Notes: generated by a model from the letters alone, not told the origin. A stretch of DNA of 64,000 nt from a virus (IMGVR_UViG_3300032308_002092:87208-151207); one strand, 5' to 3'. Counted from the first letter of the stretch, positions 1 to 64,000 are shown. Numbers and translations are program-made.

Positions 1-612
1 GCAGCCATCGTTGATCACAGTCGTGCCGTTAGCGCAAGTGATAGTGGTCTGACCCAGCGAGTTAGTGCCTAGCGTACAGCCGACGCCATCTTTTCCGTCT
101 TTACCATCCTTACCAGCAACACCTGTGTTACCAGTATCGCCTTTGTCACCCTTAGGGCCTTGGAGGAGTTTGTAAGCAGTCGAGTCGGTACAGCGAACCC
201 ATCCGTCTGACGTGACTGTGCAAGACGTTCCGTTAGTTCCATTGGTTCCGTTAGTTCCATTAGCACCCTTGTCGCCTTTATCTCCCTTATCTCCTTTGTC
301 ACCCTTAACGGAGACAAACTCAAATGCCAATCCATTAGGACACTTAACCTTAACCATGCCGCTCTCTACTTTGGAGATGCACTGGTTACAGTCTTTTGAG
401 TTAGGAAAGGCAGGTGGCAGAGCAACTGTTTGACCGCCAGTACATGTAAGCGATGCGCCATCTGGTGTGACTGTGCAAAGCCCGAGTTCTTGGTCCTGCA
501 TGTCTACTGAGCCTTGTGGTGCTTCCTCACCCGGAAGAGGGACAGTCATTGTGGGCTCGCCACCACATGCGGAAATCAACAACGGAACTATAAAAACAAA
601 CCTCTTAAGCAT
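1..612 (-). CDS. Collagen-repeat lipoprotein (runs off window start)
   Basis: Not in the ORF track. ATG at 612 reads MLKRFVFIVPLLISAC (lipobox), then GDKGDKGDKGDKGANGTNGTNGT and GPKGDKGDTGNTG Gly-X-Y repeats; frame open to base 1. Confidence 0.8.
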   Translation of the reverse strand, partial: MLKRFVFIVPLLISACGGEPTMTVPLPGEEAPQGSVDMQDQELGLCTVTPDGASLTCTGGQTVALPPAFPNSKDCNQCISKVESGMVKVKCPNGLAFEFVSVKGDKGDKGDKGDKGANGTNGTNGTNGTSCTVTSDGWVRCTDSTAYKLLQGPKGDKGDTGNTGVAGKDGKDGKDGVGCTLGTNSLGQTTITCANGTTVINDGC

Positions 613-625
613 ACTCTCTCCTTGT

Positions 626-1207
626 TTAGAAATTAAATCCACCGGTTACATAGAAGCTTTGTTGTAAAGTAAAAGCAGCACCAAGCGACAAAGAACTGAA
701 GTCCCTGATATACATAAGCCCGACATCTGGCTCGTACTTGGCTTTAGCGGTTGCGGTACAGCACGAGTCAACCGTGGCATATGGTTGAGTCTTAGACATA
801 CCGAGCAAGAACATCAGTCTGTTTGGGTCAGACACAGTTACCTTCTTGATCTCGGTGCGGATGCGGACGCGTTCGATGTAACGCACTGGAGCTTCCTTCC
901 TAGATCCAGAAGTATCGCCAACGTTGATATTGAAACGGTTCACGTTGATGTTGTTAACATCTGTTTGAACACCGTCTTTGTCACAGCAAGGATCTACCTT
1001 ATCTACGACCTTAATCTCAGGCTTAGCAACCACTGGCTTGACAACCGCAGGCTTAGTAACTACAATGGTCTTCTTTGGCTTAGGCTTTGTCGCTTTTTTA
1101 AGCGGACACGGAGCCTCTGTTTTAGCTTTCTGCTCTGTTGCTTCGCAGACAGAACCCAAAGCAATACTGGGTAAAACCATTAGATACAAAATACCAAGAC
1201 GCTTCAT
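626..1207 (-). CDS. Exported protein with C-terminal amphipathic beta-strands (possible outer-membrane anchor)
   Basis: Signal-peptide-like N-terminus, Lys/Pro-rich linker, ends FYVTGGFNF; SD AAGGAG. Confidence 0.6.
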   Translation of the reverse strand: MKRLGILYLMVLPSIALGSVCEATEQKAKTEAPCPLKKATKPKPKKTIVVTKPAVVKPVVAKPEIKVVDKVDPCCDKDGVQTDVNNINVNRFNINVGDTSGSRKEAPVRYIERVRIRTEIKKVTVSDPNRLMFLLGMSKTQPYATVDSCCTATAKAKYEPDVGLMYIRDFSSLSLGAAFTLQQSFYVTGGFNF

Positions 1208-1217
1208 ACTATCTCCT

Positions 1218-1493
1218 TTACTTGATTTTCCTAAGACGCAACCTAGTACCTGATGGATTGATTCTCTCGTCTTTCGTTAGCGCACTAGACACAGCAGAGC
1301 TGCAGTACTGTGCAAGCTCTTCCTCGCTAGAGTTCTTCTTCGTTGTCAGCTCGCCTGACTTAAAGACATCAAACAGCTTTTGTGCCACTTGGCTTTTAAA
1401 GCTCTTGTTCTTTAAGAGCTCTTCGTCAATACTAAGCTTGAGCTCTTCTGCTAGCTGGCATACGATTTGATAAATAGCTTCTTTTTGCGACAT
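1218..1493 (-). CDS. Short divergent paralogue of the ribozyme-flanked protein family
   Basis: MSQKEAI..FKSGEL..AQYCSSAVSSALTKDERIN aligns by eye with MKQNEAV..FISGEV..RSYASSVVANWFNKAPQIN of 8106-8612. Confidence 0.6.
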   Translation of the reverse strand: MSQKEAIYQIVCQLAEELKLSIDEELLKNKSFKSQVAQKLFDVFKSGELTTKKNSSEEELAQYCSSAVSSALTKDERINPSGTRLRLRKIK

Positions 1494-1526
1494 GGCAATC
1501 TCCTTTGAGGAATGATAAGATCGGAA

Positions 1527-1814
1527 TCATTCGATGTTGTACCCTAGTTCCTTCGCTCGCTTTACGGAAAGGGTTCCTCTCTCTTCTCCAGGTCGCTTGG
1601 TTCGATCTACGCCGTAGCGTTCGAAGTTAACCCACTTGCCATCTAGCTCAGCTAACTGATAAACGATCTGCTGATCGTCGATGAACGAGTGGCCAACGCC
1701 ATGCTGTTTAACCAGAGCCTCTACGGTTTCTTTGTATTCCTCGAAGAACCGCTTAACCTCTGCTTTCTTGCGGTCTAGCTCGACTAATTTAAGATGCAGT
1801 TGTGTTAGTGACAT
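1527..1814 (-). CDS. Hypothetical phage protein
   Basis: ORF with SD AAGGAG, operon packing. Confidence 0.7.
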   Translation of the reverse strand: MSLTQLHLKLVELDRKKAEVKRFFEEYKETVEALVKQHGVGHSFIDDQQIVYQLAELDGKWVNFERYGVDRTKRPGEERGTLSVKRAKELGYNIE

Positions 1815-2205
1815 GATCTTCTCCTTTTAGTAGTGTTTCTATAGCTTTCTCGGTCTCGTAGATGTCTATGAACTTCTGGAAGTCTTTTCTGTAGATTGCA
1901 GAGTCGTGCAAGATGAACCAGGAGTATCCCATTGAGCGATCCGAGGATAGCTTGAAAGGACTACCCAAGCACTTGCGTGCGATTCTAACTGTGCTCAACC
2001 AATCTGCGGTAATATTCCTGCACATCCTACCAGCATCTGAGTACTCGCGAAGGGTACAGTTAGATCTAGATCTAATAGTGTTTCTTTTAGCCGAGGCCTT
2101 GTTCTTGACAACTGCATAGCGAAGCATGGTGATGATGTGTTCGCATGTTGTGTCATTATAGAGATTACGCAGATTACAGGGCTGCAAACCGCAAGACTTG
2201 TGCAT
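1789..2205 (-). CDS. Hypothetical protein
   Basis: SD GGAGG upstream; overlaps next gene. Confidence 0.6.
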   Translation of the reverse strand: MHKSCGLQPCNLRNLYNDTTCEHIITMLRYAVVKNKASAKRNTIRSRSNCTLREYSDAGRMCRNITADWLSTVRIARKCLGSPFKLSSDRSMGYSWFILHDSAIYRKDFQKFIDIYETEKAIETLLKGEDHVTNTTAS

Positions 2206-2245
2206 AACACCTCCGATAGATACTGATGTCTATCGGATCGGGATC

Positions 2246-2821
2246 TTAATCTTTGATTACTGAGAGGTGTCGTGGCTTGGCTAGCTTGGTGGGCTCTGGC
2301 TTCACTTTGGCTTTAGTGGGTTCTTGCTTTGGCTTGGGCTGAACACGTGGCTTAGTTCCATCCATCACGGACATCGCTTGCTTTAGCTGTGCAGCTATGA
2401 CCTCTGACATCTTGGTTGGCTCGCCGTTGAACTGAATCATTGGGTTGTACCCGGAATCGACTGCACGCTGAAGGTGCTCTAATCTCTCTACGTTAAGATT
2501 CATCAGCCTATCTCTAAGGTCGTTCTTATAGAGCGCATGCGAAGCATTTTTGTTAGGTTGCTCTATCTGAGCTAAAAGTTCTTTCATCTCGCTGTGGCTC
2601 TTGTTGGCTGCCTTCATATGTATCTGTGCAGCCTTGGGAACCTCTAGCTCTGCTAGGTGCTCTTTGTAAAAAGCTAGGATGTTGGTCATCATCCTTAGTA
2701 CGTATCTGTGCTTGCTTATCTTGCTAGATAGGTAGTACCAGGCTGTGAGAAAACCTAAAGCAAATGAACCAGAGATTAGTAGTGTAACGGCTACGGCGGT
2801 CTTATCCATGGTTGTGTCCAA
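2246..2821 (-). CDS. Membrane-anchored hypothetical protein
   Basis: N-terminal hydrophobic helix AVAVTLLISGSFALGFLTAWYYL. Confidence 0.65.
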   Translation of the reverse strand: MDTTMDKTAVAVTLLISGSFALGFLTAWYYLSSKISKHRYVLRMMTNILAFYKEHLAELEVPKAAQIHMKAANKSHSEMKELLAQIEQPNKNASHALYKNDLRDRLMNLNVERLEHLQRAVDSGYNPMIQFNGEPTKMSEVIAAQLKQAMSVMDGTKPRVQPKPKQEPTKAKVKPEPTKLAKPRHLSVIKD

Positions 2822-2829
2822 TCACAACT

Positions 2830-3354
2830 TCAATCGTTGTTCTGCTCATCTTCTTGAACCTTAGAGTACACTAGTGCTGCTAACTCAGCTGTTGTTAAGC
2901 CTGTTTTCTTAAGTCTATCCCTGAATTCTTTTAGCTTCTTGGGGTCGGCATTGTGGCGACCTCTGTTCGCCTTCTCTGGGATATGTCTTGTGTTATCAGC
3001 AGCGTACCCATTTGAGTTTTTCTTACGATCTGGGCTCAGCTTTTCTCCCGCTTTCTTCTCTGCGTTCTCGAAGCTACTTGCCAACTTAGCATTAGACTCT
3101 GATTTGCCTTTGGACTTTGGCGTCGCGGTGCCGTTGCCGTGGTTCTCACGGCGGCGCGCCTGTTGCGCCTTATTCTGGGCCCTTTCCGGGTGTCCCACTG
3201 TCTGCCTGGCTGAGTTGAGCTTCTTCCTACATGCCCCGCATCTGACACCAGGTCCACCACCTGGGACGTCGGTATTGCATCTAACGCACTTAGATTTCTC
3301 AAGTATTTCGTTTGCCATCTTGTTTATTTTCTCTGAGAGATCTAAGTCGTCCAC
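2830..3354 (-). CDS. Zn-finger / HNH-like protein
   Basis: CVRC..CGAC and SPDRKKNSNGYAADNTRHI..ANR, resembling the DRxxNxxGYxxDN beta-beta-alpha motif; SD GGAGG and GGTATAAT upstream. Confidence 0.5.
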   Translation of the reverse strand: MDDLDLSEKINKMANEILEKSKCVRCNTDVPGGGPGVRCGACRKKLNSARQTVGHPERAQNKAQQARRRENHGNGTATPKSKGKSESNAKLASSFENAEKKAGEKLSPDRKKNSNGYAADNTRHIPEKANRGRHNADPKKLKEFRDRLKKTGLTTAELAALVYSKVQEDEQNND

Positions 3355-3403
3355 GTGAAACCTCCGATAATAGCTATACTATTATACCACCGACACTGCC
3401 TCG

Positions 3404-3586
3404 TCAGTCTTGCTCTAAATGCTTGTATTTATTGAGAGTATAAGTTAGGCGCTTCATGATCTCTGTTATCACGGTCTTGAACTCTGAACTAGAAGATACA
3501 TCCGCCAATACGTCATAGTATAGGTCAGATTGGTTCTCTATGTGCTTCATCGCTTCTTTCTTTAGTTCTTGCTTTGTTGCGTTCAT
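3404..3586 (-). CDS. Hypothetical protein
   Basis: ORF in tightly packed operon. Confidence 0.5.
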   Translation of the reverse strand: MNATKQELKKEAMKHIENQSDLYYDVLADVSSSSEFKTVITEIMKRLTYTLNKYKHLEQD

Positions 3587-3752
3587 TCATTATCCTCGCG
3601 TATAGGTAGTACTCTAAGTATAGAACTCTGTCGAAGTTGTAGCCAAAGGTGTTCTCAAATATCGTCTCTGGCTCTATCAGCTCGAGATCTTTTAGCATGA
3701 TGATTAGGGCCATTAATAGGCTTCTGGGTTCGTCTCTATTTAGAACCATTGG

Positions 3753-4028
3753 TTATCCAAGTTTCATGGACAGATCATCTACTGACTTAAATGGGATTAT
3801 ACTTCTCTGATCTTGGTCCCAGGTGCATTCGTACACGCGACCGTTGCGAGTCACTACGCCCACCATGAAGCCATTGTCCTCTATATCGGTTACTATAGCA
3901 ATTCGATCGTCTTTCGTGTACCACATGCCTAGCAAATCAAACTCGTCAGGCTCGGTCGGCATGTCTTCAATCACTACATCTAATTCGACTAACTTCAGGT
4001 GTGAGTACTTCGTGTCTCTCAGATTCAT
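3753..4028 (-). CDS. Hypothetical protein
   Basis: SD AGGAG, operon packing. Confidence 0.65.
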   Translation of the reverse strand: MNLRDTKYSHLKLVELDVVIEDMPTEPDEFDLLGMWYTKDDRIAIVTDIEDNGFMVGVVTRNGRVYECTWDQDQRSIIPFKSVDDLSMKLG

Positions 4029-4174
4029 CTAAAACTCCTAGTGGTTTACAAACGTCTTCTAGGAGAAACAACCCACGATACAACATCGACCATCCGGTCT
4101 CGGTACGGAACTTAAACCAGACGAAGTCATTGACCTCTCCGCCTAGTGGTAGCACTATCTGCTTACCATTCAAC

Positions 4175-4663
4175 TCATAGAGAGACATCGGCTCCAACAT
4201 TAAGCCGCTCATACTCCCTCCTCTTCCTCTCGTTGACTATAGCCATGGTTGCTAACTTGTCTGCCATCTCGTTGTACTGGTCACCAGAGTGACCCTTAAC
4301 CCACTTAAACACCAGATCTCTTTGATCTATCATCGATAGGATTTTTACCCAGATATCTTTATGGGCTATTGGATTTCCGTTGGCGGTCTTCCAGTTTCTC
4401 TTGATCCACCCGTCGGTCCAACCTTTGTTTATAGAGTTCACGATGTACTGCGAGTCGGTGTAGACCGTAGTTTTAGTCTTAGGGTCGACACGCTTTAGGC
4501 CTTCGTGTACCGCAGAAAGTTCGCAAAAGTTGTTGGTAGTGTTCTCTGAAACGTATCCGCAGTGTTGAGCCACTTGCCCACTAGGGTAGATTATTACACA
4601 ACCCCACGAGCCCTCTCCGGGATTCGGAGAGCAGGCGCCGTCGGTGTAAAGCAGTATCGTCAT
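4175..4663 (-). CDS. rnhA: Ribonuclease HI
   Basis: YTDGACSPNPG, TNNFCEL, TDSQY, WVKGHSG, NEMADKLA: all RNase HI catalytic motifs. Confidence 0.96.
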   Translation of the reverse strand: MTILLYTDGACSPNPGEGSWGCVIIYPSGQVAQHCGYVSENTTNNFCELSAVHEGLKRVDPKTKTTVYTDSQYIVNSINKGWTDGWIKRNWKTANGNPIAHKDIWVKILSMIDQRDLVFKWVKGHSGDQYNEMADKLATMAIVNERKRREYERLNVGADVSL

Positions 4664-4875
4664 ACTTGTTTTGCTTTGATGTAACCTAAGAGCATCTTGT
4701 CATACTCGCTTAGGTTAAAGGTTACCTTGATCTTTTGAGAGATGAGCATTAACTCGTACGCTAATCTCTCTTGCTCTCTTTGTCTTTGCAGTCTTTCGCC
4801 ACTGTACTCGTTGTCGTAGTTACCATAATACTCAGGCTCTTCGTACGTGCCGTAGCCTTGGTAAGTACTATACAT
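4660..4875 (-). CDS. Hypothetical protein
   Basis: Start/stop overlap with neighbours. Confidence 0.6.
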   Translation of the reverse strand: MYSTYQGYGTYEEPEYYGNYDNEYSGERLQRQREQERLAYELMLISQKIKVTFNLSEYDKMLLGYIKAKQV

Positions 4876-5314
4876 TTTGCTTAGCCAGTGGTTTGTAAGA
4901 GAACTTATCTTTCCACGCTAGTCGTTGAGCTTCCGACCATGGTCCGCCACCTTCTTCGATGATCTTGGCTCTTTGCGCAAGCCATCGATCGCCATCCGAG
5001 GACTTATTGACTTGCTTTATGAACGGAGAGTCCTCAATTGGGACTAGGTAACCTTCCTTACCCTTCCTTAGAGTGATCTCTAGCGATTCGCTTGTTTCCA
5101 CGAAGAGCCTTAGATCTTCTAGACTGCACTCATAGTAGGTACTGCCACCAGCTTGGTGACCTAGTCTGATCTTAGTCACAGAGGCGTTCTCGTCTGCAAT
5201 CTCTTCGATGTCATCCATGCACAGAAAAAGAGTATTCTTGGTTGTATGTAACTTAGATGTCATAAATAGAATGTTACCGGTAACTTCGTATCCGCTTTTC
5301 AAAACTTTCTCCAA
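4868..5314 (-). CDS. Hypothetical protein
   Basis: 148-aa ORF; start uncertain. Confidence 0.6.
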   Translation of the reverse strand: MEKVLKSGYEVTGNILFMTSKLHTTKNTLFLCMDDIEEIADENASVTKIRLGHQAGGSTYYECSLEDLRLFVETSESLEITLRKGKEGYLVPIEDSPFIKQVNKSSDGDRWLAQRAKIIEEGGGPWSEAQRLAWKDKFSYKPLAKQNV

Positions 5315-5358
5315 TGCTGTTACTATTCGGTCTGGATGATATGATATCGGAATCGATA

Positions 5359-5703
5359 CTAATCTGGTGGTAGTTTGACTTTATACGCCGTATATGTGAT
5401 CGTTGGGAACCTGTAGGGGAACAAGAAACTCGAGAAGAAAGGATCTTGAGAATGGTCGCGGACTTTAAACGGTACTGGCTCGACAATGAAGCCATTGTCA
5501 TTGAGGTCTTCTAAGCAACCGTCGTAGTAAGACAGACCCTCTTTTCCTGACCATGTTAGAGACTTGTCCCGGGGAAATATTACTGGTGTCTTGCCCTCCA
5601 ATAGGACAGTCTCTACGTCTTTGAGTAGCTTCTCTCTAACTTCTTTATTTCGCTCTAACCTATTATTTTCAATCTGACTTTTAATCTTCTGAGCAAGATT
5701 CAT
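5359..5703 (-). CDS. Hypothetical protein
   Basis: SD AAGGAGG. Confidence 0.7.
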   Translation of the reverse strand: MNLAQKIKSQIENNRLERNKEVREKLLKDVETVLLEGKTPVIFPRDKSLTWSGKEGLSYYDGCLEDLNDNGFIVEPVPFKVRDHSQDPFFSSFLFPYRFPTITYTAYKVKLPPD

Positions 5704-5766
5704 ATTTACCTCCTTCTTTCTTGCTGTAGGTAAAATAAGCTACCTATGAATTTGTAAACCCCCACC

Positions 5767-5967
5767 TTAATCTTTTGTATCTTTGCCTCTGAAGATATCT
5801 CTGTAGTACTTAATGTCCTGCAGCTGACGCATGCGGTTAATATCATCTGCCATCCTGCGTCTGTCTTGCTCTTCGGAAGAGCCGTAGCTGCCGCGACCTA
5901 GGAATATAGGTATCATGCCAATCAATATAAAAACTGCCAACAATATAAAAAATACGTCCGTGCTCAT
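5767..5967 (-). CDS. Small membrane protein
   Basis: Single N-terminal TM helix, SD GAGGA. Confidence 0.6.
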   Translation of the reverse strand: MSTDVFFILLAVFILIGMIPIFLGRGSYGSSEEQDRRRMADDINRMRQLQDIKYYRDIFRGKDTKD

Positions 5968-5987
5968 TAATCCTCTAATTGAGATGG

Positions 5988-6137
5988 GTGAAGGGTGGGA
6001 ACCGCGTAGCCCAAGCTTCGAACTTGAAGGTACCGTTCCCTCTACGCAACTTAGGCGCGCGTAGCCTATCTAAGAACAACCCGGGGTTTTAAGTCCTTCG
6101 ATTCTTAGGGACAGCCTATGCTTTCTTCTCCCCTCAC
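5988..6137. ncRNA. Candidate structured non-coding RNA
   Basis: Intergenic. Ends pair (GTGAAGGG..CCCCTCAC, GGGAA..TTCTT, GCGTAG..CTATGC); internal stems CTAAGAA/TTCTTAG, TAGGC/GCCTA, CAAG/CTTG. Confidence 0.4.
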
Positions 6138-6165
6138 ATATTTGGGGCTTGCACGGACGCATCCG

Positions 6166-6672
6166 TCAAAGAGTCTTAAAGAGATTCTTATTGGATTTAT
6201 ACTCGTAAAAGAAATCATTAAGTAATTTCTCAACACCCCCTGCTTCACGTATTTCACTTAGTGTTAGTGTATATGTTCTCATTATGTGAGGTGCTGGACC
6301 TTCATTATGGTCTATGAAGAAGTAACAATGTATTAACTCATGATAAACTATTTGTTTAACCTCCTCCTCAGAGAGGTTTAGAGCATCAACAAAGCTTACT
6401 ATTATTAACGGCATTATGTATATGCCCATCACGCCTATGGCTTGACACGTGCCTACTGCGGTTTTGTCCGGCATATTTCCAAAGACTATTTGCGGTCTCT
6501 CTTTAGTAGAGCAGCTTAAGCCGTGACTATCGCATGTGGTGATAAAGCGGTCTACCAAGTCTTCTAGAAAGACATCAGATTTTCTTGGCCCATCATACCT
6601 AGTGGTGCAGCAAGATGCTAAGATAGAGTAGAGTATGATAAGTATTTTTATTCGATAGTGCAGTCTATACAA
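6166..6672 (-). CDS. Putative exported zinc metallopeptidase
   Basis: Hydrophobic N-terminus ending ASCC; HELIHCYFFIDH (HExxHxxxxxH) followed by Met-turn-like HIM. Confidence 0.75.
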   Translation of the reverse strand: MYRLHYRIKILIILYSILASCCTTRYDGPRKSDVFLEDLVDRFITTCDSHGLSCSTKERPQIVFGNMPDKTAVGTCQAIGVMGIYIMPLIIVSFVDALNLSEEEVKQIVYHELIHCYFFIDHNEGPAPHIMRTYTLTLSEIREAGGVEKLLNDFFYEYKSNKNLFKTL

Positions 6673-7024
6673 GGAGCGTCCTTCTTATTATCTCGTCTGT
6701 TATTAGTTTTGCTGCCTCTTTGTGTATCACAGAGTTGTCGCGTGGCACAGTGGTTACCCTATCTATGGACCCACTGGAACTCAATAGCAACACATTCACC
6801 TGATCTCCATTGGAGCTTAGTTGTATTACTTTAGCGTAATGGTTTCCGTAGCTGCAGTAAACAAACGGAGAATCTCCATAGCCTTCGCACAACCAGAAGT
6901 GCCAGTCGTCGCGAAGAAGAGAATTAGGAGGCATAGACACGTCAGGTTTGGTCTTAGGACGAGTGAACACTATTGTGTCTTCACCGTCTAGTCCTTTGAT
7001 TGTCTTAATCGATGAATTTGCCAT
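6665..7024 (-). CDS. Hypothetical protein
   Basis: ORF overlapping next gene. Confidence 0.6.
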   Translation of the reverse strand: MANSSIKTIKGLDGEDTIVFTRPKTKPDVSMPPNSLLRDDWHFWLCEGYGDSPFVYCSYGNHYAKVIQLSSNGDQVNVLLLSSSGSIDRVTTVPRDNSVIHKEAAKLITDEIIRRTLLV

Positions 7025-7187
7025 CTTTTATACAATGCCCCCTGAAGTAGTAGCCTTGTTTATCTAGGCACTCTTTTCTGTCTTGATCGATACACGACTT
7101 CACCATAAATAGAAACATCACAGAAACTAAGATCGTCAGCGCCAAGCTGTATGCAAACCTTGTCACGTAATTGTCCTTATCCATAGC

Positions 7188-7976
7188 CTACTCTTGTTGT
7201 GCTTTATTGAGATGGTCGGCAGCTGCTCTAGTCCACTCCACGTAGATTTGATCAGGGTACAGTCTGCCGAACCACGTTATGTCGCAGCCCGGAGTCCAGA
7301 AGTACCAGTTCCAGGTAGGGTGGTCGTTTAGCGCGTTGTTCCTAGCTGCTTTAGATCTGTTTGCTTCTTCTTGTAGCTTTTGCAGATCACCTTTTAGGTA
7401 GTAAAGTACTGCGTCTTCCATGCCTCTTATTGTTTCAAAGGCTTTGAGAACGTGTTTCTCCCATAGTTTACCAACGCCGTGTTGTCTATTGAGCATCAGC
7501 GTAGCATAAACTAAGTTCAACTGGTAGTGCTTGTAGACTGTAAGTGCCTCAATCAAAGCAAGTGGGCCTCTCAACCAATTGAGCAAGAAGTACCATATGA
7601 TGCGCCAGCCAGCAAAGTGCATCTTTAGCTTAAGGGTTGGGATACAGGCTATCAGCTGAGCAAACCCCAGTACTCCCAGCTTGTTTCGGCCATCTGTGGA
7701 CGACGGTGTTATCAGCCCACCAGTTTTAACTACGTATCTAAGCATAAGGATGTGGTCGATGGTTGACCCGCCAAGCATAGCACCTAGGAACATGTCCCTG
7801 CTAGATGAGTTTGGGTAATCCTTTTGCGCTATTGCCGCTTCTGGGTTGCGCCAGACTCTGCCGTCTCGGTCAATGCACTGAGACACGTATAGAGATGCTT
7901 CGTAGTCGCCAACATGAGAAAACATCCCTGCGTATAGGGTGCTGTCGCCATGTACTTCTTTGTATTTTGGGTTCAT
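7188..7976 (-). CDS. Hypothetical protein (late-type promoter)
   Basis: 262 aa, SD AGGAGG, GGTATAAC upstream. Confidence 0.75.
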   Translation of the reverse strand: MNPKYKEVHGDSTLYAGMFSHVGDYEASLYVSQCIDRDGRVWRNPEAAIAQKDYPNSSSRDMFLGAMLGGSTIDHILMLRYVVKTGGLITPSSTDGRNKLGVLGFAQLIACIPTLKLKMHFAGWRIIWYFLLNWLRGPLALIEALTVYKHYQLNLVYATLMLNRQHGVGKLWEKHVLKAFETIRGMEDAVLYYLKGDLQKLQEEANRSKAARNNALNDHPTWNWYFWTPGCDITWFGRLYPDQIYVEWTRAAADHLNKAQQE

Positions 7977-8027
7977 ATATCCTCCTACTCAGGGTTATAC
8001 CGAGAGGGTGGGGTGGTGTGGGCGCGC

Positions 8028-8041
8028 CGTAGCAGTGTCAG
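8028..8041 (+). repeat. CGTAGCAGTGTCAG box, copy 1 of 5
   Basis: Same 14-mer at 16045, 17705 (1 mismatch), 18999, 20258, all in the same orientation. Confidence 0.85.
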
Positions 8042-8045
8042 GTGT

Positions 8046-8105
8046 AGACTCGTCAGTCGCGTATACAACGCGAGACCAAGAGCGTGGCTACTCTTGGTTT
8101 CGTCT
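8046..8105 (-). ncRNA. Type II hammerhead ribozyme HH1 (3' of gene 8106-8612)
   Basis: Minus strand AGAC-GAAA-CCAAGAG(TAGCCACG)CTCTTGG-TC|TCGCGT(TGTAT)ACGCGA-CTGACGA-GTCT: full core, three perfect stems, GUC site; cleavage 8074/8073. Confidence 0.93.
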
Positions 8106-8612
8106 TTAGCCAACCAAAGCCCTAAGGTGCTCTGGGATTGAGGAGAGGTCGAGTTGCTTTGCTTTGTTTTGGCGAGGGGTCTTAGCTGGCTTGCTAGCTA
8201 CCATCTCAGCCCTAACATTAGCAATGAAGTTTTTCACTTCAACGATCTTAGTTTCTTCTGCGCCTGAAGCAATAAGATTCTTGAGTACCTCAGTTGCTTG
8301 CTTGATCTGTGGGTTAGTACGGCTACCAGGGTTTTTAGCTTCATACTTGCCGCCGCCGTTGATCTGAGGTGCCTTATTGAACCAGTTAGCTACGACGCTA
8401 GAAGCGTAAGACCTGAGTGCTTTGTCGTCATCTAGCTTACCAGCCGAGCGCTGTGCCAAGACGACTTCGCCAGAAATGAAGCCTTCAAGCATAAGGCTAA
8501 CGATCTCACGACGTTGCTCTTCAGTTACGTACGAAGAAATGGGGGCACTACTATTAAAACTAGAACCAAGGACCTGCTTAGTATACGTTACGACCGCTTC
8601 ATTTTGTTTCAT
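8106..8612 (-). CDS. Ribozyme-flanked family protein, paralogue A
   Basis: ATG 8612 with SD AGGAG; shares NWxxKxPxxNGGxKxxxKNPGSR and C-terminal xSxxPEHLxxLVG with 16919-17365 and 20305-20754. Confidence 0.85.
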   Translation of the reverse strand: MKQNEAVVTYTKQVLGSSFNSSAPISSYVTEEQRREIVSLMLEGFISGEVVLAQRSAGKLDDDKALRSYASSVVANWFNKAPQINGGGKYEAKNPGSRTNPQIKQATEVLKNLIASGAEETKIVEVKNFIANVRAEMVASKPAKTPRQNKAKQLDLSSIPEHLRALVG

Positions 8613-8636
8613 GGTAAAACTCCTATATAGAAACAT

Positions 8637-8693
8637 TGACTCATCAGTGCTGGAACCTACCAGCAGATACCCTTGGTATCGGGTATTTCGTCA
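8637..8693 (-). ncRNA. Type II hammerhead ribozyme HH2 (5' of gene 8106-8612)
   Basis: TGAC-GAAA-TACCC(GATACCAA)GGGTA-TC|TGCTGG(TAGGTT)CCAGCA-CTGATGA-GTCA; AUC site; cleavage 8666/8665. Confidence 0.93.
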
Positions 8694-8909
8694 TTAGTCT
8701 ATTGCTGCGTAGTCATCTGGGAAGAAGGTTTCTTCTTCCATCTGACGGCTATTGAAGTCTAGCTGCTCATACACATCGTCTTCATAGTCGGACAAATAGA
8801 TATAATCTTGGTTGATTTGCACCGTGTTCACGACCATACCATCGGGCATAACCACGGTTGAATTAGGATCTTGTTGCGAAAGAATCTTAATGAGTTCTGA
8901 AACCAGCAT
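8694..8909 (-). CDS. Small acidic hypothetical protein
   Basis: MLVSELIKILSQQDPN start, SD AAGGAGG. Confidence 0.7.
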   Translation of the reverse strand: MLVSELIKILSQQDPNSTVVMPDGMVVNTVQINQDYIYLSDYEDDVYEQLDFNSRQMEEETFFPDDYAAID

Positions 8910-8950
8910 ATCAAACCTCCTTTATTTACTTGTGCATATTGATTCGGGAA

Positions 8951-9355
8951 TCATGACCTGAGTGTTAGTCTAGTTCCATCTGGCATCGTCGTATAGCTTA
9001 CGTCGGATGGTAAGGCACTGGTCACTCTAGTGAAGGTTTCTAGTTGCTTGCCTTTACCATCGAACGATCGCGCGCAGCCTGTGCCATCACACAAGATGAA
9101 TGAGTCTTGGTTGTAAGTCTGAGCCATGCTCTTCATCAAGTCAAACAACGACCAGCCTATGGTGTTAGGCGAACCACTTACAAGCCAAACATTCTCCATC
9201 TGATCTTTGTAAGATCCTCTGACGTACGTAGTTTTAAACCCATTCATCCTAATGAAGAAGCCTAGCTGCTCATGATCCTGCATATTTCTAATGTCGTCTT
9301 TGTCGCTTTTGTCTGCGGAGATCAGAGCGAAGATAGTATCTAAATCTAGTTTCAT
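8951..9355 (-). CDS. Hypothetical phage protein
   Basis: ALISAD..GSYK..AQTYNQDSFI pattern (DUF3293-like, tentative). Confidence 0.6.
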   Translation of the reverse strand: MKLDLDTIFALISADKSDKDDIRNMQDHEQLGFFIRMNGFKTTYVRGSYKDQMENVWLVSGSPNTIGWSLFDLMKSMAQTYNQDSFILCDGTGCARSFDGKGKQLETFTRVTSALPSDVSYTTMPDGTRLTLRS

Positions 9356-9718
9356 GTTAACCCCACTTTCGTTTGTTTGCTAAAACACAAAGTACACCAA
9401 AGAATAAAGATATTAAGAACTTGAAAAAAGCATACTCAAGATTGCCGTTAATCAAATCAAACCATCCAAATACCTGTAGGAAGATACTTACGATAAACAG
9501 CGCGATGGCTAAGTTCACTTGCCTCTCCTTACGATCAGGAGGATCGCGGTAATTATTTTCTTAAAAAAGTCAATCATCTTTCTCTCCTTCTTTTTCTGGG
9601 TGAAATTTATCGAGCACCTTAGCGAAGATCATCAGCAGCAGTACTGTTACTGCGAGCCCACCGATTATTGATATCGGTATCGCGACTCCAATAGCTATAA
9701 CGTAAAGCAATATACTCA

Positions 9719-9925
9719 TTAGCTAACTTCCTCGCTTTCCTCGTAGATGTACCAGTCATTGGGCTTAAGACTAGCTGTCTTCTGCTCATACTCGTGTTTG
9801 CCGTATGAATACGCGAAGGCTCTGCCGTTCCAAACTATGAACGGAGCTGGGTGATCTTTGTGTGAGATCTTAGCTCCCTTGAGGGCCTCAATCAATGCTT
9901 CTTCTAGAGTCATGATCAGCTCCAA
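9719..9925 (-). CDS. Hypothetical protein
   Basis: MTLEEALIEALKGAKI...NDWYIY, a common phage small-protein pattern. Confidence 0.55.
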   Translation of the reverse strand: MELIMTLEEALIEALKGAKISHKDHPAPFIVWNGRAFAYSYGKHEYEQKTASLKPNDWYIYEESEEVS

Positions 9926-10060
9926 TCGTTAGGGTCTTTGTTTTTGCCCTTGACTTCTTCGTAGAAGATAATACAAAGCAATCCCACCATGAAGATGCCA
10001 CCAAAGAAACCCGCTATAGAAATTGCAGCCATGAATCCTGTTAATGCTGAGTCCACGATA

Positions 10061-10411
10061 TTACTCTCCTAGTATTTGTTGCTCTATTTGTTGCGTCATA
10101 TATTTGTCTAACGTGAACTGAATAACATGGTTGTGAACATCTTTTACCTTTAGATAAACCGAATGAGGTGTTAGATCGCCTCTTGAATTCAGATAGCAGT
10201 TCGCTACTAGCTTAAAGGAATAAGGGGTTTTTGGATGTTTTATGGTCTTAGATACTGTGGTGTACGACTTACCTTTTCGCTTAGCACACTCTTTAACAGC
10301 ATAATGGTAGTGAGAGATAAGGGCGTCTAGGGTAAATTCGCTGCCTTCTACTGGACCCAGGCTTAGGTCTATGATTGTTCTATGCTCTCCAGTAACCGTA
10401 AATAAACACAT
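10061..10411 (-). CDS. Hypothetical protein
   Basis: ORF downstream of a CCGAAAC motif. Confidence 0.6.
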   Translation of the reverse strand: MCLFTVTGEHRTIIDLSLGPVEGSEFTLDALISHYHYAVKECAKRKGKSYTTVSKTIKHPKTPYSFKLVANCYLNSRGDLTPHSVYLKVKDVHNHVIQFTLDKYMTQQIEQQILGE

Positions 10412-10459
10412 GTTGCTAACCCCTACTCGTTATCGTTGAATAGTATTGGTTTCGGATAC

Positions 10460-10696
10460 TCACTTAAGGTCTTGTGTCTCTGAGTAGAGAAGGTGTGACA
10501 TAGAGTCCATCACCACAAGAGTACTCTGCTTGCCATACTTAGACACCATGTCTGCCTTGAGGGAGCGAAACTCAGCTCTACACTTCTCTCGCTCTGCGAC
10601 TTCTCTGAAGTATTGTCTACCCTCGGCGGCCTCGTAGTAAGAGAGATCAGCTATGGATACTATAAATTTTTTGATTAGCTCGCAATTGTAGTTCAT
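10460..10696 (-). CDS. Hypothetical protein
   Basis: ATG 10696 with SD GGAGG. Confidence 0.65.
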   Translation of the reverse strand: MNYNCELIKKFIVSIADLSYYEAAEGRQYFREVAEREKCRAEFRSLKADMVSKYGKQSTLVVMDSMSHLLYSETQDLK

Positions 10697-10725
10697 GCAA
10701 CCTCCAATAAGATATTGGATCGGGA

Positions 10726-10956
10726 TCACCTATCGGATGGGTTGCCGTGGCCGTTATCGCATAAGTCTTCTCCACAGCCAGCGCCACCGCCACACCCATC
10801 ACCATAACCGTTGCCATCGCCATAGCCATCACCACTAGGGCTGCAATTACTTAAACCACAGCCATAACCATCGCCGCTTTTCTTAATATAGTTGTCACCA
10901 TTGGGTCTACCGTAATGGTAACCGTAGCTAAAACCATCTATTTCTAGAGATTCCAC
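10726..10956 (-). CDS. Gly/Asp/Tyr-rich IDG..PSD family micro-protein 1
   Basis: SLEIDG start, GYG/GDG repeats, PSDR end. Confidence 0.75.
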   Translation of the reverse strand: MESLEIDGFSYGYHYGRPNGDNYIKKSGDGYGCGLSNCSPSGDGYGDGNGYGDGCGGGAGCGEDLCDNGHGNPSDR

Positions 10957-10962
10957 GATAGC

Positions 10963-11181
10963 TCACCAATCAGATGGGTAGTGATCGAACCGATCTTCGG
11001 TGCCACTACCGCAACCATCACCATACTCATCGCTATGTCCATCACCTCTGCCATAACCGTCGCCGTCAGCAGTGCCACCACTTAAACCCCAACCATCACC
11101 ATCGCTGTAAGTATGACTATCGCCGTTGGCCATGCCGTAACGATCGCCGTAACCAAAAGCATCTATTTTTAGAGATTTCAT
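10963..11181 (-). CDS. IDG..PSD family micro-protein 2
   Basis: SLKIDA start, GDG repeats, PSDW end. Confidence 0.75.
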   Translation of the reverse strand: MKSLKIDAFGYGDRYGMANGDSHTYSDGDGWGLSGGTADGDGYGRGDGHSDEYGDGCGSGTEDRFDHYPSDW

Positions 11182-11201
11182 GGTTTATTCTCAGTCTGAG
11201 A

Positions 11202-11537
11202 TTAAAGCCACTTATTCAAGTCAGCTTTCATCACAAAGATATCCTTACCGAAGATCGTACCAGCTTCGTTTAGCACAGTCTCAGCCTGAGGACCTTCGAC
11301 GCACAGCTGGCCGAGACCCTTGGTCGTACCCCATCGGTGGATGTTGTAGGCGTTGTCAAGCCTGATTCTCTCGCTGGAGAGGCGAGTAACGAAGCCGATG
11401 AATACCCAACCGCGATCCATGACTGCGATGACTAGATCGCCGTTCTCATAGTCAAGCTTAGGCTGAGGTGCGCCTCGCAAAGACTCCTCAACCTGACTGT
11501 TGATTACATAATTACCGAATAACTTACTCTTAGCCAT
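11202..11537 (-). CDS. Conserved phage protein, possible Sm/SH3-like beta-barrel
   Basis: VIAVMDRGWVFIG...LDNAYNIHRWGTTKGLGQL; SD AAGGAGG. Confidence 0.7.
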   Translation of the reverse strand: MAKSKLFGNYVINSQVEESLRGAPQPKLDYENGDLVIAVMDRGWVFIGFVTRLSSERIRLDNAYNIHRWGTTKGLGQLCVEGPQAETVLNEAGTIFGKDIFVMKADLNKWL

Positions 11538-11674
11538 AATAAACCTCCTTTGTTTCTGTCTATATTTATATCGGAAATGATACTCTGTGGACCGTTACAA
11601 TCCTCTTTCGCTGTTATACATCAGAAATACAATCGCAACAGTGAAACCAAGTATAAGTAGCGCAAATACACTCA

Positions 11675-11890
11675 TTAAGAAATCTCGCTTGCTTCTACGT
11701 ATTGGCTGAAGATTTCTGGGTATCTTTGTACGTAACCGTTGTCTTCTAGGAAGTAGTACAGAGCTACACCAGGTGGTACTTCGTCATCGAAGTTGCTCCG
11801 CCAAGCGTAGTCTTCGAAGTCACTCGTAGTTAATCCCGTGACCTTAACACACAGCTTATCTACTTTGTTCATGTAAGACTTGAAAGACAT
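11675..11890 (-). CDS. Hypothetical protein
   Basis: ORF downstream of a CCGAAAC motif. Confidence 0.65.
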   Translation of the reverse strand: MSFKSYMNKVDKLCVKVTGLTTSDFEDYAWRSNFDDEVPPGVALYYFLEDNGYVQRYPEIFSQYVEASEIS

Positions 11891-11948
11891 ACAAACCCCT
11901 TATTGAAGACACCCCATCGTTGGGATATATAATCTGGTTTCGGGATTC

Positions 11949-12143
11949 TCACCAGTCTGATAGATCATCGTAGCCATAACAGTCACCGTAGCTCTCTCCA
12001 TCACCATTTCCATAGCCGTATCCGCTACCACTACCGTCGTATTCTGTAATGATGATGATATTAGGGCCTTCAGAGCCGCTGTCGCCGTCACCGTTATAGT
12101 GGCCGTCACCACAACCCCAGCCATCTATTTCTAGCTTGTCCAT
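11949..12143 (-). CDS. IDG..PSD family micro-protein 3
   Basis: MDKLEIDG...LSDW. Confidence 0.75.
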   Translation of the reverse strand: MDKLEIDGWGCGDGHYNGDGDSGSEGPNIIIITEYDGSGSGYGYGNGDGESYGDCYGYDDLSDW

Positions 12144-12149
12144 TGCTCT

Positions 12150-12389
12150 TCACTTATCTGACGGGCCGTGATGGCCCTTGCCACTGCCATCTCCAACAAC
12201 GAGATCTTGCCCCAGACAATTTAGATCATAACCATAGCCATCGCCATTAGGGAGGCTGTCTCCGTAGCCACAGCCATACCTCTCTCCATCGTAGCCATAA
12301 CCATAGTTCCCATGGACACCACTGCCATCGCCGCAGAAGTAACCGTGAAAGCGTCCATAACCTAAGCCGTCTATGTCTAGCTTGTCCAT
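12150..12389 (-). CDS. IDG..PSD family micro-protein 4
   Basis: MDKLDIDG...PSDK. Confidence 0.75.
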   Translation of the reverse strand: MDKLDIDGLGYGRFHGYFCGDGSGVHGNYGYGYDGERYGCGYGDSLPNGDGYGYDLNCLGQDLVVGDGSGKGHHGPSDK

Positions 12390-12392
12390 GGT

Positions 12393-12689
12393 TTATGCTT
12401 TACGCTTCTTCTTTTGGCCGTCTTTGATGGCCTGAACCTCTGCTTGGTCAAGCGGGACACCGTGGCGGTACCAGCTATCACCCCACACCGCGCCGTCTTC
12501 CCAGTAGGTTATAGCAGGGCTACCCTCACGATGTAACCTACCTTGGCAATACCAATACTCGGTGTCTACCTTGCCGTCTTCGCTATAGTAGACAATGGCA
12601 GGGCCATCCACACGATGTGGAACACCCTCCTCCAGGTATCGCTCGGACTCTACCTTACCGTTTTCGTAGTGTTTCTTAACGCACTCCAT
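12393..12689 (-). CDS. MORN-variant (HRxDGPA) repeat protein
   Basis: YENGKV..HRVDGPAI, EDGKV..LHREGSPAI repeats. Confidence 0.8.
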   Translation of the reverse strand: MECVKKHYENGKVESERYLEEGVPHRVDGPAIVYYSEDGKVDTEYWYCQGRLHREGSPAITYWEDGAVWGDSWYRHGVPLDQAEVQAIKDGQKKKRKA

Positions 12690-12701
12690 AAATCTCCTTG
12701 A

Positions 12702-12941
12702 TTACCAATCTGAAGGCATGTCATGATCATCACCTGAACCCCAGCCGTTGCCGTGGTTGTAGGACGTATCACCATAGCCAACACCATCGCGATAAATTGG
12801 GTGATAGCCACGACCATGGAGATCACTGCCACCATTGCCCCAGCCATCCCCACTCGCCATGGAGTATTCACCTTCTCCCTCGCCGTTACCATCCCACCAA
12901 CAGTCTGGTGAGCCGTCGCCATCTATGTCTAGCTTTTCCAT
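12702..12941 (-). CDS. IDG..PSD family micro-protein 5
   Basis: MEKLDIDG...MPSDW. Confidence 0.75.
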   Translation of the reverse strand: MEKLDIDGDGSPDCWWDGNGEGEGEYSMASGDGWGNGGSDLHGRGYHPIYRDGVGYGDTSYNHGNGWGSGDDHDMPSDW

Positions 12942-12948
12942 AAGTTAG

Positions 12949-13215
12949 TTACCAATCTGAGGGTTCTAAATCTTCCCCATCACCAGCACCATCTCCACCG
13001 GTGTCGCCACCAGAACCGTCGCAATAACCATCACCGCCGAGGGTGGTATAACCGCTGCCTCTTCCGTCGCCGGTTCCAGTGCCGCAGTCGCCGTCGCCAT
13101 AGCGATCGTCTGGTATAGAGGGGCTATAGCAACCTATACCGCCGTCCCCATTAGGGGACGTTCTGTCTACACCACAACCAAATCCATCCACAGCGAGCTT
13201 GCTTTCTAATATCAC
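12949..13215 (-). CDS. IDG..PSD family micro-protein 6
   Basis: KLAVDG...EPSDW. Confidence 0.75.
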   Translation of the reverse strand: MILESKLAVDGFGCGVDRTSPNGDGGIGCYSPSIPDDRYGDGDCGTGTGDGRGSGYTTLGGDGYCDGSGGDTGGDGAGDGEDLEPSDW

Positions 13216-13227
13216 TTAATATGTCCT

Positions 13228-13461
13228 CTACCAGTCAGAAGGGTCACCCTCAGGCTGTATCTCATGGAATTGGATGAATGTCATAGAATCGGATTTTGTG
13301 AGTTCGTGTTCGCCGTAGCCATAGCCGTCACCATTTGGTTTGGTTCTGCCTATGAAGCTATCTGGCGTTTTTACGCCCTCTCCAAAGCCGTCGCCATGTA
13401 TCCTACCGTATTGACCATAGCCGTAGCCAACTCCGTCTACGATCGTCTCGCCTATCTTCAT
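13228..13461 (-). CDS. IDG..PSD family micro-protein 7
   Basis: TIVDGVGYG...DPSDW. Confidence 0.75.
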   Translation of the reverse strand: MKIGETIVDGVGYGYGQYGRIHGDGFGEGVKTPDSFIGRTKPNGDGYGYGEHELTKSDSMTFIQFHEIQPEGDPSDW

Positions 13462-13927
13462 GGGTCCTCATATCCATTAAAGCTGCCCGCCAAGAAAAGC
13501 CGCCCGCCAAGAACGCTATTGAGCTTAACGTAGTTAAACTCTTCTTTTGAGGTTCGCTTAAGTGTTTCAAGCATAAATAGCTTCTTGGCTTCCTCTGATT
13601 CCATCACTTTGATACCATCTACCCAGATGCTGCATTCCGGACTACATATCTCTTCATACCCAGCCTTATATCCAGCAGCGGACACCTCTTCTAAAGTGAG
13701 AGGCTGGTCTTTGATGGCCTCATACATTTCTCGCACCTGTTCATACGACACTTCTGTTTTGCGATGAGGACCCCCAGTTTGTTGAGAGCCGTTCTCACTA
13801 CCTCCTTGACCATTATGGGAAACCATTAGGCCCATCACTATAAACGCCGCCGCCGCACCCATTACTTACCCTCCTCTTTCTTACACAACACCTATCTTCA
13901 TAGGTCCTCATATCCATTAAAGCTGCC
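13451..13927. repeat. 37-bp direct repeats (13451-13487, 13891-13927) flanking one gene
   Basis: CCTATCTTCAT[G/A]GGTCCTCATATCCATTAAAGCTGCC, 1 mismatch. Confidence 0.9.
13458..13862 (-). CDS. Hypothetical protein between direct repeats
   Basis: SD GAGGAGG; hydrophobic N-terminus. Confidence 0.6.
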   Translation of the reverse strand: MGAAAAFIVMGLMVSHNGQGGSENGSQQTGGPHRKTEVSYEQVREMYEAIKDQPLTLEEVSAAGYKAGYEEICSPECSIWVDGIKVMESEEAKKLFMLETLKRTSKEEFNYVKLNSVLGGRLFLAGSFNGYEDP

Positions 13928-14198
13928 ACCATTTACGTGGGGTGCGTGGGACACTTGCATGAGGATGCGGCTTTTCTATCTCAAGGTGCCGAATGGCTAC
14001 AACATCAAATAGCTCTATCCCATTCGTGTTGCGACCCTCTTTATCAACGTAAACACAGGAAGCAACCCCCGGAGCAAACAGCACCATTAAATAAAACGCC
14101 GGTGACCAATCAGCGCGTTCGTTGAATTCAACAAACGAACCCACTAGTCCGTTTCTAAGTGTGATCTCGTCCCAAGCCTTTAGTTTTGTAATATCCAT
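13917..14198 (-). CDS. Hypothetical protein
   Basis: SD AAGGAGG. Confidence 0.65.
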   Translation of the reverse strand: MDITKLKAWDEITLRNGLVGSFVEFNERADWSPAFYLMVLFAPGVASCVYVDKEGRNTNGIELFDVVAIRHLEIEKPHPHASVPRTPRKWWQL

Positions 14199-14238
14199 AA
14201 TGGCCTCCTTTTTATAGTAATTTTAATACACTAATCAT

Positions 14239-14548
14239 TCCCAAACTTCAATCTCACCAGTCAGCTCAACTACCTGAACCGGCTCACCTTAGGTATCTCA
14301 AATACAGAAACATCCTCGTCCCTTAGATTTTCAGTCTTGCCTATGGGAATTCTTATCTCATACAAAACCCCATCGCTACCTGTCACGCGAGTGTATCCAC
14401 GTTCTTTCAAGCTTGAGAGCTGCTCCCTCGTGAGGTCCTCAAAGATTTCTATGGGCACAGGTCCTTTGTCTGTCAAGAACCCTTCTTCAATTAACCGGTC
14501 AATTACTTTAGACATATTACAAACTACTCCCAAACTTCAATCTCACCA
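14239..14548. repeat. 21-bp direct repeats (14239-14259, 14528-14548) flanking one gene
   Basis: TCCCAAACTTCAATCTCACCA, exact. Confidence 0.85.
14270..14515 (-). CDS. Hypothetical protein
   Basis: ATG 14515 (MSKVID) with GGAG upstream. Confidence 0.55.
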   Translation of the reverse strand: MSKVIDRLIEEGFLTDKGPVPIEIFEDLTREQLSSLKERGYTRVTGSDGVLYEIRIPIGKTENLRDEDVSVFEIPKVSRFR

Positions 14549-14757
14549 CTCCGAAGGGGTCTCCCTTAGTATCCCTGTCTCTTGTACCTGCAAAATGGGC
14601 ACCGAACAACAGTCTAACATTACCTTGAGAACCGAAGTCCTCATCAAAGACTGGCAGGCTTCGTCCCATGCCTCACACTCCAACTACATACAGAACGAAG
14701 ATCCCTATCAGGATGGCAGCCCAAACCCCAATTAGTATCTCCATAGTCCCTATCCCC

Positions 14758-14952
14758 TTAAAGCAGGCTCAGTATGAAGCCTAGCACCACCAAGAACACC
14801 CAAAGCACCACAGAGTACAAAACAACAGTCAAGTACCATAGCCACAAAGCGGTCATCCCGACTATCTCTCTGAAGCCGGGGATAGACATCAAACCGCATA
14901 CTGCAGCTATAGCCAACACCAGTACGACCACCCTTGCCAGTAAGCGCCGCAT
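14758..14952 (-). CDS. Small membrane protein
   Basis: Two hydrophobic segments; SD GGAGG. Confidence 0.6.
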   Translation of the reverse strand: MRRLLARVVVLVLAIAAVCGLMSIPGFREIVGMTALWLWYLTVVLYSVVLWVFLVVLGFILSLL

Positions 14953-15023
14953 AACCCCTCCCCATATCGTGATTCATATACCTTCGGAATATAACTCAAG
15001 GGTCTGATGCCCACTTCCCACCC

Positions 15024-15233
15024 CTACTTAAACTTACAGCTCAAACCAGCTTTATTCAGGCCGTTATATCTATAGCAAATCACTTCGCTATTCTCTAGTC
15101 TGTACACACCAAAACCAACCGCCTTAGCTTCGCTAAAGCCATACTCACCGTCAACACCTCCATCAACGTTAGGCTCAGATACCCTAAAAGTACATCCGCT
15201 CAATACAATCAATCCAACCACTAGCACCTTCAT
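15024..15233 (-). CDS. Small lipoprotein
   Basis: MKVLVVGLIVLSGC lipobox; SD GGAGG. Confidence 0.7.
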   Translation of the reverse strand: MKVLVVGLIVLSGCTFRVSEPNVDGGVDGEYGFSEAKAVGFGVYRLENSEVICYRYNGLNKAGLSCKFK

Positions 15234-15289
15234 AAACCCCTCCCCACAATTACCCTACAACTATCCATTATCAATTCGGAATCCCATAC

Positions 15290-16250
15290 CTTACCTTCCC
15301 CAAACCCTGGGTGGAAGATATAGTAACCGCCGTAACTAACTTATAAACCCCTAAAATAACCTCTTATAACAACCTATACCCACCTATACCCAGTTATAAC
15401 TACCTACTAATCCCTATACCCTCAAATACCCTAATCCCCTACGTAACTACTACTATTAGATACACTTAAGTGCCAAAACCTACCGTAACTAACACGTACG
15501 TATCACCTTAACCCCATACCATTCCCAACCAACCACCTATACCAGTTAGTAGCACGAAAGGGATAGGGAGTGGACTGGTAGAGTTATAGTGATAATGATC
15601 CTCACCATTACTATAGGAAAGACATAAAAACTATAGTGATTTAACTAGCCTAGGGCGAGCCTATAGGCAGGTTGTTTCCGCCCACAACTATCCCTACTCT
15701 CGCAACAACATCTCTCACTTGTGGCCACGCCGCGGTAACCTATAGGGTTACAAATCACCACGGTTTTGCCCACCTATAGGTTTACAGGTCGGGTATCCTG
15801 CTCCCTCCTACCCTATCCCTACAGATACCTCCCGGGTGGTTTGCGTGTTGTCCTAGGGGTAAATCGGGTGTCGAGGAAATCATTAGGCTTTTTGGTAGTT
15901 GGGTTGGGAATGGTGCTTTCCCCTAGGGGTAAAATGAGATAGGTGGGTGGCTTTGTTGATATTGCTAGAGATTTTAGTTTCGGGATGATAGGAGTGAGAG
16001 AAGTCCTAGGGAGTTTTGCTCGTTTTAGGGCTTCGGGTGTGGGGCGTAGCAGTGTCAGGTGGTTTGGTGGGGTTGTTGGGCTACGGGGTGGGATAATGAT
16101 ATCAGTGAGTTACGGGTGTTTTGGTGGCGCGAGTTGGTGCGCTTAGGGCTGGGGGTTTATATACACTTTTATTTTGTGGTCTTGAGTTGTAGTTGGGAGA
16201 GTAGGATAAGTAGGGTGCGAATTCAAGTTGTTTGGGGGTGGCTATGATAA
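15290..16250. other. Mirror-symmetric non-coding region; candidate replication origin or terminus/packaging region
   Basis: C-rich left arm, G-rich right arm, iterated ACCTATACC and CCGTAACTAAC, central CCTATAGG/CCTAGG palindromes, 13-bp inverted repeat 15518-15530/15902-15914. Confidence 0.55.
16045..16058 (+). repeat. CGTAGCAGTGTCAG box, copy 2
   Basis: Exact 14-mer. Confidence 0.85.
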
Positions 16251-16263
16251 GCCCGTAGCCCAA

Positions 16264-16506
16264 TCAGACTATATACTCTTCGTCTAGTGGCTCATCGTAT
16301 AGGTGAGCTATGGAGTGCCATGGTCCTGGGACTGTGAAGAGGTCTAAGTTGCCAGAGCGTATAGCGTGAGCCTTAGCCATAGCTTCGTCCATGTCAGAGT
16401 GAGAGGAAACTACCCACGTCACTAGGTTGTGGACTTCGGAATCCACCTTCACGATAGTGTCGAAAGTAGAGTGGTCGTACATCACGAAGTACCTAATAGG
16501 TTGCAT
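16264..16506 (-). CDS. Hypothetical protein
   Basis: SD TAAGGAG. Confidence 0.6.
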   Translation of the reverse strand: MQPIRYFVMYDHSTFDTIVKVDSEVHNLVTWVVSSHSDMDEAMAKAHAIRSGNLDLFTVPGPWHSIAHLYDEPLDEEYIV

Positions 16507-16589
16507 AACATAGTCTCCTTACTTAATGGACAAGTTAATGAAGATGAGAGTCATTATCAACAAGAATATAGCCGCTGTGCCTGGATCCA

Positions 16590-16805
16590 TCACTCTGTCT
16601 CTTCCACGGTTATGGTGTAGGACTTGTCGTACTGGTCCTTCACTATGATGGTGCGCTTAGGTGACCTAAAGCTACCGTCTTCGTTTAAGTCCATCTTTAT
16701 CTCTACGTTCCTGAGCTTTATCTCAGTCGCCTTAGGTATGGCCGCAGTGATCACATGAGTGATATAGTCGCAGTATGCTAATCTCAACCCGCTTGACTTA
16801 AACAT
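16590..16805 (-). CDS. Hypothetical phage protein
   Basis: SD TAAGGAGG. Confidence 0.7.
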   Translation of the reverse strand: MFKSSGLRLAYCDYITHVITAAIPKATEIKLRNVEIKMDLNEDGSFRSPKRTIIVKDQYDKSYTITVEETE

Positions 16806-16843
16806 AGTCGTTCCTCCTTATATAGGGGATGGTATCGGAAACC

Positions 16844-16906
16844 GGACTCATCAGCATGGCTATCAGCCATGGACCTAGGATCTCGAGCGAGTCCTAGGTT
16901 TCGTCC
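16844..16906 (-). ncRNA. Type II hammerhead ribozyme HH3 (3' of gene 16919-17365)
   Basis: GGAC-GAAA-CCTAGGA(CTCGCTCGAGA)TCCTAGG-TC|CATGGC(TGATA)GCCATG-CTGATGA-GTCC; cleavage 16872/16871. Confidence 0.93.
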
Positions 16907-16918
16907 TCGGTTACGGAC

Positions 16919-17365
16919 TTATCCCACCAGGGATCTCAAGTGCTCGGGTAGTGCGGAGAGGTCCACAGTCTTGGCAGCAGACTTAGGCTGTGGGCGGTTA
17001 GCTTCAATGAACGCTTCGAGCTCAGCTGTAACTTCAGATCCCTTAGCGATCAGAGCCGCTTTGAGAGCTAGAGCTTGCTTGAACTCTGGGCTACCAGATC
17101 GGCTACCAGGGTTCTTGACTTCGTGCTTGACCCCACCGTTGAGGGCAGGTGACTTACGGAGCCAGTTGCTGAGCAGACCTGAAGCGTAGCTTCGCGCCTT
17201 AGCTTCGCTGTACTCCTTGCTCAAGCTGATCTCTCCGTTCATGAGTCCCGCTACGAGCATACCGATTGCTTCCTTGCGTTGCTCACTAGTTAGGGTGACT
17301 GCTTCCGCAGTTACTCCAACGATTGACTGTACGATCTCTACGACTGCCTTTGATTGTGACTTCAT
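16919..17365 (-). CDS. Ribozyme-flanked family protein, paralogue B
   Basis: ATG 17365 with SD TAAGGAG; NWLRKSPALNGGVKHEVKNPGSRSG..LPEHLRSLVG. Confidence 0.85.
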   Translation of the reverse strand: MKSQSKAVVEIVQSIVGVTAEAVTLTSEQRKEAIGMLVAGLMNGEISLSKEYSEAKARSYASGLLSNWLRKSPALNGGVKHEVKNPGSRSGSPEFKQALALKAALIAKGSEVTAELEAFIEANRPQPKSAAKTVDLSALPEHLRSLVG

Positions 17366-17383
17366 ATGTAACACTCCTTAATT

Positions 17384-17440
17384 AGACTCATCAGTGCCAG
17401 AACCTACTGGCAGATACCCTTGCTATCGGGTATTTCGTCT
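17384..17440 (-). ncRNA. Type II hammerhead ribozyme HH4 (5' of gene 16919-17365)
   Basis: AGAC-GAAA-TACCC(GATAGCAA)GGGTA-TC|TGCCAG(TAGGTT)CTGGCA-CTGATGA-GTCT; cleavage 17413/17412. Confidence 0.94.
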
Positions 17441-17444
17441 TAAG

Positions 17445-17594
17445 TTACCGACAGTAGTGATCGGCGTAGTTGCAGTAGAAGTCATAGACTTCGTCGTCAG
17501 TCCACGAGTCACAAGAGTAGTCTACGTCATCGTTTCCCGCTGCGATCATCTGAGCGAGGATGATGTTCACCGTAGTGCGAAGCGAACCTCTCAT
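17445..17594 (-). CDS. 49-aa hypothetical protein
   Basis: Not in track; MRGSLRTTVN...YADHYCR with SD AAGGAG. Confidence 0.5.
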   Translation of the reverse strand: MRGSLRTTVNIILAQMIAAGNDDVDYSCDSWTDDEVYDFYCNYADHYCR

Positions 17595-17704
17595 ATGAAG
17601 CACTCCTTGGTTAATCAACCTTGGTTGGTTGATAGTTATATATGGTATCGGGAAACTGGGGCTGCATCGGATCGTGGGGCCGAGGTGTGGGTTCGGGTGC
17701 TGGG

Positions 17705-17718
17705 CGTAGCAGTGTCGG
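17705..17718 (+). repeat. CGTAGCAGTGTC box, copy 3
   Basis: CGTAGCAGTGTCGG. Confidence 0.8.
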
Positions 17719-17741
17719 GCTTCACGCAGACACCCTCGGTA

Positions 17742-17924
17742 TCACTCCAGACCCTTGCAGGAGCTAGCGTCGTTGCTCTCGTTGGCCTGACAAGCCACGT
17801 ACTTCTCGCTGCTTTCCTTGGAGTTAGCCACCGAGATCTCACCTACTACGTTGATGGAGGTGTTGACTACAACTCCGCCCACGATAGCGTACACACAGTA
17901 CAAGACCACTAGTTCGATGCCCAT
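17742..17924 (-). CDS. Small membrane protein
   Basis: Hydrophobic N-terminus. Confidence 0.5.
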   Translation of the reverse strand: MGIELVVLYCVYAIVGGVVVNTSINVVGEISVANSKESSEKYVACQANESNDASSCKGLE

Positions 17925-18016
17925 TATAATGCCCCTTATAAACCTTAAAGCCCACTTAAACTGCCATTCTAATAGCTAGAATGGTATTCTAAAATCTAGT
18001 ATGTTATACTTTGCCC

Positions 18017-18334
18017 TTACCCCGGCAAGTTCTGCTTGTAGTACAAGTCACCCCAGTCGATGTAGAAGTCCTCGACCTTAGCGTGATCCCAAGCGTCGGA
18101 CCACAGCTTGATATCCTCGTAGCTATCCATGCTCATCTCCCTGCCAGTCACCAACTTAAAGGCATCGTTCATGAACATATTAGCGTCTACGTAGTCATGC
18201 GAAGCGCACTCATGCTTATGGTTGTGCTTGTTAGCTTCGCATATATCAACCATAGTGGCTAGACCAAGCTCAGCCATCAGTAACTCGGAGAACTTTTCTG
18301 CTATCTGTTCGTGTAGCTCTACTTCGAAATCCAT
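18017..18334 (-). CDS. Hypothetical phage protein
   Basis: CASHDYVDANM motif. Confidence 0.7.
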   Translation of the reverse strand: MDFEVELHEQIAEKFSELLMAELGLATMVDICEANKHNHKHECASHDYVDANMFMNDAFKLVTGREMSMDSYEDIKLWSDAWDHAKVEDFYIDWGDLYYKQNLPG

Positions 18335-18489
18335 CGTTCACCCCGGTAAGTTGTCTAGTATAAAGTTAAGCTCTTCTACTACTTCGTCGGAAACAGGTTG
18401 ATCTAGTGCCTCATCAGGTACATCTGGGTAGTATTCCAGCTTGAATTCGTCCCAAGCGAACTGCATTAACTGTCTAAGCGTAAGTTCGT

Positions 18490-18699
18490 TCATTGTCCAC
18501 CTCTTTCTTCTAAGGCTTGATACACTCGCTTCAGTAGCTCTGTGGGTTCGGTATAGAAATCATCCTTATCTAACTGCACCATATCCAGGTTTATCAGCGC
18601 CTGACTGAACCTCATATCGGGATAGGTCCTCAAGTAGGTCTCTAGTATCCGTAGTAGCTCCAAGTTAGCATGTAGTCGGACGCTCGTTGGTTGACTCAT
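18490..18699 (-). CDS. Hypothetical phage protein
   Basis: YPDMRFSQAL..DFYTEP pattern; SD AGGAGG. Confidence 0.7.
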   Translation of the reverse strand: MSQPTSVRLHANLELLRILETYLRTYPDMRFSQALINLDMVQLDKDDFYTEPTELLKRVYQALEERGGQ

Positions 18700-18998
18700 A
18701 ATAACCTCCTAGTTACATATAGATATAGATTCGGATACGACTATCAGAACCACTCACCCTTTCTTACAATCACCACTCTACTCGCTGTATTGACTATCAT
18801 CGCTCTTCTCCTTCTGCCATCGGAGAAGTATCTCATAGCCTCTTGTAAAGCAGAGAATGAGTGTATAGTCATGAAAGACCGTGCATCAGTTGAGCCGTGC
18901 CAAACCTGAACTTGATACATAATAAACTCCAATGTGTAAGAGAACTTTGTTATTCTCTTATTAATAATATATAGTTACGGGAATTAAATTCCCCTGGG

Positions 18999-19012
18999 CG
19001 TAGCAGTGTCAG
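18999..19012 (+). repeat. CGTAGCAGTGTCAG box, copy 4
   Basis: Exact 14-mer. Confidence 0.85.
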
Positions 19013-19047
19013 ATAGTGGTATAATACCCTTAGGTTAAGGAGAACAC

Positions 19048-19524
19048 ATGGAAAAGCTAATCAAGCATAGCAACGGGCAGTGGACACTAGTTAAGGCCAA
19101 GGACACTAGTAAGCACGGCAACTTCGGTGGTGGTAACTCCTTTGACGGAGGAGACCAGTATGTCCCCTCTAAAGAGGGTATTGCAGCAAACGCGGCTAGA
19201 GCAGCGGAGCAGAAACGCCTAGAAGCAGAAGCGAGCGCAGTATCGGCTGCACACAAAGATGTAGCCGACAGAGGCGAAGTTCGCCGACGCACCGAGCCGC
19301 CGAAAACCGTAGAAGATCACCCACTACACGGCGAGTTAGTTAATCACTTCAAGAACAAGCATGGGTTGGACCATCACGCTGCGTTTGCTGCGGCTACTCA
19401 TGTCATGACTTCGGGCCTCGGCGAAAAGACTCATGAAAGTGACTCAGATAAAGCAGCTACTGGTTCTGGAGCAGCCGAGGCCAAGAAGATCCTGGCTGGT
19501 AAGGTTAAGACCAAGATCTCTTAG
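19048..19524 (+). CDS. Hypothetical protein, possible internal virion protein
   Basis: Only well-supported plus-strand gene in the early region; GGTATAAT at 19018-19025 and SD TAAGGAG. Confidence 0.75.
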   Translation: MEKLIKHSNGQWTLVKAKDTSKHGNFGGGNSFDGGDQYVPSKEGIAANAARAAEQKRLEAEASAVSAAHKDVADRGEVRRRTEPPKTVEDHPLHGELVNHFKNKHGLDHHAAFAAATHVMTSGLGEKTHESDSDKAATGSGAAEAKKILAGKVKTKIS

Positions 19525-19529
19525 TCGTC

Positions 19530-19796
19530 TTATATAAGACCTTGTTCACTCAGTTGCTTCATCAGTGAATCATCATTCTTAGACCCAAAGACTCTCACTA
19601 CATCCTCATAATCACATAGTTCATCGGGGTCGTCGTGACATACGAACGCTAGTCCTTCGACTGTCTTCCACACTGAGAACTCATATATGCAGTGAACTCC
19701 TGTCTCTACGTAACCATCAGGTTCAGTGATTGAGCCATCGAACATCTTCCCCGCTTCTAACTCTGCAACAAGTTGATCGACTGTGAACTTACTCAT
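19530..19796 (-). CDS. Acidic hypothetical protein (tandem paralogue 1)
   Basis: TGVHxIYxFxVWxTxEGLxFxCxxDPDE shared with 19873-20139. Confidence 0.8.
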   Translation of the reverse strand: MSKFTVDQLVAELEAGKMFDGSITEPDGYVETGVHCIYEFSVWKTVEGLAFVCHDDPDELCDYEDVVRVFGSKNDDSLMKQLSEQGLI

Positions 19797-19813
19797 AGTG
19801 ACTCCTTAAAGTT

Positions 19814-19873
19814 AGACTCATCAGTGTGACTCTTAGTCACAGACTATCTTCGTTTCGGAAGATAGTTTCGTCT
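19814..19873 (-). ncRNA. Type II hammerhead ribozyme HH5
   Basis: AGAC-GAAA-CTATCTTC(CGAAAC)GAAGATAG-TC|TGTGAC(TAAGA)GTCACA-CTGATGA-GTCT; cleavage 19842/19841. Confidence 0.94.
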
Positions 19874-20139
19874 TATGCGAGACCTACTGCACTCAGCTGC
19901 TGATCAAGAGTGTCGTCTTCCTTATCCTCCTCGAAGAACCGCTTGACATCGTCGTAAGTTAGTATCTCATCGGGGTCTTCAGTGCATATGAACCTCAAAC
20001 CTTCGTCAGTGTCCCACACCTCGAAGTCGTATATGGAGTGAACACCGGTGCTCACGCCTCCGTGTGACAGGAACTCACCTGCAGTTAGTCTACCATCGGC
20101 GATCGCTTCTTCTAACTCTCTGACTGTGATCTTACTCAT
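19873..20139 (-). CDS. Acidic hypothetical protein (tandem paralogue 2)
   Basis: Paralogue of 19530-19796; SD GAGGAG. Confidence 0.8.
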   Translation of the reverse strand: MSKITVRELEEAIADGRLTAGEFLSHGGVSTGVHSIYDFEVWDTDEGLRFICTEDPDEILTYDDVKRFFEEDKEDDTLDQQLSAVGLA

Positions 20140-20257
20140 GACTTCTCCTCATGTTGTTCACACATTAATAGAATCGGAAAACACACTAATAAATATTTAA
20201 GTTTTTCAACTCATTTATTTATTAATAATATATAGTTTCGGAAACTATATCCCTGGG

Positions 20258-20271
20258 CGTAGCAGTGTCAG
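20258..20271 (+). repeat. CGTAGCAGTGTCAG box, copy 5
   Basis: Exact 14-mer, adjacent to GC hairpin 20273-20297. Confidence 0.85.
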
Positions 20272-20304
20272 TGGGTACGGGCACCACGCCCGCACCCAAC
20301 TCAC

Positions 20305-20754
20305 TTAGCCAACCAACTTCTGGAGGTGCTCGGGAAGCGCTGAGATATCCACGGTCTTCTCGGTCTTCACCGGAGCGTTGGCTGCGATGAACATCAGGAG
20401 CCCAGTAGGAATCTCCTTGCCTTGCTCAGCCAAGTACTTCTTAAGCGCGATCGCTTGCTTGTACTCATTGCTCCCACTTCGTGAGCCTGGGTTCTTAGCT
20501 ACGTACTTCACTCCGCCATTCAACTCGGGCGACTTACGTACCCAGTTGTCCAGCAGTCCCACCGAGTAACTCCTCATCTTCTCGGGAGTGTCGTGCTTAG
20601 CCCGAGCACCCGCGCTCATATCAATCTCACCATCAACCAAGCCTTGTGTGATCAGAGTCAAGCACTCTTCTTTCTGCTCCTTGGTCAACTTAACTCCGGG
20701 AGTAAATCCCTCGATCCCACTCACGATCGCTACGACTGCATCTACTTGCTTCAT
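20305..20754 (-). CDS. Ribozyme-flanked family protein, paralogue C
   Basis: NWVRKSPELNGGVKYVAKNPGSRSG..LPEHLQKLVG; SD TAAGGAG. Confidence 0.85.
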   Translation of the reverse strand: MKQVDAVVAIVSGIEGFTPGVKLTKEQKEECLTLITQGLVDGEIDMSAGARAKHDTPEKMRSYSVGLLDNWVRKSPELNGGVKYVAKNPGSRSGSNEYKQAIALKKYLAEQGKEIPTGLLMFIAANAPVKTEKTVDISALPEHLQKLVG

Positions 20755-20772
20755 GTAACACTCCTTAAAGTT

Positions 20773-20829
20773 AGACTCATCAGTGCAACCACTTAGTTGC
20801 AGATACCCTTGCTATCGGGTATTTCGTCC
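20773..20829 (-). ncRNA. Type II hammerhead ribozyme HH6 (5' of gene 20305-20754)
   Basis: GGAC-GAAA-TACCC(GATAGCAA)GGGTA-TC|TGCAAC(TAAGTG)GTTGCA-CTGATGA-GTCT; cleavage 20802/20801. Confidence 0.93.
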
Positions 20830-21173
20830 TCACTTCTTCTTGAACACTAGTTCCTTAATCACATCGGATACAGTCAGAACTGCGAATCCCCCGACTAGAA
20901 CAACCATCAACATCCACGAGAGTTGCCAGAGATAGATCAGGTAAATCAATTCCATCGGATCCTCCTTGTAGAGATAGTTAGAATCGGGGAGGTTATTCTC
21001 ACCCGTTTCCTTCAGTAAGGGGAGGTAATATCGGGAAGTATACCCGCTAGCCTCTGCTTACAGGGAACCCCTTGTTTCGGAAGTACCGATGAGGGTGCCT
21101 AAACACTCTCTACATACTACTTTTACAACTATTGCCATAAGGGATAAACAACCATACCCACCGCCCTTACCCT

Positions 21174-21836
21174 CTATAGACGCCCACTAGCCTTAAAACG
21201 ACTCTTGGGTACTGGTACCCCAAGCTCCTTACATGCCTTCTCAGTTATCTCCCGCTTCCTGAGCCACTCCTTAAGCCTTGCCTTCTCCGCTTCCACTTCT
21301 AGCGCTACCTCACGAGCTTCCCTCTCCCTCGCCTCTCTGTACTTAGCCTCGCCCTTAGCACGAGCCACGGCTATCATCTTAGCCTTTGCCTCTTCTCTCG
21401 TCATCCCGCTGTAGTCGGGTCTAGGCTCGGCCGGCTTAGGCGGCACCGCGTTTGCCACAACGGCGACACCGGATATCTCCGCATCTAGGTAACGAGCCTT
21501 GGCCCAGATCGCATCGATCTTGTCTTGGCTCAGCCATACCGATGCAGGCTTCTGGTTCTTGTCACGGTTGCAGGTCATGCACAAAGGAACCACGTTTAGG
21601 CGCTTGGTGCCGGTAGTCTCGACGAGGACGAAGTCACCGCCGTTGCACTTCGGCACGAAGAAGTGGTCTAGCTCCATGCCGTTGTCGTTGGCACCGCAGT
21701 TGGCACAGGCGCAGTCAAAGGCCTTTAGCAGCTTTAGGGTGTAGCTGCGGCGGAAGCCTTGCTCCCTAGCCGAGTAGCGCTTGTACGAGTTCTGATCTGT
21801 TTTGTATAGGGATGGGTCTTCACTTGGTCTTGTCAC
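21174..21836 (-). CDS. HNH endonuclease
   Basis: CANCG..ELDHFFVPKCNGG..NVVPLCMTCNRDK. Confidence 0.88.
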   Translation of the reverse strand: MTRPSEDPSLYKTDQNSYKRYSAREQGFRRSYTLKLLKAFDCACANCGANDNGMELDHFFVPKCNGGDFVLVETTGTKRLNVVPLCMTCNRDKNQKPASVWLSQDKIDAIWAKARYLDAEISGVAVVANAVPPKPAEPRPDYSGMTREEAKAKMIAVARAKGEAKYREAREREAREVALEVEAEKARLKEWLRKREITEKACKELGVPVPKSRFKASGRL

Positions 21837-21907
21837 GATTGTCTCCTCATATCACGTAGACGAGGAGGGTATGGGATCGGGGAATATTGGGGGTAGGGCC
21901 GATCGAC

Positions 21908-22507
21908 TTACTTCAGGAACAAGGCTCTTTCTGCTTGGCGGCGCCTAGTTAGGCCAGCCATCACTTGGCCTTTTGCTTTATCCCACTTTAAGAACTCATC
22001 TGCGGCTTCTTGGAACTTACCCTCGTTGACTCGCTTAAGTAGGGTGGATCCACTTAAGTTACCGACGCCGCAATTGTATGCGAAGCTAACTAGCGCGGAG
22101 AACTGGTTGTCGTTTATGTTCGAGGTGACTAGATCATTTACTTGTTTGCAGAACCTCTCTAGGTCTGTTGTCTTTCTCTGGTCCGCTTGGACTTGGGTCC
22201 ACTGCGTGTTTGGTCCGATCTTCGTGGGCTTGCCCTGCGCATCTAGGTTGAAGTAGTCTAAGCCGGTTGATCCCCAGCCGACTGTCCAAGGGTCGCCTGA
22301 CATATTTTCCCAACCCTTGACCCTCTTACTTAAAATCTTTCTTAGTTGTTGGGCTAGGGCTGAGGCCGGGTCCGCATAGGCCTTTAGGACGCAAGACTCG
22401 TAGGACTTTATCAAGTCCATGCCTTCTTTAGTTATAGTTCTCACTTTGTCGTCTCCTTCTTTTGGAGGTTCAGGGATAATATTCTTCACCATATCGAATA
22501 CGTTCAT
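21908..22507 (-). CDS. Endolysin (GH24 phage lysozyme)
   Basis: LIKSYE..LKAYADP, WTVGWGST, NQFSALVSFAYNCG, GLTRRRQAERALF. Confidence 0.94.
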   Translation of the reverse strand: MNVFDMVKNIIPEPPKEGDDKVRTITKEGMDLIKSYESCVLKAYADPASALAQQLRKILSKRVKGWENMSGDPWTVGWGSTGLDYFNLDAQGKPTKIGPNTQWTQVQADQRKTTDLERFCKQVNDLVTSNINDNQFSALVSFAYNCGVGNLSGSTLLKRVNEGKFQEAADEFLKWDKAKGQVMAGLTRRRQAERALFLK

Positions 22508-22722
22508 CTTTGCTCAACCTCTATTAGCTTATCTATTATGGCAGATACTGCGGCCCTAGAGTAGGAGCCATCCCCGGTTCGCTTAAAACCAACCGCGTCT
22601 GCGCAGCTAGTATAAGTTCCGTCTGCCCTCTTCTTCATCTTTGCTAGAGGGCAGGTTTCACAAACCGACTGTGAAAAACTGTTGCATGAGTCCGTGTCTG
22701 CTATGATATATAAGTGTTCCAT
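22504..22722 (-). CDS. Small Cys-containing protein upstream of endolysin
   Basis: Probable start MEHLYII at 22722, 6 nt after a TATAAT. Confidence 0.55.
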   Translation of the reverse strand: MEHLYIIADTDSCNSFSQSVCETCPLAKMKKRADGTYTSCADAVGFKRTGDGSYSRAAVSAIIDKLIEVEQR

Positions 22723-22746
22723 GTTTGTATTATAACAGGAAATGAG

Positions 22747-23529
22747 ATGACGAACCCAATAGATAAGCCAAACGCCCCTACTCCTGTATCGCCCCAATCC
22801 TATAATAGTTATATGCCACCCAATATACACGACTTTAGTGTAAAGAGGGATTCCTTTAATGAGCTTATACAGAACAGAGGGATCAGGTTCCTTCACTCTA
22901 AGGCTTACCCGTGCTCAAACATGAAGAGCCTGAGTGACAACAACCACGATCCGCTTTGTCCCCACTGCGATGGAAGCGGCATACTATACTACGATACAAA
23001 AGAGATATTTGGTTTCTTCTCGTCTAATTCAATCGAACGTCAGTTCGAGAAACAAGGCGTCTGGGAGATCGGTACCGTAGTGGTCACGTTCCCAACTGAG
23101 TATCCAGATGGCGTCGAAGCAGACTTTTCTATGTTCGATAAGGTACAAGTTACTGATTTTACAGTAAGATTATGGGAACTAAAGGAGTTTGAGACTAGGG
23201 TCGGGCTTATACAAAAACTAAGATATCCAATAGTTAAAACAGCTAGGATTGAAGCCGCCAATAACTCCACTAGAAAAGAATACATTGAGGGACAAGACTT
23301 TAATATAGTTGATGGAAGTATAGCCTGGATTCAAGGAAGACAGCCTCCCGAAGGACAGGTGTACTCTGCTAATTATTACTGTAAGCCAGTGTATATAGTG
23401 CTGAATCCGATGAGAGAACTAAGGGTGACACAAGAGATGTCAGGAACGGAGAAGACAGCTAGGAGAATGCCGCAGCAGGTTGTTCTTCGTAGGGACTTCT
23501 TTGTTAATGGCCCAGAAACACTGAAGTAA
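22747..23529 (+). CDS. Head completion / neck protein
   Basis: AYPC..DPLCPHCDGSG motif; first gene of structural module. Confidence 0.6.
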   Translation: MTNPIDKPNAPTPVSPQSYNSYMPPNIHDFSVKRDSFNELIQNRGIRFLHSKAYPCSNMKSLSDNNHDPLCPHCDGSGILYYDTKEIFGFFSSNSIERQFEKQGVWEIGTVVVTFPTEYPDGVEADFSMFDKVQVTDFTVRLWELKEFETRVGLIQKLRYPIVKTARIEAANNSTRKEYIEGQDFNIVDGSIAWIQGRQPPEGQVYSANYYCKPVYIVLNPMRELRVTQEMSGTEKTARRMPQQVVLRRDFFVNGPETLK

Positions 23530-23577
23530 GCCCCTTGAGACCGTATAATGGTCTATAGGGAATACGGAGATTAGCCA

Positions 23578-25041
23578 ATGCCACAGTTCGCGTCTAAGAA
23601 GCAGTACAGGATGATGATGGCTATCATGCACGGTGGCAAGGGCAAAACATCGCGTGGCGATAGTGGTCCACCAAAATCTGTAGCTGAGAAATACTCTGGG
23701 GGCGGCAAAGATCTGACCGAGTCTAAGGGTAAAGAAGACAGGGGTGGACGATGGGACAAAGAAAAGAAGGCCAAGCACTCCGAGAAGGCTAAGTTTAAAA
23801 AAGCAGACATCAAGGGTGTTGGAGTCATCGTTCAGAACGACGAAGGTGCTATCCTTATAGGCACCAACCCCGAAAACGGCCAGAAGATGCTTCCAGGTGG
23901 CGGTGTCGACGATGGCGAGCTTCCGATGGAAGCAGCTATTAGAGAGCTATCTGAAGAGTCTGGCTTAGAGGCTCAAGAGGCCAAAGAATTAGACGCTGAC
24001 GAATATGGCGCGGTGTTTCTGGTTAGGAAGTTTTCTGGTTCACTAAAAGATACTAAAGAGATGGTTGATGCCAAGTTCGTATCCGTTAAGGATATCCCCT
24101 GGCACAAACTAAGGGAATGCTGTATCCCTGGGCTTAGCAGATTTGTGTCAGAGCAAATGAAGAAGTCTAAGAAGCTCGACGACATGCTTTATCTAGAGAA
24201 GCTAGAGAAGAATATTATTCGCTCATCTCAAGTAGCTCATGCTGTGTACGAGATGACTCATGGCGATGCCTTAAAGCTGATTGGCAATAAAACATTTCGC
24301 ATACTTCGAGATGGCATCAAGGGCATGGGCGACGATGAAGTCAAAGAGATCGAGATGGGACCATATACGATGGTCGTCAGAAAGCACGTCAACGACGTGT
24401 ACTCTGGGCACATACGCGACGGACACAAAACAATCCATAATTTTGTAAACAGATCTCTCCCTGCTCTCACAGGTGAGCTGATGAGCGTGTTCGAGTGGTA
24501 CCTACCAGAAGATATCCCAGATCTAGAGATAGAAGAAGACGACAAGCTTTCTGACGATACCCTAGATAGTGGTATCGAAAAAATGATCCACAACTATAGA
24601 AACTACAATTTAGCAGATGTCTACGATGAGATGGAGTCAATCAGGCAAGAAGTCAGGCACGGCGTTGCGGTTGACCTACAGCAGATCGAAGATAGGGTTG
24701 GCAAGCTCATAGATAAGCTCGAGTCTAAGTTGGATGACATGTCTGATAAGCACAACTCTCTAGCGCGAGAGCTTGGCTCTGACATAGACGAGTTGGAATC
24801 TAAGTTAAGGGAACTTAGAAGCAAAGTGCCCGATAAAGACGATAAGACGGTTGTCAACGCTGTTTCTCAAGAAACACCTAATGTAGGTAGGGTTCTAGAC
24901 ACGTTTTACAACTATCTGTCAAAACCAACTGTGACGATAGAACCCAATGGAAGGATTCAGATATCCTTTTCTTCAGACTGGTCAACCCTGGATCAGGGTA
25001 ATTTCTTAACCGATCTGAAGGCGAAAGTTGCTAAAAAATGA
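23578..25041 (+). CDS. Nudix-domain protein with coiled coil, probably virion-associated
   Basis: Nudix box GGVDDGELPMEAAIRELSEESGL; TATAAT and SD upstream. Confidence 0.8.
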   Translation: MPQFASKKQYRMMMAIMHGGKGKTSRGDSGPPKSVAEKYSGGGKDLTESKGKEDRGGRWDKEKKAKHSEKAKFKKADIKGVGVIVQNDEGAILIGTNPENGQKMLPGGGVDDGELPMEAAIRELSEESGLEAQEAKELDADEYGAVFLVRKFSGSLKDTKEMVDAKFVSVKDIPWHKLRECCIPGLSRFVSEQMKKSKKLDDMLYLEKLEKNIIRSSQVAHAVYEMTHGDALKLIGNKTFRILRDGIKGMGDDEVKEIEMGPYTMVVRKHVNDVYSGHIRDGHKTIHNFVNRSLPALTGELMSVFEWYLPEDIPDLEIEEDDKLSDDTLDSGIEKMIHNYRNYNLADVYDEMESIRQEVRHGVAVDLQQIEDRVGKLIDKLESKLDDMSDKHNSLARELGSDIDELESKLRELRSKVPDKDDKTVVNAVSQETPNVGRVLDTFYNYLSKPTVTIEPNGRIQISFSSDWSTLDQGNFLTDLKAKVAKK

Positions 25042-25748
25042 TAGACTACAAGGTGAGTCAACTCAGACTCTACTTGTCGAGTAGAGGTGTCTCTCAAGAT
25101 ACGATCGAGACCATAATCGATAGTATTAACTCCTCAGCTCAAAGTCAGATAGCCTCAATACTTGAGAACAATGTATTCGCCGCCTCTCAAAGAGCAGAGG
25201 AGATGAGGGCAAAAGGCTTTATATCCGAGATCGTCGTCAGACCTACCGGGAGTGGTCTGGAGATAACGACCGATAGTGGTAATCATGATTTTAGTAAACA
25301 ACCCTTTCCAATGCTAGATAGGTTGCTCGCTAAGGGTAAGGTCTCTAAAGACGGATCTATGTATAAGACCATACCTATCGGCTCCAATAATAAAAATATG
25401 ACAACTGTGGTTAAGGATGTTGCTGCGGGTGTGAGTTCTATAAGGGACTCCAATGACAAGCCAAGATCTTTGACTGAAGCGGTTAATAGCATGGCCCAAT
25501 CTTTTGGACTGGGTGCTAGACCTATGATTAAGACGTCGGAGTCAAAACCCCAATCTCAAGTACAATTTAGAACAGCGAGCAGTAAGCAGGATAGAAACAC
25601 CCAGTGGGTTCAACCTGGCATAGATGCTGATATGACTCCTATCTTGAATGAGATAAATGCAACGATGGCAGCCGATATAGAAAACGCAATAGACTCTGCT
25701 ATTAGAGAGCACCAGATGGAGATAGACTATGCCATTCGCAATGCCTGA
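25038..25748 (+). CDS. Neck / tail completion protein
   Basis: Position; FRTASSK..WVQPG motif typical of myophage neck proteins. Confidence 0.55.
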   Translation: MIDYKVSQLRLYLSSRGVSQDTIETIIDSINSSAQSQIASILENNVFAASQRAEEMRAKGFISEIVVRPTGSGLEITTDSGNHDFSKQPFPMLDRLLAKGKVSKDGSMYKTIPIGSNNKNMTTVVKDVAAGVSSIRDSNDKPRSLTEAVNSMAQSFGLGARPMIKTSESKPQSQVQFRTASSKQDRNTQWVQPGIDADMTPILNEINATMAADIENAIDSAIREHQMEIDYAIRNA

Positions 25749-26379
25749 GATAGCTGTCTCTAAGTTAATAAGCCATGGATTACAACAACTTAGGGCGGAC
25801 GAAGAATCCTTTAGAGATCTTTTTTGCTACTTAAGTCACGACCCATTTATGATCGATGCTTACGGACCAGCCTACGTAGATAGGTTGTGGGAATGGTTTA
25901 ACACCGATAAAATAAGGGTTATTCAGGGCTGGTCTCTAAATATGCAGAGCGTGCCATGCTACTCTATAACTCTATCTTCTGAGGTTGAAGATGAGTCTAC
26001 GGCAGCTCTGAGCGACTACTATGGTGACGCTGAGTGCAGCGAGCTACTTGTATACCCAAAGATAGTGAATCTTGATATAGGGTGTCACGCAAGTAAATCC
26101 CCAGATCAAGTACTTTGGCTTTACTACATACTTTCATACCTTCTGTTTAAAAATAAAAGGTATGCAGAATCAATGGGTTTGGAGCTACAGACAGCTACAG
26201 CATCAGACTGGGCTAGGGAAAACGGCAAGACCCCAGAGAACATCTACACTAGATGGGTAAGAATGCGAGTAAAATCATGGGATACACTAATAGGAGATAG
26301 GTTCTCAGGACCTTACGATTTGGAAATAGAATTAGACGTAGAAAGGCTTAACAATGAGCAAGAAAACACAGAAGAATAA
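25729..26379 (+). CDS. Tail terminator / completion protein
   Basis: Synteny before sheath. Confidence 0.5.
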   Translation: MPFAMPEIAVSKLISHGLQQLRADEESFRDLFCYLSHDPFMIDAYGPAYVDRLWEWFNTDKIRVIQGWSLNMQSVPCYSITLSSEVEDESTAALSDYYGDAECSELLVYPKIVNLDIGCHASKSPDQVLWLYYILSYLLFKNKRYAESMGLELQTATASDWARENGKTPENIYTRWVRMRVKSWDTLIGDRFSGPYDLEIELDVERLNNEQENTEE

Positions 26380-26668
26380 CCCGCAACCTGCACCAGTGAG
26401 TCCAGAGCCTGCAGTGGTTGATTGGGCTGCTATTGCCGCTCTAGAGAAGCAGGCTCTAGAAGCCGCTAGAAAGATTGAGCCAATCGTAAGCAGTGAGCCA
26501 GAGGCTTTATCGTTTGAAGACTGGTGGTTACTCCGCGAAGTCCTCATCAATAAGCCCGGCCATTATAAAGAGATACTCAAGGCTGACTTCAATGCCCGCG
26601 GCCTGAGTAAGAAAGAGCCGCTTGAGCGGTGGGACTGGGCTGGTAAGCAGTTTGGACTTAAGTGGTGA
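26354..26668 (+). CDS. Hypothetical protein
   Basis: Overlaps previous gene. Confidence 0.6.
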   Translation: MSKKTQKNNPQPAPVSPEPAVVDWAAIAALEKQALEAARKIEPIVSSEPEALSFEDWWLLREVLINKPGHYKEILKADFNARGLSKKEPLERWDWAGKQFGLKW

Positions 26669-26762
26669 GCTAAGTAGGGTTTTTGAGTTAGATAATCCTC
26701 AACTACCCACATAGGTTATAATGAAGAGTGATCTTTTAGGACTAGGATTGGAGGTCAAATAA

Positions 26763-29321
26763 ATGGCTATTAGTGTAAGTTTCAACGGTGCGACGATTTT
26801 TAAGCCGGGCGCATATTCTCGTCGTTTCATCGACTTAGGCGGAAACCTGCCACTCGGACCTGCTGGTCTTATCGCTATCCTCGGGGAAGCAGATGCTGGT
26901 ACGCCAGGTGATGCAGAGGTTGACATCAAGGACAATTTCTTCACCGCAGACTCTATCTCTGTTGCTCGCGACAAGTATAGGTCGGGTCCGATTCTCGACG
27001 CTCTCAACTTCTTGTTCTCGCCTGCATCTGACGGCGCCATCCCAAATGGTGCCCAGGTAGTTTGGGTTTACAAGACGAACTCCTCTAGCAGAGCATCGCT
27101 TGCTTTAGCAAATAGCTACGGCACAGCAAGGGCTCGCGAATGGGGCGTTGGTGGTAACAGGGTTACTGCTCGCGTAACGCTCTCTGGTGCAGGTCAGGCA
27201 GAAGCGGCAAGCGCAGCACTCAACTTTAACGCTGAAGAGCTCCAACTCGGCGGCGGCACGCCAGTCGACGGATCTGTTCTTGCAGTTCCTCCTACTGGTT
27301 ACTACTTCGACGTTTCTTCTGCAACCACCAACTACAGAGTGTGGTTCGATGCTGGTTCACAGACCGCTCCTGCTGCTGCGAGTAAGACTCTTGTTCAAGT
27401 TGTTGTTGGGCCATCTGATACAACTGCTCAAGTTCTTACTGCACTTAAGGCTGCTCTTGAAGGCTTAAGTGGAAATCCATTCTGGGCAACCATCAATGGG
27501 ACCCATATCTTCATCAAGATTAGGTCGTTCGGTGCAGCTCTGCTTCCATCGAGTATCGGCACCATCCCAGCTACAGCAAGTATCTCTACTGATTCTGGCA
27601 GCGGTCATTGGCTCAACTCTAGGTCTTTCTCTTTCAGAGCAAACGGCGGATCAGTCGTAGGACCAGTAACGCTTTCTGGTGCAGAAGCGAACCATGACAC
27701 ACTCGCTGAGATCGCAAGTGAACTAAATGCTCTTCCAGCATTTAACGGCGACTTGGTTGCATCCGTATCTGGTCAAACAATCGTATTTAAGTCAATCGCT
27801 GTTGCCAACAAGCATCGCGACGGTTTCTCTGAGACCTTCGAGCTCGTTGACTCTACTGCTGGTGATTTGGCTGCTCTTGGTCAAACTGCTGGTCTCAAGC
27901 TTCCTTCTGCTGAGCCACGCGCTAGCATCAAGATCGACCAGAAGCGCGACCTGCTCGTCGAAGAGTCTACTCTCGGCGGAAACGCAGTTCTTACTTTTGG
28001 TCACGACGGCTCTGGCGGTGTAACTTCTGCAAGCGTGTCTGTGACAGCAAGCCAGGTTACTATCACTACGAACCTTGGATCTGAGTCTTTTGACAAGGCT
28101 GCATTCACAACCGTTAAGCAGCTAGCTGATGCAGTTGAGCTTCTTCCTGGTTGGGAAGCTGCTGTTTCGAACACTGTGTACAACTCCCTACCTCTTTCCG
28201 TACTTGACGTAGTTTCTACTGTCGGCGCTCTTAAGACAGCTGCTGGCGCTAAGCCTGCTCGTATCAAGAAAGATGCGTTTGAAGTTGCTCAGTTCTTCGC
28301 TCAATCCCAAAGCGTTGAAGCCGTCGGACAATCCGTAACTGGTCTTCCAGAGGCTCTGATTGAAACATTCCTTGCTGGCGGAGCAAAGGGCGCATCGCTC
28401 TCTAGCGACATCGTTGACGGTCTAGCTAAGTTCGAGAAGTTCCACGTTAACTTCGTTGTTCCTCTCTTTAGCCGCGACGCTACTGCTGATATTGCTGACA
28501 GCCTTACTGACGCTGGATCTACATACACGATCGACGGTATTCACCAAGCGGTTAAGACACACATCTCTTTGATGAAGACAACTAAGAGACGCAGTGAGCG
28601 CCAAGGCGTTCTCTCACTCAAGAAGAGCTACGATGACTGTAAGACTTCTGCTGGGACACTTGCAGATGCCAGACTCCAGTTGGTAATCCAAGATGCTCGT
28701 CAGATCGATGCAGCTGGTAACATCAAGTGGTTCCAACCATGGGCTCTTGCCTGCTTGGTCGCTGGCGCTCGTGGTGGAGCTCCTATCGGTCTACCTCTGA
28801 CGTTCAAGTTCTTGAACCTCTCTGGTATCCGTCAGACAGCTCAACCTATGACGACTGCAGAAGCAGATATCGTAGTCGACTTCGATCCAGATGTCCAGTA
28901 TGATGACGCAATCCAAAGCGGTATCACCTTCTTGGAAGCTCCTCAGACTGGCGGATTCCGCGTAGTTGTTGATAACACAACTTACGGCATCGACAACAAC
29001 TGGGTATACAATCGTGCCAACGTTCTGTATGCTGCTGACATCATTGAGTTCAACTTCCGTAATGCGATGGAATCGCGCTACGTAGGTGTTAAGAATACTG
29101 TTAGGGCTTCTGAAGTCAAATCGACTGCTGAATCCGTAATGGCTACGTTCTTGGCTCAAGGGATCACAGTTAGTACGAATGATGCCCCTCAAGGCTTCCG
29201 CGATATGAGCGTACGTATTGAAGGCAATACGATCTACATCACGGTAACCGTGAAGTTGGTCGAAGGAATTGACTTCGTACTCAACGACATCACTCTCCAG
29301 AGAGCTACTCAGCAAGCCTAA
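26763..29321 (+). CDS. Tail sheath protein
   Basis: FKPGAYS N-terminus, sheath-type C-terminus (VVDNTTY..VEGIDFVLNDITL), followed by tube genes. Confidence 0.9.
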   Translation: MAISVSFNGATIFKPGAYSRRFIDLGGNLPLGPAGLIAILGEADAGTPGDAEVDIKDNFFTADSISVARDKYRSGPILDALNFLFSPASDGAIPNGAQVVWVYKTNSSSRASLALANSYGTARAREWGVGGNRVTARVTLSGAGQAEAASAALNFNAEELQLGGGTPVDGSVLAVPPTGYYFDVSSATTNYRVWFDAGSQTAPAAASKTLVQVVVGPSDTTAQVLTALKAALEGLSGNPFWATINGTHIFIKIRSFGAALLPSSIGTIPATASISTDSGSGHWLNSRSFSFRANGGSVVGPVTLSGAEANHDTLAEIASELNALPAFNGDLVASVSGQTIVFKSIAVANKHRDGFSETFELVDSTAGDLAALGQTAGLKLPSAEPRASIKIDQKRDLLVEESTLGGNAVLTFGHDGSGGVTSASVSVTASQVTITTNLGSESFDKAAFTTVKQLADAVELLPGWEAAVSNTVYNSLPLSVLDVVSTVGALKTAAGAKPARIKKDAFEVAQFFAQSQSVEAVGQSVTGLPEALIETFLAGGAKGASLSSDIVDGLAKFEKFHVNFVVPLFSRDATADIADSLTDAGSTYTIDGIHQAVKTHISLMKTTKRRSERQGVLSLKKSYDDCKTSAGTLADARLQLVIQDARQIDAAGNIKWFQPWALACLVAGARGGAPIGLPLTFKFLNLSGIRQTAQPMTTAEADIVVDFDPDVQYDDAIQSGITFLEAPQTGGFRVVVDNTTYGIDNNWVYNRANVLYAADIIEFNFRNAMESRYVGVKNTVRASEVKSTAESVMATFLAQGITVSTNDAPQGFRDMSVRIEGNTIYITVTVKLVEGIDFVLNDITLQRATQQA

Positions 29322-29347
29322 TAGCCAACCTAAACAGTAGGTGAGTT

Positions 29348-29380
29348 AAACCCCATATCCTAGGATATGGGGTTTTACTT
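29348..29380 (+). terminator. Intrinsic terminator after sheath
   Basis: Perfect palindrome AAACCCCATATCCTAGGATATGGGGTTT followed by T-rich tract. Confidence 0.75.
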
Positions 29381-29467
29381 TATGCGTGATACAATATGAA
29401 AGTGATGTGCCATTGTGGCCTTCACTCTAAGTATTATGGGTTCTAGAGTCCCAAGGGAGATTATACA

Positions 29468-30046
29468 ATGGCAGGGAAGAAAACCTCTTTAATTACAGGC
29501 AGTAACGCCAAGATCAAGATCAATGGCGTTACGTTGGCTTATGCAACCGATGTGAGTTTTGACGTAACAGTCCAAACCATCCCAGTAGAGACAATGGGTC
29601 GCTACGAAGTTCTGAGCAATGAGCCAATTGCTACTACAGTTCAGGGTTCTTTCTCGGTGGTTCGATACACTAATCGCGCTAAGGCAAACAACATCTCAGG
29701 TGCTGCTGCAAACGGGAACGGTATTGGTCGCTGGGGAACTCGAGCTGGTGGCGAAGGCGGTGCAATTGCTGGTCAAAACAGCGGTATGTCTACGCATGTA
29801 AACCCTGGTGACATCTTGACATCGACAACTGTAGATATCGAGATCTATCAGAAGTTTGTAAACGATCCTAACGACCCAACTGGTCAGACTAGATTTAAGC
29901 GTCTTACGGACTGCCGAGTAACCAGACAGTCTGGCTCTGTAAACAAGCGCGGAATCCTTACAGAATCCTATCAGTTTGTTGGCGAGCTCGCGGATGACGA
30001 CAGCTTCACACAGAAGATCTCTGGTGAGGAAGACCTCAGTAACTAA
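29468..30046 (+). CDS. Tail tube protein
   Basis: ITGSNAKIKING..PVETMGRYE..; follows sheath. Confidence 0.8.
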   Translation: MAGKKTSLITGSNAKIKINGVTLAYATDVSFDVTVQTIPVETMGRYEVLSNEPIATTVQGSFSVVRYTNRAKANNISGAAANGNGIGRWGTRAGGEGGAIAGQNSGMSTHVNPGDILTSTTVDIEIYQKFVNDPNDPTGQTRFKRLTDCRVTRQSGSVNKRGILTESYQFVGELADDDSFTQKISGEEDLSN

Positions 30047-30111
30047 GTTCGCTTACAGCCCAATATAGCCTATCACTACGTAGAGTAGAATAGGCTATAT
30101 TGGGAGGTTTC

Positions 30112-30702
30112 ATGGCCAACAAAGCTCCATTCTTCATTAGTGGTGGAAATGCGAAGTTACGCGTAAACGGCGTAACCTTAGCGTATGTTACCGATTTCAA
30201 ATACTCTATTAAGATCAATCATACAGATGTCAGAATACTCGGCGTGTACGAACATGACACAGCAGAACCTATGTCTTACGACGTAGACGGAAGCTTTACT
30301 ATAATCCGTTACGTAGAGGGCATGGTCAAGAGAGCCAAAGACAAACGTCAAGCAGTACCCAACGGTGCCAGCAATGCCGGTAACGGTGTTGGCAGCTGGA
30401 CTAGGGGTTCGAGCACAGCTATTGGTAGACTTAAGGCGGGTCAGTTCAATGACGGTCGCGCCAATGAAGCTTTAGATCCGAGCACATTCCAAAACTCTAC
30501 GTGGTTCGATATAGAGTTCTATCAGAAGATCGGCAACGGCCAAACCGGCGTGGCTCGCATACGCAACTGTAAAATTACCAGTGCCGAGTCCCAAGTGGGT
30601 AAGCGAGGTCTCATGACCCAGACCTTCACGTTTATCGCGAATGCAGTAGATGAAGACTCCTTTATTGCAAACTCATCGGGCGTTGGTCAAACTACGGCGT
30701 AA
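30112..30702 (+). CDS. Tail tube paralogue 2
   Basis: Clear similarity to 29468 (NAKLRVNGVTLAY, GNGVGSW, KRGLMTQTF). Confidence 0.75.
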   Translation: MANKAPFFISGGNAKLRVNGVTLAYVTDFKYSIKINHTDVRILGVYEHDTAEPMSYDVDGSFTIIRYVEGMVKRAKDKRQAVPNGASNAGNGVGSWTRGSSTAIGRLKAGQFNDGRANEALDPSTFQNSTWFDIEFYQKIGNGQTGVARIRNCKITSAESQVGKRGLMTQTFTFIANAVDEDSFIANSSGVGQTTA

Positions 30703-30711
30703 GGATATCTA

Positions 30712-31293
30712 ATGTCTAGATCTGGTTTTGATAGAAGCGGCGGCAAAATAGTAGATAGGGTTGCCAATAACCTACTCTCTAATATAGGCAACATATCAAC
30801 CAAGCCTGAAGCTAAGTACCACACGGGTGCGCGGTGTGTAGTTAAGGTGAATGGTGTACTAGTCGGTTTTGCATTCTCAGTATCCTGGTCTATCCAAACA
30901 GAGAACCAAGAGATACGCACCATAGATGAGTATCTACCAGTAGAGCTAGCGCCCAGCATGGTCTCTGTAAGTGGGACAATGGGGACGTTTGTTATACCGG
31001 GCCGTAGTGCTACTTCAGAGCGACTACAGTCTAACGCGTTGTCTTTTATGCAAAACAAATACATCACCATAGAGATCTCAGACTCTGCTACTGGCACCCT
31101 GTTATTCAAGACTAACAAGGCGGTCATAACTGGACAGTCGACCAGCATTCAGTCAGAGCAGATGTCTGTGACACAGCTAACCTGGAAGGCAATCGGTTGG
31201 CAACATGAGTTTGCCCCAGAAGAGCCCACCGAATCCGGTGGCGATAGACTAGTCTCTGGTGTTAAGAATTTCGCTAAAACTTTGGGCTTTTAG
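30712..31293 (+). CDS. Tail tube-like protein 3 (tube initiator?)
   Basis: TGARCVVKVNGVLVGFA..EIRTIDEYLPVEL tube-like pattern. Confidence 0.65.
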   Translation: MSRSGFDRSGGKIVDRVANNLLSNIGNISTKPEAKYHTGARCVVKVNGVLVGFAFSVSWSIQTENQEIRTIDEYLPVELAPSMVSVSGTMGTFVIPGRSATSERLQSNALSFMQNKYITIEISDSATGTLLFKTNKAVITGQSTSIQSEQMSVTQLTWKAIGWQHEFAPEEPTESGGDRLVSGVKNFAKTLGF

Positions 31294-31318
31294 TATAATC
31301 CATTGATGGAGGATAATC

Positions 31319-31699
31319 ATGGAACTACCATCACGCGAGAAGACTTTCTACTTTGATCACACAGGTGAATCTGGCTTTAGGTATGAGGGTCACTTCACTA
31401 TTAAGTGTAGGCTGAATACAGCAGAGAAAATTTCTAGAGAGAACGAGATCTCTAGGCTACTTGGGGATTCAACCAACCCAACCAGGGAACTACAGTCCCT
31501 GGCACTATGCCTTGCGACGTGCCGCGTACATGTTATCGATGCCCCCGAGTGGTTTAAGCAGACTAGAGGTCTTTTAGAAGACGACTCTGCACTTGCTGAA
31601 CTATATATTAAGATTATGGACACCACCGACGAGTGGCGCAAAGAGGTGTCTAAGAACGCCTCTAAGACAGATAAAAAAGAAGAGCAAGTGGGAAACTAG
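31319..31699 (+). CDS. Tail assembly chaperone (G)
   Basis: Lies between tube and tape measure; ends in slippery G-GGA-AAC-TAG. Confidence 0.8.
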   Translation: MELPSREKTFYFDHTGESGFRYEGHFTIKCRLNTAEKISRENEISRLLGDSTNPTRELQSLALCLATCRVHVIDAPEWFKQTRGLLEDDSALAELYIKIMDTTDEWRKEVSKNASKTDKKEEQVGN

Positions 31700-32160
31700 A
31701 CGCGGATAGGGAAGATGATTCCCTCTCCGCTTTAGAAGCCATAGATAAACTCACCTACAACATAGCTCGTGCTGCTCTAAGCACCGAGCAATCACAACTA
31801 TTATTCCTACGCTCCTGGTGGTCTAAGTACTATAATCGTCCATTAAAAGATCCGCTATTACAAGAGTATACGCTAGAAGACCTGTATTACGAGTACAGGG
31901 ACAAGGTTGAGCGCGAAGAGGCTGCTCAAGAAGCCTCTGAAGAAGCTACTGATAATATAGAACAGAAGAAGATAGACGAAGCCATGGCTTGGGCGGAAGA
32001 GGAAGAGCTGAGAGAGCAAGAAGCGCTAGCTCAGGAGCCAACTGACACCGACACCTTATCTGAGGACGACAAGGCCTGGATGGAGGACCAGCTCGAGCAG
32101 GCTAAGGCTATCTACGGTGAAGACTTTGGCGAAGATATAGTAGAGGACTTCGATGGCTGA
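31690..32160 (+). CDS. Tail assembly chaperone -1 frameshift extension (GT)
   Basis: -1 frame from GGGAAAC (31690-31696) is open for 156 codons to TGA 32158-32160 with no start codon near its 5' end. Confidence 0.85.
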   Translation, partial: GKLDADREDDSLSALEAIDKLTYNIARAALSTEQSQLLFLRSWWSKYYNRPLKDPLLQEYTLEDLYYEYRDKVEREEAAQEASEEATDNIEQKKIDEAMAWAEEEELREQEALAQEPTDTDTLSEDDKAWMEDQLEQAKAIYGEDFGEDIVEDFDG

Positions 32161-35038
32161 CAACGACGATATCAATAGCCGTAAAGACAAGAAGCATATC
32201 AACGAGCGCACCGACAGCTTCATGAAGCCGTATGTAGAGGCTGTCGATAAGTTCAATAGATTGAAAAATCTAGAAACCAAAGGACTTAGAGACCAAGAGC
32301 GCGACTGGCACGAAGAGCAGGAATATTACGATACACTTCAAAAACGCTATGGCCACATATACGAAGACGCACTAGGCACTCCAGAAGGCTCTAAAGAAAG
32401 AGTCGCTCTAAATAGGATGGAGAATCGTCTAACTCAAACAAAAGAGAGAGTGTCTACTCTTGGCGATAATTATGTTCAAAATCTAACTGAACACGACCTG
32501 ATGCTTCGCGAGCGTATGGCTAACCAGGTGCGCGAGCATGCCAATAAGGACATGTCGCTAAAGTCCTTGCCTTTCGCTGCAAGAGCTCACGCCATGCATC
32601 GAGCAAAAATCCTGGTCGAGAGCGGTGGTATTAATGAATCAAGGATACAAGAGGGTAAGGAACAGCTAGCAGCTAAAGCAGATACTCAGCGAGCTTCGTT
32701 GTTTGAAACCATCAGCAATATGAGCAATACCGATGAGCTTGATAAGGAGTTTCTAGGCAAGGCAAAAAAGTTAGAGACAACTAAGAGAAGAGCTGTAACG
32801 CTAGAGGCCGCAGAGCAAGTAATAAAGAGCAAGGGCTTAGATACCGAGAGCGTACTAAAGTCAAGCGAAGCCAAGAGAGAAAAGATACTCGCCCAGAGAG
32901 ACAATCTAGCTCTACAATACAAGGTCTCGCAGGGTAAGACTGGTACCATGGACGAAGAGTCTAGTAAGCTTAATGATTTAACCAATAAGTTTCTAGATGC
33001 TCAGCAGAAATTTATCGACGCGCTCGACGAGTCACCAGAGGCCCTGGAAGATTTCAAGAAATCAGTGGTCGATGCTGGCAAAGCCATGGATGATCAGAAT
33101 AAGATCGTCAAGGAGATGAATAGGCAAGGCAAGGATAGCGGGAATCGTGGAAGCATGATTTCTGTCCTTGACGCGGCATCTGCTGGGATACAAGCAGCGG
33201 GTAAGTTGTATACTTACGGAGCAGTTACTTCTGAGAATCAACAGATGGCGCAAAGAGCGCAGTTTGCTAGAATACAAAACCAGACATTCATGGAGCACTA
33301 TGGTGCATCCCAAGGCGACATGATGGCGTTGGCAATGGTACAGTCGCAAGCCGCAGGTCGATCTACAGAGAAGGGCAACGAACAAGGCAAAGACATGTTA
33401 ATCGGTCAGACTATAGACGCAGCAGGTGCGGGTATTAGTGCTGGCCTAGATATATCTGCTGCGTCTGGTAGTACTTTAAATCCAGTAGGTATTGCTGCTA
33501 AGGCCGCAAAAGAAGCCGCAAGGCATGCAGAAGCGCTTGGTATGCGAGGCATAGATGTGACTCGAGGCATTTCTGTAAACCAAGCAAGCATAGAAGGCTA
33601 CCAAAACCGATACGATTTATCTAGAGCTACAAATGAGATCAAGGGCTCTGCGATGCAAGAGTTCTACAATCAGTCCGCAACCAACTTTGCTGCGTCTTCT
33701 GGTTTTGGCCAAAGAAGAAGCGACGTTTTCTCTGAGATGCAGAAGAGCAGACTAGGGATGGCAGGTCTAGGAGTTAGCACCGAAGAACAAGCAGCGATGT
33801 ACCAGACTGCGGCTCGCTCAATGGGTGACGTGTTCACGAAACGCGGCGCAGCAGGCATGCAGGCTGCGGTCAGTAGAGCTGCTGAGGTTGGAGTCTCTGG
33901 CGTAACTTCTGGACAAGATTACCTCGCTAGAATCGGCCAAGTAGCTCAGGTTGGTGGTAGCGATAAGCAGATAGAAGACATCTTGGCCAACGCTGTCGCA
34001 AGAGGCGTAGATGATGCTAAGTCATTTGGCGACATGGTAGACTCCCTAACTCAACTATCTGGATCGTCAGCTGCATCTGGTATAGATGTTACCGGAGCCA
34101 CTAACGCAGGCATGCTTCGTAGTTTGGACTCTACTAGAGGCAATGGTCTCGATCAGAGATTGAACTTAAATGCGGTAGAGAAAGGCATGCAAGCTGTAAA
34201 AGCAATGTCCTCCGATACTGGGCTGACATTTGCATCTCTGATAGAGCAGGCTGACCTGTCCAATAAGTTCTCAGATATGTCTATGCCTGGTAGGGCTAAC
34301 GCAGCTGCTGTGAGTACAGAGGAAGCAAGGACCGTTCAAGGACTATTGAAGGCCGGCGAAACGAAGCTAGCGAAGACCACTGCAGAGAGACTCGGTATCT
34401 CAGAGATGTTCTTTGATCAATCTGGGGAGCTGCGCGAAGACGCACAGAAAAGAGCTTCTGATTTTGTAGAGACGAAACGCTCTAAGATCATGTCGAATTT
34501 GTCAGCGCTGACGACCGATAAAGATCAAATTGAAAGAATAAAGAGCGGTAATCTAATACCGGGCGACGATGCGATAGTAAAGGCCAGTGGTTTAAATAGA
34601 GAGGGGCTTGCTTCACTTGGTAATGGCGAATTCTCTAAAGAGGAATTGAAACAAATAACAGGTGACGCAGCCGCAGCTCAGATGAGCACTAAAGTAGCTC
34701 CAGCTACCGGTAAGGCTAGGATGTCTGGTGCCGGGGAGGAAGTTGGTGGTGGTCTAGGCAAGATAGCAGCGGAGATGAGCAGGATAGCTACGTCACTCGA
34801 GCCACTAAAGGCAATGACTAAAGCTACTACAGCCGCAGGCGAGATGAAGTTGGATACAGGAGCATTCGATGGCTCTGTCGCCAACTTTACCGCAGCAGTG
34901 GATAAATTTATCGCAGCTATAGGCGAAAAAGGCGGACCTGGTTCTTCAGTAAAACCGGCAACATCGACGACCACAGTACAACCAGCTAGTGATATTCGGC
35001 CGAATATGAGGAAAAGCTCACCTAAGGCTTTACAATAA
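32153..35038 (+). CDS. Tape measure protein
   Basis: 961 aa, Ala/Gly/Gln-rich and helical, follows frameshifted chaperone. Confidence 0.85.
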   Translation: MADNDDINSRKDKKHINERTDSFMKPYVEAVDKFNRLKNLETKGLRDQERDWHEEQEYYDTLQKRYGHIYEDALGTPEGSKERVALNRMENRLTQTKERVSTLGDNYVQNLTEHDLMLRERMANQVREHANKDMSLKSLPFAARAHAMHRAKILVESGGINESRIQEGKEQLAAKADTQRASLFETISNMSNTDELDKEFLGKAKKLETTKRRAVTLEAAEQVIKSKGLDTESVLKSSEAKREKILAQRDNLALQYKVSQGKTGTMDEESSKLNDLTNKFLDAQQKFIDALDESPEALEDFKKSVVDAGKAMDDQNKIVKEMNRQGKDSGNRGSMISVLDAASAGIQAAGKLYTYGAVTSENQQMAQRAQFARIQNQTFMEHYGASQGDMMALAMVQSQAAGRSTEKGNEQGKDMLIGQTIDAAGAGISAGLDISAASGSTLNPVGIAAKAAKEAARHAEALGMRGIDVTRGISVNQASIEGYQNRYDLSRATNEIKGSAMQEFYNQSATNFAASSGFGQRRSDVFSEMQKSRLGMAGLGVSTEEQAAMYQTAARSMGDVFTKRGAAGMQAAVSRAAEVGVSGVTSGQDYLARIGQVAQVGGSDKQIEDILANAVARGVDDAKSFGDMVDSLTQLSGSSAASGIDVTGATNAGMLRSLDSTRGNGLDQRLNLNAVEKGMQAVKAMSSDTGLTFASLIEQADLSNKFSDMSMPGRANAAAVSTEEARTVQGLLKAGETKLAKTTAERLGISEMFFDQSGELREDAQKRASDFVETKRSKIMSNLSALTTDKDQIERIKSGNLIPGDDAIVKASGLNREGLASLGNGEFSKEELKQITGDAAAAQMSTKVAPATGKARMSGAGEEVGGGLGKIAAEMSRIATSLEPLKAMTKATTAAGEMKLDTGAFDGSVANFTAAVDKFIAAIGEKGGPGSSVKPATSTTTVQPASDIRPNMRKSSPKALQ

Positions 35039-35051
35039 GATGGGTCCATGA

Positions 35052-36779
35052 ATGACTATTAAACAACCAGACTGTAGAGTTATAGTTTTTAATCTCGATG
35101 AGAGAGAGGGCTCTAATTTAAAAAATTCTGCAGTAGCGCCAATCGGGTCTACCGAGATAGATATCAGTTCTAATGTGATATCTGTAAAAACAAGTAAAGC
35201 CAAGTCTTCCGCATCCGGCACATTTGCCATACAACTCGACTCATCCAGCAACTGGGTATCGCTGATAAGCGTCGGTAGCTGGATCTCTATTTTTATTGAC
35301 GAGAAACAAATCCCAGACCTCTCTCTTGTCCAATGGGAGCAAGACTCACTTAAATGGATTGGGCGCATAGATACGGTTAGAGCAACTCGTCAAGTCGATC
35401 AAACCACGGGTGCGTGGATAACGACCTACACCATATCTGGTAGAGACTGGGCTTCTGCCTTAGAAGCAATGATATACATCGATACTATTGCCTCAGAGTC
35501 TCCAAAGGCATTGGCGGCTGCACCGGGCAACTCTGGTGTTGGTCAGGCTACTCGTTTTGTTTTTGACGATAAGGTTAGAGGTCTGTACAACAAGGGCGTC
35601 GTAAGTTCAAGCGACATCGCAGAGATGCTGTTGGATATATGGGGCAAGCAAGGAAGCGCTTTCAATATAACATCTAGCCTAAGCGCAGAGATGGCAGAGC
35701 GCTTTATGCCATTCGCCCCATTTTACCTACCGGGTAGCATCCCACTATACATGGGTAAGACACCAGAGTTTCGCCTGTCATCTATTGTTGAGCGCAAGTA
35801 CGGTAAGCTCGTTAGAGAAGGTGAGTACGAGAATAATGTGGAAGCGGCTGGGGCATTTGACTACACGACCATATTAGGCGTGAACTCCATATGGCAGGTT
35901 CTTAACGCTACCACTACTGTTGGCGGTATCAACGAAATACTCGCTGATCTTGATTTTTCAGATGGGTCACCAAACATGACCATATTTAAGCGGATCAGGC
36001 CGTTCTCTCTGAAAAGAGAAGGGTTGTCGCTTTCTTCTTTGCTGCCTTTTTCTTCGCCATCTGTGTCTGTGCTTGGATCTGATCACAAATCTGAAATAAC
36101 ATCCTCCTTCTTCCTACTGCCTAAGACCTACATAGATACCGCGAACATCCTTTACGTTGACGTCGGCGGCAACTGGGGTGATGTGATTAACTTTATTGAG
36201 GTAATGCCGGTTCTATCGCTGTGGCCAAGCTTAGAAGTACCTAAGGCGGTATTCAAGGGCAATAACGCTATCTACAGTATACCCAGCTATACAATCAGTG
36301 GTTTTAAACCTATACGCATAGAAGTCACTATGTTCCCACTAAAGAGCGACGGAGCTCCTGACATAGTAGGAATCAGAGATTGGCTCGAAGTGCTACAAGA
36401 GTGGTACTTCGACACGCATAAAATGTTAAATGGTACTGTTGTATTCTCTGGTCAGAGTGGCTACATATCCGTTGGAAACAACATCTTGTTTTCAGCAAAC
36501 TCTATATCGGATGCTAGCTTCGTATCGACTAGTGGGATACCTAATTTTGGAAGCGGTAATGATCCGCACATCTTGGCCCACGTAGAGAGCGTTTCCCACT
36601 CAGTAGAAAAGAACCCAAATGGTGCACTAAACTACACAACTACGGTTCAGTTCGTTAGAGGTATTATTGTCGACAATGAAGGGTCTTCTAAGATAGCGAG
36701 CGGAAACAGTGGTTTTGGAGTTGATTCAAAGGCGCCGAGCGATCCTAAAAACAACAAAAATGTCTTGGTGACTAAGTGA
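35052..36779 (+). CDS. Baseplate hub protein
   Basis: Position after TMP; pattern SVKTSK..GTFAIQL..GRIDTV; HVESVSHS..TTTVQFVRG. Confidence 0.7.
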   Translation: MTIKQPDCRVIVFNLDEREGSNLKNSAVAPIGSTEIDISSNVISVKTSKAKSSASGTFAIQLDSSSNWVSLISVGSWISIFIDEKQIPDLSLVQWEQDSLKWIGRIDTVRATRQVDQTTGAWITTYTISGRDWASALEAMIYIDTIASESPKALAAAPGNSGVGQATRFVFDDKVRGLYNKGVVSSSDIAEMLLDIWGKQGSAFNITSSLSAEMAERFMPFAPFYLPGSIPLYMGKTPEFRLSSIVERKYGKLVREGEYENNVEAAGAFDYTTILGVNSIWQVLNATTTVGGINEILADLDFSDGSPNMTIFKRIRPFSLKREGLSLSSLLPFSSPSVSVLGSDHKSEITSSFFLLPKTYIDTANILYVDVGGNWGDVINFIEVMPVLSLWPSLEVPKAVFKGNNAIYSIPSYTISGFKPIRIEVTMFPLKSDGAPDIVGIRDWLEVLQEWYFDTHKMLNGTVVFSGQSGYISVGNNILFSANSISDASFVSTSGIPNFGSGNDPHILAHVESVSHSVEKNPNGALNYTTTVQFVRGIIVDNEGSSKIASGNSGFGVDSKAPSDPKNNKNVLVTK

Positions 36780-37774
36780 TAAAAGACTCCTCCATATGGC
36801 GTGATATAAGCAGTATCGCAGTAGTGCCGAACAACCCTATTGTTACTGGGGTTGTAGTGGATAAAACGGACGATAAAGAGCTCGGTAGCGTCAGATACTT
36901 TGTCGATGTGGCATCTAATGGTAGACGCTATCAGATACAATGCATTCAAATGGTTCGCTTCGGTAGCCCGTACAACTACGAGCAGTACACTTACACCAAG
37001 ATGGAGAACATAATCCCTCCGGCTTTGCCTGATGTCAACCCACTAGACTACGGTTTAAAATCTGGGGACACAGTTATAGTTGCTCAGTTGTCTGGCTCTG
37101 AGGGGGTGATACTCGGCGCTGTCAAACACCCTAAGCGTAAAAGCCAAGTGCCAGCCGATGACGTTGGCTACGAGTCTTGCTACAATGGCATTAAGACCCA
37201 GATAAAGAAAGATGGTAGCTACAAAATTACCTTTCAAGGCAAGCCGTTGCCCACAGTTGATGCGCAACTAAAGCTACCAATCATGACGCCAACCCTACCA
37301 GACGCATTAGCATATAACCCGCTCATATCGGGTAGTAGCTTTGGTTTCGACGAGAAGGGTGGCTACGAGGTTACTGATGCCTCCGTCGTCTTGCCGCAGA
37401 GCATCAAGATCGACAAAGCTGGCGGCACAACTACTATCACCTCTGGCTTGGTGACTATAGCGATCGACAAGAAGACTCAGAAGATAGATGTGTCTTGTAT
37501 CGACGCTGCAATATCTGCGAAGAAGTCAGTGAAGATAGATACAACTCAGCTCGAGATGTCTGGCCTTGCTGGAGTAAAGATCAAGGGTGCCAAGATAGCC
37601 ATTGGCTTCGGTGGCGTCGAGCTCATCGACTCTATCATACAACTAATCGACAACATTGGCCTTTTGGTCATACCACACCACTTGGGTCCCTGCTCACCTG
37701 TGTCTGCCTCTCCTACGTGGGCGCAGATACTGGCACTGAAGGTTAAACTATCCCTGATCAAAGGCAGTCTATAA
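36776..37774 (+). CDS. Baseplate central spike (gpV-like)
   Basis: OB-fold-like N-terminus (GDTVIVAQL..VILG), beta-helix-like repeats, His-containing tip. Confidence 0.7.
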   Translation: MIKDSSIWRDISSIAVVPNNPIVTGVVVDKTDDKELGSVRYFVDVASNGRRYQIQCIQMVRFGSPYNYEQYTYTKMENIIPPALPDVNPLDYGLKSGDTVIVAQLSGSEGVILGAVKHPKRKSQVPADDVGYESCYNGIKTQIKKDGSYKITFQGKPLPTVDAQLKLPIMTPTLPDALAYNPLISGSSFGFDEKGGYEVTDASVVLPQSIKIDKAGGTTTITSGLVTIAIDKKTQKIDVSCIDAAISAKKSVKIDTTQLEMSGLAGVKIKGAKIAIGFGGVELIDSIIQLIDNIGLLVIPHHLGPCSPVSASPTWAQILALKVKLSLIKGSL

Positions 37775-37794
37775 TAGTCGAGGGGGTGTTGTAG

Positions 37795-38736
37795 ATGCCA
37801 ATAAGAGAAGCAAGTAAAGCCGTAAATGATGCTGCACAAGCACAATTAGGAGGGCTAGTAACTTCTATTGCAAAATCTATTAATTCCAGAAAAAGCCCAT
37901 ACGAGCCAATAGTAGAGAACTGGTATAAGTCGCTCCCGTATGCCTTTATTGCTACTGACTCTAGTGGCGCACAAAAATCATTCAACCTCCCACTAAACCC
38001 CAACAACATCAGTATAACTACGCATTTTGCCACCAACGTTATTGCAACCATCGGTGGGACCGTAGAAGAGCATGCGCCACAGCGCTACTTCGATATCTCG
38101 ATATCTGGCACGACCGGTATAGCTCCTCAGCACATCGAGGAGTCGCCGGTAGTGTCTAGGCCTAACACGGCGATCGATGGCAGAACAGCCTATACGCCAG
38201 AGTTCAATCTAGGTGCGCTAACTGGTGGGTTCTTCGCCAAGACTACTGGACAGTTGGATAACGCTCTAAATAAAGCACGTGACATTCTTGGCGGATCTAA
38301 GAAGCACGAGTCTGGAGTTGCAGCTGCGTCTAGTGGGTACGCAGCGTTCCACAATTTCTATAAATTCTTACTAGCAAACAAGAACCAGCTGTCAGGCGGC
38401 GGCTCTTCTATTGCTGGGTTTGGCTCATCTAGCAAGGCGCAACCACTTAGGTTCCTTTCGTACAAAGACAACCAAGAGTATAAGTGTGCAATTTTGCGCT
38501 TTGAGCTGATTCGCTCAGCGGACAACCCAATGCTCTACAACTACAATATACAGCTTAGGGCTTACAGCCTTAGCAGCACTGGTTTTAGCGATTTTAAGGA
38601 GCTGGGAAACTTGCGTCTACAAGTACTTGGCTTGGGTGGTGACTCTTCTACGCTCTCTAGTTTTAAGAACAAAATATCGGGTGCGAAGGCAGGAATAGCT
38701 GCAGTGTCTGGCGCCTTTAAATCGTTTGGTAGGTAA
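37795..38736 (+). CDS. Baseplate / tube-initiator protein
   Basis: LNPNNISIT..DISISGTTG..RSADNPMLYNYNIQL. Confidence 0.6.
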   Translation: MPIREASKAVNDAAQAQLGGLVTSIAKSINSRKSPYEPIVENWYKSLPYAFIATDSSGAQKSFNLPLNPNNISITTHFATNVIATIGGTVEEHAPQRYFDISISGTTGIAPQHIEESPVVSRPNTAIDGRTAYTPEFNLGALTGGFFAKTTGQLDNALNKARDILGGSKKHESGVAAASSGYAAFHNFYKFLLANKNQLSGGGSSIAGFGSSSKAQPLRFLSYKDNQEYKCAILRFELIRSADNPMLYNYNIQLRAYSLSSTGFSDFKELGNLRLQVLGLGGDSSTLSSFKNKISGAKAGIAAVSGAFKSFGR

Positions 38737-38739
38737 CCG

Positions 38740-40335
38740 ATGACTAGTGCGATCGAGACTGGCTTCTCACAGATGTCAGACCTAAACCTCTGGCTGAAGA
38801 ACAAGCTGAGTGAGACCTTCACGCTCGCCGACATCCCTGCCATCATCAAGATACGCTACCCGTATATCGTTGAGAACTGGGGTATAGTCAAAGACTCACT
38901 ACTACAGCGTCTAGACAGTTATCAGGACCCATACCGTTTACAGCGTGAGATCGGCACCTTTGACTCACTGGTCAAGGCTCAGCTGGCTGGCGCAACCACT
39001 ACTCCATCTGAGACCAGGCTTCTATCCAGATATTACTCGGTGTTCGACGCGCTGACAATAGAAGAAGTAGTTCTCACGAAGCCAGAGTCAGTAATCGTTG
39101 ACTCCGAGACCAAGCGAGTAGAGACCTTCACGAAAACTACGTTTCTCAAGATCCGAGCGGATCTCGTTGTGGCTAGGGATCAAGTCGCCGACAACATCGG
39201 AGGCACTGACCCAGACTACAACCGCGTGTACAACAGAAGTCCAGTGCGCCAGACTCTAAACAAGGGCATAGACGAGATACAGCTGTCGTCACAGTTTCAG
39301 CAAGGTGTCTACCTAGTCGACACTATCCTGGCCAACGAGCAGATCATCAAGGGTGATGCAGCTATTGATCCCTTCGCGTTTGCTCGTTCTAACGCAAACA
39401 ACCCAGACTTCAATATCGGTCAGTATGCCTCAGGCAGGTTGGTTCGCATGCAGTACGGCGAGACTCTGCAGCAGCTGGCACAGCGCACCTTGGGTAACCC
39501 GGATCTTTGGTACGACATCGCTATCGCCAACGGGCTGAAACCACCGTACGTAGATGAGATCGGAGTCCAAGTGTCTCTGATCAGCAACGGTAACGGCAAC
39601 CGAGTCAACATCGCCCAGATCGGCCCCAACAACGTACTCAATCGTGACAGATTCTATTTGAATCAAATCATACTATTACAGTCCAACACTGAGCGAGTCC
39701 CAGACCAAAGGGTCATAAGGTCCATCACCGAGATCCCAGTATCTGGGGAGTTGGTGCTAGAGCTCTCTGGAGACGAGGATCTGGACAAATACGCTTTGGC
39801 GGACTCTGCGTACATACGGGTGTTTGCAGCGCAGACGATCAACTCTAGCTTCTTCGTCTTGATTCCATCTGGGACACCTCCGGATCCAAACCAGATCCAG
39901 AAGACAACACCTTGGTTTCTCAGGAGTAAGAGCGAGGACGAGCGCCAGGCAGGCGTGGATCTCTATATTGGCGACGACGGAGATCTGTCGTTCACGCCGG
40001 CCGGCGATGTTCAGCTGAGCTACGGCGCAGCCAACGGTATGCAGGCATTACTGATACTTCTGAGCACTGAGGCAGCCTCGCTCGCTAGACACCCAGAGTA
40101 TGGTGTGGCCTACAACATCGGCGACAAGAATACCAACGCAGCAATTACCCGCCAGAAGTTGGCAGAAGCCGTGGGAGATCAGATACTTCGTGACAGAAGG
40201 TTCGACCGCCTTAAGACTTTGACAGTAGAATTACTAGATGGGGCAAGTGGATACAAGGTGTTCGTAGAGGTGGTCTTGGCTGGTGGTCAGTCTGTTATAC
40301 CGATCTCATTCTCCGTCAACACCCAAGTAGATTGA
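38740..40335 (+). CDS. Baseplate wedge protein with LysM-like and C-terminal gp25-like domains
   Basis: GETLQQLAQRTLGNPDLWYDIAIANGL; GDL..G..RHPEYG. Confidence 0.75.
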   Translation: MTSAIETGFSQMSDLNLWLKNKLSETFTLADIPAIIKIRYPYIVENWGIVKDSLLQRLDSYQDPYRLQREIGTFDSLVKAQLAGATTTPSETRLLSRYYSVFDALTIEEVVLTKPESVIVDSETKRVETFTKTTFLKIRADLVVARDQVADNIGGTDPDYNRVYNRSPVRQTLNKGIDEIQLSSQFQQGVYLVDTILANEQIIKGDAAIDPFAFARSNANNPDFNIGQYASGRLVRMQYGETLQQLAQRTLGNPDLWYDIAIANGLKPPYVDEIGVQVSLISNGNGNRVNIAQIGPNNVLNRDRFYLNQIILLQSNTERVPDQRVIRSITEIPVSGELVLELSGDEDLDKYALADSAYIRVFAAQTINSSFFVLIPSGTPPDPNQIQKTTPWFLRSKSEDERQAGVDLYIGDDGDLSFTPAGDVQLSYGAANGMQALLILLSTEAASLARHPEYGVAYNIGDKNTNAAITRQKLAEAVGDQILRDRRFDRLKTLTVELLDGASGYKVFVEVVLAGGQSVIPISFSVNTQVD

Positions 40336-40342
40336 GGCAAAA

Positions 40343-43300
40343 ATGGCAGTAGAATTAAAGACGTACAACGAAATTTTGGGCCAACTGGTCCGTAAGATCA
40401 TTGCCGACACCTCGGTCAACGACCTCGCTACGGGTTCCGTGTTGCTTACCCTGCTTGAAGCAGTAGCAGCTAATGACTTCGACAACTCTACTTCCATACT
40501 GAGCGTCCTAGAGACCCTCAACATCGACGCTATCCGCAACCAAGACTTGGACTCCAGAGCTGCAGACTACGGTCTGACGAGAAAGCCTTCCCAGAGGGCA
40601 ACTGGCTTCATACAAATCTCTGACTCCGCGATCACCAAGAGAGCCACTTCGCTGTACGCGGTAAAGCCGCCACCGATCGCGGGCTCTAGCATCATCTACG
40701 TAAATAACGCAGCAGGATGGAGTCCCACTGGGACTTTGTTTATCGGCCGCGGCACTCAGCAGTTCGAAGGTCCAGTATCGTACACCTCTATCGTGAACAA
40801 CGGTAGCTTCTACACGATCACATTGGGTTCTGCACTGCAGAAAGACCACCTCATCTCTGACTCTGTGATTGACTCACAGGGCAACGCGGATCGCTTGATC
40901 CCAGCTGGTACCGAGGTGTCCATACCTGCGAACAACCAGAGCCCAGAGATCAAGTTCTCGACCCTGCGTGACGCAGTCCTTGCTTCCGGTGAAGACACCG
41001 TGGGCAACATTGGTATCGTGGCCCAAGCCGCGGGCGTGAGGAGCAACGCGAGTATCAATACTATCGTGGCTTTCGTGAACGCGCCGTTCGCTACCGCTGC
41101 AGTCACAAACACCTCGGTTCTATCAGATGGAGCAGACGCAGAGTCCGACGATGACCTGCGTGAGCGAATCAAGTCCTACGCGTCTACCTTGGCACGTGGA
41201 ACTAGAGATGCCATCCTCTCCGCTATCTTGAACGTATCGGACCCAGACGACGGCAAGCAAGTAGCATCTGCGGTGATCACGGAACCAGCTGAGATCGGCG
41301 ACCCATCTATCGTCTACATTGACGACGGCTCTGGCTTCCAGCCGAGCTACGAGGGTCAACCACTAGATACACTACTTGGTTCTGCTACTGGTAACGAAGA
41401 GTTCTTGCAGCTCGCAAACTTTCCGCTACCTAGACCTCAAGTCGTGAATGCAGCAGAAGGTCCGTACCAACTATCCGACGGCATGAAGCTTAGGGTCAAG
41501 ATAGACATTACGGAGGAGGAAGTAACATTCTCCAGCAGCCAGTTCTTGAACATCGCTGCGGCTACGCTGCAAGAAGTAGTGGTTGCGATCAACGACCAAG
41601 CGATCAACTTCCGCGCACGACTTACTGACAACTCTGCTAGATTGCTCCTGTCACCAGTTGACGACAAGGTAGAGCTCATCCAAGTGCCTGCGCTGAGGGA
41701 AGGCGAGTTACTGTCGACCTACGCCAACAACATCTTTAGATTCCCAACCAACGAATACTCGTATATCAAACTGTATCGTAACAACACCTTACTCAGAAGT
41801 ACACTGAGATCTGCTACGATCACGACTGCAGCATTCTCGTCTTGGACCATTACCGGACCAGGTAACCTAATCCTGCAAGTCGATGGCACGCCAGCGCAGA
41901 ACGTTTCTTTCACTACACTCGACTTCGGTGGCAACCCGTTCGCGTCACTAGACATCAATGACTGGGTAACCGCTTTCAACGCGAAGTATGCGGGTATCAC
42001 CGCATCTGCAACTAGTTCCGGTAGGGTGACCTTTATATCCAACCGAGACGGAGCCGCTTCGTCTATCACCGCTATCGGCGGCAGCTACATCACCCAAGTC
42101 TTCGGCACCAACGTAGTGTCGGACGTAGGACAAGACTCTGACTTCGTCTTGAATCGCCAGACCGGTAACCTGCAGCTTAAGTTCAAGCCAGACGTTGGTG
42201 ACACCATCGTCGCTGGTAACACAGATGCCAAGGGTTTCTTCTCTTCGTCTGAGTCAGGCACGGGCACATTCAACTTGTCTTCCGACCCACAGAGCAGAGC
42301 TTCCCAGCTGGTCATATCGGTGGATGGATCTACCGACGTAAGACAAGGCGTGTCTTTCTCACAAGGCAACACCATCACCATCCAAGACATGGGAAGCGGA
42401 GTGATGAGGGTTATCGGCAACACGCTCGCATCGTTCGCAGCTGCACAACTAGGTGACTACCTTTGGATCACGAACCGCGGCGACGTAGGTGGCGGTGGCG
42501 CTTGGGCTGCAGTTAGCAGCAGCGGCATCTACAAGATCCTCCGCAAGGGCGACCACCTCACCGCAGGCACAGATACCTGGGTCGAGGTCTACAACGACAG
42601 CATCGTAGCTGGCGGACCATACTCAGTCCAAGATACTGCAGACGTAGCAGTATTCGAGTCCAAGACATACCCACAGATCTGGAGTGCATCCACTCTACCT
42701 ACTCCAGCAGCTGCGACGCTGCAGTCGATAGTTGACTCTATCGCCAAAGAAGTAACCAATATCAAAACGTCGGTCTTCAAGACTAGTACGGTAAAGACCT
42801 CCTCCTCCACTGAGGAAGGCGGGTCGATCGGCCTACCGGTGTCTACTGGTAGGGGAACCAATATATTCGCGAAGACCTTGGTAGAGCAGCTTGGTAACCC
42901 AACTCATACCGCTACTAAGATCTCAGATCGTGATTTGTTTGGCAACCCACGCATGGGATCTGAGTCTAGCGCGTTTTTGAATCGAACCGTGTACAAAGAA
43001 CTAGTGGGTAGCTTAGACGCAGGCGCGACACCTGGTATCGATGGTGTTGATCCGTACAGCGAGCTGCTGAGTATCAACGCTTCGACGCTGAACACTAGCT
43101 CCGTAGAGCTCGACGATATCCTCATGCTCGGCAAGGCCAACAACTCTAGGCACTTCAGGAGCATCAAGGAGCTACAACCGACCAACGACATCGGTACCCA
43201 GCACCAACTACCTAAGACAATACTCGACCACGCTTCTGGCGACGAGGTCCTGATCAGCAGGCCTGTCTCTATTGCCTCAGATGACTCTGCGGTTTTTGTT

Positions 43301-46300
43301 CTCGACAGAGATCTAGTAACCAAGACCATCAACGTTAATTTCTGGCGCAGCGGCAAGGTCAACACGCAGTACTCTGCTAGCGTGACCGCATTCTCTGCCG
43401 ACGACTACGATAACGAGCCAGGCGTAAACTTCGGTTCTCCCGCTGTGTGGAGCAAGACTCTCACTGGAGCTGAGTTCAAGGACTACGGCGTACTGATGAG
43501 ATCACGCAACTGGTACCGTACTGGTGGTGCAGCAAACGCAGCTGGTGCAACCATGATCCTGCGGTCCAAGGAATACGGCAGAGCAGGCGATCGATTCAGA
43601 TTCAAACTAGAATACCCTACTATACCGAATCAGAGCACCATCGTAAGTCACAGCAACCTACCGAACTACTCCATCGTTACTGCAACGCTCGGCTCTGACA
43701 GCGTCAAGAACGCGGGCATCATCGGCGGTACTACTTTCAAAGTCACTTCCCCAGCAGCTGACATCTATCGCTACACGTTTGATCAAGCGTATGTAGACCT
43801 CACTCCGTTAGTTCCAAACGACGTGGTCTCCATACAGCCGTCATCCGGTGTATCTGCTGCGAACCGCGGCGTGTTCAACGTGCAAGCGTTCAACGTACCG
43901 GGTAGATGGATCGAGGTCTACAACCCAACTGGGGCAATTACCTCGGTCGGTCAGCCAGAGATCTCTTACATTACTGCTACCGTAGATGTGGTTGGTACAC
44001 CGCAGGTTACCGACGTGGTTTGTACAGCAGAAGGTGCTGGAGCCGGCAACATCGGAAATAGCGAGTACTTCACTCTGTTTGACGACGTAGGTATGGTCGT
44101 ATTCTGGTACGACATCAACAACTCGGGAGCAGTGGCTCCTGTAGTACCACTTGCTAGTAGGTATGTGGAAATTTCAACAGTAATATCTGCAGACACCGAT
44201 GCTGCAGTAGCGAGCAAGACTGCTGCGGTTGTAAACTCAGACCTCAAATTCTCTGCAACAGCATCCACCAACACGGTAACCGTCACCAATCTATTCAACG
44301 GAACAGTAGCGCTCGGCGTAGCTGGACCTAACACTGGCTTTGCGGTGAATTTGGTTACAGCGGGTACTGCTAATGCTTCCGTAGGTGGCAAGTACTTCAC
44401 TCTTGCGGACAAAGATGGCTCCGTAGCAGTGTGGTTCAACGTCTACTCCGAATCAGAACCTCCACACGGAGCAGACCGTAGTATTCAAGTAGTGATCGCT
44501 CCTGGAGACTCGGCGAACACAGTAGCAACAAAAACTGCGGCACAGATAAATGCCGACTCGCAGTATGCTTCGTCAGCATCTGGCGCCTTGATTACTATCA
44601 CCGATGCCTTCAATGGTGCTAGAACCAATATCGCGGTTGGAACCTCTGGCTTCACTATCCCCGTTTCGCCAGTACGACAAGACGGTATCGACGATGGCGT
44701 GGAGACCATCACGGTCGCTTCCCTGTTTCAGTTCTTCTCTCTCGCAGAGAACGATTGCCAGACCGTATGCGACGTGATCTCTACGTCCCAGTTGATCAAC
44801 GCAGTCCCAGTGGGTAACGCGGGTGCTCTGTTTCAGAAAGCAACGAGACAAGAGACCTACACCTACGGCGGGAATAGTACTGCTCTAGCTTTTGACCACG
44901 ATCCGAACCCACTGAATCTGAAGCACGACTTCGTGACGTTCTGGGACGGCTACTCGTTCGTAAAGACTTACGCCAACACCAACCCACAGTTCGTTCTGAA
45001 GAAGGACCTCGTACTACCTGGCGTAGTGCCTAGCATCTACAACATGGCTTCAGTCCCCAACCCAGACACGACCGACGTTGGTGAGATCTTCCGGTTGGTA
45101 CCGAAGACAGTGGCCAACGTCAAGCACCACATGTCGCACAAGGCTCTGTCGCAGCTACCACTAGTTGCAGACGTAGATACTGCGGGCAATTATCGTCGTA
45201 TCCAGGTCAAATCGAAGAAGCTTGGAACCGATGGTGCCGTAGAGATGGTCGGTGGTCGTGCAAATGCAGCCTCGTTCGAGCTTATCGGCGACGGCCAACT
45301 AGCAACACAGAGCGGCACGAACTACGCAGAGCTTCGCGTATCCGCCTACCCATCGTCAATAAGCGTAGGTGACTACGTTAAAATCAAGAACGCTCTACCA
45401 GCCAAGCGGTTGTCTAGATTGGTGTCCAGCGACAAGGTCAACGTGGTCAACACCGCGTCTGGGGTATTTGAGTACAGGCTGATGCCAAAGCTCACGAACT
45501 CTGGTCAGTACGTTCCATGGACCATCACGGATACATCTGGTAGCTACTCGCTGCCAGCTGGCACGGTGTGGCGCTGGACGCACGCTCAGGCAGGATCGAC
45601 TTGCTCCATCACTGCAGTAGCAAACGGCGCTGTACTCACTGGGCCAGCCGACTACCAAGACGACTCTACTCCAGATGCAGCTAACCTACATGTAGTCAGC
45701 TACACCAACGGTACGGCTAGCACCAAGGCCAACTTCGTACTCACGCTGAGCTCTTACCCCGTGTCTGGTGATTTCTTCTTGTTCCAGACTCAAGGCGGCT
45801 CGCCAGTGATCTTCGCCGTGTGGTTCGATGTGACCGGTTCAGATCCTACTCCTACTGGGGTAGCATTTGCTGGCGCGACACATCAGATCGCTGTTGACGT
45901 ATCTGGCGCATCTACTGCTGACGGCGCTATCGCACTGATGCAAGCTGCGCTTGCGGGCAACGTAAACTTCGTCGCAAACTTCACCTCGGTACAGACCAGC
46001 GCTACTACGCTTACAAACGTAAACGCAGGCGATTTGCTTGCTGCTAGACCTACTGCTGCCTACTCTTCTGGTAACTTCTTGGATCGTTGGAGCAACGGTA
46101 ACTTGGTTCGAGCTGCTGGCGACGGGAAGGTGTCTGGCTTACCCATCATTGCCGTCAACGCTGCCTCGCGCTACGTAGATGTCTTGAACCCATGGGGCAA
46201 GGCTATGTCAGCCGACTACACCGACTCTAGTGGCGTAATCGACTTCCTTCCTGCTGCTGCAATCAAGTGGAACCTGAGTAACCGCGCTAGGGTTCGCGTA

Positions 46301-47863
46301 ACCTCGGTCACTCTAGCTGGCGGAACCGCTACGGTGGTAACTGATGGTGAGCACGGACTCAACGTGGGCGACTCCTTCCTACTCGAGGGTGTAAGCACCT
46401 CGCCTGCAGTTGATGGCACTTACACCGTAGTCGATACGCTGTCTACAATCAGCTTCACGTTCGCCCTAGCTGGTACTGCTAGCTACGTCGGCGGCGTGGT
46501 GACCAAAGATACCGTCTCAGACGTGACGCGCTACCGCGTAGAGAACATGGGTATGAACAACCTGTTCAGGTACCGCAGGGTCTCTGGACCTAGCCCTAAG
46601 TTCGTGGACTTCGGAGTAGCAGTAGACGACTACGTGCTGATCTCTGGAAAGACTTTCTTGTCCCAGAATACCGGTAGGTTCCGAGTGCGAGCAGTCGCCA
46701 ACGACCACATCGTGGTAGAGAACTCTACTGGCACAGAGCAAATCAGCGGAGTTACTCCGTTCAACGAAGAAGAACTCTCTGCTACTTGGACTGGTGCAGC
46801 TACTACCGTCACGGGTACTAGATCTGCTCTACGCAGGGTAACAGTCGGAAGCTGGATCAAGAAGCAAGAAGACCCAGATACCTACTACGTACAGGTCGCT
46901 ACTATTACCGGCAGCACTGGACCTAGCGATCCCGTTACAATCACGTTGGCCCAACCATACCCAGGTCTAAGTGGAACCGCCAAGGGCGTTCTGCTGGAGC
47001 AGGACACTGGCGCAGAAGCCGGTGTTCCACTTCTATCCATCGGCGACATCCAAGTGCTCGAGGGTGATGCAGCGTTCTCTGGCGACTCCGTAGTCGTGGA
47101 GAATATCGTCAACCCGAACTGGTTCAACACCAGCAACTCTGGAGTCAGGGAGATTACCGCAGTAGGATCTACACTAACCGACCACACCCAGTTCCTACGT
47201 GTAACCAACGCTGGCGGTATCGCTGAGACCAACCGTCTGATGTCAGTGCAGCTAGATGGTCTCTATATCCTAGAGGACTCCGACTTCACTTACGAGACAA
47301 ACCGCTACGTACACCACGCTGCCATCAGCTCCTCCAACTCAAGTCAGAGGACCGTGTACACCAAGCCATCTGACCGCATCTACAAGTTGAGCGACCTGTA
47401 TCAGACCGCTGTATCCGTAGAGGGCAAGATGGGCATGGACGTTGGTGTAACCACTGGTGTCGACGGCTACACCTACTACACTGGCTTGATGCGCACGGTG
47501 CAAAGGATCATCGACGGCTTCGAGCCAGATCCATCCAACTACCCAGGTAGACGAGCAGTGGGATCGATCATCGAGACCTTGCCGCCACTCATTAGATCTG
47601 TGTCGTTGTCACTCAACGTAACCACGAGAGACGGTGTGAACTTGACGGATATCACTAACGACATCAAGTCTGCGGTTATAACCTACGTGAGCTCGCTCGG
47701 TGTTGGTGAAGACGTGATACTCTCTGAGATCATCGCTAGGGTCATGGCTATATCTGGAGTCGCGGCGGTAACGTTCACGAACCCAGTTCCGTCAACCGAG
47801 AGGATTGCTATCGCAGATGACGCCAAGGCGTTCGTCGCGCCAGAATCAATCAGCGTATCGTAA
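40343..47863 (+). CDS. Giant baseplate J-like wedge protein (2506 aa)
   Basis: N-terminal GSVLLTLLEA..LDSRAADYGLTRK..GADAESDDDLRERI; C-terminal YVSSLGVGEDVILSEII. Confidence 0.85.
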   Translation: MAVELKTYNEILGQLVRKIIADTSVNDLATGSVLLTLLEAVAANDFDNSTSILSVLETLNIDAIRNQDLDSRAADYGLTRKPSQRATGFIQISDSAITKRATSLYAVKPPPIAGSSIIYVNNAAGWSPTGTLFIGRGTQQFEGPVSYTSIVNNGSFYTITLGSALQKDHLISDSVIDSQGNADRLIPAGTEVSIPANNQSPEIKFSTLRDAVLASGEDTVGNIGIVAQAAGVRSNASINTIVAFVNAPFATAAVTNTSVLSDGADAESDDDLRERIKSYASTLARGTRDAILSAILNVSDPDDGKQVASAVITEPAEIGDPSIVYIDDGSGFQPSYEGQPLDTLLGSATGNEEFLQLANFPLPRPQVVNAAEGPYQLSDGMKLRVKIDITEEEVTFSSSQFLNIAAATLQEVVVAINDQAINFRARLTDNSARLLLSPVDDKVELIQVPALREGELLSTYANNIFRFPTNEYSYIKLYRNNTLLRSTLRSATITTAAFSSWTITGPGNLILQVDGTPAQNVSFTTLDFGGNPFASLDINDWVTAFNAKYAGITASATSSGRVTFISNRDGAASSITAIGGSYITQVFGTNVVSDVGQDSDFVLNRQTGNLQLKFKPDVGDTIVAGNTDAKGFFSSSESGTGTFNLSSDPQSRASQLVISVDGSTDVRQGVSFSQGNTITIQDMGSGVMRVIGNTLASFAAAQLGDYLWITNRGDVGGGGAWAAVSSSGIYKILRKGDHLTAGTDTWVEVYNDSIVAGGPYSVQDTADVAVFESKTYPQIWSASTLPTPAAATLQSIVDSIAKEVTNIKTSVFKTSTVKTSSSTEEGGSIGLPVSTGRGTNIFAKTLVEQLGNPTHTATKISDRDLFGNPRMGSESSAFLNRTVYKELVGSLDAGATPGIDGVDPYSELLSINASTLNTSSVELDDILMLGKANNSRHFRSIKELQPTNDIGTQHQLPKTILDHASGDEVLISRPVSIASDDSAVFVLDRDLVTKTINVNFWRSGKVNTQYSASVTAFSADDYDNEPGVNFGSPAVWSKTLTGAEFKDYGVLMRSRNWYRTGGAANAAGATMILRSKEYGRAGDRFRFKLEYPTIPNQSTIVSHSNLPNYSIVTATLGSDSVKNAGIIGGTTFKVTSPAADIYRYTFDQAYVDLTPLVPNDVVSIQPSSGVSAANRGVFNVQAFNVPGRWIEVYNPTGAITSVGQPEISYITATVDVVGTPQVTDVVCTAEGAGAGNIGNSEYFTLFDDVGMVVFWYDINNSGAVAPVVPLASRYVEISTVISADTDAAVASKTAAVVNSDLKFSATASTNTVTVTNLFNGTVALGVAGPNTGFAVNLVTAGTANASVGGKYFTLADKDGSVAVWFNVYSESEPPHGADRSIQVVIAPGDSANTVATKTAAQINADSQYASSASGALITITDAFNGARTNIAVGTSGFTIPVSPVRQDGIDDGVETITVASLFQFFSLAENDCQTVCDVISTSQLINAVPVGNAGALFQKATRQETYTYGGNSTALAFDHDPNPLNLKHDFVTFWDGYSFVKTYANTNPQFVLKKDLVLPGVVPSIYNMASVPNPDTTDVGEIFRLVPKTVANVKHHMSHKALSQLPLVADVDTAGNYRRIQVKSKKLGTDGAVEMVGGRANAASFELIGDGQLATQSGTNYAELRVSAYPSSISVGDYVKIKNALPAKRLSRLVSSDKVNVVNTASGVFEYRLMPKLTNSGQYVPWTITDTSGSYSLPAGTVWRWTHAQAGSTCSITAVANGAVLTGPADYQDDSTPDAANLHVVSYTNGTASTKANFVLTLSSYPVSGDFFLFQTQGGSPVIFAVWFDVTGSDPTPTGVAFAGATHQIAVDVSGASTADGAIALMQAALAGNVNFVANFTSVQTSATTLTNVNAGDLLAARPTAAYSSGNFLDRWSNGNLVRAAGDGKVSGLPIIAVNAASRYVDVLNPWGKAMSADYTDSSGVIDFLPAAAIKWNLSNRARVRVTSVTLAGGTATVVTDGEHGLNVGDSFLLEGVSTSPAVDGTYTVVDTLSTISFTFALAGTASYVGGVVTKDTVSDVTRYRVENMGMNNLFRYRRVSGPSPKFVDFGVAVDDYVLISGKTFLSQNTGRFRVRAVANDHIVVENSTGTEQISGVTPFNEEELSATWTGAATTVTGTRSALRRVTVGSWIKKQEDPDTYYVQVATITGSTGPSDPVTITLAQPYPGLSGTAKGVLLEQDTGAEAGVPLLSIGDIQVLEGDAAFSGDSVVVENIVNPNWFNTSNSGVREITAVGSTLTDHTQFLRVTNAGGIAETNRLMSVQLDGLYILEDSDFTYETNRYVHHAAISSSNSSQRTVYTKPSDRIYKLSDLYQTAVSVEGKMGMDVGVTTGVDGYTYYTGLMRTVQRIIDGFEPDPSNYPGRRAVGSIIETLPPLIRSVSLSLNVTTRDGVNLTDITNDIKSAVITYVSSLGVGEDVILSEIIARVMAISGVAAVTFTNPVPSTERIAIADDAKAFVAPESISVS

Positions 47864-47871
47864 GGTGAACC

Positions 47872-49974
47872 ATGACCACTAGATCAGCAAGCAAGCTACA
47901 CAGTCAGCTGAACCCTTACTTCAAGAGTAAGCTGAACAAGAACTGGAGCGCGTTGGTAGAGGCTATCGGCGACATGGACGAGGAGACCGCTACTCTAGTA
48001 GAAGAAGTGCGCAAGCAGTTCTTTATTCAGACTGCGGAGAGACCTTACATCGACCGACTTGCTGCGAACCTGAACGTCCAGCGACCAAAGATCGTGGGCA
48101 TGAGCGATACTGATTTCCGTAGGTATGTGCCAGTGATGGCGTATCAGCCCAAGCAGGTCAAGCTCATCATCGACAAACTAGTGGACATCTTCTTTTTCAA
48201 GGAGGCAACTACTGCCTTCGCGCAGTCAGTTGCTTACGAGCCGTACGCGCTAGAAGACAACTGGGAGATCATCTACGACGTAGATGGCTCGATTACCGAG
48301 CAGCTCATCTTCAAGGCAGAGGACTTCACCTCGATCACGAGTGCTACTGCAGAAGAAGTAGCCTCGTCCATCAACCGTCAGGCACAGCACTCCTTTGCCA
48401 TCGTGTTCGACGACCGCATCCAGAAGCGCAAGTACGTCAGGGTCTTCACCGAGACGGTGGGTTCCAAGGGGTCGATAGAAGTCACCGGCGGCAGAGCCAA
48501 CATCGCGCTAGAGTTTACTGGCTCGCTGCAGAACTCTGGTAGCGGAGCTACTACACAGTGGGTTATCACCAAAGTGGGAAGTACCACCACGTTTCAGTGG
48601 GTCGGCGGTGACTCGCCTGGACTCAACTTCGTGCAAGCCGGCGACAACGTCATCATCGACATCCAAGACAACTCGGGCACGTTCGATGTGACTGAGGTCG
48701 ACATCTCCAACAACTCGTTCAGCTTCGAGAACCTGTTCTCTACTCCGACTTCGTTCGACCACGGTCTGACGCCAAACTCCTACGTACGGTTCATCCGTCC
48801 GGTGAAGTCCATCGTGTGGAACCGCAACAACCGAGCTGCGGTGTGGGAAGTCTCACCGGGCGAGGTGATCGTGGAGATCCCAGCTACACCGCCAGTAGTA
48901 AGACGTAATCTGAAGGGCTCTGCTCACCTGAACGGTATCGTGGGCGAGATGGTTGCTAGACCTAGCGACACCTCCCTAGTACTCAGTGACGCCTCAGAGT
49001 GGCCGACTGCGGGTATGTTCGCATTAGAGCCACAACACTCCATCGACGCCCACATCCTCACACCAGGTGCAGACCTTATCACATCGACTACTATCGATGG
49101 TAGGTTCGACATCAGCGAACTGAGGTTCACTTACACCAGTAAGTCGGGCAACAATATCCTCGGTATCTCACCGCCTCTCCCTCGCGCAGCAGAGGTCTCA
49201 GAGATGGCTACCACTTCTGCGACCAGATTCTCCAGCCAGGTCTCTGTGCTGACCATACCTCCACACAAACTGAGGGTAGGTCAAGCCGTAAGGGTCCTAG
49301 ACATGGCAGACGCTACCTTCAACGGTGTATTCACGGTCACCGAGATCGTGAGTCCTACGGTGTTCAAATACAACAACCCAGGCCCAAACGCATCTACTGC
49401 TGGTGGCTACGTCAGAGCGGAGTTCGTGGGTCTGTCTAATGCCGGCAGCAAGGTCTTCCTCACGAGCGCCAAAGTAAACACCGGTATATTGGGTCCTTAC
49501 CTTTGGGACGCAAGCTCTGCCTTCGTACTCTCGTCGTACACAGCAAACACAACTACAGACGTAAGAGCGGGTAACATCGTTCTGAATTTGCAGATCCAGA
49601 CACCCAACAACGTTCCATTCGAGCAAGGCTTCCTGATATTCGACTACGGTCTAGAGACCCAGGAGGGTCCGGTTAGGTATCTGTACAAAGCGTCTGATTC
49701 TATCGTGGCGCTAGACCCTAGCTACGTATTTAGGTTCGATCACCCTCCCAGTAGCTCTATCACTGCGATACGTCGCAAGGGTGGGCATGTGCTGTCTGGG
49801 TTGGGAACTGAGTATCCATTCTATGTTTCTGATCCGGCTGCTGCTAGAGCAGTACTGCAGGGACTCATTGCAGACATAAAATCGGTAGGTGTTTTCTTGC
49901 GGTTTATCGTGCGATACCCTGAGCTCTTCTACGCGACCATAGACACCTACGGAAGCGGGATAGATCCTGGGTAG
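47872..49974 (+). CDS. Baseplate wedge protein (gpI-like, extended)
   Basis: TAERPYIDRLA..GMSDTDFR N-terminus; IKSVGV C-terminus. Confidence 0.7.
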   Translation: MTTRSASKLHSQLNPYFKSKLNKNWSALVEAIGDMDEETATLVEEVRKQFFIQTAERPYIDRLAANLNVQRPKIVGMSDTDFRRYVPVMAYQPKQVKLIIDKLVDIFFFKEATTAFAQSVAYEPYALEDNWEIIYDVDGSITEQLIFKAEDFTSITSATAEEVASSINRQAQHSFAIVFDDRIQKRKYVRVFTETVGSKGSIEVTGGRANIALEFTGSLQNSGSGATTQWVITKVGSTTTFQWVGGDSPGLNFVQAGDNVIIDIQDNSGTFDVTEVDISNNSFSFENLFSTPTSFDHGLTPNSYVRFIRPVKSIVWNRNNRAAVWEVSPGEVIVEIPATPPVVRRNLKGSAHLNGIVGEMVARPSDTSLVLSDASEWPTAGMFALEPQHSIDAHILTPGADLITSTTIDGRFDISELRFTYTSKSGNNILGISPPLPRAAEVSEMATTSATRFSSQVSVLTIPPHKLRVGQAVRVLDMADATFNGVFTVTEIVSPTVFKYNNPGPNASTAGGYVRAEFVGLSNAGSKVFLTSAKVNTGILGPYLWDASSAFVLSSYTANTTTDVRAGNIVLNLQIQTPNNVPFEQGFLIFDYGLETQEGPVRYLYKASDSIVALDPSYVFRFDHPPSSSITAIRRKGGHVLSGLGTEYPFYVSDPAAARAVLQGLIADIKSVGVFLRFIVRYPELFYATIDTYGSGIDPG

Positions 49975-50057
49975 GAGTCACACTTGCTGCGTATAACCTA
50001 TTCGTAGATGGGATATTATATCTATAGATTTGTACCTTACCCTCCAGGAGATAAGTG

Positions 50058-53000
50058 ATGGCCGTTTTAGGAAGAGTCCTCATTGGCTCACAACAACGAG
50101 TTGATTTAACAGACTTTTTGGCGATCGACAGCTATTCTGGTGGGGACTGGAAATACTTTGTACAGTCGCTCACGGCTAACCCACTGGTACTCAAGGGCTT
50201 CGAAGTCATCGACGCACCACTCAGTATCGGTACTACTGGCATCTCTATTAAGGTAGCAGATTCAGTGGTTTACGCGCCAGGCTCTACTGCTGGCTGCTTC
50301 TTCTACGGCTTGCCCGAGGGCAGCGCACTGTCTACGCCTCTGGTACCAGAGCTTCGTGTAAGTGCCACTAACTTTGTCTACCTGACCTTGACTGCAGAGG
50401 GTGTAGCACAGGACTCTAGGGCATTCTGGGACGTTGACTTGAATGGTGGCCAAGGCGGCGAGTTCAACCAAGACGTGAACACAGAATCGGTACTCCGAGC
50501 TCAAATCGGTGTATCTGTGTCTACCTTCCCAGATGGCGCCATCCCATTGTGCAAAGTGACGATGAGTGCTACTGTCATCACCTCTATCGAAGACTGCCGC
50601 GACATGATGTTTCGGCTGGGCAAGGGCGGTGTAAACCCGGACCCCTTCTACAGCTTCGCTTGGAAGAACGAGCCGTCTGCTACATACGCTAGAAACGAGA
50701 CCCCGAACAGCATCATCAGCTCCGCGCAGCCAACACCTTTCGCTGGTGGCGACAAGAACATCGAGACACTGAAAGAGTGGATGGACGCAGTGATGTCCAA
50801 ACTACTCGAGATCAGCGGTACTACCTTCTGGTACGAGAGCACTGGTGGTGCTAGCATCCCCACTATATTCGACGACGCTTTGTCGAGCACCATCAAGTCC
50901 AAGGGTCAGTGGACCCACTCCGGTACTGTACCTGGTTTGGTGACATGGTCCGAAGACATCATCTACAAAAAAGTAAACGACAACCGCGACATCATCATCC
51001 GCGAGAACCCCATCACTGGTGCACAGCTCGCCAACGAGGAAGTGCTCTATCTGAAGATGGAGCGAGACGATGCGATCAACGCCATTAACTCCCCAGTGAG
51101 TTGGGCTTTCGGCTCGGTGTTCGTCAACGGCGTAGCGGGCAACTTCGAGTACCTCCGCAAAGGCGACTGGATCCGTAAGCAGAGCGACGACGCTAGACTC
51201 TACTACCGAGTCGAGGAGCTTTACTCTGCGATTAGCGGTGGTGGTAGCTCAGGCGTAGCCGGCAACGTAGCTCAGAGTATCAGACTCTCTGGGACATATG
51301 CTGGCGTGACTGAAGTCTCTGTGGCGCAGCGCACGAAAGGTGAGTTCCGCCAGTCTCCAGCCGAGTATAGTATCGCAGCAAGAGACGCAGTAGCTTTGAC
51401 TACAGCCGGCGGTGATGCTTACTGGCTCGCACTGCGTAGTGACTCCATACTGAACATCGCTTCTATCGACACCGTTTACTTCGGTGCTACGGTAAATATC
51501 TCTGACTCCGACGGCACTAAGGCCAAGCTTACTTTTCCTTCGGCACACGGGCTTAGTGACGGCGAGCGCATCGTAGTTGCAGGCGCGGGTTCCTACAACG
51601 GAACTCACGCCGTAGAAGTCAGCAGCACCACCGAAGTCTACATCGACACCACTGCAGTAAACAACCCAAGCGGCGTGACCGCTTCGTGGGCGGTAGTCAC
51701 TACCGCAGCTAGAACCAACGGCTACAGTTTCCAACTAGAATCCGCAGACCACGGTTTCTCAACGGGCGAGAGCGTCCAGATCTCTGGCACTGCTACGGCT
51801 TACGACACGTATACCGATATCGCTCCTGGCCTCTACGGCTTGAGTGTAAGGACAAGCACTACGTTCCAGATCCCGTACGACGCCAACACCCCGGACGTGG
51901 GCGCAGTTGGCCAGTCGACGGTAGCTAGGGTAATCCTACGTACCGAGTTCGGTGCCATCAGCGTAGTCCAAGGCGAGTCCGTGGATATCGGCGGCGACAT
52001 TCAGAACGTGATGGACTTCATCGGCATGCAGTCTTTGTCACAGACCTCTCCTGCGTACGCGATCCCAGGGGATGCGGCAGGACAAACTTTGCTTGTTGGT
52101 TCCCAGGACTACAACTCTGGTATCACTGACTCCCTTACTGTTCGCGTCAGTCGCTTGACCGGTATGATGCAGGGTCGAGTGCAAGACCGAGGACTCGCGT
52201 TCAATGGCAGACTCACCGTAAGAAACACGAATCCTACCGATGGTAGTAGCCAGACATTGACCATTACTGGCACACAGTTTCTCTCCAAGCCTGGTTCGCC
52301 AGAGCAGACCATCTCCTACGCTGGTAGCTACAACCTCGCCGCGAATACGGCGCTAGTAGCTACACTCAGTCGCGATGGCAGCTCGGCCATGGTACCTACG
52401 GTAGAGAGTCTAGGTAGTCCGTTCTTACTTGCTGAGAACAAGTTGGTTCTCTACAGTCGTTTCAATACATCGAGTGTATACGCGTGGGACGGTACCGAGA
52501 TATTAGAATCTTCCTCGTATACTGTAGGAGCTCTAGAGGACTCACAGTCGAAGAACCTACTTGTACACGACCAAGCCGGCATGAAGATGGATCCGCTTAC
52601 GGGCGAGTTTGATTTCAACAACACCCTCGCAGACATTACGCTCTTCTTCCCTGGTCCGTCGTCTACATCTAACGTGATCGACACCTCTTCTATCGCGATG
52701 TTGAGCTCTGGACAGCGCACTATACCTAGCGGTAGCTGTTTGTGGGTAAGGGTAAATAGGAGAGTAAGTAAGACCTTCACCACCACTACTACCTCACCTA
52801 CGTATGAGGATACAGACTCTGCTGGTGCTTTGTACATCACCACTCTGGCAGATGTGCCTGCCGACCAAGACGCATTCGTGCTGTTCGTAAACAACGGCGG
52901 CGCGCTACTTGCACCATGGAACACCAACCCAGTGGGCAACGTCTACGAGGAAGACAAGGTCGTGGTCTCAACCCCACCGGCAAATGACAACGAACTCCTC

Positions 53001-55418
53001 GGTCCAGTCACTAGCGGCAGCATCATCACGCTCCCAAGTGACTCACGTAATTTCGACGAAGTGCAGTACTACGTCGTGGGTAGCGGTCAACTAGAGGTAT
53101 ATCTCTCTGGTCAAAGGCTTCTTGCAGGCTCAGACTGGCTCGAAGTTGGCAGCAGCGGAACTCTCTCAAGTCAGATCCAGATCCAGCAGAACCTAGTCGT
53201 TGGTGACATCCTCACCTTCCGCATCGGTACTACTGGCGCAGTATACTTTACGACACAGCCACCAAGCTCGGCTACGCTGCAGACCGCTTACGACAACGGC
53301 AACGTAGTCAATGTCAACACCGGTACTCCGGTTACGATCAACGGCACCAGCGGTAAGCTGCTGGTAGTAAACGGTGACGTAGAGATCACGGGCGTCATTG
53401 ACCCCAAGGGTATCGAGTTCATACGCCAGGGTTCCGATCCACTTGGCTCTGGTTCAGACGGTCTTTGGGTAGATGGTGCTGGTCACTTACAGCAGAAGCG
53501 TGGATCAGACCCCACGCTAGACATAACGGAAGCGATACTAAACCCAAGCTACTTCGTGACTGCGGGCGACGGCCTATCGTGGACTGGCTCGGTACTCGAT
53601 GTTAACACAGACTCTACTTCTGGTATCGCGATCGTAGCAGACGAAGTTACTCTGGTCAAGGACGCAGCTGGTGCCATCACCGGCGACTCTACTACTGGTA
53701 TCAAGGTAAATCTAGAGCCATCCAACGCTTCCTTGGAAGTCAACACCAACCAACTGCGCTTGAAGCGTAGGACTGACTCCGGCTTGGAAGTGGACTCTAA
53801 CGGTGTTGGTATCGATCTAGAGGCTACAAACCCTTCGCTGCAGATCTCATCCAATGAGCTCGGTGTTAAACTAGACGCTGCTGGTGCGATCGTCAAGGGC
53901 GCTGGCGGAGTTGCCGTACAGCTCGAGGCTTCCAACCCATCGTTGCAGATCTCATCCAACCGATTGGGTGCAAAACTGAATCCAAGCGGAGCGATCGTAA
54001 GTGGCGTGAGCGGACTTGGACTACAGATCGACTCCAGTCTGAACATTACTGGCAACACACTCTCGGTCTCCAACGTTGGAACCATCCTCGTTGATTTGAC
54101 CAACAACACTGGTGCTACTGCAGCACCTGGTACACCTATCTCTGCAGACGTCACTACTGGCCAATACATCCTTGCGAACGCTGGTTCACTTGGTTCTGCG
54201 CAACGCTACATCGGTATCGTCTACGCTAGCACCGCCAACACAGCCGTAGGCAAGGTGCAGATCGGTGGTCTAGCTACTGTCCCTGGTGCTTCATTCATTG
54301 TGGGTCAGCCGGTGTACCTGGGCGTGACCCCGGGTACCTTTACTACTACATCGCCTACTGCAACTTCAGCCGCCATCTTGGTGGTTGGTGTCGCAGTAGC
54401 AGTCGATCAGTTCGTGATGAACCAAGACGTCATCGCGGTCAAAGGCAACATCTACGAGGAAACCTACACCGCAGTTGGAACCGTAACTGCCGGTGACCCG
54501 ATCTCGTTACCAGTCGACTCTCGTGACGGCTCTAGCTTCCAGAACTACTTGGTTGGATCTGGTGACCTAGAGGTCTTCCTCAACGGCCAGAAGATGATCG
54601 TGGCCAGCGACTATACCGAAGTAGGTTTGGTCAACACCTTCTCGTCTTCAATTCAGATGACGCAAGATCTAGTTGACGGCGATGCAATATTCTTCCGCGT
54701 GTCACCTACCCAGACCAGCTACGCTGGCGGTGGACTCATCGACGTCATGACTTCGTCTGGTGACTTACTCTACCGCAACGTAAGCAACGTGACCACCAGA
54801 CTCCCAGCTGGAACTACGGGTCAAGTACTCCAGGTCACTGCACCGGGTGTAGTAGCTTGGGCTGCGAACCCAGCAGGCTTCTCGGACCCGATGACCACGG
54901 CTGGTGATTTCATCTACAAGAACTCCGGCGGCACGACCACTAGGTTACCGCTAGGTACGATAGGCCAGGTACTCTCGGTAACTGGTGCAGGTACTGCGGC
55001 ATGGTCTAGTCCAGCTGCGGTGGCGCAAGAGATCCTACTCGAGAACAACTCGGGCTCTACGATCGCTACGTTCACCCCAGTCAGAGCCGACACCAACGGC
55101 GACATGGATGTAGTCGATGTTGCAGTAGAAGCAGAGTCGCTGGCCATCGTAGGTATCACCAAGACCAGCGTGCCAGACGCCACTACGGGTGCTATGGTTA
55201 CTAGTGGTCGCTTGGAGAACGTTACTGGGACCTTCGTGTTTGGTGAAGTCATCTACGTTTCCAAGACTGGCGGTCTGACCAGCACCAAGCCAGATATCGG
55301 CGTGGATGGATTCTTGGCGGGCGATTGGGTTATTAAGCTAGGGGTTGTCACGAAGAACCAAGTCAACCCACTGAACAAAGATCTCATCATCCAGATCCAG
55401 CTCATGGGGCAGCTATAG
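50058..55418 (+). CDS. Large tail fibre / baseplate-attached fibre protein
   Basis: ~1786 aa, Gly/Thr/Ser-rich modular repeats (LEVYLSGQ, TTRLPxGTxGQVL). Confidence 0.75.
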   Translation: MAVLGRVLIGSQQRVDLTDFLAIDSYSGGDWKYFVQSLTANPLVLKGFEVIDAPLSIGTTGISIKVADSVVYAPGSTAGCFFYGLPEGSALSTPLVPELRVSATNFVYLTLTAEGVAQDSRAFWDVDLNGGQGGEFNQDVNTESVLRAQIGVSVSTFPDGAIPLCKVTMSATVITSIEDCRDMMFRLGKGGVNPDPFYSFAWKNEPSATYARNETPNSIISSAQPTPFAGGDKNIETLKEWMDAVMSKLLEISGTTFWYESTGGASIPTIFDDALSSTIKSKGQWTHSGTVPGLVTWSEDIIYKKVNDNRDIIIRENPITGAQLANEEVLYLKMERDDAINAINSPVSWAFGSVFVNGVAGNFEYLRKGDWIRKQSDDARLYYRVEELYSAISGGGSSGVAGNVAQSIRLSGTYAGVTEVSVAQRTKGEFRQSPAEYSIAARDAVALTTAGGDAYWLALRSDSILNIASIDTVYFGATVNISDSDGTKAKLTFPSAHGLSDGERIVVAGAGSYNGTHAVEVSSTTEVYIDTTAVNNPSGVTASWAVVTTAARTNGYSFQLESADHGFSTGESVQISGTATAYDTYTDIAPGLYGLSVRTSTTFQIPYDANTPDVGAVGQSTVARVILRTEFGAISVVQGESVDIGGDIQNVMDFIGMQSLSQTSPAYAIPGDAAGQTLLVGSQDYNSGITDSLTVRVSRLTGMMQGRVQDRGLAFNGRLTVRNTNPTDGSSQTLTITGTQFLSKPGSPEQTISYAGSYNLAANTALVATLSRDGSSAMVPTVESLGSPFLLAENKLVLYSRFNTSSVYAWDGTEILESSSYTVGALEDSQSKNLLVHDQAGMKMDPLTGEFDFNNTLADITLFFPGPSSTSNVIDTSSIAMLSSGQRTIPSGSCLWVRVNRRVSKTFTTTTTSPTYEDTDSAGALYITTLADVPADQDAFVLFVNNGGALLAPWNTNPVGNVYEEDKVVVSTPPANDNELLGPVTSGSIITLPSDSRNFDEVQYYVVGSGQLEVYLSGQRLLAGSDWLEVGSSGTLSSQIQIQQNLVVGDILTFRIGTTGAVYFTTQPPSSATLQTAYDNGNVVNVNTGTPVTINGTSGKLLVVNGDVEITGVIDPKGIEFIRQGSDPLGSGSDGLWVDGAGHLQQKRGSDPTLDITEAILNPSYFVTAGDGLSWTGSVLDVNTDSTSGIAIVADEVTLVKDAAGAITGDSTTGIKVNLEPSNASLEVNTNQLRLKRRTDSGLEVDSNGVGIDLEATNPSLQISSNELGVKLDAAGAIVKGAGGVAVQLEASNPSLQISSNRLGAKLNPSGAIVSGVSGLGLQIDSSLNITGNTLSVSNVGTILVDLTNNTGATAAPGTPISADVTTGQYILANAGSLGSAQRYIGIVYASTANTAVGKVQIGGLATVPGASFIVGQPVYLGVTPGTFTTTSPTATSAAILVVGVAVAVDQFVMNQDVIAVKGNIYEETYTAVGTVTAGDPISLPVDSRDGSSFQNYLVGSGDLEVFLNGQKMIVASDYTEVGLVNTFSSSIQMTQDLVDGDAIFFRVSPTQTSYAGGGLIDVMTSSGDLLYRNVSNVTTRLPAGTTGQVLQVTAPGVVAWAANPAGFSDPMTTAGDFIYKNSGGTTTRLPLGTIGQVLSVTGAGTAAWSSPAAVAQEILLENNSGSTIATFTPVRADTNGDMDVVDVAVEAESLAIVGITKTSVPDATTGAMVTSGRLENVTGTFVFGEVIYVSKTGGLTSTKPDIGVDGFLAGDWVIKLGVVTKNQVNPLNKDLIIQIQLMGQL

Positions 55419-55459
55419 TATAAGGTTTAGGTCTGCCCACTACATAAAAGGAGTCAACC

Positions 55460-55663
55460 ATGGCAACCAAACGTAAAGCCAACCTAGAAGCCATGAGCCC
55501 AGAGGCCGTCGACAACCTCGCCGAGCAGGCAGGTATTAAGATCAATGAAATCCTCCAGAAAGCAAAGCGCGACTGCGACAAGCTACTGAGCAAGATGGGG
55601 CTTGAGCTTGACCTAGGGTATGAGTTAAAATCTAAGAGTGAGGATCACAAACCCAAGGAGTAA
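55460..55663 (+). CDS. Small hypothetical protein (fibre chaperone?)
   Basis: SD AAGGAG. Confidence 0.6.
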   Translation: MATKRKANLEAMSPEAVDNLAEQAGIKINEILQKAKRDCDKLLSKMGLELDLGYELKSKSEDHKPKE

Positions 55664-55667
55664 ATAG

Positions 55668-58490
55668 ATGGCTGATATTACAATCATTTCCAGGCTAGTT
55701 GCCGGCATTAGCCGCAACGTCAACCTACAGAACAACTCTCTAGTCGTAGGTAGCCTGAAGGTAGGGTCATCTAGCCCTACCGAGTTGACCAAGGCTATCT
55801 TGGACCAACTCATTGATTTGACTGACGGTGGCGACGCCGGGTCACTTCACCACCATGACGCTGCGTACTTCACCCAGACTCAGTTGGGATCTGTTACAGG
55901 CGTAACTGGTTCCGATCGCATCGGTGACGACAATACCTACACCAACTTCACTCCTGCTGCAGCTACGGTAAAGGGTGCTCTTTCGGGCATCGACAGTGCC
56001 TTGGCTTCTGCTGGTGGCGGTCTGGTCAAAGTTACTGCTGCTGACACAACCTCTGGGTACTTGAACAGCAAGATCGTGGCTGGTGCTGGTTTGGCCAGCT
56101 CTGTGTTGAACGGTGGCGGCGACGAGGACTTGAACCTCGCGGTCAACGTAGATGACTCCACGATCGAGATCAACGCAGACGCACTTAGGGTTAAGGCTGG
56201 CGGGATCGCCGATGCACAGGTAAGTGCTTCTGCAGCTATCGCCTACAGTAAGTTGGCTTTGACCGGGAGCATCGTCGACGCAGACGTAAACGCTTCTGCT
56301 GCTATTGCCTACTCGAAGTTGGCTCTTACTGGCAGCATCGTCAATGCTGATATCAACGCTTCTGCAGCTATTGCCTACTCGAAGTTGGCTCTTACATCCA
56401 GTATCGTCAACGCAGACATCTCTGGATCTGCAGCTATTGCATACTCGAAGTTGGCTCTTACTGGTAGTATCGTAAACGCGGATATTGCTTCTGGCGCTGC
56501 TATCGCAGTAAACAAGCTTGCGGCTTTGACCGCCAACCGCGCAACCGCCACAGACGCTTCTGGCTTCTTGGTTGCCTCTGCTGCTACTGACACAGAGCTC
56601 GGTTACCTGACCGGCGTGACCTCCAACATCCAGACCCAGTTCGGCGACAAGCTGTCGTTGAGCGGTGGCACGATGACTGGCATCCTTAACATGGGTGGCT
56701 TCAAGATTGCCTCGGTTGGATCTCCGACGAATGCTGGGGACGCTACGACTAAGGCTTACGTAGATGCTCTTGTAAGTGCTGGAAACGTCTGGCTTGATCC
56801 AGTCTTAGAACCAGACCTAGTCGACGACAGTCTCAGTACTCCGCCAGGTAGTCCAGTCAGCGGAGCTGCATACCTCATCGGTTCTTCTCCTACTGGAGCG
56901 TGGTCTGGTCTAGCTGGTCGCTTAGTCTACTGGGACGGCGCTAGTTGGGTAGATATCCTCGGTCGCGTCGTAGCGATTGGCGACAGATTCGGTATTACGA
57001 TCATCCACGGAGCTGGCTCCGAGGGTGGCAACATGGCCACTCGCGGAAACCAGATCGCCGAGCTCACCAACGCAACCCCTGGATCCTACGCGTATACTTT
57101 TACTACACCTAGTGCTGGTGACGCCATATTCGTCAGCGAACCAGACTCGCAACACTTCGGTAAGTCCTACACCTACAACGGAACCGACTGGATTCAGTTC
57201 GGTGGACCTGGTGCTACCAACGCTGGTATCGGTCTCCAGTGGGATGGCAACACCCTGAACGTCAAGCTAGGCGCTGGTATCGTCGAGCTTCCAAGTGACG
57301 AAGTCGGTATCGACGTCCACACCTCCGGCGGCTTGTTCCTGACGGTAGACAACTCTGCTGCGAGCTCTAGTAGTGCGGCCCAACTGGCAGTTAGACTTGA
57401 TGGCAGCACGCTGGCCAAGTCCGCTAGCGGTCTGAAAGTAGCTGACGGCGGTATCTCAAATACCCAAGTCAGTGGTTCTGCAGCTATCGCCTACTCGAAA
57501 CTAAACCTCGCTGGCAGCATCGTCAACGCCGATGTAGCTACTGGTGCGGCTATCGCATACAGCAAGTTGGCTCTTACTGGTAGTATCGTTGACGCAGACG
57601 TGAATGCTTCTGCGGCCATCGCTTACTCGAAGTTGGCTTTGACTGGCAGCATCGTCAATGCTGATATCAACTCTGCAGCTGCTATCGCCTACAGCAAACT
57701 AAGCCTTACTGGCAGCATCGTAAACGCAGACATCTCTGGATCTGCTGCTATCGCCTACAGCAAGCTCTCACTCGGTAACAGTATCTTGGATGCGGACATC
57801 AACGCATCTGCCGCTATTGCCTACAGCAAGCTCGCACTAACCTCCAGCATCGTAAACGCGGACATCGCCGCAGCTGCAGCTATCGCTCGCAGCAAGCTCG
57901 CTTCCGGCACGGCCAACCATGTAGTCATCAACGATGGCTCCGGTGTCCTGAGCTCCGAAGCTAGACTCTCACTGAGCCGCTTCTCTACTGGCGCTTCTGG
58001 CTCTTTGCTCATCGGCCAAGGTGCAGGCGACGCTGCCTTCACGGCTATGTCTGGCGACGTAACCATCGACAACACTGGTGTTGCTACCGTAGGCGCTGCA
58101 GCTAAGTCTGCGGTATACCTCACGTTCACTGCTGGTGAAGCTTTGACTGCAGGCGACATCGTGTACCTCAGTACCACTGTGGCTGGCGAAGTACTCAAGG
58201 CTGACTCCGACGCTCTGGCTACCTGCGAAGGTGTCGTCGGTATCGCGGATCAAACCGTGTCTGCTGCTGCTAGCGTCAGGGTTCAGGTTGCGGGACAAAG
58301 AGCTGTTTCTGGATCTGGCTTCGTAGCTGGCGACAGAGGCAAGAGGATGTACGTCGGTGGTACTGCTGGTGCAGCTACTCCAACTGCACCTAGCGCAACT
58401 AACTCGGTCGTGTTCTTGATTGGGCATCTGGTCAACCACACTGCAGGTACGATCGTGATCGCGCCTAGCTTGATCGCGGTCAACGACTAG
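55668..58490 (+). CDS. Fibre protein with 22-aa tandem repeats and DUF2793-like domain
   Basis: AAIAYSKLALTGSIVNADINAS repeats; TPPGSP..YLIG..TGAWSG. Confidence 0.75.
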   Translation: MADITIISRLVAGISRNVNLQNNSLVVGSLKVGSSSPTELTKAILDQLIDLTDGGDAGSLHHHDAAYFTQTQLGSVTGVTGSDRIGDDNTYTNFTPAAATVKGALSGIDSALASAGGGLVKVTAADTTSGYLNSKIVAGAGLASSVLNGGGDEDLNLAVNVDDSTIEINADALRVKAGGIADAQVSASAAIAYSKLALTGSIVDADVNASAAIAYSKLALTGSIVNADINASAAIAYSKLALTSSIVNADISGSAAIAYSKLALTGSIVNADIASGAAIAVNKLAALTANRATATDASGFLVASAATDTELGYLTGVTSNIQTQFGDKLSLSGGTMTGILNMGGFKIASVGSPTNAGDATTKAYVDALVSAGNVWLDPVLEPDLVDDSLSTPPGSPVSGAAYLIGSSPTGAWSGLAGRLVYWDGASWVDILGRVVAIGDRFGITIIHGAGSEGGNMATRGNQIAELTNATPGSYAYTFTTPSAGDAIFVSEPDSQHFGKSYTYNGTDWIQFGGPGATNAGIGLQWDGNTLNVKLGAGIVELPSDEVGIDVHTSGGLFLTVDNSAASSSSAAQLAVRLDGSTLAKSASGLKVADGGISNTQVSGSAAIAYSKLNLAGSIVNADVATGAAIAYSKLALTGSIVDADVNASAAIAYSKLALTGSIVNADINSAAAIAYSKLSLTGSIVNADISGSAAIAYSKLSLGNSILDADINASAAIAYSKLALTSSIVNADIAAAAAIARSKLASGTANHVVINDGSGVLSSEARLSLSRFSTGASGSLLIGQGAGDAAFTAMSGDVTIDNTGVATVGAAAKSAVYLTFTAGEALTAGDIVYLSTTVAGEVLKADSDALATCEGVVGIADQTVSAAASVRVQVAGQRAVSGSGFVAGDRGKRMYVGGTAGAATPTAPSATNSVVFLIGHLVNHTAGTIVIAPSLIAVND
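56205..57905 (+). repeat. Two arrays of 66-bp coding repeats (about 5 and 7 units)
   Basis: Arrays at about 56205-56525 and 57452-57905. Confidence 0.85.
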
Positions 58491-58517
58491 TCCCCGAATA
58501 TTGGTGCAGTACAATAG

Positions 58518-58546
58518 AGGGGTGGGAAGTGATTCTCACCCCTTCG
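58518..58546 (+). terminator. Stem-loop (terminator or mRNA leader hairpin)
   Basis: AGGGGTGGGAA-GTGA-TTCTCACCCCT; weak T tract. Confidence 0.45.
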
Positions 58547-58563
58547 TACTATAGAGGTAGATG

Positions 58564-58851
58564 ATGGCCAAGGTAGTAAAACTGATCAGTGGACTCTTGC
58601 GGTATCAAGAGCTTGCCTCTTCTGCCTACGAGGGTATCCTAAACGTGGGCAGCACTATTACCGCTGGGACTAACGTTACTTTGCCCACTAGCGGCACCTA
58701 CACGGACACCGACCTAGTGATCTTCTTGAACGGTCAGCGCCTAAACTACGTAGAAGACTTCGCGTACGTAGGTAGCCCACCTAGGACCCAAGTCAGCTTT
58801 ACTTTCAATCTGATCGCTGGCGACATAGTTACCTTCCGCCGAGAGATCTAA
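58564..58851 (+). CDS. Small virion protein
   Basis: LVIFLNGQRL..DF domain also repeated in 50058-55418. Confidence 0.65.
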   Translation: MAKVVKLISGLLRYQELASSAYEGILNVGSTITAGTNVTLPTSGTYTDTDLVIFLNGQRLNYVEDFAYVGSPPRTQVSFTFNLIAGDIVTFRREI

Positions 58852-58949
58852 GGCTTTCGTCTGATACAATACCTCTAGAAACTTGACGGGAGGGTTCAAG
58901 TGACCATGGCTTACTAGAGCCATACCTCCTGCTACAGGAGGATGAATCC

Positions 58950-60398
58950 ATGGTAACCCGCATAGATGCCCGTCAGTCTCGTCAGAGAGCTCTGTTAGAT
59001 CAGCTCTCGCTAAACACAGACGTCAAACTAGACACCCTACTTAATTTGATCAACGACGAGCTGCAGCCACTGCTACGGCTACGTCAAGCGAATCCGTCTT
59101 CCCTGGTCCTGAACGTGGATGCCATCTCGGTGACCACCTCGGACTCTGGTGATGGTCACGGCAGAACTAGAACCATACAGCCCATCTCAGGCGTGTTGCC
59201 ATCCTTCACTCCCGGTAGCATCACCTTCCCTGGCGCTACTGGCGGCAGCATTACCGCTACCGGCGTAACCCTTGCTGCCGCTTACACGCTAACGGTAGCT
59301 CCCAACAACTGGATTAAGGTGCTCTTGGCACTCAATACCGACGGCCAGATCGTACTGACCTTCGGGACCACAGGTGCGAGCGAAGCTGCAGCTGGCTTCC
59401 CAGACGTGGATACGGGCACGTTGCCAATCGGCTACGTAAGCATGCAGAACGACGGCTCTGGTACCATCCAGAACGTAACTGGCTCCAGGATCTACCAGTT
59501 CGCTGGCGGTGGTGGCGGCGGAAGCGGTACTGGTAGCGGGACTTTCAAGAACTATTTGAGCAAGTGGTTCGATGGCGAAGCCAACATTACCGGCGTCAAC
59601 AACGGCGGCGTTAGTGACACGGGCAACCGTAGTGCGGCAGACACGGTCTGGGCTAGCACCAACACCACCAATATCACGGTAGGACGCAACGCCGGTATTA
59701 TTCTGCGTGGCAAGAACTCTATTCTGGTAAACAGCATCACTGGCTCAGGTACAGGCTCTACCTTCGTAGAGACCCCAGTGTTCACGCTTGATACCGCAGA
59801 CCGCGACCTAACTTCTAGCGCTTTCCTCTTCTACGTGTCTTTCGTATTCAGCGTACCAAGCAGCAACGTGTTTGATGTGGTGCTAGTGCGATACAACTCA
59901 GCTGGCGTCTTCCAAGAGAAGATCCCAGTGTACGGGGTGTTTGGCAACAGCGGTGCCGTTCCTCCATCGCAGTTCGTCAGCACCAACACTACGAACAACC
60001 GCTACTTTGGCTACAGCGCCAAGATCGCAAGCGGCGTAGCTGCCACCGACAAGCTCGCACTCCGTATCCGGGGTCTGGGCAACCTCGGCATGTACTTGGA
60101 AGATCTCTACGTCGGCCCCAACGCAGACATGAACAACGGCAACCAAAGGTTCATCGGGCAGAAAGAGCACGCAGACCGAGTCCAGCACAGACAGGGAACT
60201 AACTTCCCGCTGAACATGGACCTGACTGTTCCAGGCACACCGCTATCGGTATTGAACAACGAAACCAAGATGGTAGGCAAGCTAGACATCCTAACCGGCA
60301 CCGGTATCTTCGTGGATACTGGTTGTAACCTGGTTACCGTCGGCAGCATCACTGGACCAGGCACGCTTAGTGGTGCTGGTACCGTAACTAGTATTTAA
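58950..60398 (+). CDS. Fibre / receptor-binding-associated protein
   Basis: Gly-rich hinge GGGGGGSGTGSG, beta-rich. Confidence 0.6.
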   Translation: MVTRIDARQSRQRALLDQLSLNTDVKLDTLLNLINDELQPLLRLRQANPSSLVLNVDAISVTTSDSGDGHGRTRTIQPISGVLPSFTPGSITFPGATGGSITATGVTLAAAYTLTVAPNNWIKVLLALNTDGQIVLTFGTTGASEAAAGFPDVDTGTLPIGYVSMQNDGSGTIQNVTGSRIYQFAGGGGGGSGTGSGTFKNYLSKWFDGEANITGVNNGGVSDTGNRSAADTVWASTNTTNITVGRNAGIILRGKNSILVNSITGSGTGSTFVETPVFTLDTADRDLTSSAFLFYVSFVFSVPSSNVFDVVLVRYNSAGVFQEKIPVYGVFGNSGAVPPSQFVSTNTTNNRYFGYSAKIASGVAATDKLALRIRGLGNLGMYLEDLYVGPNADMNNGNQRFIGQKEHADRVQHRQGTNFPLNMDLTVPGTPLSVLNNETKMVGKLDILTGTGIFVDTGCNLVTVGSITGPGTLSGAGTVTSI

Positions 60399-60413
60399 GT
60401 AGGGGTTTAACAC

Positions 60414-61286
60414 ATGGCTTTCATACCAGGCAACAGCGGGACTCCGTCTACCTTCCCAGATGGGTTTCAGATCGCGAACGGCACAGTCACCGCGCCTACA
60501 CTTAGATTCTCTGACACACAGACAGGATGGTATCGATCTGGTCTGAACCAGATGGCGTTGGCTAGCAATGGCGTGCAGACAATTTTAGTGAGTGCGGCTG
60601 GGGCGGTGACGGTTGGTCCTTCAGTAGTTGTAGCAACCACAGCTCAACCCTTCAATGTGTTTGGAGGCATAAACAGCCTAGCCACTGGAACGGCCGATGC
60701 GGCCCGTCGCCTCATCCTGAACACAAACACACACATCGCTGGCGAAACAACTAGAGGCACAAGAAACAGCAACACTAACACTCTTGGTGGAGCTGCTCTA
60801 CAGCTGATTGCCAGAACTACAGACAGCAGCAATGCAGTCATATTCCAGACAAACTTGGCAGCTAACGGTGACACCACTGATGCAACCGCTATCGCAACTG
60901 CAACACAAGCAGGCGCATGGACGCTGGGGCCTGCTTCGTCTACCAACCTTAATCTGACGGTTAATGGGCTAGCGCTCGCCGGCGCATTCAGGGTTGCAAG
61001 AATCAGCTCAGTTTCAGGTACAGTAAACGACTTTGCTTTGGGTGCAAATGGGTACATCAGTACATCAGCTGGTGCAACTACCTTTACAGGGATAGCTGAT
61101 GGAGTGGATGGCAGAGTTGTTTACATTACTGCAGCTTCTGGCCTTACTTGCCAGATTAATCACCAAGATGCAGGGTCAACTGCAACAAACAGAATTATCA
61201 CTAAGACTGGCGCAAATACATCAACTTCAGGCGGATTCACGCTAATTTATGATACAAACTTAAACCGATGGGTGCAGGTGGGATAA
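60414..61286 (+). CDS. Tail fibre / RBP
   Basis: MAFIPGNSGTP start; GTVTAPTLRFSDTQTGWYR fibre motif. Confidence 0.7.
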   Translation: MAFIPGNSGTPSTFPDGFQIANGTVTAPTLRFSDTQTGWYRSGLNQMALASNGVQTILVSAAGAVTVGPSVVVATTAQPFNVFGGINSLATGTADAARRLILNTNTHIAGETTRGTRNSNTNTLGGAALQLIARTTDSSNAVIFQTNLAANGDTTDATAIATATQAGAWTLGPASSTNLNLTVNGLALAGAFRVARISSVSGTVNDFALGANGYISTSAGATTFTGIADGVDGRVVYITAASGLTCQINHQDAGSTATNRIITKTGANTSTSGGFTLIYDTNLNRWVQVG

Positions 61287-61350
61287 TGACTAAACTCCAC
61301 GCCGAACTACAGACCGCAAGAATCGCAACTCTAGAAGGAGGCCAATAACC

Positions 61351-63087
61351 ATGGCAATTATCCCCGGAAATACTGGCACACCCGCCAGAGCAGTAGACGG
61401 ACTAGAGGGTCCTACCGCTGGCTCACCAGTTGTCTTCCCCTCTGGACTCAGTGGTAACTTCGTGCCTACTGCCCTAGCAGACGCGAATGCTACCTTGACC
61501 TCAGCTAACTCTATCGTAGTGATGACACCTAGTGCGAACCGAGTTCTCACACTCCCGAGCTCAGTGCCATCTGCAGCGTTCGCCATCACGGTGATCAACC
61601 GGTCGGCCAGCTTCACCATCGCTTTGAATGCAAGCGGCGGTGGAACGGTAGCTACGGTGGGATTGGGTGAGGTAACGATACTCAGTACGATCACCAACCC
61701 GACGACTACGGCGCACTGGACCATCAGTACCAACGGAGCCGCTCTACAAGGTGGGAATAGCTTTGGCGCTACGATGCTGCTTGGGACCAACGATAGCTTC
61801 GGTTTGGACTTCGAGACGAATGGGACGGTGAAGCTGGGGATATCGGCGGCGGGGGCGGTGACGCTGGGGCCTCCAGTAGTCCCAGCAACAAACGGCGTCT
61901 TGCATCGTATACGAACAGGAGACCAGGGCAGTACAATTAGTATAGCCACAGCAGAGCATGGAATACTGCAGCTAGGAAACCAGGCAGGGTCTGAAGGAAG
62001 TCCGTCTTTAGCTGGCGTAACGACCGACAACATCGCAGGTCTTGCATTTTTTAGTGGAAGTACCGACACCAACACTGCTGGCGATATGCTTTTTGATGTT
62101 AGACTTAATAGCAATGCCTCCTTCACTACTACCGGCAACAAAGCTTTCGTCTGGCGGCATGCCGGTTCAGAAATATCCTCAATGACCAGAGCAGGCGCAT
62201 GGACGCTAGGTGTTTCTGGTGGTACTCCTAACTTTCACAACATCGTTGCCAACATAAGCAGCAACTACGCTTGTCGTATAGAAAATATGGCTGGAGCTGA
62301 CGCCACTTGCAGCGTTTTAAGGCTCAACTCTAATACCGCTTCTGGTGCAAGAATTCTTTCTTGCCAAAACGCTAACGTAGAGAGATTCAGTGTAGATGGG
62401 GCTGGAAACATCGGTTTTGGGAATAGTGGTTCTCTTGGTCTCATAGCCGCAACAGGCGCATGGACGCTGGGGCCTGCAAGCTTTAGCGGAACCCATACTG
62501 TAAACGGTAGCGATACCTTCTTCCAGCGCGACTTCAATGGCACCACACAAGTCAGCGTATCCAACCAAGACGCCGGTTCAAGTGTTTACGCTGGATTCAG
62601 GTGTAGAAGCAATGCTGGCGATGCTTTTTTCATCAAGAACTCTATTGCCAACACAGCAGGAGCAGCCGAAGCCCTGCGGGTGATAAACGAGACTGGTGGT
62701 GTTTACCTTGCGGTTGGCGGTACCTCCTGGCTTGCAATCTCCGACATGCGTCACAAGACCAAAGTCCAAGACCTGGGTAACGTCCTCGCAGGTATCCAAG
62801 GACTGAGTACCTTTACTTACAAACTGAATGGTGACGACGGTCTTATTGGAGAGGGACCAACCGAACTCGGTCTATCCGCACAAGAACTCAAGCTTGTTGC
62901 CCCTGAGATAGTAAACGGCTCAGACGATACGTCCTACTCGGTGAGCTATGACCGACTGTCTGTAGTCCTCGTCAAAGCCATCCAGGAACAACAAGTCCTT
63001 ATTCAGTCCTTGTCGGCCAAAGTAGAAGAACTTAAGGCAGAGCTAGATGCAGCCAAAAACCGCATCACAGAACTAGAAGGAGCTTAA
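61351..63087 (+). CDS. Tail fibre with C-terminal intramolecular chaperone (peptidase S74-like)
   Basis: SDMRHKTKVQDL..GLSAQEL..PEIV..VSYDRLSVVLVKAIQEQQ plus coiled coil. Confidence 0.88.
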   Translation: MAIIPGNTGTPARAVDGLEGPTAGSPVVFPSGLSGNFVPTALADANATLTSANSIVVMTPSANRVLTLPSSVPSAAFAITVINRSASFTIALNASGGGTVATVGLGEVTILSTITNPTTTAHWTISTNGAALQGGNSFGATMLLGTNDSFGLDFETNGTVKLGISAAGAVTLGPPVVPATNGVLHRIRTGDQGSTISIATAEHGILQLGNQAGSEGSPSLAGVTTDNIAGLAFFSGSTDTNTAGDMLFDVRLNSNASFTTTGNKAFVWRHAGSEISSMTRAGAWTLGVSGGTPNFHNIVANISSNYACRIENMAGADATCSVLRLNSNTASGARILSCQNANVERFSVDGAGNIGFGNSGSLGLIAATGAWTLGPASFSGTHTVNGSDTFFQRDFNGTTQVSVSNQDAGSSVYAGFRCRSNAGDAFFIKNSIANTAGAAEALRVINETGGVYLAVGGTSWLAISDMRHKTKVQDLGNVLAGIQGLSTFTYKLNGDDGLIGEGPTELGLSAQELKLVAPEIVNGSDDTSYSVSYDRLSVVLVKAIQEQQVLIQSLSAKVEELKAELDAAKNRITELEGA

Positions 63088-63088
63088 A

Positions 63089-64000
63089 ATGAGTTTTATC
63101 CCAGGCGGAACTGGAACCGCATCAAGCTTCCCAGACGGATTCACTGGCTCCCCACTAGCCAACGTGGAGACGATTTCTGCTACCAAGGTGCTCACCACCT
63201 CGGACCGCAGGACCCAGATTATTACTCCTTCTGGAGCTCTGCGAATTGCACAGCTTCCAGCCACCGCCATCATCGGCGAAGGCTGGTCTTTTATATGTGC
63301 AGCTGGCTCTTCTTTCTCACTGCAGATCAACTCCAGCAACGGTAGCCAACTGGCTTTAATCGTGCCTGGGCAGAGCATCACCATCAACGCTTCTTCTGCT
63401 ACTCCTACCACACCATCCAACTGGTCCATCCAGTCTGGTGGTGGTGGACTAGACCCGGTAGAAGTAAGTTCCAGCGTGGCTTTGGCCGCGAACCGTACCC
63501 AGTACCTCTGCAACACTAGCGGCGGCGCTTTCTCCATCACCCTACCTACGGGAGCAAGTAAGACGAGTATCGGCATCGCGGATGCTAGGGATACCTTCGC
63601 CACCAATAACCTGACGGTGATTCCTGCTACCGGCCAGACCATCGACGGACTGGCAGTGAACGAGACCTTGGTCTTGGACTTGAACGGTAGCTGGGTGATT
63701 TTGACTTGGAGCGTGGCGGACAGCAGGTGGGTAATCCAGAGCTCGGCACCAGGAAGTAGTAGCCAGGCGATCGTTCAGAACGGTAACACCCTTGGCGCAG
63801 CGATGCTCATCGGGACCAATGACAACTTTGGCGTCAACATTGAGACCAATGGTACGACTAAGCTGGCTGTATCTAGTGCTGGGGCGGTGACGCTGGGGGT
63901 AGCCTCAGGAACACAGGCTCATGTTGTCAACGGAGCGACTCTTACCGTAACGGCTCCTTCTGGCACCAACGCCCAAGTTAGAGCGGATGCAGTCTCACCA
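63089..64000 (+). CDS. Tail fibre / RBP (runs off window end)
   Basis: Not in track; MSFIPGGTGTASSFPDG start, paralogous to 60414 and 61351 (QNGNTLGAAMLIGTND). Confidence 0.8.
   Translation, partial: MSFIPGGTGTASSFPDGFTGSPLANVETISATKVLTTSDRRTQIITPSGALRIAQLPATAIIGEGWSFICAAGSSFSLQINSSNGSQLALIVPGQSITINASSATPTTPSNWSIQSGGGGLDPVEVSSSVALAANRTQYLCNTSGGAFSITLPTGASKTSIGIADARDTFATNNLTVIPATGQTIDGLAVNETLVLDLNGSWVILTWSVADSRWVIQSSAPGSSSQAIVQNGNTLGAAMLIGTNDNFGVNIETNGTTKLAVSSAGAVTLGVASGTQAHVVNGATLTVTAPSGTNAQVRADAVSP

Follow-up and report, generated by a model that had tools for sequence, protein, structure and literature searches.

Two predicted type II hammerhead ribozymes, HH6 and HH5, bracket a pair of small genes in a phage genome, and the explanation that best accounts for the locus is that both are active but in two transcription units, where they would insulate the genes that follow them and be exchangeable between gene contexts. 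We consider this explanation, taken as a whole, to be probable. The DNA analyzed, hereafter called the window, is a stretch of 64,000 nt (IMGVR_UViG_3300032308_002092:87208-151207) from a 151-kb virus record that encodes a tail sheath, a baseplate, and an endolysin; as read from its sequence, the source genome is that of a contractile-tailed phage. The small-gene region that contains HH5 and HH6 is probably an early region. What hammerheads do for bacteria and phages has yet to be proven, and this locus, together with its close relatives, amounts to a clean natural experiment: one gene follows a hammerhead in one phage and a promoter-like cassette in another, a single ribozyme stands before three different genes, and trailing ribozymes and hairpins share one slot. 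Two ideas become directly testable at this locus: hammerheads may set the ends of mRNAs and shield genes from the surrounding context, and gene shuffling may use them as points of exchange.

Locus layout and the two hammerhead ribozymes

Over positions 20955 to 19530, the minus strand carries, in order, a 41-aa open reading frame (ORF), HH6 and its leader, paralogue C, a 165-nt spacer, a first 88-aa ORF, HH5 and its leader, and a second 88-aa ORF. The initial annotation of this DNA had described a ribozyme-bounded unit containing two genes, and we found all of its elements in place and on the minus strand: HH6 upstream of paralogue C, a GC hairpin after the paralogue C stop (10 bp, with no U-run), and HH5 between the two tandem ORFs, whose products are 49% identical. 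The features of the locus are as follows.

20830-20955, minus strand: 41-aa ORF, a predicted membrane peptide; its TGA stop directly adjoins stem II of HH6
20773-20829, minus strand: HH6, type II hammerhead; predicted cleavage after C20802, which would give a new 5′-OH end at 20801
20755-20772, minus strand: HH6 leader, with the Shine-Dalgarno sequence AAGGAG
20305-20754, minus strand: paralogue C, 149 aa, of a phage-only family with a predicted all-helical fold
20273-20297, minus strand: 10-bp GC-rich hairpin without a U-run; putative terminator/attenuator or 3′-end stabilizer
20253-20269, minus strand: conserved box of 17 nt, present in five copies in the window, all on the minus strand
20227-20242, minus strand: promoter-like composite, copy 1 (YCCGAWWC, then a TATA-like run); kept in the related contig L035
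20186-20226, minus strand: AT-rich palindrome (limits approximate); L035 has a different palindrome
20165-20178, minus strand: promoter-like composite, copy 2; about 25 nt separate its end from the start codon of the first 88-aa ORF
19873-20139, minus strand: first 88-aa ORF; HH5 stem II begins with the final A of the ORF's TAA stop codon
19814-19873, minus strand: HH5, type II hammerhead; predicted cleavage after C19842, which would give a 2′,3′-cyclic phosphate end at 19842
19797-19813, minus strand: HH5 leader, with the Shine-Dalgarno sequence for the second 88-aa ORF
19530-19796, minus strand: second 88-aa ORF; it begins a segment of about 1 kb that is missing from L035

Computed from these positions, cleavage after C20802 and after C19842 would release 20801 to 19842, which is exactly 960 nt. 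Both ribozyme spacers are ordered stop codon, ribozyme, Shine-Dalgarno sequence, and start codon, and the stop codons adjoin or overlap stem II in four of the six hammerheads of the window, HH5 and HH6 among them.

Paralogue C has three paralogues in the window (37 to 56% identical to it) and homologues in other contigs (26 to 87% identical). Searches of Pfam and PHROGs gave no match for paralogue C, either 88-aa protein, the 41-aa ORF, or a plus-strand ORF of 158 aa. The AlphaFold model of paralogue C was confident and all-helical (pLDDT of 86.8), a PDB fold search with this model returned no match, and its neighbors in the protein Atlas were hypothetical phage clusters only; as far as its members indicate, the family is phage-only. 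The first 88-aa protein has one near-identical homologue in public data (95%, in L035), and the second was found only in this genome. Neither has relatives beyond L035-type contigs, and an IMG/VR pattern search found none.

HH5 and HH6 both consist of a stem II 3′ strand, GAAA, a capped stem III, UC (the cleavage site), a capped stem I, CUGAUGA, and a stem II 5′ strand. The catalytic core (CUGAUGA, GAAA, and, as the non-G residue expected at the cleavage site, C17) is complete in both, and the A15.1-U16.1 and 10.1-11.1 pairs are present where the three helices join. Stem I comprises 7 bp, stem II 4 bp, and stem III 6 or 9 bp; loops close stems I and III and stem II is open, a type II topology. 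The three-way junction was the minimum-energy as well as the centroid fold of each ribozyme, while for HH5 folded with its flanks the minimum-energy structure favored an alternative pairing of the core with downstream coding sequence. A structural descriptor identified six hammerheads in the 151-kb genome, all on the minus strand and within 12.8 kb (window 8046 to 20829), compared to a single match in 40 simulated genomes, i.e., about 0.03 expected per genome.

At the gathering threshold, Rfam gave no matches anywhere in the window. Its Hammerhead_II model (RF02276, clan CL00010) reported neither HH5 nor HH6 even at an E value of ≤10 in a 1.1-kb search; across the entire genome, just two other copies received scores, of 29.4 and 26.1 bits (gathering threshold, 37). 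We therefore rely on a covariance model of our own, R1, built from the three most similar hammerhead copies, which scored HH6 at 85.8 bits and HH5 at 41 bits (E value of ~1e-10) and recovered 18 copies with E values from 1e-26 to 1e-5, 6 of them in the window and 12 in five related contigs. A search of distant loci with R1 found no hammerhead. When the 16 distinct copies from this phage and the five related contigs were aligned, 99.6% of the pair cells were paired and 13 of 16 pairs had double-sided changes, counts that lean towards the structure since the alignment was fitted to that of the model; the orthologous copies were located independently by synteny. The covariation score was 0.907, compared to 0.26 in shuffles (none of 500 reached it), and pairing dropped to about 30% in slid-partner controls. 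All 16 copies have an intact core, with CUGACGA in place of CUGAUGA in 2 of them. Such compensatory changes and intact cores would be unexpected without selection on the RNA fold. On these comparative grounds, HH5 and HH6 are genuine type II hammerheads, for which self-cleavage itself is predicted. Since the Rfam model misses a well-formed type II subgroup, hammerheads of the HH5 and HH6 kind are probably undercounted in phage genomes.

The spacer cassette downstream of paralogue C

Five copies of the 17-nt box are present in the window, all of them on the minus strand (0.22 expected), and the box was also found in IMG/VR and MAG contigs that carry the paralogue C family. Across contigs, it mostly lies directly after a hairpin of variable sequence and before a CCGA/TATA motif. 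Most copies in the window and in related contigs have a hairpin or a trailing hammerhead in front and a YCCGAWWC motif behind, and the full hairpin/box/motif composite is present in at least eight other contigs. The promoter-like composite (YCCGAWWC plus a TATA-like run) had seven matches on the minus strand and none on the plus strand (expectation for each strand, 1.27 ± 0.93), all seven copies being intergenic and located between 11944 and 20242. Enrichment was confined to this composite, the bare YCCGAWW motif showing none.

Paralogue C has a cassette of hairpin, box, and promoter-like motif behind it in L035, L041, L043, and distant relatives; L042 shows this cassette more weakly. Contigs L006 to L009 have a canonical terminator as the hairpin, its T8 run immediately preceding the box, and terminator-like hairpins follow the paralogue C family gene in further relatives. 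Behind paralogues A and B, the slot of the hairpin is taken by a trailing hammerhead, as it is in L042, and what comes after the trailing hammerheads is the box (hammerhead 8046-8105) or the promoter-like motif (hammerhead 16844-16906). Compared to L035, the cassettes lie at boundaries of indels and replacements, with the break starting from inside HH5 and the palindrome of the spacer replaced. In the contigs compared here, the conserved entity is the ribozyme with paralogue C, the hairpin, and the box, which would assign HH5 to the next, promoter-led gene pair.

An intrinsic-terminator scan made no call at the 20273-20297 hairpin, which lacks a U-run and leaves the consensus unmet. A sigma-70 scan gave a single 10/12 match, at 20271-20244, that overlaps the box and whose −10 part is unconserved in the other box copies; no standard sigma-70 promoter was conserved across box copies, and the totals of neither scan exceeded those of shuffles. 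A search for a T7-type RNA polymerase was blank for this phage and likewise for control genomes. A subthreshold match to sigma70_r2 was seen elsewhere in the genome.

Ribozyme exchange among related phages

The closest relative, L035 (72 kb), is collinear with positions 30194 to 19801 of the window at 81.5% nucleotide identity. It contains an orthologue of HH6 and paralogue C; the hairpin is identical, the box and the two promoter-like motifs are present, and the 88-aa gene is followed by a hammerhead where HH5 lies in the window, for a hammerhead-to-hammerhead unit of 950 nt. The latter ribozyme has only its first 13 nt or so in common with HH5 and a different stem III; its stem I is identical to that of hammerhead 16844-16906 of the window, and it precedes an unrelated 63-aa gene. 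Homology between the two genomes breaks inside HH5, in a region that is otherwise about 95% identical, and collinearity ends at 19801. The palindrome in the L035 spacer resembles the cassette at position 19010 of the window.

Homologues of paralogue C led us to four further lineages (L039/L040, L041, L042, and L043-45), all syntenic from the endolysin gene onwards. A hammerhead directly precedes paralogue C in all five related lineages, with differing stem sequences: it is of HH6 type in L035 and L039/L040 (near-identical HH6 orthologues in L035, L039, and L040), of HH5 type in L041 and L042 (best blastn match to HH5 of the window, 80 to 83%), and of a third type in L043. A general tie of the paralogue C family to hammerheads was considered and rejected, an upstream hammerhead being found at only 1 of 17 IMG/VR homologue loci and at none of 4 MAG loci, in contrast to the five close lineages, each of which has one. 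A blastn search of positions 16000 to 22000 against the phage collection gave no match.

The mosaic distribution of the ribozymes extends to the neighboring genes. In L040, an exact copy of HH5 (60 nt) is located 43 nt beyond the stop codon of paralogue C and leads a homologue of ORF 18490-18699 of the window; this ORF is preceded by a promoter-like motif in the window, and its L042 counterpart by the box and the motif. The gene upstream of HH6 varies as well, with 41 aa here, 31 aa in L035 (similar C terminus), and an extra 80-aa gene between the counterpart of the 41-aa ORF and HH6 in L039/L040. HH5-type ribozymes precede three different genes in different phages and thus point to a portable ribozyme-plus-Shine-Dalgarno module, at least evolutionarily. 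The initial annotation had proposed both that the cassette acts as such a portable module and that its positions should be compared across related phages. The comparison revealed ribozymes swapped between gene contexts, and in the evolutionary sense the proposal is backed by the identical HH5 before a different gene in L040, the HH5-type ribozymes before paralogue C in L041 and L042, and the break of homology inside HH5.

A leader common to HH5 and HH6 had been noted as well, and we confirmed it: 23 nt, spanning the CUGAUGA core, the stem II strand, the leader, and the Shine-Dalgarno sequence, are identical at 19802-19824 and 20761-20783. These 23 nt occur exactly twice in the window, with no match in 100 shuffles. 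Within the leaders only, the first 12 nt are the same (20761-20772 in HH6 and 19802-19813 in HH5). Neither the shared leader nor the 5′ half of HH6 had an exact match in IMG/VR. The shared leader is also carried by the HH5-type ribozyme that leads paralogue C in L042, which suggests that HH5 derives from a ribozyme that led paralogue C. A pseudoknot between loop I and the leader was considered as the reason for the shared sequence and is not put forward as such, the pairing being no better than chance. The ACUU of the HH6 leader is able to pair with loop I or to extend stem II, and loop I/tail pairings of 4 bp in HH6 and 3 bp in HH5 are possible, which shuffled tails equaled in 14 to 24% of trials; L042 carries the same leader without a complementary loop I.

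Transcription units, alternative readings, and known systems

The initial annotation had further suggested that a 960-nt unit could be excised. The ribozymes and their spacing are exact, while a two-gene RNA as the functional unit is not supported in the form proposed, since the hairpin-box-promoter-like cassette splits the unit and its second gene varies. A second hammerhead lies about 950 nt downstream in only three of six lineages (960 nt in this phage, 950 nt in L035, and 949 nt in L041). The second gene of the unit encodes 88 aa in this phage and L035 and an unrelated 96 aa in L041; L040 has a one-gene unit of 572 nt, and L042 and L043 have no nearby downstream hammerhead. HH6 and HH5 most likely belong to two transcription units, the cassette between them indicating that two separate messages, rather than one two-gene RNA, are probably trimmed.

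The first unit would begin at a promoter farther upstream, take in the 41-aa ORF, HH6, and paralogue C, and stop at the hairpin (20273-20297), with a processed mRNA of about 529 nt. The second would start at the promoter-like motifs at 20242 and 20178 and continue through the first 88-aa gene and HH5 into the second 88-aa gene, and its 5′ fragment, of about 320 to 380 nt, would end at 19842. In vivo, each ribozyme would cut its transcript cotranscriptionally, leaving the upstream RNA with the stem III hairpin and a 2′,3′-cyclic phosphate end and the downstream mRNA with a 5′-OH, the stem I hairpin, and a fixed short leader with a ribosome-binding site; in folds of the cleavage product, the stem I hairpin forms at the very 5′ end. 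Cutting would uncouple the downstream gene from its upstream context, as a natural counterpart of the RiboJ insulator. RNase E and RNase J degrade mRNAs more slowly when the 5′ end has a hairpin or lacks a monophosphate, and exonucleases are slowed by hairpins at the 3′ end, so that the individual cistrons would be stabilized as well as uncoupled. Over evolution, the ribozymes and the hairpin-box-promoter cassettes may act as exchangeable junctions for gene swaps, as PeSL cassettes do. The 960-nt RNA would arise only by read-through of the hairpin and would be, at most, a read-through species.

It is doubtful that the 960-nt RNA is the main product. A bicistronic RNA of paralogue C and the first 88-aa gene, in which the hairpin is read through and the CCGA/TATA motifs are not promoters, would agree with the lack of a U-run, with the short gene blocks flanked by hammerheads described by Perreault et al. 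(PMC3088659), and with the similar spacing in three lineages, which could hint at a two-gene constraint. However, the change of second gene in L041, the one-gene unit of L040, the missing downstream hammerhead in L042 and L043, the canonical terminators or trailing hammerheads that fill the hairpin's slot elsewhere, and the two promoter-like composites just upstream of the first 88-aa gene make this reading unlikely. Lower still in probability, and compatible with the two-unit explanation, is regulated cleavage, in which a factor bound to a stem III motif, YCCGAWA, or ribosomes terminating beside stem II would tune mRNA release. YCCGAWA is found in the stem III loop region of 9 of 10 distinct leading hammerheads but of none of 5 trailing ones (this phage and close relatives), and it persists when the partner strand of stem III changes, yet the copies are related by descent, so that these counts are not independent. 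Likewise, the stop codons that adjoin or overlap stem II in four of six hammerheads would suit terminating ribosomes, but tight spacing may merely reflect a compact genome.

Two further readings seem to us very improbable. In one, RNAs bounded by hammerheads, the 960-nt read-through species included, would be closed into circular mRNAs that can be translated, their ends joined by host RtcB or by a reversal of the hammerhead reaction. The predicted 5′-OH and 2′,3′-cyclic phosphate ends are of the kind that RtcB joins, and HH6 and HH5 have stem II strands with 4 bp of complementarity, through which a hybrid hammerhead might be rebuilt from the HH6 5′ half and the HH5 3′ half, bringing the ends together. 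Against this, a 4-bp helix would have to close a loop of 960 nt, the unit has an internal terminator/promoter-like cassette and is unconserved across relatives, and Perreault et al. sought circular or spliced products of clustered phage hammerheads and found none (PMC3088659). In the other, the motifs would be decaying relics or DNA-level recombination linkers without RNA function. Their location at synteny breakpoints and the failure of Rfam to score HH5 and HH6 would be in line with this idea, whereas the 16 distinct copies retain all core nucleotides and maintain their helices through compensatory changes. Two transcription units with insulating, exchangeable ribozymes remain our preferred explanation.

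Clustered hammerheads flank single genes or short gene blocks in prophages, and their proposed role is to process transcripts (PMC3088659); the layout described here is a further example of the kind reported by Perreault et al. in 2011. Both have in common the class and topology of the ribozymes (loops closing stems I and III, an open stem II), several copies in the same orientation within a few kilobases of phage DNA, flanked genes that are not constant, and a proposed role in cutting long phage transcripts into gene- or operon-length mRNAs, and here HH6 and HH5 bracket two ORFs on the same strand. The present copies differ in that they fall below the Rfam Hammerhead_II threshold or are missed entirely, that single ribozymes are exchanged between the gene contexts of close relatives, and that the unit is split by an internal hairpin/promoter-like cassette. 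In addition, most type II members have a loop I/3′-tail pseudoknot of at least 4 bp, which is not demonstrable in these copies. To the 2011 layout, this locus adds ribozymes that the curated model overlooks and their involvement in a cassette-like exchange of genes.

The PeSL stem-loops of T4-like phages terminate efficiently (PMC2839356), and PeSL cassettes mediate gene shuffling (PMC4122927). The cassettes of this locus resemble them in combining a small repeated intergenic stem-loop with a promoter-type sequence among ORFan early genes and in lying at insertion, deletion, and replacement boundaries between close relatives. Unlike PeSL cassettes, they have no evident conserved sigma-70 −35/−10 pair, the conserved part being the 17-nt box and the YCCGAWWC-TATA motif; self-cleaving ribozymes are junction elements here as well, and the promoter, terminator, and recombination roles of the cassette are putative.

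In viroids and retrozymes, a unit bounded by two hammerheads likewise yields 5′-OH and cyclic-phosphate ends, but the ribozymes are of type III or I, in tandem repeats, and serve rolling-circle or retrotranscribed cycles, whereas the unit here is not repeated. Type II hammerheads near phage-like genes cleave in vivo in Desulfovibrio vulgaris, as detected by cyPhyRNA-seq (PMC8782182). Those ribozymes also lie beside hypothetical and phage-like genes; they occupy separate chromosomal loci and their cleavage is demonstrated, in contrast to the six-copy cluster with predicted cleavage in the presumptive early region of a lytic-type phage. RiboJ raises the expression of the genes that it insulates (Clifton et al. 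2018, PMC6206723). As in RiboJ and other synthetic insulators, a hammerhead directly before the ribosome-binding site would remove variable upstream RNA and leave a standard 5′ end with a hairpin before the gene. RiboJ was engineered from a plant satellite-RNA hammerhead and is placed after a promoter, whereas the ribozymes of this phage are natural, of type II, and located between cistrons.

A motif shared by most leading hammerheads

Hammerheads lying in front of genes (leading) carry the motif YCCGAWA in the loop region of stem III in 9 of 10 distinct cases, and none of the five hammerheads that follow a gene (trailing) has it.

Positions of the leading hammerheads (YCCGAWA in stem III)
Window 8637-20829, this phage
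L035 (closest relative contig), 10265-10325 and 11275-11335
L041 (related lineage), 1029-1091 and 1982-2039
L042 (related lineage), 1874-1934

Compared with L035, this phage retains YCCGAWA although the opposite strand of stem III has changed. The promoter-like composite (YCCGAWWC followed by a TATA-like run) has the same motif as its first half, and in relatives (L013, L018, and L043) the motif also occurs in several hairpin loops ahead of the 17-nt box described below. YCCGAWA may serve as a protein recognition site.

At HH6, the minus-strand hammerhead upstream of paralogue C, the flanks of stem II (20829-20845 with 20761-20772) allow five additional pairs, in which the last bases of the 41-aa ORF pair with the leader ACUUU. 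This leader segment is the same one that could pair with loop I.

Elsewhere in the genome, outside the window, a 231-aa ORF gives a weak, subthreshold match to sigma70 region 2 (20.4 bits; G000:C1:39083-39226). The ORF could encode a sigma-like factor of the phage with the atypical promoter-like motifs as its targets.

The 17-nt box and a segment apparently bounded by cassettes

Five copies of the 17-nt box are present in the window.

Copies of the 17-nt box
8023-8039, minus strand
16040-16056, minus strand
17700-17716, minus strand
18994-19010, minus strand
20253-20269, minus strand

The box is conserved in several phage lineages and in MAG-binned contigs, and most copies are immediately preceded by a sequence-variable hairpin. 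An 11-nt portion of the box lies in inverted orientation downstream of paralogue C in L040, from a related lineage. Candidate roles for the box are part of a terminator, an upstream element of a promoter, or a protein or recombination site.

About 1 kb of this phage (18750-19800) is missing from L035 and looks like a cassette-bounded insertion.

Contents of segment 18750-19800
Second 88-aa paralogue
19048-19524, plus strand, 158-aa ORF convergent with the early genes
About 19010, further hairpin-box-promoter cassette
62-aa ORF

Paralogue C homologues in other contigs

The homologue P0004, 87% identical to paralogue C, is annotated at its source as "ribosomal protein S18." Since no Pfam, PHROG, or fold evidence for S18 was found, this name is probably spurious. 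The 146.7-kb contig LNEN01000305.1 (L046/L049), assigned to a Cytophagales MAG, has two family paralogues and four or more hairpin-box cassettes but no hammerhead; its size and content indicate a probable phage genome that was binned with the MAG. In the IMG/VR contig L020, a distant family homologue is closely preceded on its upstream side by a cluster of nine tRNA genes (1497-2552).
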